Assembly: GCA_963775225.1 (NCBI GenBank)
Contig: CAVZHW010000002.1
Location: 211,909 to 275,908 of the forward strand
Length of the DNA: 64,000 nucleotides
Direction of reading: 5' to 3'
From: an uncultured Chloroflexia bacterium
GTDB lineage: Bacteria > Chloroflexota > Limnocylindria > Limnocylindrales > CSP1-4
Part shown: positions 1 to 64,000 of the stretch, one piece after another
Numbering within the stretch: position 1 is the stretch's first letter
Layout: each line of letters opens with the position of its first letter
Notes under the pieces: model-generated
Databases searched by the model: none
Seen by the model: the letters and a program-made list of their open reading frames with translations, nothing else
What the model was told of the DNA's origin: nothing
Program-made: the position numbers and the translations under genes

Positions 1-559
1 CCTTGGTCCGGGTGTCCTGGCCACCCGGCCCGCGGACGGTGATGGTGACCGAGTAGTCGCCGTAGGCGGCATAGGTGTGGCTGGGGTTCTGCGCATAGGA
101 CGTCTTGCCATCGCCGAAGTCCCAACTCCAGTGGGTGACGTCGCCACTCGAGAGGTCCTGCCACTTCACCGTCAGCCCGTCGGACTGGATGGTGCCGGTG
201 AAGTTCGCCTGCGGGGCAGCTGGCGGCGTCGGCGTCGGCTCCGACGTGGGCGTGGGCGTCGGCGAGGGGGTCGGTGTCGGTGTCGGTTGCAGCGTGGGCG
301 TCGGCGTCGGCTCTGCGGTCGGGGTCGGCTCGGTGGTCGGAGTTGGCGCTGCCGTCGGTGTTGGTGGGGCGGTCGAAGTCGTTTCATGCGTTGGCTGCAG
401 CGGGGTCGGCAGCACGTTGTTCACTGGGGTCGAGGCAGCAAACGTGTCGCCATCGACTGCCGGCTTTGGTGCCAAGCCGCTGACGGCCAGGAGCGCGACG
501 AACGTAAGGACGACTAACGCCACGATCAGCATGGCGAGAGTCCTGCCTGTGCTACCCAT
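1..559 (-). CDS. Secreted or anchored PKD-domain protein with a Pro/Thr-rich linker; the C-terminal part is cut by the window edge
   Basis: Not in the ORF track because it runs off the window. Reverse translation from ATG at 559 (alternative ATG at 532) gives MGSTGRTLAMLIVALVVLTFVALLAVSG (hydrophobic anchor or signal). This is followed by a (T/P)-rich linker, PTPTAAPTPTTEPTPTAEPTPTPTLQPTPTPTPSPTPTPTSEPTPTPP. Then comes WSWDFGDGKTSYAQNPSHTYAAYGDYSVTITVRGPGGQDT, a canonical PKD motif (WxFGDG..HxY..G.Y.V.L.V). Confidence 0.75.
   Translation of the reverse strand, partial: MGSTGRTLAMLIVALVVLTFVALLAVSGLAPKPAVDGDTFAASTPVNNVLPTPLQPTHETTSTAPPTPTAAPTPTTEPTPTAEPTPTPTLQPTPTPTPSPTPTPTSEPTPTPPAAPQANFTGTIQSDGLTVKWQDLSSGDVTHWSWDFGDGKTSYAQNPSHTYAAYGDYSVTITVRGPGGQDTRTK
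221..370 (-). repeat. Low-complexity GGCGTC/GGTGTC-type microsatellite-like tract encoding the (Thr-Pro)n linker of the PKD protein
   Basis: The plus strand reads ggcgtcggcgtcggctccgacgtgggcgtgggcgtcggcgagggggtcggtgtcggtgtcgg... This translates on the minus strand to TPTPTP-rich sequence. Confidence 0.7.
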
Positions 560-656
560 CCGCGCCCAGCGCTGCTCCTGTCACTGACGAAAATGTACGT
601 CGCGGCCATTGCGGTCACAAGGAATTCCGCGATCGCGGGCGGAGGCGTCGGGACCG

Positions 657-3158
657 TCAGTGAATGTGGTTCACCGTGCCGGCGACAATCGTGTACTGGA
701 GCGGCGTGGCGTCGCTGAACTTGAAATGCCACTTGCCCGGCAGCAGCTCGATGTCCTGCGTGAAGGTATGCCACGACGTCAGCGAGTACTGCGTCGCGTT
801 GCCGCTGTCGGAGTGCACGGCACCGGTCTGGAAGACCACCGGTGTTGAAACGTCCTGGGTGATCTCCACGGAGCTGTAGTTGTACGTCATCCTGAACTTG
901 TAGCTGCCCGGGAACAGCGCGAAGGTCACGTTGCCGGAGCCATCGGTCGTGCCAACCGGGATCCACGATCCACCGCCCTGCTCGACCACTCCCCCCGAGA
1001 GGCCAGCGCCACTGTGGTCGAGCAGGCTTACGGTCGCGTCGACAGTCGCAAAGGTGAAGATCGAGTGAGTCGGCTGGCTGTCGGTCTGCGTCGCCGAGCC
1101 GTTGTGGTAGTCCACGCGGACCTTGATGCTGCCCAGCGCACCGTCGACCAGCAGATATGCCCGGCCAGTGCCATCGGTAGTGCCGAACGGCAGCCATGAG
1201 CCGCCCGGCGCGTAGTCGATCACGCCACCGGACAGCCCACTGGCAGATGCATCGTCCAGGTGGACGATGACCATGCTCTTGGTGTAGGTCTCGCCCGCGC
1301 CCCACGTGAGCGGTAGCACGTAACCACCATCGGCCGGATCGCGGAAGTGGAAGTTGTAGGTGCCGGCGAGCAGATTCATCGTGGGCTGGGTGAACCAGGC
1401 TGAGTCGCCAGAGCCGCCACCGTACGAGAGCGAGCCGCTGTAGTACAGCGTGACCGTGGCCGTGTTCCAGGTCAGGGTCGTGTCCGCATCTGGGATATCG
1501 ACACTGACTTTAGTCTCAGCGGTGCCCTGGTACTCCATCTCGAACGAGTACGTGCCGGGGAACACTTCGGCAGAACTGGTGCCGTCGACGCCGGTCAGGC
1601 CACCCGGGAACCACCAGCTCGTGTAGGTCGAACCAATGCCGTAGCGCGCGTTCCCGCCGGCCAATGGATCACCACCGGCCGTCTCGAGCGCGAGCGTCAA
1701 CTTCCGCGTCTGGAACTGATAGACGGAGTTCACGCCGGCGTCCTGGGTCACCATCTGGGTCGTCCCGTTGAGCTTCATTTCGTTGGTCACGGTCCCCACG
1801 AGACCCGGCAGATCGTAGGCGAGGATCCCGGGCGCCGATGCCTCATCGCCGGTCGAGCCCGGAGCGAACTGCCAGCTGCCGGCCTGATAGCGTGCCGTCC
1901 CCCCATCGATCGGCACGCCACCACTGTCGACCAGGCGCAGGGCGATGAGGCTGCGCGTGTAGGTCGCACCAGGGCCGGCAGCGACCGGCCAGCCGAGCCC
2001 GATCCGGCCCGATGCCCCACCAGTCCCGTCAAGCCGGAAGCGGACCGGGGTGACACCGTCAGAGAAGAGCTCCATCGAGGGCTTGGAGAACGAGGCTGCA
2101 TCGCCGTTGGGCCCGCCAAAAGCAAGCGGTGCTCTGTACTGCAGCGTGACCCTGGTGGTGTAGAAGTTGAAGGTGGTGTCGGAGGTGACGTGCTCCGTCA
2201 CTTGCTGGCTGAGCGTGTGGTCCTTGCCCACCCAGACCGTTACATCGCCGGCCGGCACCGTGCTTTCTCGACAACCGCTGGCGCCGACCGGCCCCACATA
2301 GTGGCTCGAGCCCTCAGCCCACCAGGCCTGGTCACTGTCCAGCACGATGGGAGCGCCGGTGCTGTCGTACGCGCAGACGGTGATCGTCGGGTCCGTCGGG
2401 GTGCTCCAGGTCCCGGAGCTGGCGGACGCGCCGAGACTCGCGCTCGAACTGAACCAGGCTCCCGACGCGGTGACGGGACCCGGATCCCCGGCCGGCAGCA
2501 GGTTGCCCACCAGCGGGATCCGCAACACGACCTGGCCGACCACGCGCACGTCGTTGGCGCTGAAGTCGTCGCCCACGCTGTTGGCGTCGCCCTTGGTCAC
2601 GAAGGATCCATCGGAGTTGACCGTCGCGACCCGGTGCGTGACGACCGAGTTGTCCACTTCCATCGTCAGGATCATGCCCGGCTCGATCTGATCGGGCGGC
2701 CGGGTGATGACGACCAGGTCGCCGGCGCTGATGGTGGGCGTCATGCTCGCCCCCTTGACCACCAGCACGTGGTACCAGCGGTTGTTGATCAGCCCGTAGG
2801 CCACGAAGACCGCGAACACGACCGCCGCGACCAGGGCGGCGTCAAAGGCAAGGCCGACAATTCGCCTGACCAGGCGCAGTGCCCGGCGGCGTCGTGTCAG
2901 TGGCAGTGGGCGTGGTGCGACAGCCTCGACGGCCGCCTGGCCGCGGACGGGACCGTCTACCTCCGCTGAGCGTTCGGCCGCCGACGCGTCGTCCGGGTTG
3001 GCCGGCGGCTCAGGATCGCTGAGGTGCTGCAGCCGGAAACCGAGTGAGAAGAAGGTTGCCATGACGGTCACGCCGAAGATGAGGCCCGCGGCCTGGCCGA
3101 CAAGGCTCGATCCTCGTCGTGCCAAGCTGGGTTTCAACTTCGACTCCGTTGCCGCCAC
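657..3158 (-). CDS. SipW-like type I signal peptidase (S26, Ser/His type) fused to a C-terminal repeat (beta-sandwich-like) ectodomain of about 600 aa
   Basis: This is the ORF 657..3332, trimmed to GTG at 3158, which is preceded by AGGAGA and a 6-nt spacer. The upstream 58 codons overlap the TasA-like gene in another frame. One TM segment (GLIFGVTVMATFFSLGF) and a second hydrophobic stretch are present. S26 motifs seen: VVKGASMTPTISAGDLVVI, VVTHRV, TKGDAN. After the peptidase core there are repeated modules of the type LxDxxGxGLSGGxxxxxxGSWxPxGTTDGxGxxxxxLxPGxYxFxMxY. Confidence 0.8.
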   Translation of the reverse strand: MAATESKLKPSLARRGSSLVGQAAGLIFGVTVMATFFSLGFRLQHLSDPEPPANPDDASAAERSAEVDGPVRGQAAVEAVAPRPLPLTRRRRALRLVRRIVGLAFDAALVAAVVFAVFVAYGLINNRWYHVLVVKGASMTPTISAGDLVVITRPPDQIEPGMILTMEVDNSVVTHRVATVNSDGSFVTKGDANSVGDDFSANDVRVVGQVVLRIPLVGNLLPAGDPGPVTASGAWFSSSASLGASASSGTWSTPTDPTITVCAYDSTGAPIVLDSDQAWWAEGSSHYVGPVGASGCRESTVPAGDVTVWVGKDHTLSQQVTEHVTSDTTFNFYTTRVTLQYRAPLAFGGPNGDAASFSKPSMELFSDGVTPVRFRLDGTGGASGRIGLGWPVAAGPGATYTRSLIALRLVDSGGVPIDGGTARYQAGSWQFAPGSTGDEASAPGILAYDLPGLVGTVTNEMKLNGTTQMVTQDAGVNSVYQFQTRKLTLALETAGGDPLAGGNARYGIGSTYTSWWFPGGLTGVDGTSSAEVFPGTYSFEMEYQGTAETKVSVDIPDADTTLTWNTATVTLYYSGSLSYGGGSGDSAWFTQPTMNLLAGTYNFHFRDPADGGYVLPLTWGAGETYTKSMVIVHLDDASASGLSGGVIDYAPGGSWLPFGTTDGTGRAYLLVDGALGSIKVRVDYHNGSATQTDSQPTHSIFTFATVDATVSLLDHSGAGLSGGVVEQGGGSWIPVGTTDGSGNVTFALFPGSYKFRMTYNYSSVEITQDVSTPVVFQTGAVHSDSGNATQYSLTSWHTFTQDIELLPGKWHFKFSDATPLQYTIVAGTVNHIH

Positions 3159-3240
3159 TGCATGTCTCCTTGAGAGGGAAGACGAATCAAGAGGCTGAGG
3201 ACGGGTGGGCACGCCGTCCTCAGCCGAGGGTACTTGGCTC

Positions 3241-3813
3241 TTACCAGCCCGGGTTCTCGACCTGTGTCGCGTCGACGTGCAGGTTGAAATTGGCGGTCTG
3301 GTTCTCGTAAGCGTTGGTGGTATTCGAGGCAAGCTCGAAGTACACGTTGTAGCAGGCGGTGTAGTTGATCGGCAGGCCGCCGGCGAACGGACCGGGATTC
3401 TGGGTGTTGGTGAAGCTCAGGCTCGTGAGGGCGGCTTCCTGGATCGAGGGGGTGATCTCAGAACCACCGCAGTAGATCTGGTTCACGCGCACCCTGATCT
3501 TGTTGTAGAAGCCGGTCTGGCTCTCCGAGACGAACTCGTCGGTGACGCGGTACTTGACCGGCACCGTCGAGAGTGCGGTGTTGTAAACCTCGAACTCGTA
3601 CGGGCCGGACCAGACGCCGGGCATCAGGTTACTGACGGTGAAGCTGGTGGGATGCGCCTGGACGTCGATGTTGCCGGACGTGGCGGTGACGGCCACGTGA
3701 TCGGAATCACTGAACCACGCGGCGCTGCCGACGGTACCGAAGGCCATGACCGCGAGCATCGCCAGGGCAAAGGCGGCTACCAAGGTTTTTCGCACAGTTA
3801 CTGTCTCCTTCAT
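3241..3813 (-). CDS. TasA/camelysin-like (M73-like) secreted subunit with a SipW-cognate-type signal peptide, paralog 1
   Basis: This is the ORF 3241..3984, trimmed to ATG at 3813 with a GGGGGGAA Shine-Dalgarno-like tract upstream. The N-terminus is MKETVTVRKTLVAAFALAMLAVMAFGTVGSAAWFSDSD..., a hydrophobic signal ending in the AxF(S/T)D-type motif typical of TasA/camelysin family proteins. It is about 55-60% identical by eye to the ORF at 5159..5725. Confidence 0.8.
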   Translation of the reverse strand: MKETVTVRKTLVAAFALAMLAVMAFGTVGSAAWFSDSDHVAVTATSGNIDVQAHPTSFTVSNLMPGVWSGPYEFEVYNTALSTVPVKYRVTDEFVSESQTGFYNKIRVRVNQIYCGGSEITPSIQEAALTSLSFTNTQNPGPFAGGLPINYTACYNVYFELASNTTNAYENQTANFNLHVDATQVENPGW

Positions 3814-4241
3814 TTCCCCCCGCCGGTGACGGCGGCAGACTGCGAAATACGTGTTTGCGCAGTTGCGCGGAGACGATGGTCCAACGCGCAGCGTCCGGAC
3901 GTCATAGCCCACGAGTCCCATGGGGGGCCCAGGCGATAGTCCCAATTCGTGCGTACTGCCCGCCTTGGCCTCGCCCTTGGGCATCTGTCAGCGGCGCGGG
4001 ACTAGTGCGTTGGTACGTGGCAGCCCAAACGGTCAGCGGGGCGACCGTTCCCAGTCGTCGTGGTTGCGGCGATGAGGTGGGGCTGGGCGACGGTTCACGC
4101 TCGCGAGCAGGCTGCGCCTCGGTCGGCGCCGGTGCGGCGTTGGGGTCGGTGTCGACATGGACGTCGAAGTCGGCAGGACCCGCAGGTGAAGCACCTTGGT
4201 CCTGCTGTCCGGGCCGGCCGCTCCGCCGTGCGTCAGAGACG

Positions 4242-5075
4242 TCAGGGAGCCGGAATCGCGCTCCAGGTCGACCCTTCGGCCGACCCTCCGACGGTCAGCA
4301 GGGCGCTGAACCACGCTCCAGACGCGTGGGCCACGGCCGCATCTCCAGTGGGTAGCAGGTTGCCGATGAGAGGGATGCGAAACAGGTACTGCCCGACCAC
4401 ACCGACCGTGTTTCCGCTGAAGTCGTCGCCCACGGAATTGGCGTCGCCCTTGGTGACGAACGTGCCATCCGGGTTGACCTTCTCAACGCGGTGGGTGACG
4501 ACCGAGTTATCCACTTCCATCGTCAGGATCATGCCTGGCTCGATCTGTGCCGGCGGCGGGGTTATGACGATCAGGTCGCCGGCCGTGATGGTCGGATACA
4601 TGCTCCCGCCCTCGACCACGAGCACGTGGTACCAGCGGTTGTTGACCAGCCCGTAGGCGACGAACACGGCGAGCACGACGGCTGCGATCAGGGCCGTGTC
4701 GAGAGCGACGCCTGCCACCCGCCTAGCCAGCCCGAGGGCTTGTCGGCGGCGTGTCAGCGGCGGCCGGGCGGTAATGGCGGTCTCAGGGGGCGAGTCGATG
4801 ACGACAGGCTCGCCCGCAGCGGGCCGCTCCGCATCGGGCCGCTCCGCATCCGGCTCGTTCGCAGTCGCCTCGTTACCCGCCGGGCCGTCCAATCCGGACT
4901 CGTCAGCCGTGTCTTGCGTGGGCGGGGCGATGGTCACGCGCAGCAAATGGACCACGATGGCGAAGAAGGCGGCAACGACCGCCAGGACGACGATGAGCTC
5001 GACCACCTGACCGGCCGGACTCGCACCAGGCCGCTCGAACGTGGACTTGCGGACCGATTTGTTGGCCGCCATCAC
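4242..5075 (-). CDS. SipW-like type I signal peptidase (S26), short paralog
   Basis: Motifs seen: VVEGGSMYPTITAGDLIVI, VVTHRV, TKGDANS, FRIPLIGNLLP. There is an N-terminal TM (VVELIVVLAVVAAFFAIVV) and a second TM before the catalytic Ser. The start is GTG at 5075 or ATG at 5072, behind GGTGGAGA. The peptidase core is clearly paralogous to that of 657..3158. Confidence 0.85.
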   Translation of the reverse strand: MMAANKSVRKSTFERPGASPAGQVVELIVVLAVVAAFFAIVVHLLRVTIAPPTQDTADESGLDGPAGNEATANEPDAERPDAERPAAGEPVVIDSPPETAITARPPLTRRRQALGLARRVAGVALDTALIAAVVLAVFVAYGLVNNRWYHVLVVEGGSMYPTITAGDLIVITPPPAQIEPGMILTMEVDNSVVTHRVEKVNPDGTFVTKGDANSVGDDFSGNTVGVVGQYLFRIPLIGNLLPTGDAAVAHASGAWFSALLTVGGSAEGSTWSAIPAP

Positions 5076-5158
5076 GGTATCTCCACCTAGAGAAAGAAAG
5101 TCGCTCGGTTGAGGATGGACGCGCTGCGCCCATCCTCAGCCCTTCGATATTGGCTGTC

Positions 5159-5725
5159 TTACTGAGCCCAGCCCGGGTTCTCGAGCTGAGTCGCGTCGAC
5201 ATCCAAATTGAAGTGAGCGGTCTGGCTCTGGAACGTGTTCGGTGTGGCGTCCAAAAGCTTGAAGTACAGGTTGTAGCACGCGGTGGTGTTGATCGGAAGG
5301 CCCGTCGTGAACAACGTTGGCCCATTCGCGTTGGTGAAGACGAGGTTCTCAAGGAGACCTTGGTAGGTAGCGGGCGTGATTTCTGGACCATTGACGCCGC
5401 AGTACCACTGGTTGACCTTGACCAAGATTTGGTCGTAGAAACCAGCAACGGTCTGCGAGACGAACTCGTCCATCACTCGATACTTCACCGGGACCGTGGA
5501 ATCGGGCTCGTTGTGGATCTGGACCATGTATGCATCCGTCCACACGCCCGGCATCAGGTTGCTGACAGTGAAGTCGGTCGGATCGGCCGTGACATGGACC
5601 TTGCCAGACGTGGCGGTGACGGCCACGGTGTCAGAGCTGGTGAACCATGCGGCGCTGCCAATGGCGCCGTAGGCCATCACCGCGGTCAGGGCAAGAGCAA
5701 AAACGAATACCAGGGGCTTACGCAC
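5159..5725 (-). CDS. TasA/camelysin-like secreted subunit, paralog 2
   Basis: MRKPLVFVFALALTAVMAYGAIGSAAWFTSSDTVAVTATSGKVHV... The start is GTG, preceded by AAGGAG. It shares with paralog 1 the blocks FTVSNLMPGVW, TVPVKYRV.DEFVS, GLPIN.TACYN.YF and DATQ.ENPGW, plus two conserved Cys. Confidence 0.85.
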   Translation of the reverse strand: MRKPLVFVFALALTAVMAYGAIGSAAWFTSSDTVAVTATSGKVHVTADPTDFTVSNLMPGVWTDAYMVQIHNEPDSTVPVKYRVMDEFVSQTVAGFYDQILVKVNQWYCGVNGPEITPATYQGLLENLVFTNANGPTLFTTGLPINTTACYNLYFKLLDATPNTFQSQTAHFNLDVDATQLENPGWAQ

Positions 5726-6114
5726 GATTAGTTACTCCTTGACTTGGCCGCCGGGCACGGCGGCGTGACCGAGACTGCCTGTGCCATCCCGGAGACAGGC
5801 GTCAAGAACGCTAGGCAATAGACCATCCCCTCCCACTGCGAGATCGCGTGCAGCGCTCGTTACGCGGCTGCGCCCGCTGCAGCCTTCCTGTTCTCCCAGG
5901 GCACTCGTCGTGCGGGCCTTCGAGCACCGGTGCCGCGGCCGTTAGTACTAGTCAGGGCCAGTACGAAAGGCATGTGCCGGATGGACCCCGGGGTGGGCCA
6001 AAGGGCCCTCCAGCGCCTTGGGTGGGACGGTCGCTGTCGCGTCTAAACTGCGTTGTTGTGAACGAATCGGGCTCGACGGCAAGGATCGCGGGGGTCGTCG
6101 AACGTGGTGCGCGG

Positions 6115-9816
<3,702 letters not shown>

Positions 9817-9823
9817 CACCACC

Positions 9824-10015
9824 TTGGCAGCCTGACCCGCACCGTACCCGGCAGCCTGCGGCACCCCTACCCGGCAGCCTGACCGCACCCCTACCCGGCA
9901 GCCTGACCGCACCCCTACCCGGCAGCCTGACCCCACCCCGTCCCCGGCAGCCTGCCGCACCCCTACCCGGCAGCCTGGCGCACCCCGTCCCCGGCAGCCT
10001 GACTCCGATCTCCCC
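9824..10015. repeat. Tandem repeat, about 24-bp unit (CCGGCAGCCTGACCGCACCCCTAC), about 8 copies
   Basis: Direct reading of 9824-10015, immediately downstream of the metH stop codon. Copies diverge by a few substitutions or 1-nt indels. Confidence 0.9.
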
Positions 10016-10045
10016 CGACCGCCGTCACCTCCCCCAAAGAGACGG

Positions 10046-10164
10046 TTGATGCGCGCAGGGGATCGCAAACAGGCAATTCCCTGCATGAACCCTGCCTGAA
10101 TCGGTCGATTCGCGGCCACATCACTCAGGGAATCGGCGGCAGGCGATGCTCCACGCGCATCATG
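10046..10164 (+). repeat. Rod-hairpin intergenic repeat element, copy 1
   Basis: TTGATGCGCGCAGGGGATCGC...AATTCCCTGCA...GAATCGGTCGATTC...TCAGGGAATCGGCGGCAGGCGATGCTCCACGCGCATCATGA. The termini TGATGCGCG and CGCGCATCA are perfect inverted repeats. Nested complementary blocks are GGGGATCGC/GCGATGCTCC and AATTCCCTG/CAGGGAATC. The element sits inside a block of about 180 bp (10018..10200) that is duplicated at 10448..10628. Confidence 0.85.
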
Positions 10165-10222
10165 ACCGGGCAGAGCGGTCGCCAGTGAGGGCCAGGCGGG
10201 GAGGTCGGCCAGGAGGGCCGGC

Positions 10223-10421
10223 GGGAGATCGCCAGCCAGTCGGGTAGGTCGCCACGCGGGAGATCGCCAGCCAGTCGGGTAGGTCGCCACGCGGGAGATC
10301 GCCAGCCCAGTCGGGTAGGTCGCCACGCGGGAGATCGCCAGCCAGTCGGGTAGGTCGCCACGCGGGAGATCGCCAGCCCAGTCGGGTAGGTCGCCACGCG
10401 GGAGATCGCCAGCCAGTCGGG
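10223..10421. repeat. Tandem repeat, 35/36-bp unit (GGGAGATCGCCAGCCAGTCGGGTAGGTCGCCACGC), about 5.5 copies
   Basis: Direct reading. It lies between hairpin-element copies 1 and 2. Confidence 0.9.
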
Positions 10422-10474
10422 ATCGGCAGCGCTGGGCAGCGCCCCGACCGCCATCACCTCTCCCAAAGAGACGG

Positions 10475-10593
10475 TTGATGCGCGCAGAGGATCGCAAACA
10501 GGCAATTCCCTGCATGAACCCTGCCTGAATCGGTCGAATCGCGGCCACATCACTCAGGGAATCGGCGGCAGGCGATGCTCCACGCGCATCATG
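10475..10593 (+). repeat. Rod-hairpin intergenic repeat element, copy 2
   Basis: Near-identical to copy 1, with 2-3 substitutions over the whole 180-bp block. It is offset from copy 1 by 429 bp. Confidence 0.85.
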
Positions 10594-10691
10594 ACCGGGC
10601 AGAGCGGTCGCCAGTGAGGGCCAGGCGGGAAGGTCGGCGGTGAGGGCGAGGCGGGTGGTCGGCACGTGGGAGATCGGCAGACGGGAGGGCG

Positions 10692-10780
10692 GCGGAGATC
10701 GGGGTCAGAGGGGAAGATCGGCGGAGATCGGGGTCAGAGGGGAAGATCGGGCGAGATCGGGGCCAGGCGGGAGATCGGCA
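10692..10780. repeat. Tandem repeat, about 29-bp unit (GCGGAGATCGGGGTCAGAGGGGAAGATCG), about 3 copies
   Basis: Direct reading. It abuts the left end of the IS21-family element. Confidence 0.8.
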
Positions 10781-10899
10781 AGCGGGGTTTCTGTCGACGC
10801 CGGGTGAAAACTGAGCACTTCTCGCCGGTCGAAAACTGAGCACCCTTTCGGTTCGACTGGCACCCTCGACCACGACGAGCTCGTGTCGAGGAGGAAGGA

Positions 10900-12126
10900 G
10901 TGCATCACGTGGAGGACTGGGCCGAGGTCCATCGGCTCTTCGATCGGGAGGGCCGCCCGAAGGCGGCGATCGCCCGCCAGCTGGCGATGAGCCGGAACAC
11001 CGTCGATCGGCTGCTGGGCCTGACGGAGCCGCCGCGCTACAGCCGCCCGCCGCGAGGCTCGCAGCTCGACCCGTTCGAAGGCCCGATCACGGCGCTCCTG
11101 GTGGCCGATCCGACGGTCCCCGCCACGGTCATCTGCGAGCGTCTCCGGGCGGCCGGTTATCGGGGCGGGCTGACGATCCTCAAAGACCACCTCGCGCGGG
11201 TCCGGCCGGGGTTCCTCGCTGCCCGCGCCTTCCAGCGCACGTCGTATCGGCCGGGTGAGATCGGCCAGGTCGACTGGTGGCACACGGGCGCGCTGGTGCC
11301 GGTCGGCCGGGGCCGAAGCCGACCGGCCTTCGGCCTCGTCGCGACGCTGCCCCACTCGGGTGCCCACGCCGCGACGTTCAGCTTCACGATGACCGTCGGC
11401 GACGTGCGACCGGGGCTCGTCAGCTGCCTCGCCCGGCTCGGCGGCGTGCCCGAGGCGCTGGTCTTCGACAACGACGCCTCGATCGTCGCCTCGCGCTCCG
11501 GCGGCCGTGCCCGGCTGCACGACGAGGTCGCCGGTCTGCTCGGTGCGCTGCGCACCAAGGCGATCGTCCTGCGCCCGCGGCGACCGACCTCGAAGGCCCA
11601 GGTCGAGCGGACGATCGGTTATCTCGAGACGAGCTTCCTGCCGGCCCGCTCGTTCGACTCGCTCGACGACCTCCAGGACCAGCACGACAGCTGGGCGACC
11701 AACGTCGCGGCGCGGCGCACCCTCCGTCGGACCGGGGCCCGGGTCGGCGACCGCTGGGCGGTGGAGCGCCAGTTCCTGCGCCCGCTGCCGGATCCGCTGC
11801 CCGACACCGACCTCCACCTCGAGACCCGCGTCGGCCGCGATGCGTTCGTCCGGGCGGCCGGCGTCGATTACTCGGTCCCGCCAGCGTTCGTCGGGCGGCG
11901 GGTCGCGATCCGGGTCTCGCCGGTCGCCATCCGAGTGAGCTGCGAGGGCGCCGAGATCGCCCGTCATGAGCGGAGCTTCGTCCCGGCTGATGTCGTCCAG
12001 GCGCCAGCCCACGGCCGAGCGCTCCGGCTCGCCCGGGAGGCGCGCGACCAGCTGGCCGCCGGCGACGTCGAGCTGCCCGAGATCGATCTCGCCCGCTATG
12101 ACGCGCTCGTCGGCGCAAGCTCATGA
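10900..12126 (+). CDS. istA: IS21-family transposase IstA
   Basis: GTG start preceded by GAGGAAGGAG. N-terminal HTH: AIARQLAMSRNTVDRLL. Integrase-core-like region: YRPGEIGQVDWWH...LVFDNDASIV. The stop overlaps the istB start. Confidence 0.9.
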   Translation: MHHVEDWAEVHRLFDREGRPKAAIARQLAMSRNTVDRLLGLTEPPRYSRPPRGSQLDPFEGPITALLVADPTVPATVICERLRAAGYRGGLTILKDHLARVRPGFLAARAFQRTSYRPGEIGQVDWWHTGALVPVGRGRSRPAFGLVATLPHSGAHAATFSFTMTVGDVRPGLVSCLARLGGVPEALVFDNDASIVASRSGGRARLHDEVAGLLGALRTKAIVLRPRRPTSKAQVERTIGYLETSFLPARSFDSLDDLQDQHDSWATNVAARRTLRRTGARVGDRWAVERQFLRPLPDPLPDTDLHLETRVGRDAFVRAAGVDYSVPPAFVGRRVAIRVSPVAIRVSCEGAEIARHERSFVPADVVQAPAHGRALRLAREARDQLAAGDVELPEIDLARYDALVGASS

Positions 12127-12890
12127 GCACGGCCGCAGCCGAGCTCGCCTTCCTGTCGGCCGCCCTCAAAGCGCCCCGGATCAAGGCCGTCAGCGGGCGG
12201 CTCGCCAGCCGGGCTCGCGACGAGGGCTGGGATTACGAGGCGTATCTTGCCGCGGTTCTCACCGAAGAGGTCAACGCGCGTGACAGCCACGGCGGGGCGG
12301 CCCGGGTCAAGGCCGCCCGGTTCCCGGCGACAAAGACGCTCGACGACTTCGACTTCAGCGTCCAGACGTCGGTCAGCCGGACGACGATCGCCCATCTTGC
12401 CCAGCTCGACTTCCTGGCCGAGGCGCACAACGTCGTCTTCCTCGGCCCACCTGGAACGGGCAAGACGCATCTGTCGATTGCGCTCGGCGTCCAGGCTGCC
12501 CGGCGCGGCCAGCGGGTCGCTTTCGCGACCGCCCATCAGTGGGTCAACCGGCTCGGTGCGGCCAAGCGTGCCGGACGACTTGACGACGAGCTCGAGCGGC
12601 TCGGCCGGATCCCGCTGCTGATCGTCGACGAGGTCGGCTACATCCCGTTCGACCCCGAGGCCGCGGCGCTCTTCTTCGCCCTGATCAGCTCGCGCTATGA
12701 GCGGCGTTCGCTCATCGTGTCGAGCAACAAGACATTCAGCGCCTGGGCTGAGATCTTCGGCGACCCGGTCGCCGTGGCGGCGATGGTCGACCGCCTCGTC
12801 CACCACGCCGAAGTGATCGTTCTCAAGGGCGAGAGCTACCGCCTGCGGGGCAAGCGGGAGGAGGTGCTGACCGGCGAGAAGAAGCGCTGA
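12123..12890 (+). CDS. istB: IS21-family helper ATPase IstB
   Basis: Walker A is GPPGTGKTH and Walker B is LLIVDEVGY. The typical IstB tail is RLVHHAEVIVLKGESYRLRG. The start overlaps the istA stop by 4 nt (ATGA). Confidence 0.92.
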   Translation: MSTAAAELAFLSAALKAPRIKAVSGRLASRARDEGWDYEAYLAAVLTEEVNARDSHGGAARVKAARFPATKTLDDFDFSVQTSVSRTTIAHLAQLDFLAEAHNVVFLGPPGTGKTHLSIALGVQAARRGQRVAFATAHQWVNRLGAAKRAGRLDDELERLGRIPLLIVDEVGYIPFDPEAAALFFALISSRYERRSLIVSSNKTFSAWAEIFGDPVAVAAMVDRLVHHAEVIVLKGESYRLRGKREEVLTGEKKR

Positions 12891-13016
12891 CCTGCTCAGT
12901 TTTCAACCGGCGATTTCTGCTCAGGTTTGGACCGGCGTTGACAGGTTTCGGGCGGTCTGGAGACTGCGGCATGCGGAAATAAGTGAGAGATAAGTGGCCG
13001 GCGCTATGAATCGGGC

Positions 13017-13937
13017 ATGTCGGTGTCTGGTCGGGCGCTGCGAATCGACGTTGCGCGGACGATGCGGGACGTCCGGCTTGCGCTGGGCTGGTCCCAGAGA
13101 GAGTTGGCGAGGCGGGCGGATGTCACGCAGTCGACGGTCTGCCGCATCGAGCGCGCAACATTGGCCGCGCTGACGTTTGATACCGCGGCGCTGATCCTCG
13201 ATGTGCTTGGAGTGCGGGCATCGCTCGAACTTCGTGCGCCGTTCATCGCCGATCGGGGACGGCAGCGCGATGCCGGTCACTCGCGCTGCGTGGCCTACGT
13301 CGCTCGGCGTCTGCGCCGATTGGGCTGGACCGTGGTGACCGAAGTCGAGATCGCGACCGGTTCCAGCCGCGGGTGGATCGATGTGCTCGCCTATCGGCCG
13401 AGCGACGGCCTGCTGCTGATCATCGAAGTCAAGACCGACCTGACCGATATCGGCATGCTCCAGCGTCAGGTGTCCTGGTACGAGCGCGGCGCATGGGACG
13501 CCGCGCGTCGCGAGGGATGGCGGCCGCGGCGGGCGATCAGCGCGGTCCTGGTTCTGGCCACGGAACGCGCGCTCGAGCGGATCGGCGACAACCGCGAGCT
13601 GCTGCGGCAGGCGTTTCCGGCGAGCGCTCGGGAGCTGGGCCTGACTGTGGCACGTGACGGCGGTGCGCCTTCTGGCGGGGGTGTCCCTTCTGGCGGGGGT
13701 GTCCCTTCTGGCGGGGGTGTCCCTTCTGGCGGGGGTGTCCCTTCTGGCGGGGGTGTCCCTTCTGGCGGGGGTGTCCCTTCTGGCGGGGGTGTCCCTTCAG
13801 GGCGGCGGGCAATGGCGATGATCGACCCGTACAACCGCTCTCGGCGGTGGTTGCTGGCTACGCCGCTGGCCGGTCGGGTCACTGCAGCCCCCTACGCGGA
13901 TTACGCCGATCTCATGCGGAGAATCCGGGCGGGTTGA
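13017..13937 (+). CDS. XRE-family HTH protein with a PD-(D/E)xK nuclease-like C-terminal domain and an internal heptapeptide repeat
   Basis: HTH: LALGWSQRELARRADVTQSTVCRIERA. Later motifs are GWIDVLAY ... LLLIIEVKT, a D...ExK pattern of restriction-endonuclease-fold proteins. There are 7 copies of GGVPSGG, from a 21-bp tandem repeat. Confidence 0.6.
   Translation: MSVSGRALRIDVARTMRDVRLALGWSQRELARRADVTQSTVCRIERATLAALTFDTAALILDVLGVRASLELRAPFIADRGRQRDAGHSRCVAYVARRLRRLGWTVVTEVEIATGSSRGWIDVLAYRPSDGLLLIIEVKTDLTDIGMLQRQVSWYERGAWDAARREGWRPRRAISAVLVLATERALERIGDNRELLRQAFPASARELGLTVARDGGAPSGGGVPSGGGVPSGGGVPSGGGVPSGGGVPSGGGVPSGGGVPSGRRAMAMIDPYNRSRRWLLATPLAGRVTAAPYADYADLMRRIRAG
13663..13805 (+). repeat. 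In-frame 21-bp tandem repeat (GGTGTCCCTTCTGGCGGGGGT), about 7 copies, inside the CDS 13017..13937
   Basis: Direct reading. Copies 2-7 are essentially identical, which implies recent expansion. It encodes (GGVPSGG)n. Confidence 0.9.
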
Positions 13938-13947
13938 GAGGCGGGGG

Positions 13948-14049
13948 GCGATGCGGGTGGCGATGCGGGCCGTCCGGGCGATGCGGGTGGCGATGCAGGT
14001 GGTGCGGGCGGCGATGCGCGCGATGCGGGTGGCGCGGGCGATGCGGGTG
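13948..14049. repeat. Degenerate 12-nt tandem repeat, (GCGATGCGGGTG)n
   Basis: Direct reading. It starts 11 nt after the stop codon of 13017..13937. Confidence 0.85.
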
Positions 14050-14158
14050 GCGCATCAGGAGCGACCGAATCCTTGGGTAAACCCGGTCCGAATGGTTGCC
14101 TTGTGACCGACTTTCCTGGGGGATTCGACCGAAGGCGATGCTTCACACGCATCAAGCG
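14050..14158 (+). repeat. Rod-hairpin intergenic repeat element, copy 3 (divergent subtype)
   Basis: GCGCATCAGGAGCGACCGAATCCTTGGG...CCTGGGGGATTCGACCGAAGGCGATGCTTCACACGCATCAAGCG. The right half (GGGGATTCGACCGAAGGCGATGCTTCACACGCATCA) aligns with the right half of copy 1 (AGGGAATCGGCGGCAGGCGATGCTCCACGCGCATCA). There is an internal inverted repeat, CGACCGAATCC / GGATTCGACCG. Confidence 0.75.
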
Positions 14159-14178
14159 TCCCAACCGAGCCGGGTCGA

Positions 14179-14333
14179 GGTGCGGGCGGCAATGCGGGCC
14201 GTCCGGGCGATGCGGGTGGCGATGCGGGCGATGCGGGTGGCGATGCAGGTGGTGCGGGTGGCGATGCGGGTGGTGCGAGTGGCGATGCGGGTGGCGATGC
14301 GGGCGATGCAGGTGGCGATGCGCGATGCGGGTG
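14179..14333. repeat. Degenerate 12-nt tandem repeat, (GCGATGCGGGTG)n, second block
   Basis: Direct reading. Same unit as 13948..14049. Confidence 0.85.
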
Positions 14334-14440
14334 GCGCATCAGGAGCGACCGAATCCTTGGGCAAACCCGTTCCGAATGGCCGCTTGCGACCGACTTTCCT
14401 GGGGGATTCGACCGAAGGCGATGCTTCACACGCATCAGGC
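14334..14440 (+). repeat. Rod-hairpin intergenic repeat element, copy 4 (divergent subtype)
   Basis: About 90% identical to copy 3. It is offset from copy 3 by 284 bp. Confidence 0.75.
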
Positions 14441-14584
14441 GTTCCAATCAGGCGGAGGGATTCGGGACGCCGGTCGGTACGATCAGACTTCGCGGCCGGG
14501 CCCGCCACTCACTAGAATTCGCTGTGCCGGTGGCGCGACCGGCTTCGTCACAGGGGGCACGAACTCATCCGCACACATCGCTTC

Positions 14585-17119
14585 TTGGCGCCGCTCGTGG
14601 GAGTGGCACTCATCTGGCTCGTCGCGGCGCAACCGGCAGGCGCGGCGCAACCGGCCGCCGGTGCGCCAGCGCCAGCAACGGCTCAGACCGCCTCGGCTCC
14701 GCCTGCGCAGGTGCTCGTGCACTGGGGCGGCTCGCTCGCAGCCAGCCTATCCGTGGTGGCACAGACCGACCGATTGCAGGCGGCGGCGGGTCCATCGCTG
14801 CAGTACATACGCCGGACGGCGTCGGGTGCCCAGGTTTACCGACTGCCGGATGGAGCCAACCAGGCGGACGTGATGGCCCAGCTGCGGACAGTGCCAGGCG
14901 TCGCGTCGGTCGAGCCGGACATCTGGATGGCGCCGGTATCGGCGCCGGTATCGGCGCCGGCATCGGCGACGCCATTGACGCCGCCTACCAACGACACGTA
15001 TGCGGCGAGCATGTGGGGCCTGATGGGGCCGGCGCAGGGCAGTCGTTACGGCATCGACGCGGTCGATGCCTGGCCGCTGACCACCGGCCAGGGAGTCGCC
15101 GTCGCGGTGATCGACACCGGCCTGCTCTTCGACCACCCCGACCTCGCCGGACAGTCGCTGCCGGGCTACGACCTGATCACCGACTACGGACAGGGCCACA
15201 CGGCCGATGTCGCGGGTGACGGCAATGGACGCGACTCGGATGCCAGCGACCCCGGCGACTGGCCGCGCAAGAGTGACGGCTGCGGGGCGGACGTCTCGTC
15301 GTGGCACGGCACTCACGTGGCCGGCACGATTGCCGCCGTTGCCAACAACTCTCTCGGCGTGTTCGGTGGTGCTCCGGGCGTGAAGGTGCAGCCAGTGCGC
15401 GTGCTCGGCCACTGCGGCGGCTACATGTCCGACGTGATCGACGGCATCTACTGGGCCGCGGGGTCCAGTCAGGTCGGCGACGGTAGCGGCGGCCTCCTGC
15501 CCGTCAACCAGTACGCCAATTGCGCCACCTCTGATCCCTGCGTGCGGGTGCTCAACCTGTCGCTCGGCGGCCCGGGCGGCACATGCGATGCGGACCTGGA
15601 GGCCGCTATCCAGTACGCGCTGGGGCAGAACAAGATGGTCGTGGCGGCGGCCGGCAACAATGACAACAACGTCAGGAACTTCTCGCCCGCCAACTGCACC
15701 GGCGTCTTCACCGTTGCCGCGACGAATTTTAACGGCCGCCGCGCGTCCTTCTCGAACTACGGCTCAGCGACGTACCCGCTGGTCGATATCGCGGCTCCCG
15801 GCGTCGGCATCCTGAGCACGCTGAACAGCGGCACGAAGGGGCCGTCGAGCACCTACAACGACACCGTCTGCTACTACTCGCGCTCGAGCGGCTGCAGCTA
15901 CGACTTCTACGACGGCACGTCGATGGCCACGCCGCACGTCTCGCTCAGCGCGGCGCTGGTCGCGGCCGAGAACCCGTCACTCGACGTGGATCAGATCGAG
16001 CAGATCCTGCTCTCGACCGCAACCCGGTTCCCGTACTCGAGCGCCCGGCACTCCTGCTCGCGCAACGCCAACCTTTGTGGCGCAGGCATCGTGAACGCCG
16101 CGGCCGCGGTGGCCGCGGCGATGCCGCCGGCGACCGTGCCCGGCCCGCCAACGGGCGTCGCCGCTTCGGCCGGCCTGGGTGCCATCGCGGTGAGCTGGCA
16201 GCCGTCCGCCGATGACGGCGGCCGCGAGATCACCGGCTACGAAGCCACCGTGACACGCCAGGCCGACAACTCGACCTACACGTGCTCGACCCTTGGGACT
16301 CTGTCATGCACAGTCGGCAGCCTGGCCAACGGCAACTACATGGTCACCGTGCAGGCCCAGAACGCCATCGGCTACGGCGCTTTATCCGACCTCGTCGGCC
16401 CGATCAGCGTGCCGGCGGTCAGCCCGGCCGACACCGACCCGCCGACCGCCTTTGCGCCGACCCTCGCGATTGCGGGCGACCAACCGACCTCCGGTTCGAT
16501 CGCGGTCCACGTCGGCTGGCCCGCGGCGACAGACACCGGCGGGCCGATCGACAGCTACGAGCTGCAGGCGCGGCTCGATGGTGGCGCGTGGTCGACGGTC
16601 GATCTCGGCAGCCCCGCTGCGACCAGCACGGACCTCAGCGTGCGACCCGGCCAGACGGTCGACCTGCGCATCGCGGCGCGCGACATGGCCGGCAACTGGA
16701 GCGGCTGGGCACACCTCGCAAGCAGCCCTGCCAAGATCAATCTCATCCAGGAGAAACCCACCGCGCACGTCGTCTACAGCGGTCGCTTCCGCAAGTTCAG
16801 CTTCAGCGGCGCGTCGGGCGGCCACGTGCGCGCCGCCGGCCACGCCGGCCGCAAGGTGACGTTCACCTTCACCGGCTCGAGCGTCGCCTTCGTCAGCACC
16901 CTTTCACCGACGCGCGGCATCGCCACCGTCCGGCTCGACGGCGGCGCGCCGCAGACCATTGACCTGTACCACGCGGGCGGCTATGAGATGGCGCAGGTGG
17001 CCTGGTCGTCGGGTCCGCTGAGCGCCGGACCGCACACGCTCGTGGTCACCGTGACCGGCACCAGGAACGCTGCTTCGAGCAGGAACCGGGTCGACATCGA
17101 CGCCTTCCTGACCCTCTGA
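14585..17119 (+). CDS. Secreted subtilisin-like serine protease (S8) with fibronectin-III-like and C-terminal accessory domains
   Basis: Catalytic triad motifs: VAVIDTGLLFDHPDL (Asp), HGTHVAGTIAA (His), GTSMATPHVS (Ser). The N-terminal hydrophobic signal starts at TTG 14585, and this start is uncertain. Propeptide-like block: VYRLPDG...VASVEPD. Two Fn3-like segments are present: PGPPTGVAASAG...ITGYEATV and DTDPPTAF...IDSYELQ. Confidence 0.85.
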   Translation: MAPLVGVALIWLVAAQPAGAAQPAAGAPAPATAQTASAPPAQVLVHWGGSLAASLSVVAQTDRLQAAAGPSLQYIRRTASGAQVYRLPDGANQADVMAQLRTVPGVASVEPDIWMAPVSAPVSAPASATPLTPPTNDTYAASMWGLMGPAQGSRYGIDAVDAWPLTTGQGVAVAVIDTGLLFDHPDLAGQSLPGYDLITDYGQGHTADVAGDGNGRDSDASDPGDWPRKSDGCGADVSSWHGTHVAGTIAAVANNSLGVFGGAPGVKVQPVRVLGHCGGYMSDVIDGIYWAAGSSQVGDGSGGLLPVNQYANCATSDPCVRVLNLSLGGPGGTCDADLEAAIQYALGQNKMVVAAAGNNDNNVRNFSPANCTGVFTVAATNFNGRRASFSNYGSATYPLVDIAAPGVGILSTLNSGTKGPSSTYNDTVCYYSRSSGCSYDFYDGTSMATPHVSLSAALVAAENPSLDVDQIEQILLSTATRFPYSSARHSCSRNANLCGAGIVNAAAAVAAAMPPATVPGPPTGVAASAGLGAIAVSWQPSADDGGREITGYEATVTRQADNSTYTCSTLGTLSCTVGSLANGNYMVTVQAQNAIGYGALSDLVGPISVPAVSPADTDPPTAFAPTLAIAGDQPTSGSIAVHVGWPAATDTGGPIDSYELQARLDGGAWSTVDLGSPAATSTDLSVRPGQTVDLRIAARDMAGNWSGWAHLASSPAKINLIQEKPTAHVVYSGRFRKFSFSGASGGHVRAAGHAGRKVTFTFTGSSVAFVSTLSPTRGIATVRLDGGAPQTIDLYHAGGYEMAQVAWSSGPLSAGPHTLVVTVTGTRNAASSRNRVDIDAFLTL

Positions 17120-17234
17120 ACCGGCAAAGTGGCACGGTATACTCGGCCACGGCCGGTCGCGCCGCGCTCAACGAACCGCGCGGCTGGCCGTTCCGAACCG
17201 CGCGGCCGGCGGTTGCGCTGCTGAGGGAGTCCAC

Positions 17235-17525
17235 TTGACGTCGAACGTCGCCCAGAGCTACCCGTACACGACCGAGACGGACAGCGAACGGGCCGCGGCC
17301 GTCGCTGCCGCAGTTGAGCGCTTTCCCGATCTCGCCGACAAGATCGCCAGCGAGTCGCAGCCGCTCGAGTTCGACCAGCCCGCGGAGCCGGGCCGGCCGC
17401 ACCGGACGTGGGTGTTCGTCTGCCCCAGCCACGTCAGCGGCCGGCTGCACGTGTGCGGCTATGCGCTGGAGCGCCACGCGCTCTACACGGTCTGCGACGA
17501 AGGCGGCGAGACCTACCTGCGTTGA
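17235..17525 (+). CDS. Small hypothetical Cys/His-containing protein (96 aa)
   Basis: TTG start behind GAGGGAG. Third-position GC is high throughout. The C-terminal part is VCPSHVSGRLHVCGYALERHALYTVCDEGG. Its stop codon overlaps the TTG start of the next gene (TTGA). Confidence 0.5.
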   Translation: MTSNVAQSYPYTTETDSERAAAVAAAVERFPDLADKIASESQPLEFDQPAEPGRPHRTWVFVCPSHVSGRLHVCGYALERHALYTVCDEGGETYLR

Positions 17526-18688
17526 GCGATCCGGCCGACACCCTGATCCGCTGCAACCAGTGCGGCAACTCCGTGCCGCGCATGGCCTACTGCGTCCGCT
17601 GCGGCGATCCGCTCAGCGACGAATACGACGAGGAGGCGCGCGAGCGCCAGCGCGGCCGGTTCGCGGCAGCCCCTGACGAGCCACTCAACTCCATCTCGGT
17701 GATCAGCACCATCTTCCCGCAGCTGCCCTATGCGCACATGCGCACATTCCGGCTGGCGCTCCTGCTCGGAACGGCGCTGGTCATTCTGCTGGCGCTGGTT
17801 GGCGCCTTCGCCGTGGGTCTCGTGGCGGCGGCCGTGCTCGTGCCACTGCTGATGGTGCTCTACCTGTACGTCGTCGACATATACGAGGACGAGCCGCTGT
17901 CGGTCGTTGCCGCGACCATGATCTGGGGCGCCGCGGCCGGCGCAGTCTTTGCCTTCGCGACCAACGCGGTGCAGACGTCCAGCCCGTTCGCCGGCGGCAA
18001 TGCGAGCCAGCTGCTGGTCCACGGCATCGCCTTGCCCGTGGTCGCGGCGGCACTGATGTTCGTCGGTCCGCTCGCCCTGCTGCCCGCGCGGCGCTTCAAC
18101 GACGTGCTCGACGGCGCGACCTTCGGCGCGGCGTCGGGCGCATCGTTCGTGGGCGCCCAGATGATCGTCAACGCTCTGCCGCTCCTCTCCGGCGGCCTGC
18201 TGCCGGGCGGCGACACGCTGTCGTGGAGCGTGCAACTGGTGTCGCTCGGGATCCTGCAACCGGTCATCGCCGCCGGCTCGATCGGGGCCGCCACGGCCGC
18301 CATCTGGCTGCGCTACCGGGCACCCGTGCGTGATCGCCAGGCACTCGGCCCGCTGGGCGTGCCGGTCATCGCCGTCGCGGCGGCGGTTCTGCTGCTCGTG
18401 GCTGCCGGACTCGCGCGCACCGGCCTGTCGCTCATCCCCGAGTCGATCGCGCTGCTGGCCATCGCCGCGCTCGCCCTGCTCTGGCTGCGGCGCGCCCTGC
18501 ACCTGGGCCTGGTCGAGGAGCTGCACGAGCTGCACGATGCGCCCGACGTGCGCTGTCCCAACTGCGGCCGGCAGACACCCGGTATCGGGTTCTGCGGCAA
18601 CTGCGGCATCTCCCTCACCGCCGTACCGCGCGCGCGGCGCGGCCGGCCAGGGCCGGTCGCGGGCGCCGGCGAGGCCACCGACCAATGA
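17522..18688 (+). CDS. Polytopic membrane protein, PrsW-protease-like, flanked by N- and C-terminal zinc-ribbon motifs
   Basis: This is the ORF 17408..18688, trimmed to TTG at 17522, which overlaps the upstream stop. N-terminal zinc ribbon: CNQCGNSVPRMAYCVRCG. C-terminal zinc ribbon: CPNCGRQTPGIGFCGNCG. There are about 7 TM segments. The block YVVDIYEDEPLSVV..WG resembles the D.yE.EP signature of the PrsW family. The family call is tentative. Confidence 0.55.
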   Translation: MSDPADTLIRCNQCGNSVPRMAYCVRCGDPLSDEYDEEARERQRGRFAAAPDEPLNSISVISTIFPQLPYAHMRTFRLALLLGTALVILLALVGAFAVGLVAAAVLVPLLMVLYLYVVDIYEDEPLSVVAATMIWGAAAGAVFAFATNAVQTSSPFAGGNASQLLVHGIALPVVAAALMFVGPLALLPARRFNDVLDGATFGAASGASFVGAQMIVNALPLLSGGLLPGGDTLSWSVQLVSLGILQPVIAAGSIGAATAAIWLRYRAPVRDRQALGPLGVPVIAVAAAVLLLVAAGLARTGLSLIPESIALLAIAALALLWLRRALHLGLVEELHELHDAPDVRCPNCGRQTPGIGFCGNCGISLTAVPRARRGRPGPVAGAGEATDQ

Positions 18689-19512
18689 GCGGCTGGCAGC
18701 CATCGACGCCGCCGCCGGGTCCCTCCCTCAACCGGCCGCCGGCCCCGGCGAAGATGAGCCCGGTCGCGATCCTGGCCGTGTTCCTGGCCACCATGCTGGT
18801 GCTGTCGCTCGGCGCCGCGGTGGTCGTCTTTGCGCTCTCGCCGGGGCCCCAGCCGGCACCCTGTGCAGCGAACCAGGTGTGCGCACCACCACCGCCCGGC
18901 CAGCCGCGCGCGAGCACGCCGCCCGGAGCATCACCCGGGCCCACCAATCAACCGATTCCATCGGGCTCGCCCGGCACGGGACGCTTCGAACCGGCCGACG
19001 AGCCGCCGAGCACCGCCGCGCCGCTCGTCAACGGGGAGATCTGGAACAGCGGCAGCCTCGGTTATTCGTTCGAGTGGGACCCCGATCTGTGGTCGCTCAG
19101 CTTCCAGGACGACCAAACGGCGGTACTCGACAACTCGATCGGCGAGCTCGTCGTGGTGGGCGCCTCGTCCGACACGTCGGTCGACCAGCTGATCCAGCAG
19201 CAGCTCTCGATCGTCGACGGCTTCACTGTGGGCCGGGCGCTCGACAGCTCCGACGTCGACGCCGTCCTGGGCGCCCACGTCGGCTACATCGACGCCCACG
19301 CACAGGTCTACTCGGCCACGCTGCTCGACAACAGCGGCACGCCCAGCGCGCCGGCGAACGTGACCGTGGTCGGCGCGAGTAACGGCCGGATGAGCGCGGC
19401 GATAATCGTGATCGCCGCCAACCCCGACGACGACTCGCACGGCCAGCCGAACCTGACCATCGTGCGCCAGTCGGCCGACCAGATCCTCAAGACCTTCAAC
19501 TGGGGCGGCTGA
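18685..19512 (+). CDS. Membrane-anchored hypothetical protein with a Pro-rich stalk
   Basis: The start overlaps the upstream stop (ATGA). There is a single TM (VAILAVFLATMLVLSLGAAVVVFAL), followed by a P-rich segment and a globular part of about 170 aa with no motif I recognise. Confidence 0.55.
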   Translation: MSGWQPSTPPPGPSLNRPPAPAKMSPVAILAVFLATMLVLSLGAAVVVFALSPGPQPAPCAANQVCAPPPPGQPRASTPPGASPGPTNQPIPSGSPGTGRFEPADEPPSTAAPLVNGEIWNSGSLGYSFEWDPDLWSLSFQDDQTAVLDNSIGELVVVGASSDTSVDQLIQQQLSIVDGFTVGRALDSSDVDAVLGAHVGYIDAHAQVYSATLLDNSGTPSAPANVTVVGASNGRMSAAIIVIAANPDDDSHGQPNLTIVRQSADQILKTFNWGG

Positions 19513-19514
19513 CA

Positions 19515-21254
19515 GTGTCTGAGAAGCGCCGCGGCCGCATTCCGGTCACCAGCCTGGCGCTGGTGCTGCTCGCGGCGGTCGCCTGCTCCGGAGGGCCGTC
19601 GAGCCCAGCAGGGCGGCCGAGCGTCGCGACGCCCAACCAGGGCGCCTCCGCGTTCGGCGCCGCGCCGGCCACCGACGTCGCGTTGGGGCCGACGGCAGCC
19701 GACGCGTCAGTTTCCATCGCGGTCAGCCTGCGCCTGCCGGGCGAGGCGGCACTGGCCGACTACCTGGCCGGCCTGTCGAACCCGGCCTCGTCCGAATACG
19801 GCCACTACCTGACCGCCGCGGAGTTCGGCGCTCGTTTCGGCCTGCCGCTCTCGGAGATCGACCGTGTCGTCGCCTGGCTGCGCGACGGCGGGCTGGCCGT
19901 GACTCGGCTGCCGCAGCGCACGTCGCTGTCCGTTACGGGCACCGCCGGACAGGTCGAGCGGCTGCTCGGGATCGGCCTGATGGATCGTCAGACGGCCGAT
20001 GGCCAGCGCTATCACCTGCCCACCGGCTCAGCGCAGATACCGGCTGAGCTGGCCGCCGACGTGGCCAGCATCGTGGGCCTCGACAACGAGCCGGCGCTGC
20101 GCTCAGGTTTCGACAGCGTGAGCGGCCGTGACGTGCCCAACGGTGCGCTGGGGCCGGCCGACGTCGCGCGCGCCTACGGCATCGACCAGTTGTGGGCCGC
20201 CGGGCTGCACGGCGAGGGAGTGTCGGTTGGGCTCGTCGCGCTCGACACCTTCACCCAGAGCGACGTCGACAAGTTCGACCGGCGTAACGGCATCAGCGGG
20301 CCACCGATTGACGTCGTGCGCATGCCCGACGCCCTCGCCTCACCGGGCGACGAAGCCGGCGAGGTGGCCCTCGACGTGCAGGTGCTGCGCGGCATCGCGC
20401 CGAACGCGCAGATCGTGGCCTACGAGGGCAGCACCGACTTCGGATCGATGGGCCCGCTCATCGCGCGCATCGTCGCCGACGGGCGCGTCAAGATCGTCAG
20501 CATCAGCTTCGGTCTGTGCGAGAAGTACTACCCGAACGACGTGCGCCGGGCGGACGAGCAGGAACTGGCCGCCGCGTACGCCGCGGGTATCAGCGTCTTC
20601 GTCGCGAGCGGTGATTACGGCGCATATGACTGCCGCAACCTGCAGCTGCGCAGCGGGCCGCAGGACCGCGACCTGACGGCCTCGACCGACTGGCCGTCAT
20701 CCAGTTCCCACGCGATCTCGGTGGGCGGCACGTACCTGACCGTGCGCCAGGACGGCACGTACCTCGACGAGGCAGCGTGGGCCGATCCATTGAGCGGTGG
20801 CTCCACGGGTGGTGGCCTGTCGCTGGCCGTGCCCCGGCCGGATTGGCAGGCTGGTCCAGGCGTCGACAACAGCGACAGCAACGGCATGCGCCAGGTGCCC
20901 GACGTCGCCGGACCGGCCGACCCGTCGAGCGGCTTCGACATCCAGTACACCGAGGCAAGCGGCGACTTCGTCGATGCGCTGGTCGGCGGCACCAGCGCCG
21001 CCACGCCCTTCTTCGCGGCCACCATGGTGCTCACCGAGCAACTCGCCGAGCGCGAGGGCGTCGCCTTCGATCAGCCACTCGGCCCGTTGCTCTACCAGGT
21101 CGCTGCGCAACAGGGCGCCAATGCGTTCCACGACATCGTGCGCGGCAGCAACCTGCTCCAGGCCGCCGGCCCCGGTTGGGACTATGCCACCGGCCTCGGC
21201 TCACCGCGTGCCCCCCAGCTCGCGCGGGCAATCGTCGATTTACTGACGCGTTGA
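19515..21254 (+). CDS. Sedolisin/kumamolisin-like serine peptidase (S53) lipoprotein
   Basis: GTG start. Lipobox-like LLAAVAC|SG. The pro-kumamolisin activation region (YLTAAEFGARFG) is followed by the S53 catalytic Ser block, VGGTSAATPFFAA. Confidence 0.75.
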   Translation: MSEKRRGRIPVTSLALVLLAAVACSGGPSSPAGRPSVATPNQGASAFGAAPATDVALGPTAADASVSIAVSLRLPGEAALADYLAGLSNPASSEYGHYLTAAEFGARFGLPLSEIDRVVAWLRDGGLAVTRLPQRTSLSVTGTAGQVERLLGIGLMDRQTADGQRYHLPTGSAQIPAELAADVASIVGLDNEPALRSGFDSVSGRDVPNGALGPADVARAYGIDQLWAAGLHGEGVSVGLVALDTFTQSDVDKFDRRNGISGPPIDVVRMPDALASPGDEAGEVALDVQVLRGIAPNAQIVAYEGSTDFGSMGPLIARIVADGRVKIVSISFGLCEKYYPNDVRRADEQELAAAYAAGISVFVASGDYGAYDCRNLQLRSGPQDRDLTASTDWPSSSSHAISVGGTYLTVRQDGTYLDEAAWADPLSGGSTGGGLSLAVPRPDWQAGPGVDNSDSNGMRQVPDVAGPADPSSGFDIQYTEASGDFVDALVGGTSAATPFFAATMVLTEQLAEREGVAFDQPLGPLLYQVAAQQGANAFHDIVRGSNLLQAAGPGWDYATGLGSPRAPQLARAIVDLLTR

Positions 21255-22445
21255 CGCCTCCCGGCTGAGGGTCAGCAACAGCGCCGCGAGCAGGGTGGTG
21301 CGCGGCACGATCGAGTCGATCTCGACGTATTCGGCCGGCGAGTGGGGATTACCGCCCACCGGCCCGAGGCCGTCGAGCGTGGGCACGCCCAAGCCGGCCG
21401 TGGTGTTCGCGTCCGACGCGCCGCCGGTCGCGGCATCTTTCAGGGCGAAGCCCAGGCGCGCGGCAAGGGCCACCGCCTGATCCACCAGCGCACCGGCGGC
21501 GGCGGTCTTCTCCATCGGCCAGAAATGCCCGCGCAGCTCAACCGACGTCACGACGTCGGGCACGGTCGAGCGCTCGGCGATCGCGCGTATCTCCGCCTCG
21601 GCCCGCTCCAGCGCCGCCCGGTTGGTGGCACGCAGGTCGATCTCCAGTTCGGCGTGCTCGGCGATGACGTTGGCCCGCGTCCCGCCGTGCACGGCGCCCA
21701 CGTTCACCGTCACGCCCGGCCAGCGGCCATTGAGCGCGGTCAGCGCCAGGATCTTGTGCGCCGCCTCGACCACCGCGCTGCGGCCCTTCTCCGGCTCGAC
21801 CCCGGCGTGCGCGGCGCGCCCCGCGATGCGCAGCCTGATGTCGACGACACCCTTGCGCGCGCTGACGATGTCGCCGTTCGCGCGGCCCTCCTCGAGCACC
21901 AGCGCGAAGTCGATCGACTGCTCGCGAACCACACGCTCGATGACCGGGGTGCTGGCCGGCGAGCCGATCTCCTCGTCGGGATTGACGACGTACACCAGCC
22001 GGCCGAAAGGCAGCTGGTCGGGAGCACCGACCGTTGACTCCAGCGCGCGCAACGCATACAGCCCCGCCAGCAGACCCGACTTCATATCCGCCGCGCCCGG
22101 GCCGTAGGCCCTCCCGCCGCGCACGCTGAACGGGCGCGCGGCGACCGTTCCGGGTTCGAAGACGGTGTCGAGGTGGCCGATCAACAAGATGTTCGGCCCG
22201 CCCCGCCCGGGGAGCTCGCCCACCAGCGTGTCGCCCAGGCTCGCGTTGGGCTCGACTCGCACACTCGCGCCGAGCGCGCGCAGCTGCTCGGCAACCCAGC
22301 GCCCGACCTCATCCACGCCGGCCTTGGTGTACGTGCCGCAGTCGATGTTCACCAACCGCTCGAGATCGGCCAGGTAGCCGGGCAGCATGCCTTCGATCGA
22401 CTGACGCAGGCGCCCCAGCTCGGCGTCGGTGACTTTTTCGTGCAA
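21240..22445 (-). CDS. M20-family metallopeptidase (carboxypeptidase G2 / ArgE-DapE-like)
   Basis: This is the ORF 21240..22940, trimmed because its 5' part overlaps the real membrane-protein gene at 22502..22933 in another frame. The proposed start is TTG at 22445 (LHEKVTDAELGRL...), with an alternative ATG at 22550. Motifs seen: LLIGHLDTVF, GPGAADMKSG, NPDEEIGSP. Confidence 0.75.
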   Translation of the reverse strand: MHEKVTDAELGRLRQSIEGMLPGYLADLERLVNIDCGTYTKAGVDEVGRWVAEQLRALGASVRVEPNASLGDTLVGELPGRGGPNILLIGHLDTVFEPGTVAARPFSVRGGRAYGPGAADMKSGLLAGLYALRALESTVGAPDQLPFGRLVYVVNPDEEIGSPASTPVIERVVREQSIDFALVLEEGRANGDIVSARKGVVDIRLRIAGRAAHAGVEPEKGRSAVVEAAHKILALTALNGRWPGVTVNVGAVHGGTRANVIAEHAELEIDLRATNRAALERAEAEIRAIAERSTVPDVVTSVELRGHFWPMEKTAAAGALVDQAVALAARLGFALKDAATGGASDANTTAGLGVPTLDGLGPVGGNPHSPAEYVEIDSIVPRTTLLAALLLTLSREASTRQ

Positions 22446-22501
22446 CGGGTTAGCCGCGTGAGTAGGGTCGGTGGGCGGGATGGATCGCGTGGGCCGCGAG
22501 C

Positions 22502-22933
22502 CTACCGCTCCTCGAAGGCCAGGCCGCTCGTCAAGAGCGAGACCAGGCATGCTGCATAGGAGAGCGCGGTCACCAGGTAGGGTGTGGCGACGCGCCACGC
22601 ATCTTCCGAGTGGGTGAACTGGTCGAACCAGATGCTTCCCGACAAGGCAGTCGCCAGCAACGAAATTACGATCCCAAGCACACCCGCCAAGGGATGGTGC
22701 GACCAGATGCCGCGGGCGGCCACGAAATGGAGAACCGCGATCACGACCAGCACCGCCGCGACCGCGGCGAAGAACAGCGCGACCGGTGGCGTGTTGACCT
22801 GCGTCCCATAGATCAGGATCGCCGCGGCGACGACGAAGGCGAGACCGGTGAGTCCGAGCACAAGTGCCGCGATCACCAGCCGTGCTGGTCGGCGGTTGAG
22901 GAGTCGAGAGTCCGAAGCCACGACGCTCTGCAT
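22502..22933 (-). CDS. Small integral membrane protein (4 predicted TM)
   Basis: There are four hydrophobic stretches of about 20 aa (LVIAALVLGLTGLAFVVAAAILI, ALFFAAVAAVLVVIAVLHFV, LAGVLGIVISLLATAL, YLVTALSYAACLVSLL). Codon bias is good. No recognisable family. Confidence 0.6.
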   Translation of the reverse strand: MQSVVASDSRLLNRRPARLVIAALVLGLTGLAFVVAAAILIYGTQVNTPPVALFFAAVAAVLVVIAVLHFVAARGIWSHHPLAGVLGIVISLLATALSGSIWFDQFTHSEDAWRVATPYLVTALSYAACLVSLLTSGLAFEER

Positions 22934-23047
22934 AGCGCACCTCCCTCAGAGCTCGCTTTCAAGCATCGTCCTGCCGCTGCCGGAGCGCAAGACAGGACGA
23001 TCTCTGAACACCGAGTCGCCTTCCGGCGGCCATATACTCCGGCGACG

Positions 23048-24742
23048 GTGCGGCTGGTCGAAATTCGCCTGCTCGATGGGCCGAACCTCTATCGGCTCGA
23101 ACCGGCGGTGCGGATCGAGCTTGCGCTGGGCCGGCGGCGCTCCTGGTACGGGCAGCGGCTGCCCGAGCGTCACTCGGTCGTTCACCTGAGTGCCACGGTA
23201 CCGCGCGCCGATGTGCCGCCGCCGCTGCTCGAACTGGCGCGCCAGATCCGCCTGCTGCACCGGCGCGCGCTGTCACGCGCGGTCAGCGTGACCTTCTACC
23301 GCACCAGCGAACCCGGCCACTGGGTCGTCGCCTATCCATGGCAGGCCGACGATGAAGCCGAGATGGTCGCGCGCACGGCGCTGCGGCTCATCAACGAGCC
23401 GCTTCCCGACAGCGCCGGCGAGCGCCTGTTGCGGCGCATCCGCGAGGCCGGCGGGCGGGCACCGGCCTGGATCACCGACGCGCAGCGGACCATGCCGCTC
23501 ATCAGCATCAGCGGCACCAACGGCAAGTCGACGACGACGCGCATGATCAGCCACATCGCGCGCCTGGCCGGGCGGTCGGTTGGGACGACCACGACTGACG
23601 GCGTGCTGGTCGACGAAGAGCTGGTGGAAGCGGGCGACTACACCGGGCCGCAGGGCGCGCAGCGGGTCTTGGGCCGGCCGGGAGTCGAACTGGCCGTCCT
23701 CGAAACGGCACGCGGCGGCATCCTGCTGCGCGGCCTTGGCTACCAGTCGAACGACGTCAGCGTGCTGACCAACATCAGCGCCGACCACCTCGACCTGCAG
23801 GGCGTCCACACCCTGCCCGAGCTGACCGAGGTCAAGTCGATCATCTGCCGCGTCACGCGGCCGACAGGCGCGGTGGTGCTGAACGCCGACGATCCGCTCG
23901 TCGCGGCACTTGCGCGGCGACTGCGGCCGCAGATCTTCTTCTTCAGCCTGTCGGGCAAGGGGTCAAGACTACGGCGCCACCTCGCGCGCGGCGGGCGCGC
24001 CTACGTGTTCGAGGACGGCTGGCTGGTCGAACGCGAGGGAAAGCGCGCCGAGCGAATCGTTGCCGCGACCGACGTTCCGGCCACGCTCGGCGGGCTGGCG
24101 CGCCACAACGTGGCCAACGCCCTGGCCGCGGCGGCCGGGGTACGCGCGCTGGGCTTGACCGTTCCCCAGGTGGCGCGCGGACTGCGCGACTTTGGCCTCG
24201 ACGCGCGGCTGATGCCCGGCCGGCTCAACGTCTATCGGCGCGGCCGGCGCCTGGTGATCGTCGATTTCGCACACAACGAGGCCGGCCTGGCCGCGCTGAT
24301 CGAAACCGCCGAGGGGCTGGCCGGCGGCCGCCGAGGTCACCGCCGGACAACCATCAGCGTGATCATCGGCACGGCCGGCGATCGGCCCGAGGATTCACTG
24401 CGCGCCATCGGGCGCATCGCCGGCGAGCGCGCCGACGAGGTGGCCATCAAGGAGTCACTGGGCTACCTGCGCGGGCGGACCCGGGCCAGCATCGTGGGCG
24501 AGCTGCTGGCGGGACTCACCCAGGGCGGCGTCGCGGCGCGCGACGTGCCGGTCTACGGCGACGAGCTGGCCGCGATCACCGGCGAGCTGACGGAGCCGGC
24601 GCGACTGGCGGCAGGCCGCGGTGAGCAGCCACACATCGTGCTGCTGATGTGTCACTCGCACCGCGACGAGGTCGAGCAATTCCTCGCCGACGAGGGCTAT
24701 GCCACGGTTGACAGCAGCGCCGCGCTGTCCGGCTTCGGCTGA
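23048..24742 (+). CDS. Cyanophycin-synthetase-like protein with an N-domain-like region and a Mur-ligase (M) domain only; the ATP-grasp domain is absent
   Basis: This is the ORF 22610..24742, trimmed to GTG at 23048. The trimmed protein starts MRLVEIRLLDGPNLYRLEPAV, compared with LRILETRVMRGPNIWARAPAI in the neighbouring cphA. The Mur-ligase P-loop ISISGTNGKSTTT lies at about residue 155, versus about residue 513 in cphA. Blocks shared with the cphA M domain: TTTDG, LETARGGILLRGLGY, DVSVLTNISADHL, VLNADDPLVA, NVANALAAAA, DFAHNEAG, GTAGDRPED. Confidence 0.75.
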   Translation: MRLVEIRLLDGPNLYRLEPAVRIELALGRRRSWYGQRLPERHSVVHLSATVPRADVPPPLLELARQIRLLHRRALSRAVSVTFYRTSEPGHWVVAYPWQADDEAEMVARTALRLINEPLPDSAGERLLRRIREAGGRAPAWITDAQRTMPLISISGTNGKSTTTRMISHIARLAGRSVGTTTTDGVLVDEELVEAGDYTGPQGAQRVLGRPGVELAVLETARGGILLRGLGYQSNDVSVLTNISADHLDLQGVHTLPELTEVKSIICRVTRPTGAVVLNADDPLVAALARRLRPQIFFFSLSGKGSRLRRHLARGGRAYVFEDGWLVEREGKRAERIVAATDVPATLGGLARHNVANALAAAAGVRALGLTVPQVARGLRDFGLDARLMPGRLNVYRRGRRLVIVDFAHNEAGLAALIETAEGLAGGRRGHRRTTISVIIGTAGDRPEDSLRAIGRIAGERADEVAIKESLGYLRGRTRASIVGELLAGLTQGGVAARDVPVYGDELAAITGELTEPARLAAGRGEQPHIVLLMCHSHRDEVEQFLADEGYATVDSSAALSGFG

Positions 24743-24764
24743 TCCCTTCCGCCGAGCGCCGGAG

Positions 24765-27608
24765 TTAGCCCTCCTCGACCTCGAATTCGCCGGGCGCGCC
24801 GATGGCCGTGCCGCCGGAGCGGTTCGCCCCACCGGCTGCCACCTGGCGATAGACGCCGGTGATGTCGTCGGCACACACCACGACGACGTCGCCCGGCCGT
24901 GCCTGACGCATGCCGGCGGCCACGGCTTGCCCTTCGTCCAGCAGCGTCTCGACGCGCTGCACTCGTCCGCCCGCGCGCCGCGCGCGCTCGATGCCCTCGG
25001 CCAGCAGGACGGCCGATTCACCCTCCTTGCGCCCGCGCAGGTTGGCGTCTTCGCGCAAGACCAGAGCGTCGAAGGCCTGCCCGGCGAGGCGCCCGTACTC
25101 GCGGTGGTCGTCGTCTCGGCGGTCACCCGGCATGCCGATCACGCCGATCGCTCGGCCCGCGCGCGCCGGCTGACGCCCGTCGCCCGAGTCGCCGACGGCC
25201 GGGTCGGCCGAGCCCTCGTTGGTCGGCTCCATGAGCAGCTCGACGAACTCGCCCAGCCGGCGCATGCCGTCGACGTTGTGGCAGTAGTCGAGGATCACCT
25301 TGTAGCCGTTGACCTCGATCTCGTTGAGCCGCCCGGGAGCCTGGAAGAACGACGTGCTGAAGGTGCGCAGAGCCTGGCGAATGTCGTGCAGATGCGCGCC
25401 GGCCGCCCACGCGGCCGCGGCCGCGGCGAGGGCGTTGGCGACGTTCATGCGCGCGCGGCCGCCGAACGTGGCCGGGATGAGGTGCGTGTACTGCAGGTGC
25501 ATCGTCCGGTCGCCCTGGCGCAGCACGATCAGCTCGCCGTCCGGCGTCTGCTGCAGCACCATCGCCGCGCCGCCGCGGCCGCAGTGCCCGTCGACCCGGT
25601 CGTAGCCCTCCTCCCCCTCGTGCTGCTGCATCGAGAAGTAGACGACCCGGCCGCGGCATTGCCGCGTCATGCGCGCGACGAGCGGGTCGTCGGCGTTGAG
25701 CACGGCCATGCCCGCGCGCGGCACCGCCTCGACCAGCACCGACTTGACATGCGCCAGCTGGGCCAGTGTCTCGACGCCGCGCAGGCCCAGATGATCGCCG
25801 GTCACGTTGGTCACCACCGCGACATCGTTGCGGTCGTAGCCCAGGCCCTCGCGCAGGATGCCGCCGCGCGCGACCTCGAAAACGGCGGTGTCGACCGACG
25901 GGTTCTGGAGCACCATCTGCGCCGAGCGCGGGCCGGACATGTCGCCCTTGCGGATCAGCCGGCCGTCGATGACGATGCCGTCGGTCGTGGTCATGCCCAC
26001 GCGGCGGCCCATCAGCTTGAGGATGTGGGCGATCATGCGCACGGTCGTCGTCTTGCCGTTGGTGCCGGTCACGCTGATGATCGGGATGCGCGCGTTCGAC
26101 CCGTCGGGGAAGAGCAGGTCGATGACCGGCTTGGCCACGTACTGTGGCTCACCCGAGGTGGGATGCGTGTGCATCCGGAAGCCGGGTGCCGCATTGACCT
26201 CGACGATGGCGCCGCCCTGTTCGCGGACGGGGACGGCGATGTCGGGCACGATGAAGTCGATGCCGGCCACGTCGAGACCGATCACGAGTGCCGCGGTCTC
26301 GGCGATCTCGACGTTGTCGGGGTGCGCCTCCAGCGTTCGGTCGATGGCCGTGCCGCCGGTCGACATGTTGCCGGTCGCCGCGAGCAGCACGCGTTGCCCC
26401 TTCGCCGGCTTGTCGTCGAGCGACAACCCCTGCCTGGCCAGCAGCTCGTCTGCGGCCGGCGTCACGCGGATGCGCGTCAGCACCCGTTCGTGACCGATGC
26501 CGCGCCGTGGATCGGAGTTCTCCCGGTCGACCAGCTCGCGCACGGTGTGCCGGCCGTCGCCGACCACGCTCGCGGGCATGCGCTGAGCAACCGCCGCCAG
26601 CCGGCCGCCGACCACCAGCACGCGGTAGTCGTTACCGGTGACATACGACTCGACCACCACCTCACCGTGCCGGCTCTCGTCCCACGCCGCCTGGAAGGCA
26701 TTGCGCACGTCGTCGTCGGTGCGCAGGTCGAGGCCGACTCCGCGGCCGTGGTTGCCGTCGAGCGGCTTGACCACGACCGGGTAGCCGATGCGCTGCCCCG
26801 CCTCGACCGCGCCCTTCTCGGACTGCACCACCTGCGAGCGCGGCACGGGCAGCCCGGCCGAGCTGAGCAACTGGTTGGTCAGGCTCTTGTCAGACGCGAG
26901 GTCGACCGCGATCGCCGACGTGCGTGACGTCATCGTCGCCCGGATGCGCTGCTGGTGGATGCCCTGGCCGAGCTGGACGAGGCTCGCCTGGTCGAGCCTG
27001 ATGAACGGGATGTCGCGCGAAACGGCCTCGTCGATGAGCGCCTGGGTGGACGGACCGAAGGCCTTGCGCTCGGCGAGCAGGATGAGATCGGAGAGTTCGC
27101 TGGCGAAATCGAACTCGACCTGGTCGGGCGCAATGAGGTGGTTGAGCAGCTCGACGGCGATGCGCCCCGCCTCGCGACCGACCTCCTCCTCGCGGTACTC
27201 GAAGACCACGTTGTAGCGGCCGGGCTTGCCGGCGCTGCGTGTCTTGCCCAGCCGCGCCTCGGTGCCGGCCAGGCTCTGCAGCTCGAGCGCGACGTGTTCC
27301 GCGACGTGGCCGAGCCACGTTCCGTCACGCAGCCGGGCCAGGAAGCCGCCCCGCCGGCCGAGCGAGCAGGCATGGCCGTCGAGCGTGGGCAGCAGCTCGA
27401 CGAGCGCCTCGTTGAACCCGGGAATCAGGTTGCTCGGCCACTCCTCGAGGGCGCCCAGGTCGACCAGCATCACGATGGCCGGGGCGCGCGCCCAGATGTT
27501 CGGTCCGCGCATGACGCGCGTCTCAAGGATGCGCAGCGTGGGCGCCGGTGCGCGCGACGATCCCGCGCCCGACTTCCCGGCACCCGGCGACCCCACGCCC
27601 GACTTCAC
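24765..27608 (-). CDS. cphA: Cyanophycin synthetase (N, ATP-grasp G and Mur-ligase M domains)
   Basis: This is the ORF 24765..27842, trimmed to GTG at 27608, which is preceded by AAGAGG and a 5-nt spacer. The alternative ATG at 27512 would remove the first conserved strand. ATP-grasp blocks: GYPVVVKPLDGNHGRGV, DYRVLVVGG, IVEVNAAPG. Mur-ligase blocks: ISVTGTNGKTTT, FEVARGGILREGLGY, DYCHNVDG. Confidence 0.9.
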   Translation of the reverse strand: MKSGVGSPGAGKSGAGSSRAPAPTLRILETRVMRGPNIWARAPAIVMLVDLGALEEWPSNLIPGFNEALVELLPTLDGHACSLGRRGGFLARLRDGTWLGHVAEHVALELQSLAGTEARLGKTRSAGKPGRYNVVFEYREEEVGREAGRIAVELLNHLIAPDQVEFDFASELSDLILLAERKAFGPSTQALIDEAVSRDIPFIRLDQASLVQLGQGIHQQRIRATMTSRTSAIAVDLASDKSLTNQLLSSAGLPVPRSQVVQSEKGAVEAGQRIGYPVVVKPLDGNHGRGVGLDLRTDDDVRNAFQAAWDESRHGEVVVESYVTGNDYRVLVVGGRLAAVAQRMPASVVGDGRHTVRELVDRENSDPRRGIGHERVLTRIRVTPAADELLARQGLSLDDKPAKGQRVLLAATGNMSTGGTAIDRTLEAHPDNVEIAETAALVIGLDVAGIDFIVPDIAVPVREQGGAIVEVNAAPGFRMHTHPTSGEPQYVAKPVIDLLFPDGSNARIPIISVTGTNGKTTTVRMIAHILKLMGRRVGMTTTDGIVIDGRLIRKGDMSGPRSAQMVLQNPSVDTAVFEVARGGILREGLGYDRNDVAVVTNVTGDHLGLRGVETLAQLAHVKSVLVEAVPRAGMAVLNADDPLVARMTRQCRGRVVYFSMQQHEGEEGYDRVDGHCGRGGAAMVLQQTPDGELIVLRQGDRTMHLQYTHLIPATFGGRARMNVANALAAAAAAWAAGAHLHDIRQALRTFSTSFFQAPGRLNEIEVNGYKVILDYCHNVDGMRRLGEFVELLMEPTNEGSADPAVGDSGDGRQPARAGRAIGVIGMPGDRRDDDHREYGRLAGQAFDALVLREDANLRGRKEGESAVLLAEGIERARRAGGRVQRVETLLDEGQAVAAGMRQARPGDVVVVCADDITGVYRQVAAGGANRSGGTAIGAPGEFEVEEG

Positions 27609-27691
27609 GCGCCGGCCTCTTGAGCGCGCCGGCTGGCCACCGGCAACGGTTCTGGCGATGTCGCCCTCCCGGGTGATTCTCTCGCGCCTGC

Positions 27692-28606
27692 CTAGCTCGA
27701 GGCGAGCGAGTCGTTTTCGAGCGCGCGGAGCACGGGCGTCGCCACTCGCTCGCGACGCTCGAGGTCGAAACGGTAACCGGCCGGCAGCGAGTGCAGCACG
27801 ACGTTGCTGATCATCACCGGCCGGTGCGCCTTGACCTCCCATACGTCGGTCTCCGATTCGGCGCCGTCGAGGATGGTGACGCTGCGTCGGCCGATGACCT
27901 CCATCACGTGATCGGGACCGATGTCACCCGCGGTGTCCTCGTCGAAGCCGAGGCCGAGCAGCGACGGGTTCGAGGCAATGATCGCCAGCAGCCGGCCCAG
28001 CCGGTTACGCTGCTCGAAGTGCTGATCGATGATCAATCCCGGCAACAGGCCCAGACCGGCCGCCATCTGGAACATGCGCTGCTTGGGTGTTTCACCACTT
28101 GCCCCGAATGCGACCATGTGGGTACTCATCGCGGAGGCGCCTGCGCTCGTGCCGGCGATGACGGCGCCTTCGCGGTGACGCCGCGTTATCGCCTTGCCCA
28201 TGGCCGTGCCGCCGATGGTCGAGGACAGGCGCAGTTGGTTGCCGCCGGTCAGGAACACGCCGGTCGCCTCACGCACTGCGCGGACGGCGGCGGGATCGCC
28301 GGCCTCCTCGCGCGTCGTCGCGTGAATCGGCCTGACCTCGGAAACGCCCAGCTCGCCGAATATGCGCCGGTACATCTCGCCCGCCAGCGGCCCGAGCGAC
28401 GACGCGCTGCTGATGACCGCGATGCACGCTCCGGAACCGCCGGCCAGCTTGACGAAGCGCGTGAGGATGGCGCGCTCGCGCACCTTGTCCTCCGCGCCGC
28501 CGATGACGATGACGTGTCCCGCGCTCACCTGCCGGAGTATGGCATGCGCCAGAGTGGCGGCGTGGTGCACGACTGCCGTTCGGGGCTTGCCGCGAGGCTT
28601 TACCAT
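27692..28606 (-). CDS. cphB: Cyanophycinase (S51 peptidase)
   Basis: This is the ORF 27692..28858, trimmed to ATG at 28606. Motifs seen: VIVIGGAEDK, FLTGGNQLRL, the catalytic Ser block IAGTSAGASAM, and IIDQHFEQRNRLGRL. Confidence 0.88.
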   Translation of the reverse strand: MVKPRGKPRTAVVHHAATLAHAILRQVSAGHVIVIGGAEDKVRERAILTRFVKLAGGSGACIAVISSASSLGPLAGEMYRRIFGELGVSEVRPIHATTREEAGDPAAVRAVREATGVFLTGGNQLRLSSTIGGTAMGKAITRRHREGAVIAGTSAGASAMSTHMVAFGASGETPKQRMFQMAAGLGLLPGLIIDQHFEQRNRLGRLLAIIASNPSLLGLGFDEDTAGDIGPDHVMEVIGRRSVTILDGAESETDVWEVKAHRPVMISNVVLHSLPAGYRFDLERRERVATPVLRALENDSLASS

Positions 28607-28683
28607 GTGCGCCGGGCGGGGGCGCCCAACAAGTTCGGACGAGGAGGACGAGCTCAGCCCCGCCCGCTTAGTCTCCCCAGCCA

Positions 28684-29511
28684 GTGACCGACGCGCTCCG
28701 TTCCAATTCGTCGTCCACCCACTCGCTGCTCGCTCGTGCCGTGCCGGCGCGCCTGCGCGAGCCGCGACGCGTGGCGGCCATTGCCCTGCTCGCGCTGGCC
28801 GGCGGCCTGATCCTGGCTTTCGTCGCGGCGCGTGGGCAGCTGGCCGGCTCGGACGCACTGGCCTACTGGACGGCCGTCCACCGCTGGTGGGTCGCTGCCG
28901 ACATCTACCAGGCGCTGCCCGATCGCTACGTGGCGCCGCCGGGCGTGCTGCCTTACTCGTACGCGCCGTGGACGCTCTACCTGCTGCTGCCGTGGGCGGC
29001 GCTGCCGTGGGACGTGGCCTGGATCGTGTGGCGTGCCGCGATGGTCGTGACCTTCGCGCTTACCGTCGCATGGGCCTATCGCCAACGACCCCTGGGCACC
29101 GCTGCGCTGGTAGCGCTGTTCGGCGCCCCGTTGGCGGCCAATTTCGACACGGGCAACGTCAACCTCTTCATCGGCGTAGGGCTCTGGGCCGCCTACTGGA
29201 CCGGGCCACGCCTTGGCGGACTTGCCTGGGGACTGGCGGCCGCGATCAAGTTCCTGCCCGTACCATTGCTCGCGTTCATGCCCCGCCGCTCGTGGAAGTG
29301 GGGCCTCGCCATATTTGGCGTGTTGATGGTCCTGACCTTGGCGACGTGGCCACAGACCCTGCGCCAGCTGGACATCGACCTCAACTACCCGCGGCCCATC
29401 CGCATCGACTACCTCGTCATCCTGTGGGGCATCGTGCCGTGGTTGTACTCGCGGCCATGGCCGCCGCGCCTATCGTGGTCCTGGCTGCGCGAGGCGCCGC
29501 CGCCGGCATGA
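28684..29511 (+). CDS. Polytopic membrane protein, DUF2029/GT87-like glycosyltransferase candidate
   Basis: There are about 8 TM segments. Motifs LPYSYAPW, DTGNVNL and AAIKFLP resemble the Y.YPP, GQ.N and K..P motifs of polyprenyl-phosphate-dependent GT87 enzymes. It is divergent from cphB with a 77-nt spacer. Confidence 0.45.
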   Translation: MTDALRSNSSSTHSLLARAVPARLREPRRVAAIALLALAGGLILAFVAARGQLAGSDALAYWTAVHRWWVAADIYQALPDRYVAPPGVLPYSYAPWTLYLLLPWAALPWDVAWIVWRAAMVVTFALTVAWAYRQRPLGTAALVALFGAPLAANFDTGNVNLFIGVGLWAAYWTGPRLGGLAWGLAAAIKFLPVPLLAFMPRRSWKWGLAIFGVLMVLTLATWPQTLRQLDIDLNYPRPIRIDYLVILWGIVPWLYSRPWPPRLSWSWLREAPPPA

Positions 29512-29617
29512 TCGCCCGATCCTCTTGATGGGCCACGTCGATCACACAGCTCTCAAGCTAGCCTAGGCCGGCCGCCGAACACTTCCCAGATGGCCGGGCA
29601 GCCCCTGAGGCGACGCG

Positions 29618-32600
29618 TCAGGCGCGCAGCAGCCAGCCGCGGTAAGAGCGCTGGAAGCCGGCGGCGGTGAGCGCGGCGACATGCGGCGAGTCGGCAACCG
29701 CGACGCCGTCGACGCGCTCGACCTGGAGAGCGCGGAAGCGGCCGCCGTCGAGCAGCTGGCGCAGGGCGGTGAGCGCGGCCGCGGCAACCGCCGCATCGGC
29801 AAATGCGGGCAGTGTCTGCAGCGATCTGCCGCCACGCTCGAGGTACAGCACGGCCTGCCCGTCGACGATGACCACGTAGGCGCCGGCGGCACGCGCCAGC
29901 GGGCGCCGGTCGTCGTCCGACCAGCGCGGCCAGGGCAGCGCCGCGCCGAAGGCATTGGCCGGGTCGGCGGCGGCGAGGATCAGCGGTTGCCCGGGGGCCC
30001 GATCCCCCGACGGGTCGGTGCGTTCGGAGCGCAGCCGGTCGAGCGCCGCCGGCAGGCAGAACTGGGCGCCGCCGAGGCCCTCGACGAAGTACCCCCGGCG
30101 CACCCGGCCGCGCTCCTCCATGTCGCGCAGGATGGGATAGACGGCGCCGAAGCCGCCGCTCAGGCCTTCCCCGGCGACCGTGTCACGCGTCACCACGCCG
30201 TACGCATCGAGCAGCCGCACCGCCTGCGCGTGGCGGCGTTCGGTCTCGCTGGGCGGCTGCCCGCCGCGCAACGCGATCGCCGTGGCCCGCGCGTCGGTGA
30301 GCAGCGACCAGCGGCCGGCGGCCTCGGGCGGGCCCATCCGCGCGGTCGCCGCGAAGCGCGGCCGCGCGGTCGCCGCGAAGCGCGGCCGCGCACTCGATAC
30401 GGCGCCGCTGCGGCGAGTGCCAGTGCGCGGCCAGCGCAACGCACGCAGCGGGGCGAAGGTGTCGTTGGTGACCTCCGTCGCCCAGACCAGGTCCCACAGC
30501 CCGTCGAGCAGCTCACGCTCACGCACCGGCCGTTCGCCGCGCTCGGCGGCCGCGTGCAGCACCGCCGCCAGCAGGTCACGGTAGAAGGACGCCCCACGCC
30601 GCCCCAGATGCTCGCGGATGGCGTCGTGCAGCCAGGTCGACGGGCGGTCGGGCGCGTCACCATCGGGCGCCGGCAGCAGCAGCGGCAGCCGATCGGGCCG
30701 GTACAACGCGACGCGGCCGTCATCCTGACCGAGCGGGCCCAGGCCGACCCACACCACTTCGCCCGCCGCACCCAGTTCGTCGAGCAGCCGCGGCGTGTAG
30801 CCGGCGACGCGCGCGGGCAGGATGTCGCGCTCGAGCACACTCGCCGGCAGCGGCGTCCCGTCGAGCTGCGCCACCACCTCGGCCAGCCGGTCGATACCGC
30901 CGTGGCGCTCACCGACGCCCTGCCAGCGCGGCAGGAAGCGCGCCAGCGCCTGCGCCTCCACCGGCTCGATCTCACGGCGGAGCGCAGCCAGCGAGCGGCG
31001 GCGCAGCACGCGCAGCACCTCCGGATGGCACCACTCGCGCTCCACCCCGTTGGGCCGGAACTCGCCGCGCAGCAGCAGGCCGTCGGCCAATAGTCGATCG
31101 AGTTGCACCTCAACCTCCGCCACCGGCAGACCCCAGCGCGCGGCCGGTTCGGCCGCCAGGAACGGACCGTGGTGGCGTGCCCAGCGCAGCAGCAGGCCCG
31201 AGAGTGCATCGTGAACCGGCGCCAGGAATGCCTGGGGCACGCCCACCGGCGGCACGACGCCCAGCGCGTCGCGGTAGCGCGCCACGTCCTCGATGGCAAT
31301 CCAGCGTTCCTCGCCCCGGACGCGGACGGCGATCGCGCGCCGGTCGGCGGCGATCGCCTCGAGCCACTCGTCCGCGGCCGAGAGGCGTGCCCGCTCGTCA
31401 GGCCCGCGCACGCGCGCGGCCACCTCGTCACGCGTCAGGTCGCCCAGCCGGCGCAGGAGGTCGTGCACCGCGTCGGCCGAGCCGGCTTGCCGCTCCGGGG
31501 TCAGTGCCTGGAGCTCGAGCTCGAGCTCGGCCAGCGCGCCGGCGTCGAGCAGCTCGCGCAACTCCTCGGCGCCGAGCAGCTCGCGCAGCAGGTCGCGGTC
31601 GAGCGCCAGTGCCTGAGCACGCCGGTCGACGAGTGGCGCGTCGCCCTCGTACATGTACGAGGCGATGTAGTCGAACATCAGTGAGCTGGCGAACGGCGAG
31701 GCGTGGCGCGTCTCGACGCTGACCAGGCGAATCTCGCGCCGCTCGATGGCGGCCAGGATCGACTTGAGCGCGGGGAGGTCGAAGACGTCCTGCAGGCATT
31801 CGCGGTAGGTCTCGAGGATGATCGGGAACGAGGCGTAGCGGCTGGCCACGCCGAGCAGCTGCGCCGAGCGCTGGCGCATCTGCCACAAAGGAGTGCGCTG
31901 GCCGGCGCGGCGGCGCGGCAGCAGCAGCGCACGTGCCGCGTTCTCGCGGAAGTGGCTCGAGAAGAGCGCCGAGCCGCCGAGCACACCGATGACCAACTCC
32001 TCGACGTCGTCGGCCCCGATCCTGATCGCCGCCTCCGCCGCCGCGACGGCGCCATGTCCGCCACCCGGCAGGCCGCCGGAGACGCCGTCGGCCAGGGCAT
32101 CGCCGGCCAGCTCGTCGGCCATCGGCAGGCGGATGACGATGCCGTCGTCCGACCAGATCGGCTGGACCTCCAGCCCGAGCAATTCACGCAGGCGCGCCTC
32201 GATCGCCAGCGCCCAGGGCGCATGCACGCGCGCGCCGAAGGGCGTCAGCATGACTATCCGCCAGTCGCCGAGCTCGTCGCGGAAGCGCTCGACGACCACC
32301 GTCTGGTCGGTGGGCAGCGCGCCTGTCGCCGCCTGCTCCTCGGCCAGGTAGTCGATCAGGTTGCGCGCCGCGAGTGGGTCGAGCAGGTGCTTCTCCTGGA
32401 GTCGTGCCTGTGCTCGTTCGCGGCCGGCCGGGCTTCGTGCCGCCTCTTCGCCGACGCTGCGCGTGAATTCGCCCAGGGCACGCCCGAGCTCGATCGGCCG
32501 TCCCGGTCCCTCCCCCTTCCAGAACGGGATCTTGCCCGGTTCGCCGGGGGCCGGGCTGACCAGCACCCGGTCGCGCGTTATCTCCTCGATGCGCCAGGCG

Positions 32601-34315
32601 CTGGCGCCCAGCAGGATGACCTCGCCCACGCGCGCCTCGTAGACCATCTCCTCGTCCAGCTCGCCGACACGCCGCCCACCCGAGCGCGACGAGCGGGCGC
32701 CTGTTGACCCGGCGCCGTCCTCCGCGAGGTAGACGCCGAACAGGCCGCGGTCGGGGATCGTGCCGCCACTGATGACCGCCACTGTGCGCGCATCGCGGCG
32801 GCTCTCGACGGTGCCTGCGGCACGGTCCCAGATGACCCGCGGGCGCAGATCGGCGAACTCGTCGCCGGGGTAGTTGCCGGCGAGCATGCCCAGCACGGCC
32901 TCGAACGTCTCGCGACCCAGGTCGGCGAAGTTCTCCGCCCGGCGCGCCAGGCCGTAGAGTTCGTCGGCCGTCCAGCGTCGCTCGGCAGCGGTGGCGACGA
33001 CCTGCTGGGCAAGCACGTCGAGCGGGTTGCGCGGGATGACCGTCTGCTCGATCTCGCCGTCGAGCATCCGTCGGGTGACCACGGCGCACTCGAGCAGGTC
33101 GCCGCGGTACTTGGGGAAGATGACGCCCTGGCTGGGCTCGTCGACGTGGTGGCCGGCGCGGCCGATGCGCTGCAGTCCACGCGCCACCGAGCCCGGAGAT
33201 TCCACCTGGATGACGAGATCCACTGCGCCCATGTCGATGCCCAGTTCGAGGCTGCTGGTGGCGACCAGCGCCGGCAAGCGGCCGTCCTTGAGGCGCTCCT
33301 CGATCTCGAGGCGCTCCTCGCGCGCGAGCGAACCGTGATGGGCGCGTACCAGCTCCTCGCCGGCGAGCTCGTTGAGGCGCAGCGCCAGCCGCTCGGCGAG
33401 CCGCCGGCTGTTGACGAAGACGATCGTGGACTTGTGCGCACAGATGAGCTCGAGGATGCGCGGATGGATCTGCGGCCAGATCGAACTGCGCTGGTCGGGC
33501 GCGGCCGCCGAGCCACTCGGCTGCTGCTCGGGCGGCAGCACTTCGCCGATGGCGGCCATGTCCTCGACCGGCACCACGACCTGAAGCTCCAGCTGCTTGC
33601 GCACGCCGGCGTCGACGATGGCCACCTGGCGCGGCGTGCCGTCCGCCTCGCGGCCGCCCAGGAAGCCGGCAACAACGGATAGCGGTCGCTGCGTGGCCGA
33701 GAGCCCCATGCGCTGGGGCGGTTTGTCGGTGAGTGTCGCGAGGCGTTCCAGCGACAGCGCCAGGTGGGCGCCGCGCTTGGTCGCAGCGAGGGCGTGGATC
33801 TCGTCGACGATTACCCACTCGATACCGCGCAGCGCCTCCCGGGCAGCCGAGGTCAGGAGGAGATACAGCGACTCGGGCGTGGTGACCAGGATGTCCGGCG
33901 GCCGCTTGCCGAAGGCACGCCGCTCGTCCGCCGGCGTGTCGCCGGTGCGCATGCCCACGCGCAGCTCGCGCGCATTACCGCCTTCGCGCTGCGCGGCCAG
34001 GGTGATGCCCGCCAGCGGCGAGCGCAGGTTGCGGTTCACATCGTGGACGAGTGCCTTGAGCGGCGAGACGTACAGCAGGCGCAAGCGGCGTTGTGGATCT
34101 GCCGGTGCCGGCTCGTGCATCAGCCGGTCGAGGCACCACAGGAACGCGGCAAGCGTCTTGCCCGAACCGGTCGGCGCGCAGATGAGCGTGTGCCCGCCGG
34201 CGGTGATCGCCGGCCAGCCCTTTGCCTGTGCGGCCGTGGGCGCGGCGAACGACGACTCGAACCAGGCACGGGTGGCGGGCGAGAAGGCCGCCAACGGGGA
34301 TCGGGAGCGGGGCAC
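29618..34315 (-). CDS. lhr: Lhr-family large ATP-dependent DNA/RNA helicase (1565 aa)
   Basis: Motif I is APTGSGKT and motif II is VIVDEIHA. Further blocks are the SAT-like LSAT, and HHGSLAREERLEIEERLKDGRLPALVATSSLELGIDMG. A long C-terminal extension typical of actinobacterial Lhr is present. Confidence 0.9.
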   Translation of the reverse strand: MPRSRSPLAAFSPATRAWFESSFAAPTAAQAKGWPAITAGGHTLICAPTGSGKTLAAFLWCLDRLMHEPAPADPQRRLRLLYVSPLKALVHDVNRNLRSPLAGITLAAQREGGNARELRVGMRTGDTPADERRAFGKRPPDILVTTPESLYLLLTSAAREALRGIEWVIVDEIHALAATKRGAHLALSLERLATLTDKPPQRMGLSATQRPLSVVAGFLGGREADGTPRQVAIVDAGVRKQLELQVVVPVEDMAAIGEVLPPEQQPSGSAAAPDQRSSIWPQIHPRILELICAHKSTIVFVNSRRLAERLALRLNELAGEELVRAHHGSLAREERLEIEERLKDGRLPALVATSSLELGIDMGAVDLVIQVESPGSVARGLQRIGRAGHHVDEPSQGVIFPKYRGDLLECAVVTRRMLDGEIEQTVIPRNPLDVLAQQVVATAAERRWTADELYGLARRAENFADLGRETFEAVLGMLAGNYPGDEFADLRPRVIWDRAAGTVESRRDARTVAVISGGTIPDRGLFGVYLAEDGAGSTGARSSRSGGRRVGELDEEMVYEARVGEVILLGASAWRIEEITRDRVLVSPAPGEPGKIPFWKGEGPGRPIELGRALGEFTRSVGEEAARSPAGRERAQARLQEKHLLDPLAARNLIDYLAEEQAATGALPTDQTVVVERFRDELGDWRIVMLTPFGARVHAPWALAIEARLRELLGLEVQPIWSDDGIVIRLPMADELAGDALADGVSGGLPGGGHGAVAAAEAAIRIGADDVEELVIGVLGGSALFSSHFRENAARALLLPRRRAGQRTPLWQMRQRSAQLLGVASRYASFPIILETYRECLQDVFDLPALKSILAAIERREIRLVSVETRHASPFASSLMFDYIASYMYEGDAPLVDRRAQALALDRDLLRELLGAEELRELLDAGALAELELELQALTPERQAGSADAVHDLLRRLGDLTRDEVAARVRGPDERARLSAADEWLEAIAADRRAIAVRVRGEERWIAIEDVARYRDALGVVPPVGVPQAFLAPVHDALSGLLLRWARHHGPFLAAEPAARWGLPVAEVEVQLDRLLADGLLLRGEFRPNGVEREWCHPEVLRVLRRRSLAALRREIEPVEAQALARFLPRWQGVGERHGGIDRLAEVVAQLDGTPLPASVLERDILPARVAGYTPRLLDELGAAGEVVWVGLGPLGQDDGRVALYRPDRLPLLLPAPDGDAPDRPSTWLHDAIREHLGRRGASFYRDLLAAVLHAAAERGERPVRERELLDGLWDLVWATEVTNDTFAPLRALRWPRTGTRRSGAVSSARPRFAATARPRFAATARMGPPEAAGRWSLLTDARATAIALRGGQPPSETERRHAQAVRLLDAYGVVTRDTVAGEGLSGGFGAVYPILRDMEERGRVRRGYFVEGLGGAQFCLPAALDRLRSERTDPSGDRAPGQPLILAAADPANAFGAALPWPRWSDDDRRPLARAAGAYVVIVDGQAVLYLERGGRSLQTLPAFADAAVAAAALTALRQLLDGGRFRALQVERVDGVAVADSPHVAALTAAGFQRSYRGWLLRA

Positions 34316-34497
34316 GGGCGCCGAGTATACGCGGGCCGCCAGAATCGAACAAGTGATCTAAATGGATTGCTGCTCGTGCCCAGCCACCCGCTATCCACCG
34401 GTAGCGCAGGCGCCCCCGGGGCCGCACGCTAGTGCCGAAATGAGCAACGCGATCAACAACGAAGGCCATCACCACCGTACCGAGGTGGCGGCACGAC

Positions 34498-35412
34498 TCA
34501 TTCTGGTCGTCTGCGACTCACAACAAGGACGGTCATTCCGGCGCAAACGATAGCGATCCCGCCGACGATCATCGCTGTCGCCAGCGCGACTGCCGGGTAC
34601 TCGCTGCCCGGTACGCCGTAGGCGACCCGATCCAAGTTATTCCACGCCCAATCTTGTGGGTCGCTACCTTCGGGCGCGAGCGCCATCGCCTGCTCCAGCG
34701 AGAGCAGGTCGCCGCTCGCAGTTCGGAAGCGTTCTTCGAACACGATGGAGTGGGCGATCTCTTTACTTGGGTATGGGCCGATCACCTCTGGCTGACCGAC
34801 GACAGCAGGCAGAAGGGCAACCGCGGCGAGCGCTGCGACGCCAACGATCACGCTCAGAAGCAGCGCCGGCAGCATCCGTCCCAACACTGCACCGAACAGG
34901 AGTGCTGCGCCGAACGTGCCTACCGCAACTGAGGCCAAACCGGGTCCGCGCATCGCGACATCGATGAGGCTGGCATTTGGACTGACCGAATCCTCGATTC
35001 CCCCTTCGAGAAAATGACCAGCAATGGCGAGCGGGACAACAAGGAACGCAAGCAGCGCAAGTGCGACGGTTGCGCGGACCGTGAACCAGCGGACACGCGA
35101 ACGGGCCAACGACCAGACGATCGGTGCCGTACCGCGTTCGATCTCCCGTGCGACCAGCTGACTTCCGAGCAGTGCGGCCGCCGTTAGCGAGACGACGACG
35201 TACCCAAGCATCACCAAGTGGCCGTTCTGTATCTGATCGTTGCGCAAGCCGTACGCCGCGCACGAAGGATCGCCACACTGCGAGAGCGGAGCAAGCCCGG
35301 CCAGCGACACCAGAACGTATGCCGTGAATGCGAGCAGAGTGAGCACGCATGCACCGAGGATCGCCAGTTCAAGGCGCTCGACGCGGAGCGCCAGTTGGAG
35401 CGAGCGCTTCAT
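34498..35412 (-). CDS. ABC-2-type transporter permease, paralog 1
   Basis: This is the ORF 34498..35526, trimmed to ATG at 35412, which overlaps the ATPase stop (ATGA). There are 6 hydrophobic segments. It carries the conserved block AREIERGTAPIVWSLARSRVRWF, which is shared with the permeases at 37118, 51923 and 52741. Confidence 0.75.
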   Translation of the reverse strand: MKRSLQLALRVERLELAILGACVLTLLAFTAYVLVSLAGLAPLSQCGDPSCAAYGLRNDQIQNGHLVMLGYVVVSLTAAALLGSQLVAREIERGTAPIVWSLARSRVRWFTVRATVALALLAFLVVPLAIAGHFLEGGIEDSVSPNASLIDVAMRGPGLASVAVGTFGAALLFGAVLGRMLPALLLSVIVGVAALAAVALLPAVVGQPEVIGPYPSKEIAHSIVFEERFRTASGDLLSLEQAMALAPEGSDPQDWAWNNLDRVAYGVPGSEYPAVALATAMIVGGIAIVCAGMTVLVVSRRRPE

Positions 35413-36293
35413 GCGCCGCCGCTCGCTTTTGCCTGGCCAGCCCGTCCTCGCGCCAGATACCCCAGCACGATCTCCTCCAGGTTTGCGGGCCTCCCGGCCC
35501 CGCCTGCCCCAGCCCGTATCAGCCACTCCGGTTGTCCCGGCAGTTGGGCGACAGCCGTTTCGGCGACGGACGAGTCGGCGACGACCCTGTGCTCCTGTGT
35601 CGCCGCAGCGGTACTGGTGCTGAGCAAAACGCGACCGACGCCGAGAACAATCAGGTGGTCGCTTGCTTGCTCGACATCGCGGACTATGTGCGACGAGAGC
35701 AGCGCCGTCAGACCACGCTCGTCGACCGCGCGCTGAAGAAGCTCGAGCACTTCGTGGCGCGCCAGCGGATCCAAGCTCGCGAGAGGTTCGTCCAGGACCA
35801 GTATTTCGGCCCCGCTTGCCAGCGCGATCGACAGCACGACTTGCGCCGCCTGCCCGCCGGACACCCTGCCCAGCCGCGCATCGAGTGGGATACTCAGCCG
35901 GTCGACATAGTCAATTGCGCCGGCCACGTCGAGAGTCGGCCGCAGGTACGCCGCGTAGTCGATGTTCTGGGCGACAGTTAGTTCCCGGTACAGCTCTGGG
36001 CGCTGCGGGACATACGCGATCTTCGCCAATGCTTGCACGGCCGAGCGAACGGGATCGATCCCGGCGACTGACACCTGGCCGGCCGTCGGTCGCTCGAAGC
36101 CTATCCACGTCTTGATGAGCGTCGATTTCCCGGCCGCGTTTGGCCCGACGAGTGCCGTGATCCCACCGCGTGGGACATCTACGGACACGTCGCGCAATGC
36201 CCACGTCGAGCGCCCGTAACGCTTCGAGACGTCGCCGGCGTGGAGCGCCACGTGTCGGGCGGAGGGAGGGGCTTGGTCTGTGGTCGGGGTCAA
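35409..36293 (-). CDS. ABC transporter ATP-binding protein, paralog 1
   Basis: Walker A is GPNAAGKST, the signature-like motif is VSGGQAAQV, and Walker B is ILVLDEPLASLD. The H-loop is LLSSH. Confidence 0.88.
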   Translation of the reverse strand: MTPTTDQAPPSARHVALHAGDVSKRYGRSTWALRDVSVDVPRGGITALVGPNAAGKSTLIKTWIGFERPTAGQVSVAGIDPVRSAVQALAKIAYVPQRPELYRELTVAQNIDYAAYLRPTLDVAGAIDYVDRLSIPLDARLGRVSGGQAAQVVLSIALASGAEILVLDEPLASLDPLARHEVLELLQRAVDERGLTALLSSHIVRDVEQASDHLIVLGVGRVLLSTSTAAATQEHRVVADSSVAETAVAQLPGQPEWLIRAGAGGAGRPANLEEIVLGYLARGRAGQAKASGGA

Positions 36294-36967
36294 AGCCGGT
36301 GGCCCTGATCGGAAGTCTGACTAAGCCAGAGCCACTCGCGGGTGGTCATGCCCGAGGCGTTGATGGCAGCCGCACGCTCCGGGCCAAAGTAGCGGTAGTG
36401 CCAAGGTTCCGGCTGGTAGCAGGTTCGTTCGGGACTGCTGCCAAGGGGATAGCTCGCGACGAAACCGAAGCGCCACGCGTTATCCGCCAGCCACGCGTCG
36501 CCGCCGTCGAGATCAACGGCTGTCCCGAGCTGGTGCTCCGAATGGCCGGGTCGCGCGACGAAGCCAGCCGCATAAGCGACACCGTCGGCCGAAGCGGTCG
36601 ATGAAAAGAGCTCAGTCTGCTCGTCGTAGCTCCGATACGAGCTCTTAACGGTCAACGTGACGCCATTGTTGTCGGCCGCGGTTACGAGCCGCCGCAGGTC
36701 GTCGACGACGAACGAGCGGAGTCGCACCGGCGAGCCTTCAACACTTGCACGAACAAGGTCAGGTGGTACGTAATCCGCACTGAGCGCGTGATCCGTGTCG
36801 AGCAGTGTCCATGCCCAGTCCGCGTAATCGCTGCGCAACGCGGGATCGTCGCCCGTGGTACAGGACGGCGTTGATCCGGATGTGACGGCGGCGGCTCCAA
36901 GGACGCAAATCAAGAGTGCGCCGATCAACAGCGTCGGCCATAGAAGAGAGGCTTTGTGCCTCGACAC
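36290..36967 (-). CDS. VanY-like D-alanyl-D-alanine carboxypeptidase (M15B) with a signal anchor
   Basis: Motifs seen: SSYRSYDEQ, PGHSEHQLGTAVDL, WRFGFVASYP, EPWHYRY (the zinc ligand pattern H..D..H of M15). There is an N-terminal TM or signal. Its stop overlaps the start of the downstream ABC ATPase gene by 4 nt. Confidence 0.8.
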   Translation of the reverse strand: MSRHKASLLWPTLLIGALLICVLGAAAVTSGSTPSCTTGDDPALRSDYADWAWTLLDTDHALSADYVPPDLVRASVEGSPVRLRSFVVDDLRRLVTAADNNGVTLTVKSSYRSYDEQTELFSSTASADGVAYAAGFVARPGHSEHQLGTAVDLDGGDAWLADNAWRFGFVASYPLGSSPERTCYQPEPWHYRYFGPERAAAINASGMTTREWLWLSQTSDQGHRL

Positions 36968-37117
36968 AGCTCAGCCCAACATCCGTACGAAGCGCGGCCC
37001 ACATGGGTGACGGCCACGAGGGCGCCACGCGGCCAAGAGCTGCGGCCAACGGCAGCAGCGGTGCAGATCGACAGGCCAACCCAACGCCGGCTGGCGACAT
37101 CCGGGCGACATAGCGGG

Positions 37118-38104
37118 TTACGTCGGCCGCCTGCGTCGCACGAGTGCCAGGGAAGCGAGCCCGGCGATGGCGCCGCCCAGAACAACGAAGCTGCAGTGGA
37201 GGAGGACTGCATCTGGGTAACGCTCTCCCGGCACGAGTAGCCAGACTTGGGTGAAGTTCCGGTCGAGCCATGTTCCGTCGATGCCGCCCGGCGGCAACTC
37301 AGGATTGGACGGAGCGAGCGCCGCCGCCTGGTCGTATGTGAGCAGGCTCCCATCCGAGGCTCGCAGGCGAAGGTCGAGGAACCGATCCGCGGCTGTCTGG
37401 CTTTCGGGGTTCGCTACTTCATACACCGCAGAAGCGGCATACCACTGGTCCATCATCATCAACGCGCCGATCACCAACAGGGCGGCCATGCCGAACCCCA
37501 CGATGATCGCGGGAAGCTGCCGTCCGAGAACGAGACCGGCGAGGATGGCCAGACCGAAGCTCGCCAGCCCCCGCGCCAACAGGATCGGACCCCTGTAGTT
37601 GTCATCCAGAAACGACTGCGCCGGATTGATGGTCGGCGTCCAAGACGCCTCGAGGCGCTCCGACGCTAGCGCCACCGCGACCAAGGCGATGAGAAGGACG
37701 GCACCGAGGATGGCTGTCCGGGTGAGCAGCCACCGTCGTCGCGAGCCGCTGAGCGTCCAGGGGAGCGGTGCGGTGCCTCGCTCGAGTTCACGCGCCAGCA
37801 CCGGCGCACCGAGCAACAGACCGGCGCCGATCGGCAGGAGCCCGATGAGCTGAAGCACTCGGACGCCGAAGCGGCTGCCGATCGTCGACCATGTATCTAG
37901 AAGCGCGCTGCAGGCCGCCGGTTGCGTCACGTCGGGTGGTGTGGGAGCGGGTGGGGTGGAAGCGAAGCACGTCAGCGGCACGCCGACGTCGTCCAGCAGT
38001 TTCGCGACGACAAGCGCCGCCGCCGCGAGCGCGAACGACGTCAGCAGCACGGCGGCGATCTCAAACCGATAGAGCTTGAGGGTTAGCCGGATGGTCGTCG
38101 TCAT
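37118..38104 (-). CDS. ABC-2-type transporter permease, paralog 2
   Basis: This is the ORF 37118..38221, trimmed to ATG at 38104, which overlaps the ATPase stop by 1 nt (TGATG). It carries the block ARELERGTAPLPWTLSGSRRRWL. Confidence 0.75.
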   Translation of the reverse strand: MTTTIRLTLKLYRFEIAAVLLTSFALAAAALVVAKLLDDVGVPLTCFASTPPAPTPPDVTQPAACSALLDTWSTIGSRFGVRVLQLIGLLPIGAGLLLGAPVLARELERGTAPLPWTLSGSRRRWLLTRTAILGAVLLIALVAVALASERLEASWTPTINPAQSFLDDNYRGPILLARGLASFGLAILAGLVLGRQLPAIIVGFGMAALLVIGALMMMDQWYAASAVYEVANPESQTAADRFLDLRLRASDGSLLTYDQAAALAPSNPELPPGGIDGTWLDRNFTQVWLLVPGERYPDAVLLHCSFVVLGGAIAGLASLALVRRRRPT

Positions 38105-39009
38105 CAGGCAGCTAGCTCCGCCGCGGCGGCGGCGGCTCGGCTCGCCGCGAGGTAGCCAAGGACGATGTCCTCGAGCGTCGCGGGCGACGCGCCGCCGACT
38201 TTGTCTCGATTGAGCCGCCAAAGCTGGATGAGCGCCCGCTCCGCGCTTTCGAACCCGCCCACGAGCGTCGCGTCGTCGGGAATGGCCGCGTCAAGGCTGG
38301 TAACGACATGTCGCTCGAGCGCGTCGGCGATGGTCGTGTCGAGAAGCTTGCGCCCGTTGCCGAGCACCACCAGGTGATCGCACGCCTGCTCTATGTCTGT
38401 GACTACGTGCGAAGACAGCAACGCGGTTGATCCGTCGGCGCGTACCGCGTCGACAAGAACATGCAAGAACTCGCGCCGAGCGAGCGGATCGAGACTCGCG
38501 AGTGGCTCATCCAAGAGCAGGATGCGAGCACGCGTCGCGAGTGCGAGGGCAAGTCCAACCTGCGCCCGTTGACCGCCGGAGAGCTGGCTGGCCGGCTGGT
38601 CGAGCGGCACGCCGAGTTCGTGTAGCCGCTGCTCAGCGTACGGACGGTCGAATTGACGTCGAAGACTCTGCGCGAGGGCGAGGTGGTCGGCTACCGTCAG
38701 GCCGCCGTAGAGCGCCGGCGACTGTGGGACATACCCCAGGAGCCGGATGGCGCGTCCCGGATCCGCCCACGGGTCGACTCCGCCGACTTCAACATGGCCG
38801 GCGCTGGGCGGCTCCAGCCCGACCCAAGCCTTGATGAGGGTCGACTTACCGGCGCCGTTTGGGCCGACCAGTGCCGTAAGGCCAGGCTCACCGATTGTGA
38901 TGTCCAGCTGGCGCAACGCAGGGTGCCGTCCATACCTCTTGACGAGCCCTTGCGCGACCAAGGCTGGAGTCGGGGTTTCAGCGATAGGCGCGCGTGACGG
39001 TTCGACCAC
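38104..39009 (-). CDS. ABC transporter ATP-binding protein, paralog 2
   Basis: Motifs seen: GPNGAGKST, LSGGQRAQV, ILLLDEPLASLD, LLSSH. Confidence 0.88.
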   Translation of the reverse strand: MVEPSRAPIAETPTPALVAQGLVKRYGRHPALRQLDITIGEPGLTALVGPNGAGKSTLIKAWVGLEPPSAGHVEVGGVDPWADPGRAIRLLGYVPQSPALYGGLTVADHLALAQSLRRQFDRPYAEQRLHELGVPLDQPASQLSGGQRAQVGLALALATRARILLLDEPLASLDPLARREFLHVLVDAVRADGSTALLSSHVVTDIEQACDHLVVLGNGRKLLDTTIADALERHVVTSLDAAIPDDATLVGGFESAERALIQLWRLNRDKVGGASPATLEDIVLGYLAASRAAAAAAELAA

Positions 39010-39120
39010 ACAACGACCCTAGGTCGACGTCGAGGGACGGACCATCGACGATGGTGCCGATGCAGGGTAAGGAGAATCCCGTACCCGGAACCCGGAGAAG
39101 CGGGCGAGAATCGCCGTGCC

Positions 39121-40465
39121 ATGCCCGCTCGCACACGAGATCGAGTCGCGCTCGTAGTCGCCGTTCTGGCTTTCGTCGCCGGGGCGCTCGCCATGCTTGG
39201 CGACGCCAACGGCCAGTACGGTCCCTACGACATCCGCCTGGCCGGCGAGAAGTTGCTGCCGATTGGCCTGGCATTGGTCGCCGTCGGTGTCATGTGGCCA
39301 CTTACGGATCGGGGCCCGTTGCGCAACCTGTCGATCACACTCGCAGTCGCGACGGCAACTCCGATCCTGCTCGAGCCGGCCAGGATGACGACCACGCAGC
39401 CGGCAACGCTCGTCGTGTGGACGCTGGGCGCCGCCGCGTCGCTCATCCTCGCGTTCGGGATTTCGCGTGAGCTCCCGGCGCCGCAGGGCCGCACGCTCCT
39501 GAGCATGGCGGGCATTCTTGCTGTGACCGCGATGGCAGTCGGCCTCGTCACCGTGTCCGGGTCGCCGCAGGGCCTTGGCGCCGGGGCGTCGGGCTTGCTG
39601 CTGCTGGGCGCGATCACCGCACTACCGGGCGTGGGCGGTGCAGTCCTCCGTTATCGGACGCCCGATCCAGCGGCTGCCCGGGAAAATGTCCCGGACGCAA
39701 TCGAGCTTACGATCGCCGGGCTCACCCCGGCGATCGCATGGCTAACAGCCGCGGGCTCGGGCGGCGCCTTGAGCCCGCTCCTCCCGCTGGGCGTTTGGCT
39801 CGTGGCAGCGGCGATCGGAACCAGGTTTGCCATTCGTCCTCTCGTGCGATCTGCCGCCCGGGCGGCTGTCCAGCGAGACATGACCGTGGCGATCCTCGAG
39901 GCGGAACGCTCTCGGATCGCGGCAGATATCCACGACGAGGCGCTTCAGGACCTCACGCTCCTGGGATGGCGTCTCGATACGAGCGGCGATTTCGGCCAAT
40001 GCGGCGCTGGCTCGCCACGTCGGCGAGCGATTGCGCGCGATATGCGGCGATCTGCGGCTACCGATCCTTGACGACCTTGGGGCAGGGCCGGCGCTCGAGT
40101 GGCTCGTCGAACGCGTCAGGCCCATGGCCGGCGGAGAGGTCACGTTGGACCGATCGGATGGCAATCGGCCACCGCACGAGGTCGAACTGGCCTTCTTTCG
40201 TGTGGCCCAGGAAGCAGTCTCGAACGCAATCCGGCACGGTCAGCCACCCATCCGAATCAACTACTCAACCAATCCCCACGGGGCCGCACTGTCGGTTGAC
40301 GACGCGGGCCCTGGCCTCGCAAAGAGCGTCTTTGAATCGCCCGCGGAAGGTCATTACGGCTTGCTGAACATGCGTCAGCGAGCCGAGCGGATCGGCGGGC
40401 TCCTGGACGTCCAATCCAGGCCCGGCGGAGGGACGCGCGTTAAGCTCGACTGGCGGACGTCGTGA
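39121..40465 (+). pseudogene. NarL-class (HisKA_3) sensor histidine kinase interrupted by a +1 frameshift near 39960-39990
   Basis: Frame 1 (39121..40071) encodes the TM sensor part and the H-box ERSRIAADIHDEALQDLT, then runs into nonsense (TSGDFGQCGAGSPRRRAIARDMRRSAATDP*). Frame 2 reads sensibly from about 39975, as AAISANAALARHVGERLRAICGDLRLPILDDLG. It continues as the ORF 40031..40465 with HATPase_c blocks (FRVAQEAVSNAIRHG, DDAGPG, GHYGLLNMRQRAERIGG). The disruption could be genuine or a sequencing or assembly indel. Confidence 0.65.
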
Positions 40466-41097
40466 TTGGCGATAGGCCAGATTCAACCCGGCCCGGCGAC
40501 CAGATACGGATCGCCATAATCGATGACCATCCCGTCCTTCGCGACGGCCTGGCTTCGTTGCTCAACAGCGAGCCCGATCTCGAGGTCGTGGCCACAGGGC
40601 AGACAAGCAGCGACGCGGCCGAGCTTCTCGCCACGACCGGTGTTGACGTTCTCATTCTCGATGTGCGACTCGGCCAGGCCAGCGGGTTCGAGCCACTGGG
40701 TCAGCCGACGGGCCAGGCCACTCGTCCCGCCGTCGTCGTCCTGACCGCCTTCGACTACCCGCAGTACGCAGACGCGGCGCTGCGCCTTGGCGCATCAGCC
40801 TTCGTGCTCAAGAGTGCTCCGATCAGGGAACTGCTTGGAGCGATCCGTCGCGCCGCCGCAGGCGGACTCACCTTCTCAAGGCGTCCTGGCGCGACTGTGA
40901 CACTCACCCGACGTGAACTCGAGGTCGTCCGCCTGGTGGCTGATGGCCACTCGAACGATGAGATCGCGGTGGCTCTCGGGATCGCGCCGAGGACCGTCGA
41001 GACTCACCTGCGCAAGGTATTCGAGCGGTACGACATCGCGTCGCGAACCGAGCTCGCTGCACGCGCGATCAGAGAAGGCTGGCTCGAACTGCCCTGA
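40462..41097 (+). CDS. NarL/LuxR-family response regulator
   Basis: The GTG start overlaps the kinase stop (GTGA). Receiver blocks: IAIIDDHPVLRDGL, DVLILDVRL. LuxR HTH: LTRRELEVVRLVADGHSNDEIAVALGIAPRTVETHLRKVF. Confidence 0.9.
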   Translation: MIGDRPDSTRPGDQIRIAIIDDHPVLRDGLASLLNSEPDLEVVATGQTSSDAAELLATTGVDVLILDVRLGQASGFEPLGQPTGQATRPAVVVLTAFDYPQYADAALRLGASAFVLKSAPIRELLGAIRRAAAGGLTFSRRPGATVTLTRRELEVVRLVADGHSNDEIAVALGIAPRTVETHLRKVFERYDIASRTELAARAIREGWLELP

Positions 41098-41244
41098 CCA
41101 CGGCCGGTCGTTGAGCATGCACCTATAGACAACGAGCAGGGAACCTGAGACGGCGAGCGCGGAGCGGCGGCCGCCCAACGTCATCCGCCTCTGGTACCTC
41201 ACGAGGATGTCCGGGCCGGCTGACCATCCGTAGCGTCGCAGGCG

Positions 41245-42669
41245 ATGTCCGCTCGGAGACAGGGCCCGCGCCGTGGGCCGACGCGGCTGGGCTTTTCGCT
41301 GTTCCTGGCACTCGTGGCGCTGGCGCTCTTGGCGCCGGCCGGCTCGGTCATGGGCGGCCTGGCCAGCCAGCCATTCGTGATCATGCTCGGCGATTCGGCC
41401 GCGTCGGTCGCGGCGGTCGACGAGGACGCGGCCGTTCAGCGCGTGACGAATCAGATCCGCCAGATCGCGTCAGCGGCGCGTGTGACCACGACCAACGTTT
41501 ACCCGTACGTGAGCGCCTTCACGGCCGACCTCTCGCCCGGCCAGCTGCTGGCGCTCGAGCAGGACCCCGCGGTGGCCGAGCTCATCCCCGACCAACAGAT
41601 CCGACTTGACGACGGCACCTCGGCGGCGGCCGATGCGCCGTCCGCGAAGGGCGCCAGCGTGCACACCGTGCGCCACCCCAATCAGCGCGTGCCCCCCGGC
41701 GTACGGCGCGTCGGCGGCGGCGTGAGCACCCTCTCGGCTGCCCGCAGCGGCGGCCGTCGGGTGAATGCCGACGTGGCCATCATCGATACCGGCATCCAGC
41801 CCGATCATCCCGACCTGAACGTCGCCGGTGGCTACAACTGCACCAGTCGCAACCCGAACAAGTGGGCCGACAACGACGGTCACGGCACACACGTCGCCGG
41901 GATCGTCGGCGGCACGGGCCGTGGCGATGGCGTCGTCGGCGTGGCACCTGGTGTGCGCCTGTGGTCGGTCAAGGTGCTCGACGCCGACGGCTTCGGCTGG
42001 ATCTCGTGGCTGGTGTGCGGCGTGGACTGGGTGACCGCCCAGCATGACCCGCACAACCGTAAGAAGCCGCTCTTCGAGGTCGCCAATATGAGCATCAGCT
42101 ACGTGCGCGCGAACGGCAATAACCGCTCGTGCGGCGACCCCAAGGCGGACATGCTCCACAAGGCGATCTGCCGCTCGATCGACGCGGGCATCGTGTACGT
42201 CGTGGCCGCCGGGAACGAGGGCCACGACGCGCGGCGCAACCGGCCGGGCGCCTACGACGAGGTGATCACCGTCGGCGCGCTGGCCGACTACGACGGCAAG
42301 GGCGGCGGGCAGGGCAAGGTTGCCGACTCATGCCCGTACTGGACCGGCATGCGCGACGACACGCTGGCGCCGTTCAGCAACTACGGCCTCGACCTCGACT
42401 TCGTGGCACCCGGCGTCTGTGTGCTGTCGACCTGGATCCACGGCCGCTACGCCTACCTGAGCGGCACGTCGATGGCCGCACCGCACGTCACCGGCGCGGT
42501 GGCGGTCTACCGTGCCGTGAACCCGGGCGCCACGCCCAAGCAGGTCAGCGCAGCTCTCGAAGCGGCCGGCCGGCGCGACTGGCGAACCAAGACCTATCCG
42601 CGCGATGGCCGGCCGCCCAAGGCGATCTGGTTCGGCTCGCTGAGCCCCGCGCCGGAAACCGAGCCGTAG
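41245..42669 (+). CDS. Secreted subtilisin-like serine protease (S8) with an I9-like propeptide
   Basis: There is a signal peptide. Propeptide block: FTADLSPGQLLALEQDPAVAELIPD. Triad motifs: VAIIDTGIQPDHPDL, HGTHVAGIVGG, GTSMAAPHVTGA. Confidence 0.88.
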   Translation: MSARRQGPRRGPTRLGFSLFLALVALALLAPAGSVMGGLASQPFVIMLGDSAASVAAVDEDAAVQRVTNQIRQIASAARVTTTNVYPYVSAFTADLSPGQLLALEQDPAVAELIPDQQIRLDDGTSAAADAPSAKGASVHTVRHPNQRVPPGVRRVGGGVSTLSAARSGGRRVNADVAIIDTGIQPDHPDLNVAGGYNCTSRNPNKWADNDGHGTHVAGIVGGTGRGDGVVGVAPGVRLWSVKVLDADGFGWISWLVCGVDWVTAQHDPHNRKKPLFEVANMSISYVRANGNNRSCGDPKADMLHKAICRSIDAGIVYVVAAGNEGHDARRNRPGAYDEVITVGALADYDGKGGGQGKVADSCPYWTGMRDDTLAPFSNYGLDLDFVAPGVCVLSTWIHGRYAYLSGTSMAAPHVTGAVAVYRAVNPGATPKQVSAALEAAGRRDWRTKTYPRDGRPPKAIWFGSLSPAPETEP

Positions 42670-42745
42670 CGCCTGCGCACGTTGTTGGCGTCGCACGAGC
42701 CTGCCTGCCCGTCAGCGTGATGCCCTGCATGGGCCATAGCACGCC

Positions 42746-42880
42746 TGATGCGCAAAGCGGTTCAAGAGCGGCCGATTCCCTGCACAAACCTGGCTCACAG
42801 CGACCATTGCGCTGACTATCCCTGCACGAATTGCCGGTGCGCGATGCGCTGTGCGCATCAGGCGTGCGCGCATCAAGCGC
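42746..42880 (+). repeat. Rod-hairpin intergenic repeat element, copy 5
   Basis: TGATGCGCAAAGCGGTTCAAGAGCGGCCGATTCCCTGCACAAACCTGGCT...CCCTGCACGAATTGCCGGTGCGCGATGCGCTGTGCGCATCAGGCGTGCGCGCATCAAGCG. It shares the terminal TGATGCGC / GCGCATCA inverted repeats and the GATTCCCTGCA core with copies 1 and 2. Confidence 0.75.
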
Positions 42881-43001
42881 GGGTGGCAGGCTCGGCGCGC
42901 CCGCACACGGCGCTGCCTGGCTCAACGCCCTGTTCGGCCACGGTCCGTAACGTCCGTGGCACTCACAGCTAGCGGATCGTGGCTCAGTCCGAGGCGAGTG
43001 G

Positions 43002-43835
43002 CTACCAGGCCGCCAGCAGGAAATCGAGCACGAGCTGATTGAACTCGGCCGGGCTCTCCAGGCTGACCATGTGCGCCACGCCCTCGAAGACCTTCTTCTT
43101 CGCGCCTGATATCTCGCCGGCCATGCGCTCCCCCGCGGCAATCGTGTCGAGTGTGTCCAGGGTTCCCCAGGTGAGCAGCGTGGGAACTTTCACTTCTGCC
43201 AGCCGGCCGACCGCCGGCGGGTCGGTGCGGCGCACCTGGTCGGCCTCCTGCTCGGCGCGATAGTTCTCGAGGTTCCACTCGATCATTCGCCGGCGGACAT
43301 CAGGATCGACGCGATCAGGCGGCTGCCCGACGCCGTCGGTCCAGACCTGTGTCTCGAGTTCTACCAGGGCTTCCCAGTCGCGCGCCTTCCACAGCCGCTC
43401 CTCCGCCTGCCAGGTCTCGGTGAGGCGCGGGTCGTCGGCGTCGAAGCCGCCCAGCCCGGCGGCCACGAGGACCAGTGAGCGCACCCGGTCCGGGTGCTCG
43501 AGGGTGAAATCGAGCGCGATCGAGCCTCCGCGGCTCGCGCCGAGCAGGTGCGTGCGCTCGGACCCGACGTGGTCGAGGACGTGGAGCAGGTCGTCGGCAT
43601 TCGAATACGAAACGTCCTCGGTCAGCGTGCGGCCCCAGCCGCGCGTGTCGTACCTGATCACCCGGAAGTGATCGCGCCACGCGGCGACCTGCTCATCCCA
43701 CATGCGCAGATGGGCCACACCGGCATGGATGAGCGTGAGATCCGGGCCGCTGCCCTCGACCTCGTAGTAGATGCGCGTGCCGGGAAACTCGACGAAGCCC
43801 GCATCGACCTGGCTCATGCTGCCTCCCTCACTCAT
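43002..43835 (-). CDS. Alpha/beta-fold hydrolase
   Basis: HAGVAH oxyanion-region-like block; the nucleophile elbow is GASRGG (G-x-S-x-G). The C-terminal block VFEGVAHMVSLESP contains the catalytic His. The start overlaps the upstream stop (ATGA). Confidence 0.8.
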   Translation of the reverse strand: MSEGGSMSQVDAGFVEFPGTRIYYEVEGSGPDLTLIHAGVAHLRMWDEQVAAWRDHFRVIRYDTRGWGRTLTEDVSYSNADDLLHVLDHVGSERTHLLGASRGGSIALDFTLEHPDRVRSLVLVAAGLGGFDADDPRLTETWQAEERLWKARDWEALVELETQVWTDGVGQPPDRVDPDVRRRMIEWNLENYRAEQEADQVRRTDPPAVGRLAEVKVPTLLTWGTLDTLDTIAAGERMAGEISGAKKKVFEGVAHMVSLESPAEFNQLVLDFLLAAW

Positions 43836-44980
43836 GCTGTCTCCCTCAATAGCTCCAGCGCCCCGTCCAGGGCGCGCTCGGCGGTCGTTTCGTTGGCTGC
43901 CCGCACGTCCGGCGTGTCGGCCGGCACGAGATCGTCAGGGTCGATGAACAGCGCCGGCGCCGGCGACTGCCCGTACTGCTCCGCCTCGTCCTCCCAGCGC
44001 GCGCGCCAGTCCGCGTCCGTTTCCTGCGGCGGTTCGCGATGCGCCTGGGCCAGCCACACCAGCGTCCACGAGCGCGGCACGACCCGGTATGCGTCGTAGC
44101 CACCGCCGCCGGTCGCCAGCCAGCGGCCCTTGGTATGGCGGTGCGCGATCTGGTCGAGCAGCACCGTAGCTTCCCGGTAGGCAGCGGTCGTCAGGCGCAG
44201 ATGGGCGAGCGGGTCGTACACGTGCGAGTCGCAGCCGTGCTGCGAGACGAGGAAGGTGGGCGCGAACGCGTCGGCGAGCGCGGGCACGACCTTGTGAACC
44301 GCGGCCAGCCACGAGCCGTCGCCGCTGTACGGCTGGAGCGGGACGTTGACGGCCGTACCGCGCGCGGCGTCGCCGCCACGCTCATCGACGAAGCCGGTGC
44401 CGGGAAACAGCGTCAGCCCGGTTTCGTGGATCGACAGGGTGAGGACCTGCGGGTCGTCCCAGAAGAGCGCCTGCACGCCGTCGCCATGATGCACGTCGAG
44501 GTCCACGTACAGCACGCGGTGTCCGGCGTCGCGCGCGCGGGCGACCGCCAGCGCGACGTCGTTGTAGATGCAAAAGCCTGACGCGCGTGCGGCCATCGCG
44601 TGGTGGAGTCCACCGCCGGGGTGGAAGGCATGCTTCACCTCGCCCGCGAGGATCCGATCGACCGCGTCGATCGAACCGCCGGCCACGGTTGCCGACGCCT
44701 CATGGATGGCGTCGAACGGCGGGCAATCGCCGGGTCCGATGCCGGCGGCCGGCGGGCGCAGCGGATGGTGCTCAAACGAGCGCACGGTGTGGATGTAATC
44801 GGCGGTGTGCAGGCGGCGGAGTTCTTCGTCGGTGGCCAGGCGCGGCGCGACGAAGTTGTCCGCCCCGAGCGTGCGCAGCAGCTCGATCGACGGTCCAAAG
44901 CGACGCGGCGTCAGTGGATGCTCGGGCCCGAAGTCGTACTCGAGGCTGGCCGGACCGTAGACCAGCAGCGGCTGGCTCAC
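43832..44980 (-). CDS. Histone-deacetylase-family enzyme (AcuC / acetylpolyamine amidohydrolase-like)
   Basis: This is the ORF 43832..45262, trimmed to GTG at 44980, which overlaps the upstream stop (GTGA). Motifs seen: HPGGGLHHAM, FCIYNDVALA, YVDLDVHHGDGVQ, and the SQHG and GGGGY blocks. Confidence 0.85.
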   Translation of the reverse strand: MSQPLLVYGPASLEYDFGPEHPLTPRRFGPSIELLRTLGADNFVAPRLATDEELRRLHTADYIHTVRSFEHHPLRPPAAGIGPGDCPPFDAIHEASATVAGGSIDAVDRILAGEVKHAFHPGGGLHHAMAARASGFCIYNDVALAVARARDAGHRVLYVDLDVHHGDGVQALFWDDPQVLTLSIHETGLTLFPGTGFVDERGGDAARGTAVNVPLQPYSGDGSWLAAVHKVVPALADAFAPTFLVSQHGCDSHVYDPLAHLRLTTAAYREATVLLDQIAHRHTKGRWLATGGGGYDAYRVVPRSWTLVWLAQAHREPPQETDADWRARWEDEAEQYGQSPAPALFIDPDDLVPADTPDVRAANETTAERALDGALELLRETA

Positions 44981-45603
44981 TCGCCGGCCGGCTCCCAGCC
45001 ACTGCGCGCCAGGGCATCGTGCCACGCATCGGCCGGCAGCCGGCCGGCCTCCAGCTGCGCGGCATACAGACCGACCAGCCGGCTGAACGGCTCGATGTCG
45101 CCGTCGGGCAGCTCGAGCACGGTGGCATCGTCGGGCAGCGCCGCGCCGGGGGCGTCGCGCGCAACGACGACGATGAACGCGGCGCCGTGATAGGTGGCGG
45201 CCTCGGCCGCGGCCGCGAGCGGCGCCGGCGCGAGCGGCTCGCCGGCGACCAGTACCTGGCAATCGGCCAGGTAGCTCAGCCCGAGCGCCACGTCGGCGGC
45301 GTCGAGGTGCGGCGCAGGTGCGTCAAGGTCGGGCACGTGAGCGTCCGCTGGGGGCCCGGACGGCTCGTCCGCTGCGGTGGTCTCCCGTGGCGTGGCCGCC
45401 GCGGGGTCGCGCAGCAGCGCGGCGTGCCCGATGCCGTGACGGCCGAGTTCGAGCGCGACGTGCTCCCCGTCGGCGTCGTCGCCAACCGAGCCAACCAGCT
45501 CGACCCGCGCGCCCGCCTCGGCCGCCGCCAGCGCGATCCGTGCCGGCGCGCGGGCAAGGTCGCCGTCGGCACTGAGACCGGGCCGCCCGACAACGACGAT
45601 CAC
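44977..45603 (-). CDS. Hypothetical protein with a PfkB/ribokinase-like N-terminal half (short or degenerate)
   Basis: MIVVVGRPGLS...ARIALAAAEAGARVELVGSVGDDADGEHVALELGRHGI resembles the N-terminus of PfkB sugar kinases. No C-terminal DTxGAGD-type ATP motif is present. Confidence 0.4.
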   Translation of the reverse strand: MIVVVGRPGLSADGDLARAPARIALAAAEAGARVELVGSVGDDADGEHVALELGRHGIGHAALLRDPAAATPRETTAADEPSGPPADAHVPDLDAPAPHLDAADVALGLSYLADCQVLVAGEPLAPAPLAAAAEAATYHGAAFIVVVARDAPGAALPDDATVLELPDGDIEPFSRLVGLYAAQLEAGRLPADAWHDALARSGWEPAGE

Positions 45604-45640
45604 GCGGTCCGCGCGACTCTCATCTGGGCGGGTGCGTCGA

Positions 45641-47209
45641 TCAGCCGGGACTTGCGTCGGCCGGCACGACGGTCAGCTCACCCAAGCCGGCGTCGCGCAG
45701 CGGCCCCGCGACCTGGCTGGCGTCGCCGACGACCACGATCGACAGGTCATCGGGACGCACGTGCCGGCGCGCCGCCGCGAGCACGTCGGCGCTCGAAACA
45801 CGCGCGATCATCGGCCGATAGCGGTCGAGCTCGTCGTCGGGCAGGTTGAGCACGACCAGGCCCGACAACGCGGCCACAACCTGGCCGGCGCTCTCGAAGC
45901 GCAGCGGGAAGACGCCCTCGAGGTAGTCGCGCGCGACGCCGATCTCCTCGGCAGTGACCGGTGCTTCGCGGATGGCGCGCACGATCTGGAGCGCATCGAC
46001 GATCGCCGGCGCCGTGGCCGCCGTCTCGACCGCCGTACGGATGACGAACGGACCCGCGTGGCCGCGCATATCGAACGAGGAATGGATGCCGTAGGTGTAG
46101 CCCTTCTCTTCGCGAATGACGCGGTTCAGGCGCGAGTTGAAGGTGCCGCCGAGGATCGCGTTGAGTACCGAGATGGTGTGGAAGTCGTCGGTCCGGCGCG
46201 AGACGCCGATGTGCCCGATGCGCAGCTCCGACTGCGGTGCCCCGGGCCGGTCGACGAGCACCAGCTGCGGCCGCGCCGGGTTGGGTGCGACATCGCCATC
46301 GGCCGGCGACCCAGCTGGACCGGCGGGCGAACCGGGCAGCGAACCGAGATGCTGCGCGGCCAGCTCCTCGACCCGCAGGCCGGTCAGGTCACCGGCGACC
46401 ACCAGCGTCGCGGTCGAGGGGTCGAGTAACTGCCGGTGGCGCTCGACGATCGCCTCGCGATCGAGTGGCCGGATGGTCGGCGGGATGCCGCCCAGCGGGC
46501 GGCTGTACGGCGTTTCGGGCGCGTAGATCGTCTCGGGGAAGACGCGCTCGGCACGGCGCCGCGCGTCGGCCCACGCCTGGAGCAGGTCGTTGAGCCGTTC
46601 GTCGCGCAGGCGCGCGATCTCGTCGGCCGGGAAGGCGGGCTCGAAGCACATCTCGGCGAGCAGCGCGAGCGCCGCGCCGAACCGCGAGCGCGGCACATCG
46701 AGCCCGGCCGATAACGCCTCCCAGCTGGCCTCCGCGTGGATCTCGGCGCCCAGGCGCTCCGACGCCTCGATGAATTCGTTCGCATCGCGCCGTTGCGTGC
46801 CTTCGGGCATCGCGCGCGCGGTGAGCACTGTCACCCCGCCGCGGTCGGCCGGCTCGGTCCACGCGCCACCGGGGAAGATCAGCTGCGCCGCGAGCAGTGC
46901 GCGGCCGGGCACGTGCGCGCTGAGTACGGTCAGGCCGTTGGCCAGCCGGCTGCGCTCGAAGCGTGGAAAGTGGTACTCCCGTGGCGCGCCGGGCTGCGGC
47001 CGCGCGTCGAGCACCGACAGGTCGACCTCCGTCGCGGCGATGACGGTTGCCGAAGGTGGTTCTGCGACGAGGCCGTCGCTGGTCGGCTGGTCGAGCGGGC
47101 CGACCGGCAGCTCGGGTGATATGTCAGTCGTCGACGGCGGCGTGTGCTCTACGTCGGTGCCCACCGGCTGGTCGGTCAGGAAACCGCGCTCGCCCTCGTC
47201 GGGGGTCAT
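45641..47209 (-). CDS. M16-family peptidase, non-catalytic subunit (no HxxEH motif)
   Basis: The start overlaps the upstream stop (ATGA). The position that carries HxxEH in active M16 enzymes reads GGVTVLTARAMPEGT. Conserved M16 C-terminal domain blocks are present. Confidence 0.8.
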   Translation of the reverse strand: MTPDEGERGFLTDQPVGTDVEHTPPSTTDISPELPVGPLDQPTSDGLVAEPPSATVIAATEVDLSVLDARPQPGAPREYHFPRFERSRLANGLTVLSAHVPGRALLAAQLIFPGGAWTEPADRGGVTVLTARAMPEGTQRRDANEFIEASERLGAEIHAEASWEALSAGLDVPRSRFGAALALLAEMCFEPAFPADEIARLRDERLNDLLQAWADARRRAERVFPETIYAPETPYSRPLGGIPPTIRPLDREAIVERHRQLLDPSTATLVVAGDLTGLRVEELAAQHLGSLPGSPAGPAGSPADGDVAPNPARPQLVLVDRPGAPQSELRIGHIGVSRRTDDFHTISVLNAILGGTFNSRLNRVIREEKGYTYGIHSSFDMRGHAGPFVIRTAVETAATAPAIVDALQIVRAIREAPVTAEEIGVARDYLEGVFPLRFESAGQVVAALSGLVVLNLPDDELDRYRPMIARVSSADVLAAARRHVRPDDLSIVVVGDASQVAGPLRDAGLGELTVVPADASPG

Positions 47210-48552
47210 GCCGCCGCCTCGTCGCTCTCGGCAGTTTCGGGGACGTAGGTCAGCACCACGCGGTTGTCGGCGCGGAAAACGTCACGGGCGACGGCCCGGA
47301 TCTGGTCGGCCGTGACCGCCAGGTAGCGTGGCAGCATCTCGTTGACCATCTCCGGGCGGTCGAACAGCGCCGCGAACATCGACAGCCGGTCGGCGACCTC
47401 CTCGACGCGGCCCAGCGCGCCCAGCTCGCTGGCCTCGATAAGTGCCCGCGCGCGGGCCAGCTCATCGTCGGTCACCGGCTCGTCGACCAGCCGCTGCAGC
47501 TCGGCGAGAAAGGCCGCCTCGCACGTTTGCGCGTCGCTTTCCGGGCGTACCGTCACCCAGCCGCCGAAGAAGCTGCCGCCACCGACGAGCGGCAGCGCGA
47601 AGGCGGTCGCGTCCTGGGCGATGCGCTGTTCGCGCACCAGGCTTCGGTAGAGCCGTGAACCGCGGCCGCCGGCCAGGATCTGGCTGGCGACCTCGAGCGC
47701 GTCGAATTCCGGCGTGCCGAAGGGCGGGCAGCGAAAGCCGATGTGCACGCGCGTCAGCGGCACGCGGTCGGGCACCACCTCGCGCACTTCGCGGCCGATG
47801 TGCGGCGCGACGGTCGGCAACGGTGGCTGCGTCAGCCCGGGGTTGGCCGGGATCGGCCCGAAGAAGCGCGCGGCGGCGGCGTGCGCTTCCTCCTCGTCGA
47901 CGTCGCCGACGATCGACAGCACCGCGTTGTTGGGCGCGTACCAGCTGCGGAAGAAGTTGCTGACATCCTCGACGCTGGCCGCGTTGAGGTCCGCCATCGA
48001 GCCGATCGGCGTGTGGTGGTAGGGGTGCTCGGGCGGGAAGACCGACGCCATCAGCTTCTCGTAGAAGGAGCCGTAGGGTCGGTTGTCGTAGCTCTGGCGC
48101 TTCTCGTTCTTGACCACCTCGCGCTGGTTGTCGAGGTTCTCCTGGTCGAGCGCGTCGAGCAGCGTGGCCATGCGGTCGGCCTCGAGCCACAGCGCCAGCT
48201 CGTACTGATGCGAGGGCAGCGTCTCGAAGTAGTTGGTCCGATCGAAGTAGGTCGTCGCATTGTTCACGCCGCCGGCACTCTGGATGATGCTGAAGTGCTC
48301 GGTCTTCGACACGTGCCGCGAGCCCTGGAACATGAAATGCTCGAACAGGTGCGCGAAGCCCGTCCGGCCGGGCTGCTCGTGGCGCGAGCCGACCACGTAC
48401 CAGATGTTGATCGCGACCACGGGTGCCAGATGATCCGGCGCCACGATCACGCGCAGGCCGTTGGCCAGCCGGCGCTGGCTGAAGTGGATGATGGGCAGGT
48501 CGGTGGACGACGCGGACGCCTCGGCCGGCGACGCGGGCTGGAGCTGGGCCAT
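47206..48552 (-). CDS. M16-family zinc peptidase, catalytic subunit
   Basis: This is the ORF 47206..48705, trimmed to ATG at 48552 (alternative ATG at 48570). The longer 5' part lies in a 51-bp-period direct repeat. The zinc motif is GFAHLFEHFMFQGS (HxxEH). RRLANGLRVIV is at the N-terminus. Confidence 0.85.
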   Translation of the reverse strand: MAQLQPASPAEASASSTDLPIIHFSQRRLANGLRVIVAPDHLAPVVAINIWYVVGSRHEQPGRTGFAHLFEHFMFQGSRHVSKTEHFSIIQSAGGVNNATTYFDRTNYFETLPSHQYELALWLEADRMATLLDALDQENLDNQREVVKNEKRQSYDNRPYGSFYEKLMASVFPPEHPYHHTPIGSMADLNAASVEDVSNFFRSWYAPNNAVLSIVGDVDEEEAHAAAARFFGPIPANPGLTQPPLPTVAPHIGREVREVVPDRVPLTRVHIGFRCPPFGTPEFDALEVASQILAGGRGSRLYRSLVREQRIAQDATAFALPLVGGGSFFGGWVTVRPESDAQTCEAAFLAELQRLVDEPVTDDELARARALIEASELGALGRVEEVADRLSMFAALFDRPEMVNEMLPRYLAVTADQIRAVARDVFRADNRVVLTYVPETAESDEAAA

Positions 48553-48616
48553 GCCCCGATTGTGACGCATCGCCAGCTTCCGTACGCGAACGCCCGGACT
48601 TTGGCGGGCCGCACTT

Positions 48617-48699
48617 GGCGTCAGCTGCGCACCCCACGCGTAGGTGGCCCGCGCACCGCCCGAATTCGGCGTCAGCTGCGCACCCCACGCGTAGGTGGC
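48617..48699. repeat. Direct repeat, 32 bp in 2 copies (GGCGTCAGCTGCGCACCCCACGCGTAGGTGGC), period 51 bp
   Basis: Direct reading at 48617-48648 and 48668-48699. Confidence 0.9.
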
Positions 48700-48817
48700 T
48701 CCCATTTGCGCCGAAAGCGACGCCTGGGCCTGGTTCGGGCGTTTCTACTGCGCGCCTGGTGCGCAAGTGGCACCAGCGAAAGCCGCCGACCAGCCGTGTC
48801 GTCCTCCTTTTCCCGCG

Positions 48818-48933
48818 TGATGCGCGCAGCGGTTCAACATTGGGCCATTCCTTGGACAAACCGGCCTCAAATCGGCGTTTTGAGAGCACTTTGCGCAGGG
48901 ATTTGCCCGACATCGATGCGGCACGCGCATCAA
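48818..48933 (+). repeat. Rod-hairpin intergenic repeat element, copy 6
   Basis: TGATGCGCGCAGCGGTTCAACATTGGGCCATTCCTTGGACAAACCGGCCTCAAATCGGCG...GCGCAGGGATTTGCCCGACATCGATGCGGCACGCGCATCAA. The terminal inverted repeats and overall layout match copies 1, 2, 5 and 7. Confidence 0.8.
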
Positions 48934-49060
48934 CCGTCGGTGGCGATGGTTCGGCGGGGCGTGGACAACGGCAACCGCGACAGCGACCGCAACTGCAACC
49001 GCGACCGCGCACCGTGATCGGCTTCAACTAAGCTCCGGGCACGAGCCAGGCGCCAACCGC

Positions 49061-50452
49061 GTGAGTTCGCCAGCACTGCCCGTTCGAGAGGGGGCGGAAG
49101 CCGGCCGCCCAACCCGTGCGTTGCCGTGGACGCACCTGCTCAACCTGTCGGTCTACTGGTTGGGCATCAACGTCATCTGGTCGGGCCTGGGCTACGTCAT
49201 CTTCCAGGCCCGTTTCAACGCCATGTTCGGCGAGACGCTCGGCCCATCGTATGTGGCCTTCCTCGAGGTCATCCCGCTCGCCGTCGCGATTATCGTCCAG
49301 CCGACCGTCGCGGCCATCTCCGACTACACGGTCACGCGGTGGGGCAGGCGCAAGCCGTACATCCTGGCCGGCGGCCTGCTCGACATCGTCTTCCTGGCCG
49401 GCATCGCGGCGGCGAACGACTTCGTGGCCATCGCCGCCTTCGTCCTGCTGCTGCAGTTCTCGTCCAACTTCGCCCAGGGCCCGTTCCAGGGTTACGTGCC
49501 CGACCTCGTACCGGAACGCCAAGTGGGCGTGGCGAGCGGCCTCATGGGCGTGATGATCATCGGCGGCCAGGTGGCCGGGGTCGGCATCGCCACGCTCGGC
49601 CTGCTGGCGCCCAACCCCTATGCGCTGGGGACGCCCGACGCCGGCTCCTTCGCCCAGGCGCACTTCTTCCTGCCGACGCTCGGCCTGGCGCTGATCGAGA
49701 TCGTGACCATGGTGCCCATCCTGCTGTTCGTCGACGAAGGTCGCCGCGCCCCGTCACGGGACGGCAGGTCGTGGCTCAAGATAGCCATGTCCACCTGGAG
49801 CCTCGACGTCCTGCGCGAACGCAGCTACGTGTGGTTGCTTGTGTCGCGCCTGTTCTTCCTGATGTCGGCGGCAATGGTCACCTATGCCGGCATCTACTAC
49901 CTCGAACGCTCGCTGGGTCTCAGCCAGGACGAGACGGCGCTGCCGCTGGCCATCATCGCCGCGGTGCTCGGGGTCACGACCGGCATCGTCACGTTCCCGG
50001 CCGCACGCCTGTCCGATCGCGTCGGGCGCAAACGCATGATCTATGTCGCGACTGGCGTCGGCACCCTGGGCGTGCTGGGGGTCGCGGCGGCACCGTCGTT
50101 CGCGGTCATGCTCGCCGCGCTGGTGCTGGTCGGTGTTTCGTCGGGCGCGTTCCTGGCCGTCGACTGGGCGCTCATGACCGACATCATTCCCAAGGCGACG
50201 GCCGGCCGCTTCATGGGCCTGTCCAACGTCGCCACCGCGCTGTCCGGCCCGGTCAGCCGAACGACGGGCGGGCTGCTGCTCACGGTACTCGTGCTGGTCG
50301 GTTTGCCGGCCGACGCGCCGCCCGGAGCCCCTGCAACGGCAAGCAGCCTCTATGCCGCCGGACCGCGCATCGCCATCGGCCTGACCGTGCTGTTCTTCGC
50401 CGTCTCGGCCTGGGCGCTGCGCCACGTGGACGAGCACCGCCGCGAGGAGTAG
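49061..50452 (+). CDS. MFS-type transporter (about 12 TM)
   Basis: GTG start. There are 12 hydrophobic segments. Loop motifs: DYTVTRWGRRKPYIL (D-R/K-x-G-R-R/K-like, between TM2 and TM3) and SDRVGRKRM (TM8-9). Confidence 0.8.
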   Translation: MSSPALPVREGAEAGRPTRALPWTHLLNLSVYWLGINVIWSGLGYVIFQARFNAMFGETLGPSYVAFLEVIPLAVAIIVQPTVAAISDYTVTRWGRRKPYILAGGLLDIVFLAGIAAANDFVAIAAFVLLLQFSSNFAQGPFQGYVPDLVPERQVGVASGLMGVMIIGGQVAGVGIATLGLLAPNPYALGTPDAGSFAQAHFFLPTLGLALIEIVTMVPILLFVDEGRRAPSRDGRSWLKIAMSTWSLDVLRERSYVWLLVSRLFFLMSAAMVTYAGIYYLERSLGLSQDETALPLAIIAAVLGVTTGIVTFPAARLSDRVGRKRMIYVATGVGTLGVLGVAAAPSFAVMLAALVLVGVSSGAFLAVDWALMTDIIPKATAGRFMGLSNVATALSGPVSRTTGGLLLTVLVLVGLPADAPPGAPATASSLYAAGPRIAIGLTVLFFAVSAWALRHVDEHRREE

Positions 50453-50475
50453 GCGGCGGCCGATCAAACACCCCG

Positions 50476-50585
50476 ATGCCGGCACTATCGGCACGGATGC
50501 ACTCTCTACCTGGCGTTGCCGCTCCCAGCGGCCCTCCGCCCATGCCGTTCCCTGAGCAGCGGCCCGGTGACGATAGTGCCGGCAT
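50476..50585. repeat. 15-bp perfect inverted repeat (ATGCCGGCACTATCG / CGATAGTGCCGGCAT) separated by 80 nt in a convergent intergenic region
   Basis: Direct reading at 50476-50490 and 50571-50585, between the 3' ends of the MFS gene and the kinase gene. Confidence 0.8.
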
Positions 50586-50605
50586 TGAGTACGCCTGCGG
50601 CGTAA

Positions 50606-51127
50606 CTAGGGTGCGCGCCGAACGCGCTCGACGCGCGCATCCGTGACGGCCTCGGGCGAGCGCAGCACGTACAGCGCGGCGTAGTTCTTCGCGGGCAGGG
50701 CTGCCAACGTGGCCGGCATCCGCGCGGCCTGGCGTGCCACCACGTCATCGTCGACCGTCCGCCCGTCGCGCAGCGAGTTGTGGCGCACGTAGGCCTCCGT
50801 AGGAAAGTCGAAGGCGATGGCGACGGCCGGCACGCCGTAGCGCTCGGCCATCCGGCGGAAGCGTGTGCGTGACGGGGCGTGCAGGTTCGTCGCATCGACC
50901 ACGGTCATCAGCCGTCGACCCAGCCTGGACTTGGCGATCAGTTCGACGACCTTGAAGGCGTCGGCCGACGCCGACTGGTCGGCCGGGTCATCGGCCACCA
51001 GCGCGCGAGCGAAGTCGCTCGAGACAATCTCGGTCGTGGAGAAATTGCGCGCGGCAAAGGTCGATTTGCCCGCGCCGGACGGCCCGACCAGGAGCACCAA
51101 CGCTGGATCGGGAATGGCCAGTTTCAC
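50606..51127 (-). CDS. Stand-alone P-loop kinase resembling the kinase module of bacterial polynucleotide kinase-phosphatase (Pnkp)
   Basis: The GTG start overlaps the vapC stop (GTGA). The sequence is MKLAIPDPALVLLVGPSGAGKSTFAARNFSTTEIVSSDFARALVADDPADQ...LMTVVDATN...AVAIAFDFP...YVLRSPEAV. From memory, this is colinear with the N-terminal kinase domain of Clostridium thermocellum Pnkp (LVVLIGSSGSGKSTFAKKHF..EVISSD..R....DDENDQ...VVDATN). There are no phosphatase or ligase domains. Confidence 0.6.
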   Translation of the reverse strand: MKLAIPDPALVLLVGPSGAGKSTFAARNFSTTEIVSSDFARALVADDPADQSASADAFKVVELIAKSRLGRRLMTVVDATNLHAPSRTRFRRMAERYGVPAVAIAFDFPTEAYVRHNSLRDGRTVDDDVVARQAARMPATLAALPAKNYAALYVLRSPEAVTDARVERVRRAP

Positions 51128-51501
51128 GCGCCCAGGACGGGCACCCCGTACTGCTCGAACCGCGTGTCGCGAGTGACGATTGTGAGACCTTCGATCGTGG
51201 CCTGGGCAATCAGCATGCGGTCGAACGGATCCCTGTGGTGGGGCGGGAGCGTCCCCGCCGCAAGGCTGTGCTGCTGAGTGATCGGGAGAGGCTCGAAACG
51301 GCTGGCCTCGATCGTCGCGACGAGGTCACCAGAGATTTGCAGGCGGCCGTTGGCCTGCTTGATCGCCAGCTCCCACACCGACGCCGCGCTTACGAACACC
51401 TCATTGGACGGGTCGCGGATCGCATCTCGGGCCTCCGCGCGCAGTTGCTCGGGGGCCTCGAGCGACCAGAGAAGGGCGTGGGAGTCGAGCAGGAGTCTCA
51501 C
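51124..51501 (-). CDS. vapC: PIN-domain toxin VapC
   Basis: MRLLLDSHALLW..., SAASVWELAIK, DPFDRMLIAQA, IVTRD: the acidic PIN residues are spaced as in VapC toxins. The GTG start overlaps the antitoxin stop (GTGA). Confidence 0.88.
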   Translation of the reverse strand: MRLLLDSHALLWSLEAPEQLRAEARDAIRDPSNEVFVSAASVWELAIKQANGRLQISGDLVATIEASRFEPLPITQQHSLAAGTLPPHHRDPFDRMLIAQATIEGLTIVTRDTRFEQYGVPVLGA

Positions 51502-51767
51502 TCGGCCGCTGACGTGCCCGGATCGTCCGGTAAGAGTTCACCCTCCTCGAAGTCCCGGATGATCTCGTCATCCACTTCGTCGAAATCGGGCGCGATCCAG
51601 ATCTTCCCCTTCAGGAGTCCGAGCGGGCGCGGCTCAGTCATGGGTTGGTACGCGACAAGTCTGGCGAGGGGCTTACCCGACCGGGCGATGACGACATCCT
51701 CGCCGGCAGCCGCTCGGTCCACCAGTCGCGACAGATGAGTCTTGGCCTCGTGGATGTTGACCTTCAT
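51498..51767 (-). CDS. Phd/YefM-type antitoxin
   Basis: MKVNIHEAKTHLSRLVDRAAAGEDVVIARSGKPLARLV is the typical Phd/YefM N-terminus. The ORF 51498..51785 was trimmed to ATG at 51767 (alternative GTG at 51785). Confidence 0.85.
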   Translation of the reverse strand: MKVNIHEAKTHLSRLVDRAAAGEDVVIARSGKPLARLVAYQPMTEPRPLGLLKGKIWIAPDFDEVDDEIIRDFEEGELLPDDPGTSAAE

Positions 51768-51786
51768 CGAGCGGCATCGTAGCACG

Positions 51787-51811
51787 CTGGACTGGACTTA
51801 GTCCGGTCCAG
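51787..51811. promoter_or_regulatory. Near-perfect 25-bp palindrome, a putative antitoxin operator immediately upstream of the TA operon
   Basis: CTGGACTGGACT T AGTCCGGTCCAG, with 11 of 12 arm positions complementary. It lies 20 nt upstream of the antitoxin ATG. Confidence 0.5.
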
Positions 51812-51922
51812 TCCCGCGTGGTCACCCCGTAACAGGTAGTGGGCACTCCGGAGCGCGCTACGCTGCGGTCCATATGACCGCCATCGGCAATGGCCCACGC
51901 GTCTGACCGGCAGGGTCGGCAC

Positions 51923-52735
51923 TCACACAGGGCGCCTGTGCTCGACAACGAGGCTCGCGATGAGCACGGCTCCAGCAGCGGTGACGGTCAGCGTTCCAGT
52001 CTGGCCCAGCAGCAGTAGGAGGCGGGTATCCGACGACAATCCAACGCCGACTGTCGGCGACTGCGACGCGGCCGTCGGCCCCTCCGCAGCGGCTTGTGGG
52101 ACGGGAAACACGCCGGGCTGTGTCAGGTCGATGGGACCCGCCGCGGCACCGCGCCACGCGGCGAAGCCGAGCTCAACCGCACCAAGGACAAGGCACGCGG
52201 CAACGAGCCCGATCACGAGGGCCTGCAGCGAGCGCCCGACGATGAGCGCGACCAGGGTACCCACGGCGAACGCGGCGATCGCGCGGGCGGGAATGAGCAC
52301 GGCGGCGGTGTCGATACTGGCGGGCGCCGAGGTCGCGTCGAGGGTCGGGCCCAGTGATCCGCCCAGGATCACGCTCACCAAAACGAGTGGGACGGTGATA
52401 ACGACGAGCGCGAGCAGTCCTGCCGTCAGCAGGTCGGCCAGCCAGCGCCTGCGGCTGCCGACGACCGACCAGGCAAAGACGGACGTTCCGCTATCGATCT
52501 CGCCGGCGATGAGCGACGCTGCGAAAGAGAGCCCCGCGACAACCGGCAGGCAGACCAGCGCCACTTGAAAATAGGGCACCCATTGCAGCCAGTCGAACTC
52601 GGCCGCGGTTCCCTGTGCTTCCGTCAGCTCGCGCGTCAGGGCGAGGCCCGCGGCCGAGACCAGGAAGACGGCGCCAAGGGCCAGGATGAGCTCGAGCCGC
52701 AGCCTCCGAACCAGGATGCGGACGGGCCACGTCAT
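51923..52735 (-). CDS. ABC-2-type transporter permease, paralog 3b
   Basis: There are 6 hydrophobic segments. It carries the block AGEIDSGTSVFAWSVVGSRRRWL. Confidence 0.7.
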   Translation of the reverse strand: MTWPVRILVRRLRLELILALGAVFLVSAAGLALTRELTEAQGTAAEFDWLQWVPYFQVALVCLPVVAGLSFAASLIAGEIDSGTSVFAWSVVGSRRRWLADLLTAGLLALVVITVPLVLVSVILGGSLGPTLDATSAPASIDTAAVLIPARAIAAFAVGTLVALIVGRSLQALVIGLVAACLVLGAVELGFAAWRGAAAGPIDLTQPGVFPVPQAAAEGPTAASQSPTVGVGLSSDTRLLLLLGQTGTLTVTAAGAVLIASLVVEHRRPV

Positions 52736-52740
52736 GCTCG

Positions 52741-53646
52741 CTACGGCCGCCGGTCGCGGGTCATCTTGAATGCCAGGCCGCCGAACACGAGGGCCACAAC
52801 GGTCAGGATCGCCGACTCGCGCAACTCAACCGCTGGCATCTGCGAGCCCGCCAGGAAGAGCTCGCCAGCGGGACAGTTCGCGGCCTCCCACGCGTTTCGC
52901 TGGCTGCCATCGGGATCAGCTCCGAACGACGGCTCCGCGGCCATGCAGTCAGACATCGGTATGAATCGCCCGTCGGGCGTGAGGGCCCCATACTGGACAG
53001 ACATTGCCTCGCTCGTCGTCGGATCGGTGATGGGGATCAGCCTGGCTGGCTCAAACGCCCGGCCCATGATGAGCGCAGCCGTGGTCACCACGGTCACCAG
53101 CACCAGCGCGACCGAGAAGGCTGCCACGACGCGCCCGGAGCGGATGCCGATGGCGAGACCGATGGCGTAGCCGCACAGCGCTCGGATGGCGAGGATGGGG
53201 CCCCACAGGCCATAGGCGACGAAGGTGGCCGCGATGTCGTGGTCCGGATTGAGCCGGGCCACGATGAATGCGTTCGCCGCGCCACAGGCGAGGCCGAACA
53301 CGACGATGGCCACGCCATCCACCAGGACCCGTTCAGAGAGCCAGCGCACCCTGCTGCGAGCGATCGACCAGGCGAACGCCGCTGTTCGCTGCTCGATCTC
53401 ACCGCCGACGGCGGCGACGCCGAGGATCAGGCCGAGGAAGATGGGCGCGACCGCGATGACGAACGTCAGCGCCGTCGAAGGCGGATTCGCGTTGAGATAG
53501 CGTTCGCACTTGTAGGTAGACAGGGAGGGATCGCAGGCAATGGTCGTCGCGTAGAAGACGCCGACGGTCGCGGTCACGATCGCCACCGCCAACACCAACA
53601 GAACCAACCGCCGATTTGTCCGCCACCACAGCCTGAAGACGGTCAT
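52741..53646 (-). CDS. ABC-2-type transporter permease, paralog 3a
   Basis: It carries the block GGEIEQRTAAFAWSIARSRVRWL. The start overlaps the ATPase stop (ATGA). Confidence 0.7.
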   Translation of the reverse strand: MTVFRLWWRTNRRLVLLVLAVAIVTATVGVFYATTIACDPSLSTYKCERYLNANPPSTALTFVIAVAPIFLGLILGVAAVGGEIEQRTAAFAWSIARSRVRWLSERVLVDGVAIVVFGLACGAANAFIVARLNPDHDIAATFVAYGLWGPILAIRALCGYAIGLAIGIRSGRVVAAFSVALVLVTVVTTAALIMGRAFEPARLIPITDPTTSEAMSVQYGALTPDGRFIPMSDCMAAEPSFGADPDGSQRNAWEAANCPAGELFLAGSQMPAVELRESAILTVVALVFGGLAFKMTRDRRP

Positions 53647-54488
53647 CCGGGCGAACCTCGACCGGCGGCGAGGTAGCCGAGCACGACATCCTCCAGGTTG
53701 GCCGCCCGGGCGTGGACCGGGCGTCCGTCGGCAGCTCCGCGGAAGAGCTGCGAACGGTCGGGCAGGCGAGCGACGAGCGCGGCGCCTTCCGGGCCAGGCT
53801 CATCGCTGACGAAGTGGTCCTCCAGGATGGCGTCGACGCTGCCCTGGAGTTGGACGCGCCCGGCGGCCAGGACCACCAGCCGGTGGCACGCACGTTCGAT
53901 GTCCGAGACGATCTGCGACGAGAGCACGGCCGTCGCCCCGGTCCGGGCGAGCTCGTCGGTCAGCACGTCGATGAACTCGCGCCGGGCGAGCGGATCGATG
54001 GACGCGAGCGGTTCATCGAGGATCAACACCTCGGCCCGCAGGCCCAACGCGATAGCGAGGCCGACCTGGGCCGCCTGGCCCCCCGAAAGCGTCCCGGCCA
54101 GGGCATCCAGGGGGACGCCGAGATCCGCGAGTCGTTGCGTTGCGAGGCGGCGATCGAAACTCGAGCCGCGGTAATGGGCCACGTAGTCGAGGTGGTCGCT
54201 CACGCGAAGGTCGCGATACAGCGCAGGTGTCTGGGGGAGGTACGCGACATGGCCAAGCACGGCAGCTCGTTGCCGCCACGGATCGATGCCCAGCACGCTG
54301 ACGGAGCCCCGGGTGGGACGCTCGAAGCCGACCCAGGTCTTGAGGAGGGTCGACTTCCCGGCGCCATTTGGCCCGACCAGTCCGATGGCACCGCCGGAGC
54401 CCAGGGAGAGGTCGACGTCACTCAGCGCCCAGACGCCCTGCCGATACTGCTTTGAAAGGCCCTGGGCCTGCAATAGGGCGTCCGGCAT
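53643..54488 (-). CDS. ABC transporter ATP-binding protein, paralog 3
   Basis: This is the ORF 53643..54587, trimmed to ATG at 54488 (MPDALLQAQGLSKQY). Motifs seen: GPNGAGKST, LSGGQAAQV, VLILDEPLASID, LSSQ. Confidence 0.85.
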   Translation of the reverse strand: MPDALLQAQGLSKQYRQGVWALSDVDLSLGSGGAIGLVGPNGAGKSTLLKTWVGFERPTRGSVSVLGIDPWRQRAAVLGHVAYLPQTPALYRDLRVSDHLDYVAHYRGSSFDRRLATQRLADLGVPLDALAGTLSGGQAAQVGLAIALGLRAEVLILDEPLASIDPLARREFIDVLTDELARTGATAVLSSQIVSDIERACHRLVVLAAGRVQLQGSVDAILEDHFVSDEPGPEGAALVARLPDRSQLFRGAADGRPVHARAANLEDVVLGYLAAGRGSPG

Positions 54489-54647
54489 GTTCTTCTTGCT
54501 CCTCCGCACCCAATGAGCATCCCGGATGCTCATGCAGGCTAGGACAGGGGAGCCAGTCCCGGCGGTGCTGTTCGGCCCTGGTGCCATGTGCCGGCCGTCA
54601 TCGGTTGCCAGCCGGCCGGGCGGCCCGGAGGGCCTGGACTTAGCTCG

Positions 54648-58201
<3,554 letters not shown>

Positions 58202-58205
<4 letters not shown>

Positions 58206-59410
58206 AGCCGCGCCACGAAGCGGTCAAAGACCTCCAGCGCGTCGAGCGGGCCGGGTGATCCCTCGGGGTGGTACTGGACCGTCTCGATCGGCTTCGACAA
58301 GTGGCGCAGACCCTCGACCGAGCCGTCGTTCAGGTTGCGCTGGCTGACCGTGAAGCCTGATTGGCGCGGCAGCGTGCCGGCAACCACCTCCACCTCGTGG
58401 TTCTGCGCCGTCACTTGGACGCGCCCCGTGTCGAGGTCCTTGACCGGGTGGTTCGCGCCGTGGTGGCCGAAGCGCAGGCGGCGCGTTTCGGCGCCGGCGG
58501 CGCGCGCCACGATCTGGTGGCCCAGGCAGATGCCCAGCAGCGGCCGGCCGTCCTCGATGGCGGCCTGCGCCAGGCGCACCGGGCCCGCGAGCCGCGCCGG
58601 GTCGCCCGGGCCGGGCGATAGCACGAGCCCGCGAATTTCTGGCGCCAAGGCCAGCCGCGCGTCGGCGGTGTGCGGCAGCACGCGTACCCGCGCGCCACGC
58701 GCGACGAGCTGGCGCACGATGTTCTCCTTGAGGCCGTAGTCGACCACCCCCACGAGCGGACCGTCCACCGGCCCGACCTCGTGCGGTGCCACGGCCGACA
58801 CCTGGCCGACGAAATCCTGGTCCTCCCAGCGCGGCACTTCCGCGACCGCGCGCATTGCGGCGGCCGCATCGACGTCACCGGGCGCGGTGATAAGCACTCG
58901 CTGCGAACCAGTTTCGCGGAGCCGGCGCGCCAGCAGACGCGTGTCCAGCCCGGCGATCGCGGGCACGCCCGAACGGCGCAGCAGCTCGACCAGCTGGCGC
59001 GCCGGCTCCAGCACAGCCGCCGTGGCATGCGCAACGATGAGCCCGGTCAGCCACGGCCGCGACGATTGATCGTCGAGCGCGATGCGCCCGTAATTGCCGA
59101 TCAACGGGTAGGTCATCAGCACCGTTTGGCCGGCATACGACGGGTCCGTGCAGATCTCCTGGTAGCCGGTTTGGCTGGTGTTGGCGACCAAGTCGCCACC
59201 GCCGCCAACTGGCGCCCCGAACGCGATGCCGCGAAAAACGCTGCCGTCCTCGAGCGCCAGCAGGGCCGGGCCGTGGGGACCCAGACGCGGATCGACGACC
59301 GAGTCGGCGGGCAGCGGCAGGACACCGGGCAGTGGCAGAACGCCCGCCGGCGCACCGCGCGCAGAAAAAACGCCACCGCTCTCGGGTGAGCGGTGGCTGT
59401 GTACGGTCAA
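58202..59410 (-). CDS. carA: Carbamoyl-phosphate synthase small (glutaminase) subunit
   Basis: Motifs seen: ALLALEDGSVFRG, QTGYQEICTDPSY, GICLGHQ (catalytic Cys), VQYHPE. The stop overlaps the carB start. The N-terminal 45 aa or so (including GVLPLPGVLPLP) are non-canonical, so the start is uncertain. Confidence 0.9.
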
Positions 59411-59526
59411 GCTCGACGTCCTCCTTCCCGGCCCTCTCGGAGCCGCCCTCGCCGGCCTCTCTGGACCGGTGTGAAGGGACCGCCTCAGGTTAGCACGCGC
59501 GGCAGGGCAGACTCCGCGCGTCGGTG

Positions 59527-60045
59527 CTAGGCGGGAATCTCGGTTCGCTCGGCAACCGCCTCGGGGGACTCCTGGCCCATGACGCCCACCAGCTCCGGGC
59601 CGGCCCCCGCGGCCGGCGCGCCGTCATCGGGTACCTCGGCCGGCACCTCCGCAGCGGCGTCGTCGGACGGGGTCATGTCGGCCAGCCGATCCTCGATGGC
59701 AGCCTGGCGCGCCCGGCGCCGCGCTGCCGCACGCCGCTGAAGCAGGTACATGACGCTGAGTCCGGCGAGAAAGCCAAGGAGCACGGCAACCAGCATCGGC
59801 GCATCGGGTTCCGACCGACGCGGCTCGGTGGTCAGGCGCAGCGTGCGCAAGCCTCTGCCTCGTGTGGCTGCCTGGCGGCGCGCGGTTGATGCCGCATTGC
59901 GAGCCTTCTTGTGGGAGCTCCGGGACACGCCCGCCGCCTGCGTGGCGGCCGTATCTGCGGCATCGCGTGCCGCGCGGCGGACGTCCATGTCAGCGATCAG
60001 CCTGGGGAGTCTCGCGATAGTGCTTCTGGAAATGACGACGCTCAT
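59527..60045 (-). CDS. Hypothetical single-pass membrane protein, Arg/Ala-rich
   Basis: This is the ORF 59527..60153, trimmed to ATG at 60045, which is preceded by a strong GAAGGAGG. There is one TM (MLVAVLLGFLAGLSVMYLL). Confidence 0.5.
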   Translation of the reverse strand: MSVVISRSTIARLPRLIADMDVRRAARDAADTAATQAAGVSRSSHKKARNAASTARRQAATRGRGLRTLRLTTEPRRSEPDAPMLVAVLLGFLAGLSVMYLLQRRAAARRRARQAAIEDRLADMTPSDDAAAEVPAEVPDDGAPAAGAGPELVGVMGQESPEAVAERTEIPA

Positions 60046-60167
60046 GGGCACCTCCTTCTGACGGTGCCTACCATGGTCGTCCTTCGACGCAAGGAGCGCC
60101 CAGAGCCGTTCGTCACCACCCGCCTGCCGGACGTCGCAACGCTCGCGGCACAATCTAGGATTGAACC

Positions 60168-60737
60168 GTGCGCCTGACCGAGTGGGAACAACAGCGACTG
60201 CTCGTCTTCTCGGCCGCCGAGCTGGCGCGCCGACACCGTTCAGCCGGCCTCAAGCTCAACGCGCCGGAGGCGATCGCGTTGATGTGTGACGCGATGTTCG
60301 AGGCGGCGCGCGCCGGCGCGACCTACGAAGAGACCGCTGCGGCGGGAGCGGCGGCGGTCAGGCCGGACGAGGTGATGGACGGCGTGCCCGCACTCGTCGA
60401 CGAGGTGCGCCTCGAGGTCATGATGGGCGACGGCACGCGCCTGATCTTCCTGCGCCACCCACTGGGAGAACCGGCGCCCGCCGATGGGCCCGGTTCCGTT
60501 CCCGGGCGCGCGCCGACACTCGAGACACGCACCGTCGAGGTCACCAACACGAGCGATCACATCGTGCGCGTCTCGTCGCACTACCCGTTCGACCAGGTCA
60601 ACCGGCGGCTCGAGTTCGATCGCGATCTGGCGCGCGGCTTCCGTCTCGATCTGCCGGCCGGCTCGACCCTGCGTTGGGCCCCCGGCGAGATGCGCACCGT
60701 CACGCTCGTCCGCTACGCCGGAACCGGGGATAGATGA
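60168..60737 (+). CDS. ureAB: Urease gamma-beta fusion subunit
   Basis: The gamma part is MRLTEWEQQRLLVFSAAELARRHRSAGLKLNAPEAIALM...VMDGVPALV. The beta part is NTSDHIVRVSSHYPFDQVNRRLEFDR...GFRLDLPAGSTLRWAPGE. The stop overlaps the ureC start. Confidence 0.85.
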   Translation: MRLTEWEQQRLLVFSAAELARRHRSAGLKLNAPEAIALMCDAMFEAARAGATYEETAAAGAAAVRPDEVMDGVPALVDEVRLEVMMGDGTRLIFLRHPLGEPAPADGPGSVPGRAPTLETRTVEVTNTSDHIVRVSSHYPFDQVNRRLEFDRDLARGFRLDLPAGSTLRWAPGEMRTVTLVRYAGTGDR

Positions 60738-62410
60738 CCGCCCGCGATTTCACCGCGCGCTTCGGGCCTACCGCGGGCGACCGCATCCGGGTCGCCGACT
60801 CGGATCTGTGGCTGCGCGTCGAGGAGGACCGCCAGGCGCACGGCGACGAACCAATTTGGGGCTACGGCAAGACGATCCGCCTGCGCGAGGCCCAATCGGA
60901 AGCGGCCGACCCCAGCGAACTCGACACGATTCTGATCGGCGCGGTGATCGTGGACCCCGTGCTGGGCGTGCTGAAGGCGGACATCGGCATCAAGGACGGC
61001 TGGATCGTCGGCATCGGCAGGGCGGGCAATCCGGCGATCAGCGACGGCATCGACCTGGCCATCGGGCCGCACACCGAGCCGATCATCGCCTATGGCCTGA
61101 TCGCGACGCCCGGCGCGGTCGACAGCCACGTCCACCTGATCACGCCCGAACTCATTCCCACCGCGCTCGCCGCCGGCGTGACGACGCTCATCACCGCCGG
61201 CTTCGAGGAGCCACCGTGGGCCATGGAACGAACGCTACGCTCGTTCGAGGACTGGCCGATCAACCTGGGCCTGCAGGCGAACGCCCGGGCGGCAGCCGAT
61301 TCGACGCTCGATGCGCTGCTCGACGCAGGTGCCGTGGGCTTCAAGATCCACGAGGATTACGGCGCGTATCCGGAGCTGATCGATGCCGTGCTGCGCTACG
61401 CCGACGCGCACGATGTCAGCGTCTCGCTGCACACCGACGGGCTCAACGAGGCGGCCGAGCTCGAGGACACGGTCGCCGCCATCGCCGGGCGGACGGTCCA
61501 CGCTTACCACGTCGAGGGCGCCGGCGGCGGACACGTGCCGGACGTCATCGGCCTGGTCCGCTACGCCAACATCATCTGCTCCTCGACCACGCCGACCATC
61601 CCCTTTGGCGTTAACGCGGTGGCCGAGCACCTGCCCATGACCATCCTCAACCACGGCCTGACCTTCGATCTGGCGGAGGACCTGGAGCTGGCGCACGAGC
61701 GCGTGCGTGCCTCGACTATGGCGGCGGAGGGCCCGCTCCACGAGCTCGGCGCAATCGCGATCACCAACAGCAATTCGCAGGGCATGGGTCGCATTGGCGA
61801 GACGCTGCGCCGCACGCTGCAGCTTGCCCACGTCATGAAGGGCTGGGCGGCCGACCATCCCGACCTCGCGCCGGCCACAAACGCCGCGGACGACAACGCG
61901 CGTGTGCTGCGCTACCTGGCCAAGTGCACCATCGAGCCGGCCATCACCCACGGCATCGCCGAGCACGTCGGTTCGCTGCAACCCGGCCGGCTGGCCGACA
62001 TCGTGCTCTGGAAGCCAGGCTGGCTGGGCGTCAAGCCGGAGGTCGTCTTCAAGTCGGGCTACCCGGCGTGGGGCTCGTACGGCGAGGGCAACGCGACCGT
62101 CGAGTGGGCCGAGCCGCGCCGTCTGCGGCCGGGCTGGGGCGGCCATGGCTTGGCACCGGCGGTCATTTCGGTAACTTTCGTCTCCGGGACGCTGGATACG
62201 GTCGAGTTCGCCATGCGACTTGGCAGCCGGCGAACCTTCCTGCCGGTTCGCCACACGCGCGGACTTACACGCGCCGACCTTGCCCTGAACACCGCCACGG
62301 CGGACATCGAGGTCAACCCGCTCACAGGCGAGGTGACCCTCGACGGCCGCGTTTTCGCCGTCGAGCCGGCCGGCGAACTACCGCTCAACCGCCGCTATTT
62401 CCTGCGCTGA
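60734..62410 (+). CDS. ureC: Urease alpha-subunit homolog (divergent)
   Basis: Conserved blocks: FGPTAGDRIRVADSDLW, AVDSHVHLI, GFKIHEDYG, SLHTDGLNE, HAYHVEGAGGGH, RYFLR. The block that is SSDSQAMGR in canonical ureases reads NSNSQGMGR here. Confidence 0.8.
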   Translation: MTARDFTARFGPTAGDRIRVADSDLWLRVEEDRQAHGDEPIWGYGKTIRLREAQSEAADPSELDTILIGAVIVDPVLGVLKADIGIKDGWIVGIGRAGNPAISDGIDLAIGPHTEPIIAYGLIATPGAVDSHVHLITPELIPTALAAGVTTLITAGFEEPPWAMERTLRSFEDWPINLGLQANARAAADSTLDALLDAGAVGFKIHEDYGAYPELIDAVLRYADAHDVSVSLHTDGLNEAAELEDTVAAIAGRTVHAYHVEGAGGGHVPDVIGLVRYANIICSSTTPTIPFGVNAVAEHLPMTILNHGLTFDLAEDLELAHERVRASTMAAEGPLHELGAIAITNSNSQGMGRIGETLRRTLQLAHVMKGWAADHPDLAPATNAADDNARVLRYLAKCTIEPAITHGIAEHVGSLQPGRLADIVLWKPGWLGVKPEVVFKSGYPAWGSYGEGNATVEWAEPRRLRPGWGGHGLAPAVISVTFVSGTLDTVEFAMRLGSRRTFLPVRHTRGLTRADLALNTATADIEVNPLTGEVTLDGRVFAVEPAGELPLNRRYFLR

Positions 62411-62682
62411 GGTCGCTGCCCGGACTTGCGACGCCCACCGCCTGGCAGGCGCGGGCAAGCGTCAAGTCTCCACGCCCAGGGTCCTCTTCAGCCGGGTAGC
62501 ACCCACGAAGGCCAGAACGTTCTTCCGGGCGTATCCCGCGTTGATTCGCGCGGGAGGGCCGATTGCAGCCTTGGAATAGTCCTCGTGGCGATTTCATCCG
62601 GGACGTGTGGTCCGTGGAAATCCATCGGCTCGCTAACCCACGCTTTACCGAGTCACGCGACTCTTGCATTGGGAGGTGAGAA

Positions 62683-63060
62683 GTGAGCGCAACCGTAGTC
62701 AACCGCCTGTGGCAATGGCCGAGCTTTGCCTGGGCAGGTGTCGTCGCCTCAGTCATTGCGTGGGCGTGGGTCTGGCTCCGGGTGGGCGGGGCGAGTGTTG
62801 TCATGCTGTTTCTTGCCATAGCCGCGGCCGTCTTCGTGTATCGCGGCACTGCCGGGATGCGCACTGCGTTGGCTGGCCTCCTGTTGGCCGCCCTGGCCAT
62901 GCTCCTCGCGAGCCTCTACCTTGCGCTCCAGCTGCTCCTCCAGGGCAGCCCCGCCATCACGCCAGCGGACGTGCTAACAGAGTCGGTGTTCCCGATGGTT
63001 GCCGCCGTCTTCCTGGCCCTCGGTGCCGTGGCCGGCCTTCGCCATGTGCGTGTCAGCTGA
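62683..63060 (+). CDS. Small integral membrane protein (4 TM), hypothetical
   Basis: The GTG start is preceded by GGGAGGTGAGAA. Four hydrophobic helices are present. No family recognised. Confidence 0.55.
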   Translation: MSATVVNRLWQWPSFAWAGVVASVIAWAWVWLRVGGASVVMLFLAIAAAVFVYRGTAGMRTALAGLLLAALAMLLASLYLALQLLLQGSPAITPADVLTESVFPMVAAVFLALGAVAGLRHVRVS

Positions 63061-63189
63061 CCAAGCTGGTTCTGTCGCCAACATCTGGCGACACTCGTCG
63101 GGCCCCGGGGTTGCGCGCCCGGTGGGCCAAGTCGCGCAGGTAGCGCCCGGTCGATCGGCAGCGTCTAGGCCAGCCTGCGTGGCCGAGAC

Positions 63190-63305
63190 TTGATGCGCGC
63201 AGGGCATCGAGAAGCGTCGATTCCCCCGGCAATCCTGAGCGCAACCGCCAGTCCGGAGCGACTCTTGTGCGTGAATCGGCCGGCAGCGATGCTGTGCCCG
63301 CATCG
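63190..63305 (+). repeat. Rod-hairpin intergenic repeat element, copy 7
   Basis: TTGATGCGCGCAGGGCATCGAGAAGCGTCGATTCCCCCGGCAATCC...GAATCGGCCGGCAGCGATGCTGTGCCCGCATC. It has the same 5' end and the same GATTCCC...GAATCGGC..GCGATGCT layout. The 3' terminal repeat is degraded. Confidence 0.7.
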
Positions 63306-63444
63306 CTGCCCCGGCTAGCGTTCACGCACCCGCGCAGGCTGCTCGATATTTGACACAGACCTCTGTGAGCCATGCTCAGGGGAGGCGGTGCAGGGTATCC
63401 TGTGCCCGTGCGGGGACGAGCACCGCAGCTGCGAAGGAGACGAC

Positions 63445-64000
63445 ATGGCACGCGCGATGTGGCGCGGCGCGATCCAGTTCGGTCTGGTGACCGTGCCGGT
63501 CAAGCTGTACCTGGCGACCGAGTCGCGGGGTGGGCTGAGCTTTCATCTGCTGCACCGCGAGGACATGCAGCGCATCCAGATGAAGGTCCATTGCCCCATC
63601 CACGGGGAGATCCCGCGCAGCGAGACGGTGCGCGGCTACGAGTACAGCAAGGGCCAGTACGTGATCGTCGACGAGTCCGACTTCGAGTCCGTCCCGCTCA
63701 AGACCGTCCGTGCGATCGAGATCGAGACGTTCGTCGTCGCCGATGCCGAGGACAACGGCACCCGCTTCGTGAAGCAGGCCTACTACCTCGAGCCGGAGGC
63801 AATCGGGCGCAAGGCTTTCTACCTGTTGAAGTCGGTCCTTGCCGAGGAGGGTCTCAGCGCGATCTGCAAGATCGTGCTCAAGGATCGCGAGGCGCTCGCC
63901 GCGCTCAATCCGTACTCCAACACGATGTTGCTCTCAACGCTCTACTGGCCGGACGAGGTGCGCTCGACGGCGGAGCTCGACCTGCCCGCCGAGGAGTTCG
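63445..64000 (+). CDS. ku: Ku protein (non-homologous end joining); 3' end truncated by the window edge
   Basis: Not in the ORF track because it runs off the window. ATG at 63445 lies behind GAAGGAGA. The sequence is MARAMWRGAIQFGLVTVPVKLYLATES...GYEYSKGQYV...IEIETFV, the hallmark bacterial Ku N-terminus. Confidence 0.9.
   Translation, partial: MARAMWRGAIQFGLVTVPVKLYLATESRGGLSFHLLHREDMQRIQMKVHCPIHGEIPRSETVRGYEYSKGQYVIVDESDFESVPLKTVRAIEIETFVVADAEDNGTRFVKQAYYLEPEAIGRKAFYLLKSVLAEEGLSAICKIVLKDREALAALNPYSNTMLLSTLYWPDEVRSTAELDLPAEEF

Follow-up and report, generated by a model that had tools for sequence, protein, structure and literature searches.

What does a cyanophycin synthetase-like protein do when it lacks the domain that makes the poly-Asp backbone, and when an intact cyanophycin synthetase is encoded beside it? 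The question is raised by a gene that we call NM (a name coined in this analysis), located in a 64,000-nucleotide stretch of contig CAVZHW010000002.1 from an uncultured Chloroflexia bacterium (the window). A sequence-only reading had described it as a CphA paralogue without an ATP-grasp (G) domain. The features of the locus are as follows.

21240..22550, minus strand: carboxypeptidase-G2-like M20 metallohydrolase, divergent from NM (Pfam M20 and M20_dimer)
23048..24742, plus strand: NM, the G-less CphA paralogue, 564 aa (open reading frame and translation)
23048..23491, plus strand: CphA-type N domain and linker of NM (AF2 models, Foldseek, hhalign)
23492..24202, plus strand: M-core of NM, the Mur-ligase central ATPase domain, residues 149-385 (Pfam Mur_ligase_M)
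23513..23533, plus strand: P-loop GTNGKST of NM, residues 156-162 (invariant in 41 orthologues)
23783..23788, plus strand: catalytic pair D246-H247 of NM, predicted by equivalence (invariant in orthologues)
24203..24739, plus strand: M-lid of NM, the Mur-ligase C-terminal domain, residues 386-564 (Pfam Mur_ligase_C)
24765..27608, minus strand: cphA1, canonical N/G/M cyanophycin synthetase 1, convergent with NM (TIGR02068, 1149.6 bits against a cut-off of 850; Pfam)
27692..28606, minus strand: cphB, cyanophycinase (S51) (TIGR02069, 257 bits against a cut-off of 126.6)

The NM reading frame runs from a GTG codon at 23048 to a stop codon whose last base is 24742. An in-frame upstream extension to 22610 is possible; the annotated start (M/V-R-L-V-E-I-R) is common to >100 full-length orthologues with 57-73% identity. 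Searches with Pfam, NCBIfam and PDB profiles were concordant on domain content. Mur_ligase_M (residues 154-363, 78.6 bits, gathering score 24) and Mur_ligase_C (residues 391-468, 29.7 bits, gathering score 28.4) place NM in the Mur ligase superfamily, and no ATP-grasp family was found among the Pfam or NCBIfam models. The M-core matched residues 486-845 of SuCphA1 (E = 4e-103, PDB profile search), while the cyanophycin synthetase model TIGR02068 aligned over its positions 474-835 only (382.7 bits, E = 3e-114), which is below the 850-bit equivalog cut-off expected of full-length CphA1. The M domains of NM and the neighbouring CphA1 are colinear, with 42% identity (E = 1e-69; residues 149-535 versus 508-912). 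The translation and profile searches thus bore out an open reading frame without ATP-grasp, a P-loop near residue 155 and a full-length M domain colinear with that of cphA, all of which had been read from the letters alone. The estimate of ~330 missing residues was also accurate: a G domain of roughly 326 residues is absent and is the sole gap in the alignment to SuCphA1.

Resemblance of the NM N-terminus to CphA is real but weak at the sequence level. BLASTP against the neighbouring CphA1 gave 31% identity over 39 aa, Pfam did not match PF18921 in NM even at E up to 10, the N domain was not recovered by a profile search of PDB sequences, and none of the 213 matches obtained by exhaustively searching 1.84 billion representatives with a profile was a CphA1 N-terminus. 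HMM searches miss this domain; the case for its homology is built on hhalign together with comparison of folds. Using hhalign, the N region aligned to CphA N domains over 112-132 colinear columns (P = 1e-5 to 9e-8, probability 78-94%), with SEPGHWVVAYPW set against GKPGRYNVVFEY, the same pairing that the sequence-only reading had put forward. Using Foldseek with a model of the N domain only, the best 12 PDB matches were all N domains of CphA1 or CphA2, and the proposal of a CphA-like N-terminus is upheld by both methods. In the AF2 models, the domain spans residues 1 to ~118 in the order strand-strand-helix-strand-strand-helix; residues 119-148, including a linker helix (residues 121-134), then join it straight to the P-loop.

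Within the N domain, the loop D10-G11-P12-N13-x-Y15-x-L17 is invariant and matches the Y14/I17 loop of SuCphA1, which touches the M domain (PMC9262961). A second loop, GRRRSWYGQRxP, is invariant in Limnocylindria NM only, and the primer-generating peptidase motif Cx19HxxEH is absent in all three NM clades. We had considered a basic N-domain surface for naked poly-Asp and dropped it, as net charge is -10 in Thermomicrobiales compared with +10 and +8 in the other two clades; with the sign varying in this way, no single polymer-binding surface is obvious.

The AF2 model of the whole protein was confident (pLDDT 91) and superposed on SuCphA1 (7lgj) with a TMq of 0.80 over 887 alignment columns, the G domain being the only gap, which indicates that N and M keep their CphA1 arrangement. 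Residues that are invariant in NM or common to all CphA1 include GTNGK(S/T)T, E219, D246-H247, K263, R392, H409, D445-R446, R475-G476-R477 and E506, and the ATP-binding and catalytic residues are unchanged across three clades that share only ~40-45% identity. By alignment, the NM P-loop is equivalent to the TeCphA1 P-loop 495-501, including K499 (PMC9427784), and R392 and H409 match R731 and H748 of the same enzyme, which contact the ATP phosphates at the M site (PMC9427784). D246/H247 line up with D585/H586 of SuCphA1, and changing both of those residues to alanine inactivates its M domain (PMC9262961). With GTNGKST, E219, D246-H247, R392 and H409 all invariant, NM carries a complete CphA1-type M domain, with P-loop, Mg ligands, D-H pair and lid Arg/His, that, judged from its residues, is apparently active. 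The M-lid bears R392, H409 and the motifs G444-D445-R446-P447 and Y473-L474-R475-G476-R477, and these motifs differ from those of CphA1: GDR(P/T/G/Q) versus GDRRD, and Kx[ST]xxY[LF]RGR versus [KR]EDx[DN]xRGR. In CphA1 the M-site polymer substrate sits between the N domain and the M-core (PMC9427784); we note that these two flanking parts are exactly what NM retains.

Uncultured soil bacteria that carry NM number in the hundreds and belong to three lineages: Limnocylindria, Thermomicrobiales and Actinomycetota metagenome-assembled genomes. Across the three clades, proteins are 520-610 aa long and keep the N-to-M junction; full-length genes recur across hundreds of independent assemblies, and the GTDB species-representative genome set contributes 379 stretches. 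Six matches from the representative library (P0149, P0164, P0187, P0196, P0214 and P0242) were left out because high-GC DNA had been translated in the wrong frame or with a frameshift. In a neighbour-joining tree of M domains that sampled cyanobacterial, gammaproteobacterial and Chloroflexota CphA1, NM split from CphA1 in 200 of 200 bootstraps, and its M domain shares ~40% identity with each of those from CphA1. As far as sequences can tell, NM is an old, conserved family of CphA paralogues with monophyletic M domains. The same split and identities led us to reject an origin of NM by recent, local loss of the G domain from the adjacent cphA1. This ancient paralogy is an addition to the sequence-only account. 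A decaying remnant of a duplicated cphA, or an artefact of assembly or annotation, would account for the position of NM beside cphA1 and for nothing else; this explanation is effectively refuted by the recurrence of one N-to-M junction in all these assemblies and stretches, by the separate clade and by the confident model. JGI and UniProt records name the G-less proteins 'cyanophycin synthetase', a systematic annotation error that would push up metagenomic counts of cyanophycin producers. No description of an N+M CphA paralogue was found in the literature that could be searched, in keeping with the initial impression that the architecture belongs to no characterised class.

Next to NM, the neighbouring gene proved to be the convergent N/G/M cphA that had been described: besides its TIGR02068 score, its product scores 811 bits against SuCphA1 and contains Cx19HxxEH in translation, and the two stop codons lie 22 nt apart. 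A convergent cphA1-cphB pair lies downstream of NM in 51 of 53 Limnocylindria loci (median gap 307 nt), beside NM in all three Thermomicrobiales loci, where the upstream genes differ, and beside NM in two of three informative Actinomycetota loci, counts that are not independent events because synteny is partly inherited within each lineage. No cphA1 was found within 5-9 kb downstream of NM in Limnocylindria loci L064 and L076. Among Actinomycetota, no cphA lies within 10 kb of NM in L089, whether upstream or downstream, and L085, the fourth locus, has none upstream and only 2 kb of downstream flank, too little to be informative. The suggested check for co-occurrence across genomes therefore came out in favour of a link, with NM tied to cphA1-cphB in three separate lineages.

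Of 70 Limnocylindria loci, 69 have the M20 gene upstream of NM, and orthologues with 51-54% identity are upstream in all four Actinomycetota loci, including L085 and L089; no orthologue was found near NM in the three Thermomicrobiales loci. In the window, its start is either ATG 22550 or TTG 22445, and among solved structures CPG2 comes nearest (E = 1e-48). M20 is thus the most constant partner of NM in two phyla, and it was absent from the sequence-only reading. Between the two genes is a 143-aa membrane ORF without a homologue in 88 related loci, which places it outside the conserved unit. A promoter and terminator scan of 22400..24900 gave nothing exceeding shuffled background, and scanning the window for tRNA genes and Rfam families gave no matches.

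From the observed architecture, homology, catalytic-residue conservation and gene linkage, we infer that NM may act on its own in cyanophycin metabolism as an ATP-dependent side-chain (isopeptide) ligase, a function to which we assign about an even chance. The P-loop would take up ATP-Mg, and phosphate would be transferred to a carboxylate on a peptide occupying the cleft formed by the N domain and the M-core. By analogy, the group activated would be the β-carboxyl of an unmodified Asp belonging to poly-Asp or to cyanophycin, whether a chain or a fragment. The acyl phosphate would then be attacked by a lid-bound amino acid, giving an isopeptide bond. Without a G domain NM cannot extend the Asp backbone, and it would instead work in trans beside CphA1 and CphB. 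Because its lid motifs differ from those of CphA1, the added amino acid may not be arginine, and the divergence of the amino-acid-binding motifs means that the product could differ from arginylated Asp. Counting against a ligase, the M domain of the neighbouring CphA1 is intact, which makes a second site for adding arginine seem superfluous. Decoration, repair, re-arginylation and addition of another amino acid are each plausible, and we make no choice among them.

In Limnocylindria and Actinomycetota, the CPG2-like M20 protein, as an N-acyl-amino-acid hydrolase, would be the hydrolytic counterpart of NM; acceptor, amino acid and partnership are all putative. An extension that we consider distinctly unlikely is that the two form a cycle of side-chain loading and unloading on a poly-Asp backbone. 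M20 would strip N-acyl-linked side-chain residues, or cleave β-Asp-X dipeptides released by CphB, and NM would use ATP to re-attach an amino acid, perhaps one other than arginine given the altered lid motifs. If so, the backbone could persist while nitrogen is drawn from it and later put back, or a chemically distinct cyanophycin-like polymer could be made; to our knowledge, neither is known for cyanophycin.

The constancy of M20 also suggests a different reading, in which NM and M20 are a ligase/hydrolase pair acting on a substrate unrelated to cyanophycin, for instance a small molecule of the N-acyl-amino-acid type or some other peptide, and linkage to cphA1-cphB is secondary. The parallel would be FolC and CPG2: the first is a Mur-type ligase that adds glutamate, and the second takes glutamate off. 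NM-M20 is the tightest link of the locus, persisting in the cphA-less flanks of L085 and L089, CPG2 is the nearest solved relative of M20, and the NM lid motifs are unlike those of CphA1. We nevertheless judge this reading unlikely, as the M domain is far nearer CphA1 (E = 3e-114) than FolC (E = 2.5e-12) or MurE, the CphA-specific N domain and the N-M arrangement are kept, and Thermomicrobiales NM genes without a nearby M20 are still tail-to-tail with cphA1-cphB.

Two further readings keep NM within cyanophycin metabolism. NM could be a de novo primer synthase that joins Arg to the β-carboxyl of free Asp or Asp-Asp, its product (β-Asp-Arg or (β-Asp-Arg)-Asp) seeding CphA1 where there is no cyanophycin to cleave. 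The minimal CphA1 primer is (β-Asp-Arg)-Asp, and the N-domain route to primers requires pre-existing polymer (PMC9262961); NM combines M-type chemistry with the lack of the N-domain peptidase motif and is tightly linked to cphA1. This is nonetheless improbable, since the CphA1 M site binds longer chains ending in unmodified Asp (PMC9427784), most bacteria with CphA1 do without an NM gene, and nothing in our analysis indicates small acceptors. Equally improbable is a mainly structural or regulatory subunit that would join CphA1 oligomers through its N domain and tune polymer length or activity. NM retains the N domain, which in CphA1 is described as an oligomerisation interface (PMC9427784), and its gene adjoins cphA1. 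Yet all ATP-binding and catalytic residues are invariant in three clades, which is unexpected for a purely structural protein, and in CphA2, where the M domain is inactive, it is also truncated (PMC10273328).

If the side-chain ligase reading is correct, the consequences extend beyond this locus. The current account of cyanophycin biosynthesis has two enzymes, CphA1 (N, G and M) and CphA2 (N, G and a dead M), and NM, with N and a live M but no G, would be a third, widespread architecture and the first stand-alone side-chain ligase in the pathway. We propose the N+M proteins as a new family of CphA paralogues. NM would offer a simple route to M-domain chemistry apart from polymerisation, could be used to attach selected amino acids to poly-Asp or cyanophycin, an application relevant to biopolymer engineering, and may bear on the priming, completion or remodelling of chains in vivo. 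Many cphA1-cphB clusters are without any known dipeptidase (PMC10206079), and the M20 protein constantly linked to NM is a candidate for their 'cryptic' dipeptidase.

Finally, we compared NM with known enzymes. FolC and CPG2 offer a functional analogy, a Mur-superfamily ligase paired with an M20 hydrolase of an N-acyl-linked amino acid, in which the amino acid removed keeps a free α-carboxylate; the analogy concerns bond chemistry only and implies no pterin substrate for NM. Scores against FolC (46.9 bits, cut-off 162.65), MurT (37.8 bits, cut-off 800) and PgsB (22 bits, cut-off 222.7) leave NM outside the FolC, MurT and PgsB/CapB families, and MurE, the best of MurC-F, reached 110.9 bits with NF001126 (cut-off 373; E = 1e-32, TMq about 0.55). 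Placement in an unrelated Mur family, named beforehand as an outcome that would refute the sequence-only reading, did not occur: by profile, tree and fold, CphA1 is the relative of the M domain, rather than MurE, MurT, FolC or PgsB. NM and MurE/MurC-F share Mur_ligase_M, Mur_ligase_C, the P-loop, the DH motif and the acyl-phosphate mechanism, and the putative carbamylated-lysine position of Mur ligases is K263 in NM. MurC-F, however, have a UDP-MurNAc-binding N-terminal domain where NM has a CphA-type N domain, and the NM gene lies in a cyanophycin context rather than a cell-wall (dcw) cluster.

CphA1 (SuCphA1, PDB 7LG5 and 7LGJ; TeCphA1, 7WAC) is closer: its N and full M domains are homologous to those of NM in the same arrangement, all M-site catalytic residues are shared, the genes are adjacent, and the reaction predicted for NM is the one run by the CphA1 M site, in which ATP drives isopeptide ligation onto an Asp β-carboxyl. 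It differs in having the G domain for the poly-Asp backbone and, in 83% of CphA1, the Cx19HxxEH endo-cyanophycinase site that the NM N domain lacks, while NM has altered lid motifs, a clade of its own and a TIGR02068 score of ~383 of the 850 bits. CphA2 (PDB 7TA5 and 8FXH) is, like NM, a reduced paralogue that kept N and lost one activity in a genome that also encodes CphA1. It polymerises β-Asp-Arg with an active G domain and a truncated, inactive M domain (PMC10273328), in agreement with its description in the sequence-only reading as the opposite case. NM, with no G domain and a full-length M domain with lid, is not a CphA2 and appears as its mirror image: CphA2 keeps G, whereas NM keeps a full, apparently active M.

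Using Pfam and profile models, we confirmed that the gene of interest encodes a CphA-type protein without an ATP-grasp (G) domain, here termed NM for its N and Mur-ligase M domains. Its reading frame (window 23048..24742, plus strand) is intact, with 564 codons and a GTG start. Although the same frame is open back to 22610, we prefer the GTG at 23048 because >100 orthologues (556–606 aa, end-to-end coverage, 57–73% identity) share the start M/V-R-L-V-E-I-R. Pfam placed Mur_ligase_M at residues 154–363 and Mur_ligase_C at 391–468 and found no ATP-grasp family, while the NCBI cyanophycin synthetase equivalog TIGR02068 (cut-off 850 bits) was matched at model positions 474–835 only (E 3e-114, 382.7 bits). 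MurE models reached ~1e-32 at best and FolC, MurT and PgsB models scored far below both, so the M domain sides with CphA. It is also colinear with that of the neighbouring cyanophycin synthetase CphA1, as had been claimed from the sequence (BLASTP, NM 149–535 versus CphA1 508–912, 42% identity, E 1e-69); the N-termini shared a short match (31% over 39 residues). The feature is thus real, and it can be reproduced. In public annotations, NM-type proteins go under 'Mur ligase family protein' or 'cyanophycin synthetase'.

The N-terminus proved to be CphA-like, as the sequence-only reading had it, despite silent sequence HMMs. PF18921 did not match NM even at E 10, a profile built on residues 1–148 found nothing among PDB sequences, and an exhaustive profile search of 1.84 billion representatives returned only 213 proteins, with no CphA1 N-terminus among them. 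Using hhalign, profiles of the NM N region matched a profile built from 48 CphA1 N domains with 78–94% probability (P = 1e-5 to 9e-8, 112–132 colinear columns), placing SEPGHWVVAYPW opposite GKPGRYNVVFEY. We also modelled the isolated N region with AlphaFold2 (pLDDT 83) and compared it with the whole PDB using Foldseek; the best 12 matches were eight CphA1 and four CphA2 (cyanophycin synthetase 2) chains (TMq 0.47–0.62, probability 0.90–1.0; following match 0.2). For the full-length model (pLDDT 91, pTM 0.91), TMq was 0.80 against SuCphA1 7lgj (887 alignment columns), compared with ~0.55 for MurE structures; N and M thus superpose in the positions they occupy in CphA1, and G is the gap. The AlphaFold2 weights used predate the CphA1 structures, released in 2021, so this agreement probably does not stem from structures seen in training. 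An invariant loop, D10-G11-P12-N13-x-Y15-x-L17, is equivalent to the hydrophobic SuCphA1 loop with Y14 and I17, which packs on the M domain (PMC9262961).

A second loop, GRRRSWYGQRxP (residues 28–39, window 23129..23164), is invariant in Limnocylindria NM, predicted to be disordered (pLDDT <50) and missing in the Thermomicrobiales and Actinomycetota clades; being conserved, flexible, strongly basic and Limnocylindria-specific, it suggests some binding partner. Separately, six representative-set proteins matching the N region (P0149, P0164, P0187, P0196, P0214 and P0242) are Arg/Pro/Ala-rich wrong-frame or frameshifted translations, some joining antisense sequence of the adjacent M20 hydrolase gene to NM. 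These are gene-calling artefacts of a high-GC locus in public metagenome protein sets.

The M domain is full length and keeps the CphA1 catalytic set, with the P-loop near residue 155 as first read. The NM equivalents listed here are invariant in 41 orthologues and common to every CphA1 sampled.

M-site residues of CphA1 and their NM equivalents (roles from PMC9427784 and PMC9262961)
TeCphA1 P-loop 495–501, K499, T500: ATP binding, T500 a Mg ligand; NM G156–T162, K160, S161
TeCphA1 E558: Mg ligand; NM E219
TeCphA1 N497: adenine contact; NM N158
TeCphA1 R731, H748: lid-phosphate contacts; NM R392, H409
SuCphA1 D585, H586: M site killed by double alanine mutant; NM D246, H247

Other positions differ from CphA1 in a consistent, family-specific way.

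Positions and lid motifs differing between CphA1 and NM
SuCphA1 position 542: CphA1 S; NM G203
SuCphA1 position 566: CphA1 R; NM L227
SuCphA1 position 774: CphA1 P; NM A443
First lid motif: CphA1 GDRRDxD; NM GDR(P/T/G/Q)x
Second lid motif: CphA1 [KR]EDx[DN]xRGR; NM Kx[ST]xxY[LF]RGR, with a one-residue insertion

The second motif presumably aligns with the DNPR motif of E. coli MurE, where the incoming amino acid is read, and we take K263 to be at the position of the carbamylated lysine in MurD and MurE. Because acidic residues are lost from the second motif, the NM donor may be an amino acid other than arginine.

Scanning one genome per GTDB species, we found 379 stretches encoding the NM N region, the best 80 of which were all from Chloroflexota, mostly Limnocylindria MAGs; additional searches revealed two further clades of the same architecture, in Thermomicrobiales and Actinomycetota MAGs. 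When M domains were clustered by neighbour joining, with a CphA1 set that included NM neighbours, two cyanobacterial and two gammaproteobacterial enzymes, all NM separated from all CphA1 in 200/200 bootstraps. Identity between NM and CphA1 M domains is ~40% in every comparison, against 43–52% among CphA1 M domains. These results indicate an old paralogue, not a recent local deletion of G.

The gene lies in a conserved neighbourhood.

Genes around NM (window coordinates)
17408..18688, plus: multi-pass membrane protein with a zinc ribbon (an orthologue is PrsW-like)
18685..19512, plus: 275-aa Pro/Ala-rich protein, no Pfam match
19515..21254, plus: sedolisin/kumamolisin-type S53 peptidase (Pro-kuma_activ + Peptidase_S8)
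21240..22550, minus: M20, carboxypeptidase-G2-like hydrolase, cytoplasmic
22502..22933, minus: 143-aa ORF, about four hydrophobic segments
24765..27608, minus: cphA1, canonical N/G/M (TIGR02068 1149.6 bits, SuCphA1 811 bits), followed by a cyanophycinase gene (cphB)
28684..29511, plus: GT87 glycosyltransferase
29618..34315, minus: Lhr helicase

The stop codons of NM and cphA1 are 22 nt apart, and the convergent arrangement recurs across genomes. Of the 53 Limnocylindria loci that extend 4 kb or more downstream, 51 have cphA1, always convergent (median gap 307 nt) and usually with cphB next. NM is tail-to-tail with cphA1-cphB in all three Thermomicrobiales loci, where the upstream gene is an Rce1-like protease, and cphA1-cphB is convergent 2–4 kb downstream in two of the three Actinomycetota loci with ~10 kb of downstream flank (none at L089); a fourth, L085, has none within its 2 kb. 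The sequence-only reading thus holds on both counts open to challenge: the M domain is not from an unrelated Mur family, and the gene co-occurs with cph genes. The window CphA1 also has an extra ~25–30 Gly/Asp/Pro-rich residues (PTNEGSADPAVGDSGDGRQPARA) at ~790–817, at the start of the M lid, missing from solved CphA1 structures and Thermomicrobiales CphA1.

A divergent M20 peptidase gene precedes NM in 69 of the 70 Limnocylindria loci whose upstream flank is 1.5 kb or longer (median gap 123 nt). In all four Actinomycetota loci a divergent operon ~3 kb upstream carries an orthologue of the window M20 (51–54% identity); none is nearby in the three Thermomicrobiales loci.

Actinomycetota loci
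L087: M20 6231–7340; NM–M20 interval 7436–9959
L088: M20 5949–7181; interval 7178–9922; S53 11825–13714
L089: M20 6286–7506; interval 7503–10002
L085: M20 4221–5366; interval 5411–7956

The interval encodes, in one divergent operon, an XdhC/CoxI-type chaperone and a MobA/MocA-like nucleotidyltransferase, both molybdenum-cofactor maturation genes, and a 230-aa protein without a Pfam match. The window S53 peptidase, just upstream of M20, has a lipoprotein-like signal (LAAVAC) and is syntenic in many Limnocylindria loci, and one Actinomycetota locus has a distant S53 (28% identity) between NM and cphA1; this may be coincidence or an extracellular protease tied to the cluster. The 143-aa ORF overlaps a longer candidate start of M20 and has no Pfam match. 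None of 88 related loci has a homologue, the gap between M20 and NM there being just ~80–120 nt, so this ORF is either spurious or an insertion specific to the window. The membrane protein, 275-aa protein, GT87 and Lhr genes are syntenic in Limnocylindria only, with no link to NM seen in other lineages. No tRNA or Rfam matches were found in the whole 64-kb window.

By analogy with CphA1, NM most likely functions as the CphA1 M site does, but in trans: it would phosphorylate the Asp beta-carboxyl of a cyanophycin-type chain gripped between N domain and M-core, and an amino acid presented by its lid would then be ligated to it, perhaps in cooperation with CphA1 or M20. The architecture, the homology, the conserved catalytic set and the gene linkage are established here, whereas the acceptor, the donor amino acid and any such cooperation are inferred. 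M20 is the most constant NM neighbour, and its closest solved relative is carboxypeptidase G2 (E 1e-48), which cleaves N-acyl-linked amino acids having a free alpha-carboxylate. On chemical grounds, exactly this type of bond would hold Arg in the side chains of cyanophycin and in beta-Asp-Arg, and M20 may be a side-chain-stripping enzyme or a hydrolase of the cyanophycin dipeptide (beta-Asp-Arg) that has so far gone unrecognised; M20 enzymes go unmentioned in two cyanophycin-degradation papers. We consider it unlikely that NM and M20 share a non-cyanophycin substrate.

Through the zinc site Cx19HxxEH, the CphA1 N domain acts as an endo-cyanophycinase that generates primers. Since the window CphA1 has this motif, we predict it to be primer-independent; NM, which shares the N fold, is without it. 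We regard NM acting as a de novo primer synthase as improbable. We give equally little weight to NM being mainly a structural partner of CphA1, a role that would fit the adjacent genes but against which the invariant catalytic set speaks.

No N+M CphA paralogue was found in full-text searches of the literature, which covered part of the subscription papers and may leave a passing mention elsewhere, or in keyword searches of cyanophycin papers, among them one that surveyed cyanophycin gene clusters across RefSeq. The survey sampled complete genomes, mostly of cultured bacteria, and the lineages carrying NM are known only as MAGs. As anticipated, NM matches no characterised class in these sources; it adds a third architecture, conserved but uncharacterised, to an industrially relevant and well-studied pathway, with substrates directly accessible to existing assays. 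It belongs to the Mur-ligase superfamily, but its model scores place it outside MurC-F, MurT, FolC and PgsB. CphA1 has G and reaches the equivalog cut-off, whereas NM falls outside that definition because it is without G and scores below 850 bits. CphA2 retains G, while its M domain is truncated and inactive (PMC10273328); NM is the reverse, the opposite case that the first reading proposed.

Follow-up and report, generated by a model that had tools for sequence, protein, structure and literature searches.

In canonical VapBC modules with Phd/YefM-fold antitoxins, known from enteric bacteria and Mycobacterium tuberculosis, the antitoxin gene comes first and overlaps by 4 nt the gene of a ~125-aa PIN toxin with four acidic residues, a palindrome overlaps the promoter, and the modules have a patchy, mobile-like and multi-copy distribution. 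The pair described here shares these traits, its palindrome being a candidate operator at a putative promoter, and is unlike canonical VapBC only in its location, as the cassette abuts a resident kinase gene. We consider it very likely that the locus consists of a canonical, self-promoted VapBC cassette that inserted beside a resident stand-alone Pnk-type kinase gene, the two being probably read together and forming no dedicated three-part system.

Several toxin-antitoxin (TA) operons do have a third gene that travels with the TA pair: mazE-mazF-mazG, toxin-antitoxin-chaperone (TAC), omega-epsilon-zeta and paaR-paaA-parE. The likeness to these operons is a third gene co-transcribed downstream of, or with, the TA pair; unlike in any of them, the third gene here is the resident and the TA pair the visitor. 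A precedent for an RNase-kinase logic of the kind proposed for VapC and the kinase is Las1-Grc3 of eukaryotic pre-rRNA processing, in which a HEPN RNase and a 5'-OH RNA kinase are coupled both physically and in function. It differs in that its nuclease is HEPN and not PIN, in that its kinase belongs to the Clp1/Grc3 clade, and in an obligatory co-conservation that is not seen at our locus.

For the kinase itself, the described counterpart is CthPnk, the 5' end-healing part of the Pnkp-Hen1 system of Clostridium thermocellum (PDB 4GP7, 4GP6, 4JST, 4MDE). The two are of equal length and share the P-loop GxSGxGKST, and D38, R41, T80, Q51, F58, V129 and the lid arginines R120/R123 are common to both. 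Unlike C. thermocellum Pnkp, the kinase studied here stands alone, without phosphatase and ligase modules, and Hen1 was not found in its genome.

A VapBC pair and a kinase gene in overlapping frames

The window is the whole stretch of DNA that was analysed, 64,000 nucleotides from an uncultured Chloroflexia bacterium. On its minus strand (50606-51785), an initial annotation had recognised three consecutive genes, for a Phd/YefM antitoxin, a PIN toxin and a 173-aa P-loop kinase, joined by two stop/start overlaps. The ORF listing and the sequence bear out the three genes and both overlaps: a GTGA at 51498-51501 joins phd to vapC, and another at 51124-51127 joins vapC to the kinase gene, the TGA of vapC overlapping the GTG of the kinase. 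The features of the locus and its surroundings are the following, in window coordinates.

50476-50585, no strand assigned: long hairpin with a 15-bp perfect stem, in the gap that separates the kinase gene from the convergent MFS gene (fold MFE -76.5 kcal/mol, z = -3.0)
50606-51127, minus strand: stand-alone Pnkp-type 5'-OH polynucleotide kinase (predicted), 173 aa (AAA_33 2.5e-24; TIGR04075; PDB 4GP7)
51124-51501, minus strand: vapC PIN toxin, 125 aa (Pfam PIN 1.1e-19)
51498-51767, minus strand: phd/vapB antitoxin, 89 aa, start revised to ATG (PhdYeFM 3e-10; TIGR01552 1.8e-8)
51776-51784, minus strand: putative TGn-extended -10 box TGCTACGAT, 8 nt before the ATG (TGCTAAAAT in the related locus L002; also present in L003)
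51789-51814, minus strand: palindromic operator candidate GGACTGGAC-N8-GTCCAGTCC, with perfect 9-bp arms and GGAC/GTCC units, adjoining the -10 box on its upstream side
51874-51906, plus strand: remnant of a divergent UbiA-family gene, first ~9 codons (MTAIGNGPR); intact in L003 and L124-L127
51923-54587, minus strand: ABC-transporter block (ATPase and two permeases; ORF listing) between carB and the TA cassette; this is context, outside the three-gene unit

The TA pair belongs to the canonical type II Phd/YefM-VapC(PIN) modules and, as a TA finding, is nothing unusual. VapC has the PIN acidic tetrad (D6, E44, D94 and D112, all invariant in its orthologues), and the overlapping upstream gene encodes a small antitoxin with a DNA-binding N-terminal domain (Pfam PhdYeFM_antitox 3e-10) and a match to the VapB C-terminal motif (1.8e-4). 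Two further VapC paralogues are encoded in the window's own genome. Screening with the PADLOC defence models gave no matches for VapC and Phd, and only marginal P-loop matches for the kinase (mad8 and mad3, E about 5e-4).

The antitoxin most likely starts at ATG 51767 (89 aa) and not at GTG 51785 (95 aa; ORF 51498-51785), because that GTG sits in the -10 box and because the gene call of a relative and 12 of 12 orthologues open with MKVNIHEAK. Since the box lies only 8 nt before this ATG, the antitoxin mRNA would be leaderless or nearly so. A scan of positions 50300-52200 returned no consensus sigma-70 -35/-10 pair, so the promoter call draws on the conserved TGn-extended box together with the palindrome. 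The palindrome is kept with the cassette in all three loci where VapBC adjoins the kinase gene (the window, L002 and L003), and it is likely the VapB/VapBC operator.

The 4-nt overlaps are genuine yet unremarkable, as they are the default operon junction of the window's genome: within 8 kb the same overlap joins carA to carB (58202-58205) and the two genes of an ABC ATPase/permease pair (53643-53646). At other loci the kinase start also overlaps the stop codon of the upstream gene, be it carB (L064), SRAP (L046), the gene of a 409-aa membrane protein (L088) or a 167-aa ORF (L124). All three genomes with VapBC at the kinase gene preserve the exact GTGA at which vapC and the kinase gene meet. 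Co-transcription, which the initial annotation had deduced from the overlaps, is plausible. As no consensus promoter or terminator was found between vapC and the kinase gene (scan of 50300-52200) and a strong hairpin follows the kinase gene, the kinase gene probably shares a transcript and translational coupling with vapC in the window, in L002 (genome G089) and in L003. This hairpin (50476-50585) is likely the 3' end of the kinase transcript; T-tract terminators gave zero sites in the same scan, the hairpin region included. Overlapping stop and start codons call for caution here, as they indicate co-expression and not common function.

Relation of the kinase to Pnkp modules

The 173-aa protein had been described as colinear with the N-terminal kinase module of bacterial Pnkp, and profile comparison agrees with this: it aligns with positions 1-170 of the 851 of the bacterial Pnkp model TIGR04075 (E 4.3e-48), and its residues 1-168 align end to end with PDB 4GP7, the C. 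thermocellum Pnkp kinase domain (E 1.5e-33). The 4GP7, 4GP6 and 4JST structures are matched at E about 1e-33, gap-free and with 39% identity; 4MDE was also matched. Mammalian PNKP and T4 Pnk rank far below the Pnkp kinase modules and no small-molecule kinase is comparable in score, which answers the question whether the protein is a small-molecule-kinase look-alike: it is not, and its best matches are Pnkp modules. With 164 bits against the 750-bit cut-off of TIGR04075 and an ORF that ends at 173 aa, the protein is, by its profile matches, outside Pnkp proper and belongs as a stand-alone form to the CthPnk-type polynucleotide kinases.

The residues that work in CthPnk have been assigned in a study of its Michaelis complex to the P-loop (K21/S22), to general base catalysis (D38), to R41 and T80, to the lid arginines R120/R123 and to nucleobase contacts (Q51, F58, V129) (PMC3902929). 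All of these residues are present in the window kinase. When 20 stand-alone homologues were aligned, G15, S17, G18, G20, K21, T23, D38 and R41 were invariant, as were Q51, F58, D78, T80, R120, R123 and V129; S22, present in the window protein, was nearly invariant (at least 90%). The sequence blocks that the initial annotation had singled out as shared with Pnkp correspond to the P-loop, the D38/R41 acceptor motif and the D78-T80 motif, and all are kept. Three contact positions differ from CthPnk in the window kinase (R116H, Q83H and Y128D). Given the homology to the Pnkp module and the conservation of donor- and acceptor-site residues, we predict an active 5'-OH polynucleotide kinase.

The protein might instead phosphorylate a small molecule or a protein in vivo, as an AAA_33/Zeta-like enzyme to which RNA ends are irrelevant. 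The three substitutions at acceptor and donor contacts would fit such a role, as would the placement by Pfam in the broad AAA_33 family only and the lack of RNA-repair partners in the genus genomes searched. Nevertheless, the best matches are by far Pnkp kinase modules, with mammalian PNKP and T4 Pnk next in rank, and the acceptor-strand residues D38, R41, T80, Q51, F58 and V129 are invariant in the family, which makes this alternative unlikely.

The kinase had also been noted to lack the phosphatase and ligase modules, with no hen1 nearby, and this extends to the genomes searched. Pnkp phosphatase and ligase modules were absent from the window's genome and from 12 other genomes of the genus (13 in total), bar a lone 39-residue match to TIGR04075 positions 813-851 in G153; Hen1 (TIGR04074) had no match in the window's own genome and RtcB was not found in 7 genus genomes, all genomes compared being MAGs (the window's own is 68% complete), so that the absence of a partner gene may be an assembly artefact. 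A dispersed Pnkp-Hen1 system was considered and ruled out, as no full-length or split Pnkp was found in the 13 genus genomes and no Hen1 in the window's own; an 'anti-RtcB' role of the kinase was likewise ruled out, given the lack of RtcB in the 7 genomes.

Linkage of the kinase and VapBC across genomes

Stand-alone homologues of the kinase number 1,842 proteins of 95-303 aa in a large protein collection, many of them labelled Limnocylindria or Limnocylindrales (Chloroflexota); they occur in Chloroflexota and a few other phyla. The gene is found in 73 of 151 sampled genomes of the order and in 15 of 15 sampled genomes of the genus. Downstream of it, close relatives conserve a convergent MFS transporter gene and two M16 peptidase genes. 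The upstream neighbours vary among about 46 loci, surveyed with a crude GC3-based ORF caller, a Pfam check on representatives only and locus orientation by tblastn: they include carB, a Rieske-type membrane protein, a 400-aa membrane protein, a divergent photolyase, UbiA, MFS, an LCP protein, an SRAP peptidase, a Kelch-repeat protein and a second AAA_33 kinase. The kinase gene is a lineage-wide resident of this Chloroflexota group, with a fixed downstream and a variable upstream flank.

Among the order genomes sampled, a VapC homologue adjoins the kinase gene only in the window's genome and in G089 (locus L002), whose kinase is 86-88% identical to that of the window; a further metagenomic relative, L003, has the same VapBC-kinase arrangement with a kinase 76% identical. 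Of the about 46 kinase loci, VapBC is linked to 3, which come from soil Chloroflexota that are close relatives and form a single shallow clade. The view from the toxin is similar. All 12 VapC orthologues elsewhere in the family (47-62% identity) have a Phd orthologue directly upstream and share the same ...VL.A-TGA end, and none has a kinase gene within 1.5 kb (0/12); the TA pair therefore forms a cassette of two genes that is complete in itself. The common end of the 12 orthologues, at the same ...VL.A-TGA position, also rules out that the VapC C-terminus was remodelled to reach the kinase start.

The initial annotation had seen an RNA-end-modifying kinase hard-wired to an RNase toxin, suggestive of a three-component system, and had called for a survey of its synteny. 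The proposal is not supported by this comparison: the kinase mostly occurs without VapBC, no VapBC orthologue among the 12 has a kinase, and synteny is confined to three very close relatives (the window, G089/L002 and L003). A third TA component is expected to be co-conserved across independent genomes, and this one is not (3 of about 46 kinase loci, 0 of 12 toxin loci).

A caveat had been attached to that proposal as well, namely that PIN nucleases generally leave 5'-phosphate ends, which would need no 5' kinase. This part is weaker than stated. In a study of M. tuberculosis, VapC products were reported to carry 5'-OH ends and the targets of VapC-mt11 were found in 5'-OH libraries (PMC6459853), so the chemistry of VapC leaves a link to the kinase possible; what the caveat argued against, a role of the kinase on VapC products, is still disfavoured by comparative genomics.

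A genuine three-component unit, at least in the subclade, would have the kinase phosphorylate VapC-made 5'-OH ends and so tune toxicity or recovery. Reported 5'-OH products are the substrate type of such a kinase, which keeps all polynucleotide-acceptor residues; moreover, the 4-nt overlaps at both junctions are conserved in the window, L002 and L003, with one promoter/operator before phd and a hairpin only after the kinase gene. Set against this are the restriction of the linkage to a few loci of one shallow clade, its absence from all 12 orthologous VapBC loci, and a kinase start that overlaps whichever gene is upstream. The closest relative without VapBC has another gene at the site and others have it empty, the TA pair of L003 decays beside an intact kinase gene (both described below), and no ligase, 3'-phosphatase, Hen1 or RtcB was found that would complete or oppose a repair path. 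We thus regard such a unit as quite improbable, and just as doubtful its detailed forms, in which phosphorylation marks fragments for 5'-P-dependent decay, or prevents or enables their religation. Any functional coupling of the kinase with VapBC is, on the same footing, decidedly unlikely.

The proposed insertion site and working of the locus

The preferred reading, insertion of a self-contained cassette beside the resident kinase gene, can be followed at the site itself. In L125, L126 and L127 (kinases 69-74% identical) the site is empty: a divergent UbiA-family gene starts only 23 nt away from the kinase GTG. In L003, an insert of ~730 bp lies between these flanks; it is made up of the palindrome, the -10 box, phd and vapC, and its end falls exactly on the kinase start. 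L124, whose kinase is the closest to the window's after G089 (85% identical), has at this place an unrelated ORF for a 167-aa protein with a signal peptide and no Pfam match, the stop of which overlaps the kinase start. In the window, the UbiA remnant (51874-51906) marks, on sequence evidence, the old left border of the insertion site, the rest of the UbiA gene being replaced by the three-gene ABC-transporter block. Gene insertion seems to have a minor hot spot just 5' of the kinase start.

A tree of 47 sequences groups the VapBC-linked kinases in a single shallow clade (support 99/98), which lies within a genus-level clade of carB- and UbiA-linked kinases in which carB linkage prevails. When extra relatives were added, L124 fell inside the VapBC-linked clade, from which we conclude that a single gain of the cassette was followed by at least one loss or replacement, with the kinase gene persisting. 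Decay is also apparent in L003, where phd has a +1 frameshift and VapC a D112Y change at an invariant PIN acid, while the kinase gene is intact; the TA pair thus appears to be decaying there, although this is a long-read MAG and the indel is possibly an error.

The nested position of L124 can be turned around: the VapBC-kinase arrangement could be ancestral and functional, and the empty or otherwise occupied sites could be secondary losses. The small tree needs two changes to account for the VapBC state, and L124 implies at least one loss or replacement. However, the outgroups L127, L005, L006, L085 and L064, and all other genera, are without VapBC linkage; and even if the arrangement were ancestral, the kinase would survive without VapBC, which argues against dependence. 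We hold this alternative to be most improbable.

By the insertion reading, VapBC would have entered in one shallow subclade such that the native TGA of vapC came to overlap the GTG of the kinase. As a consequence, the autoregulated TA promoter, or else read-through from upstream, would now drive transcription of the kinase gene, and its translation would be coupled to that of vapC. From what is known of the family, VapB would bind and neutralise VapC and repress the operator, and free VapC would cleave a tRNA or rRNA target. The kinase, judged by its conserved residues, would act independently and transfer the NTP gamma-phosphate to 5'-OH ends of RNA or DNA, with K21/S22 and Mg2+, D38 as the general base, R41 and T80 holding the acceptor strand, and R120/R123 in the lid; its role would be a housekeeping end-healing step. 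We read the co-expression of VapC and the kinase as regulatory capture by insertion and not as a sign of shared function.

The same arrangement might alternatively be a young three-gene unit, in which the kinase is produced together with a PIN RNase and phosphorylates the 5'-OH ends that VapC leaves on cleaved tRNA or rRNA. If this were true, the fragments would be committed to 5'-P-dependent decay, or recovery would be altered, and an RNase-kinase pairing comparable to Las1-Grc3 would be seen at its evolutionary origin; we think it very unlikely.

The modest value that the locus retains lies in the kinase, as a member of a large stand-alone CthPnk-like family present in about half of the sampled genomes of the order. 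To our knowledge, no kinase of this stand-alone form has been characterised. A lone 5' end-healing kinase might serve in RNA turnover or in DNA end processing. In some sources, the stand-alone kinase is mislabelled as a 'protein phosphatase'.

Variable cargo 5′ of the kinase gene

On the 5′ side of the kinase start codon, the cargo differs among close relatives, as seen in the window and in loci L124, L007 and L125 from other genomes:

window 51124-51814: VapBC
L124:482-985: 167-aa signal-peptide protein without a Pfam match
L007:3409-4242: Kelch-repeat protein, on the opposite strand
L125:1816-1838: empty site

This position has the look of a minor hot spot for insertions; no recombinase was in view at the site. 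The window also retains a gene fragment:

window 51874-51906, + strand: remnant of a UbiA-family prenyltransferase gene, nine codons (MTAIGNGPR)

In L003 and in L124-L127, the UbiA-family gene is complete and divergent from the kinase gene, and in the window the remainder of this gene has been replaced by an ABC-transporter block (51923-54587).

State of the cassette copy in L003

The phd-vapC copy found in L003 (3359-4004) looks decayed: a one-base insertion truncates phd at 44 aa, and VapC carries a D112Y substitution at an invariant acidic residue of the PIN domain. The kinase gene downstream of these altered genes is intact. The indel in phd could be a long-read assembly error. Separately, in a long-read MAG, carB is broken into several ORFs (L004/L005, 1369-4004), probably through indel errors, a case showing that frameshifts are unreliable in such long-read assemblies.

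Hairpin between the kinase and MFS genes

The convergent kinase and MFS genes are separated by a region containing the following element:

window 50476-50585: long hairpin with a 15-bp perfect inverted repeat

The hairpin (MFE -76.5 kcal/mol, z = -3.0) is without a T-tract and may serve as a bidirectional transcript end or as a stabiliser.

Architectures, neighbours and naming of kinase homologues

ORFs of about 420-475 aa were observed in L011, L012, L020, L023, L041 and L044, a length between those of the stand-alone kinase (~170 aa) and full-length Pnkp (~850 aa), and this intermediate architecture is present in Gemmataceae, Methylococcaceae and other lineages. Judged by their length, these ORFs could encode a kinase and a phosphatase without the ligase module. 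In a Planctomycetaceae MAG (L052:2087-3173), a gene for a 149-aa AAA_33 kinase precedes that of a stand-alone Pnk-like kinase, so that this second AAA_33 kinase and the Pnk-like kinase, both small P-loop kinases, are encoded in tandem. Three family genomes (L104, L110 and L111; G109, G133 and G036) have the kinase gene divergently adjoining a gene whose product, as read from its sequence alone, looks like a DNA photolyase/cryptochrome, a neighbour that weakly hints that the stand-alone kinase acts in DNA repair. Finally, one source gives many stand-alone kinase homologues in the protein collection the name 'protein phosphatase', which looks like a mislabel and probably arose by annotation transfer from full-length Pnkp, which includes a metallophosphoesterase.
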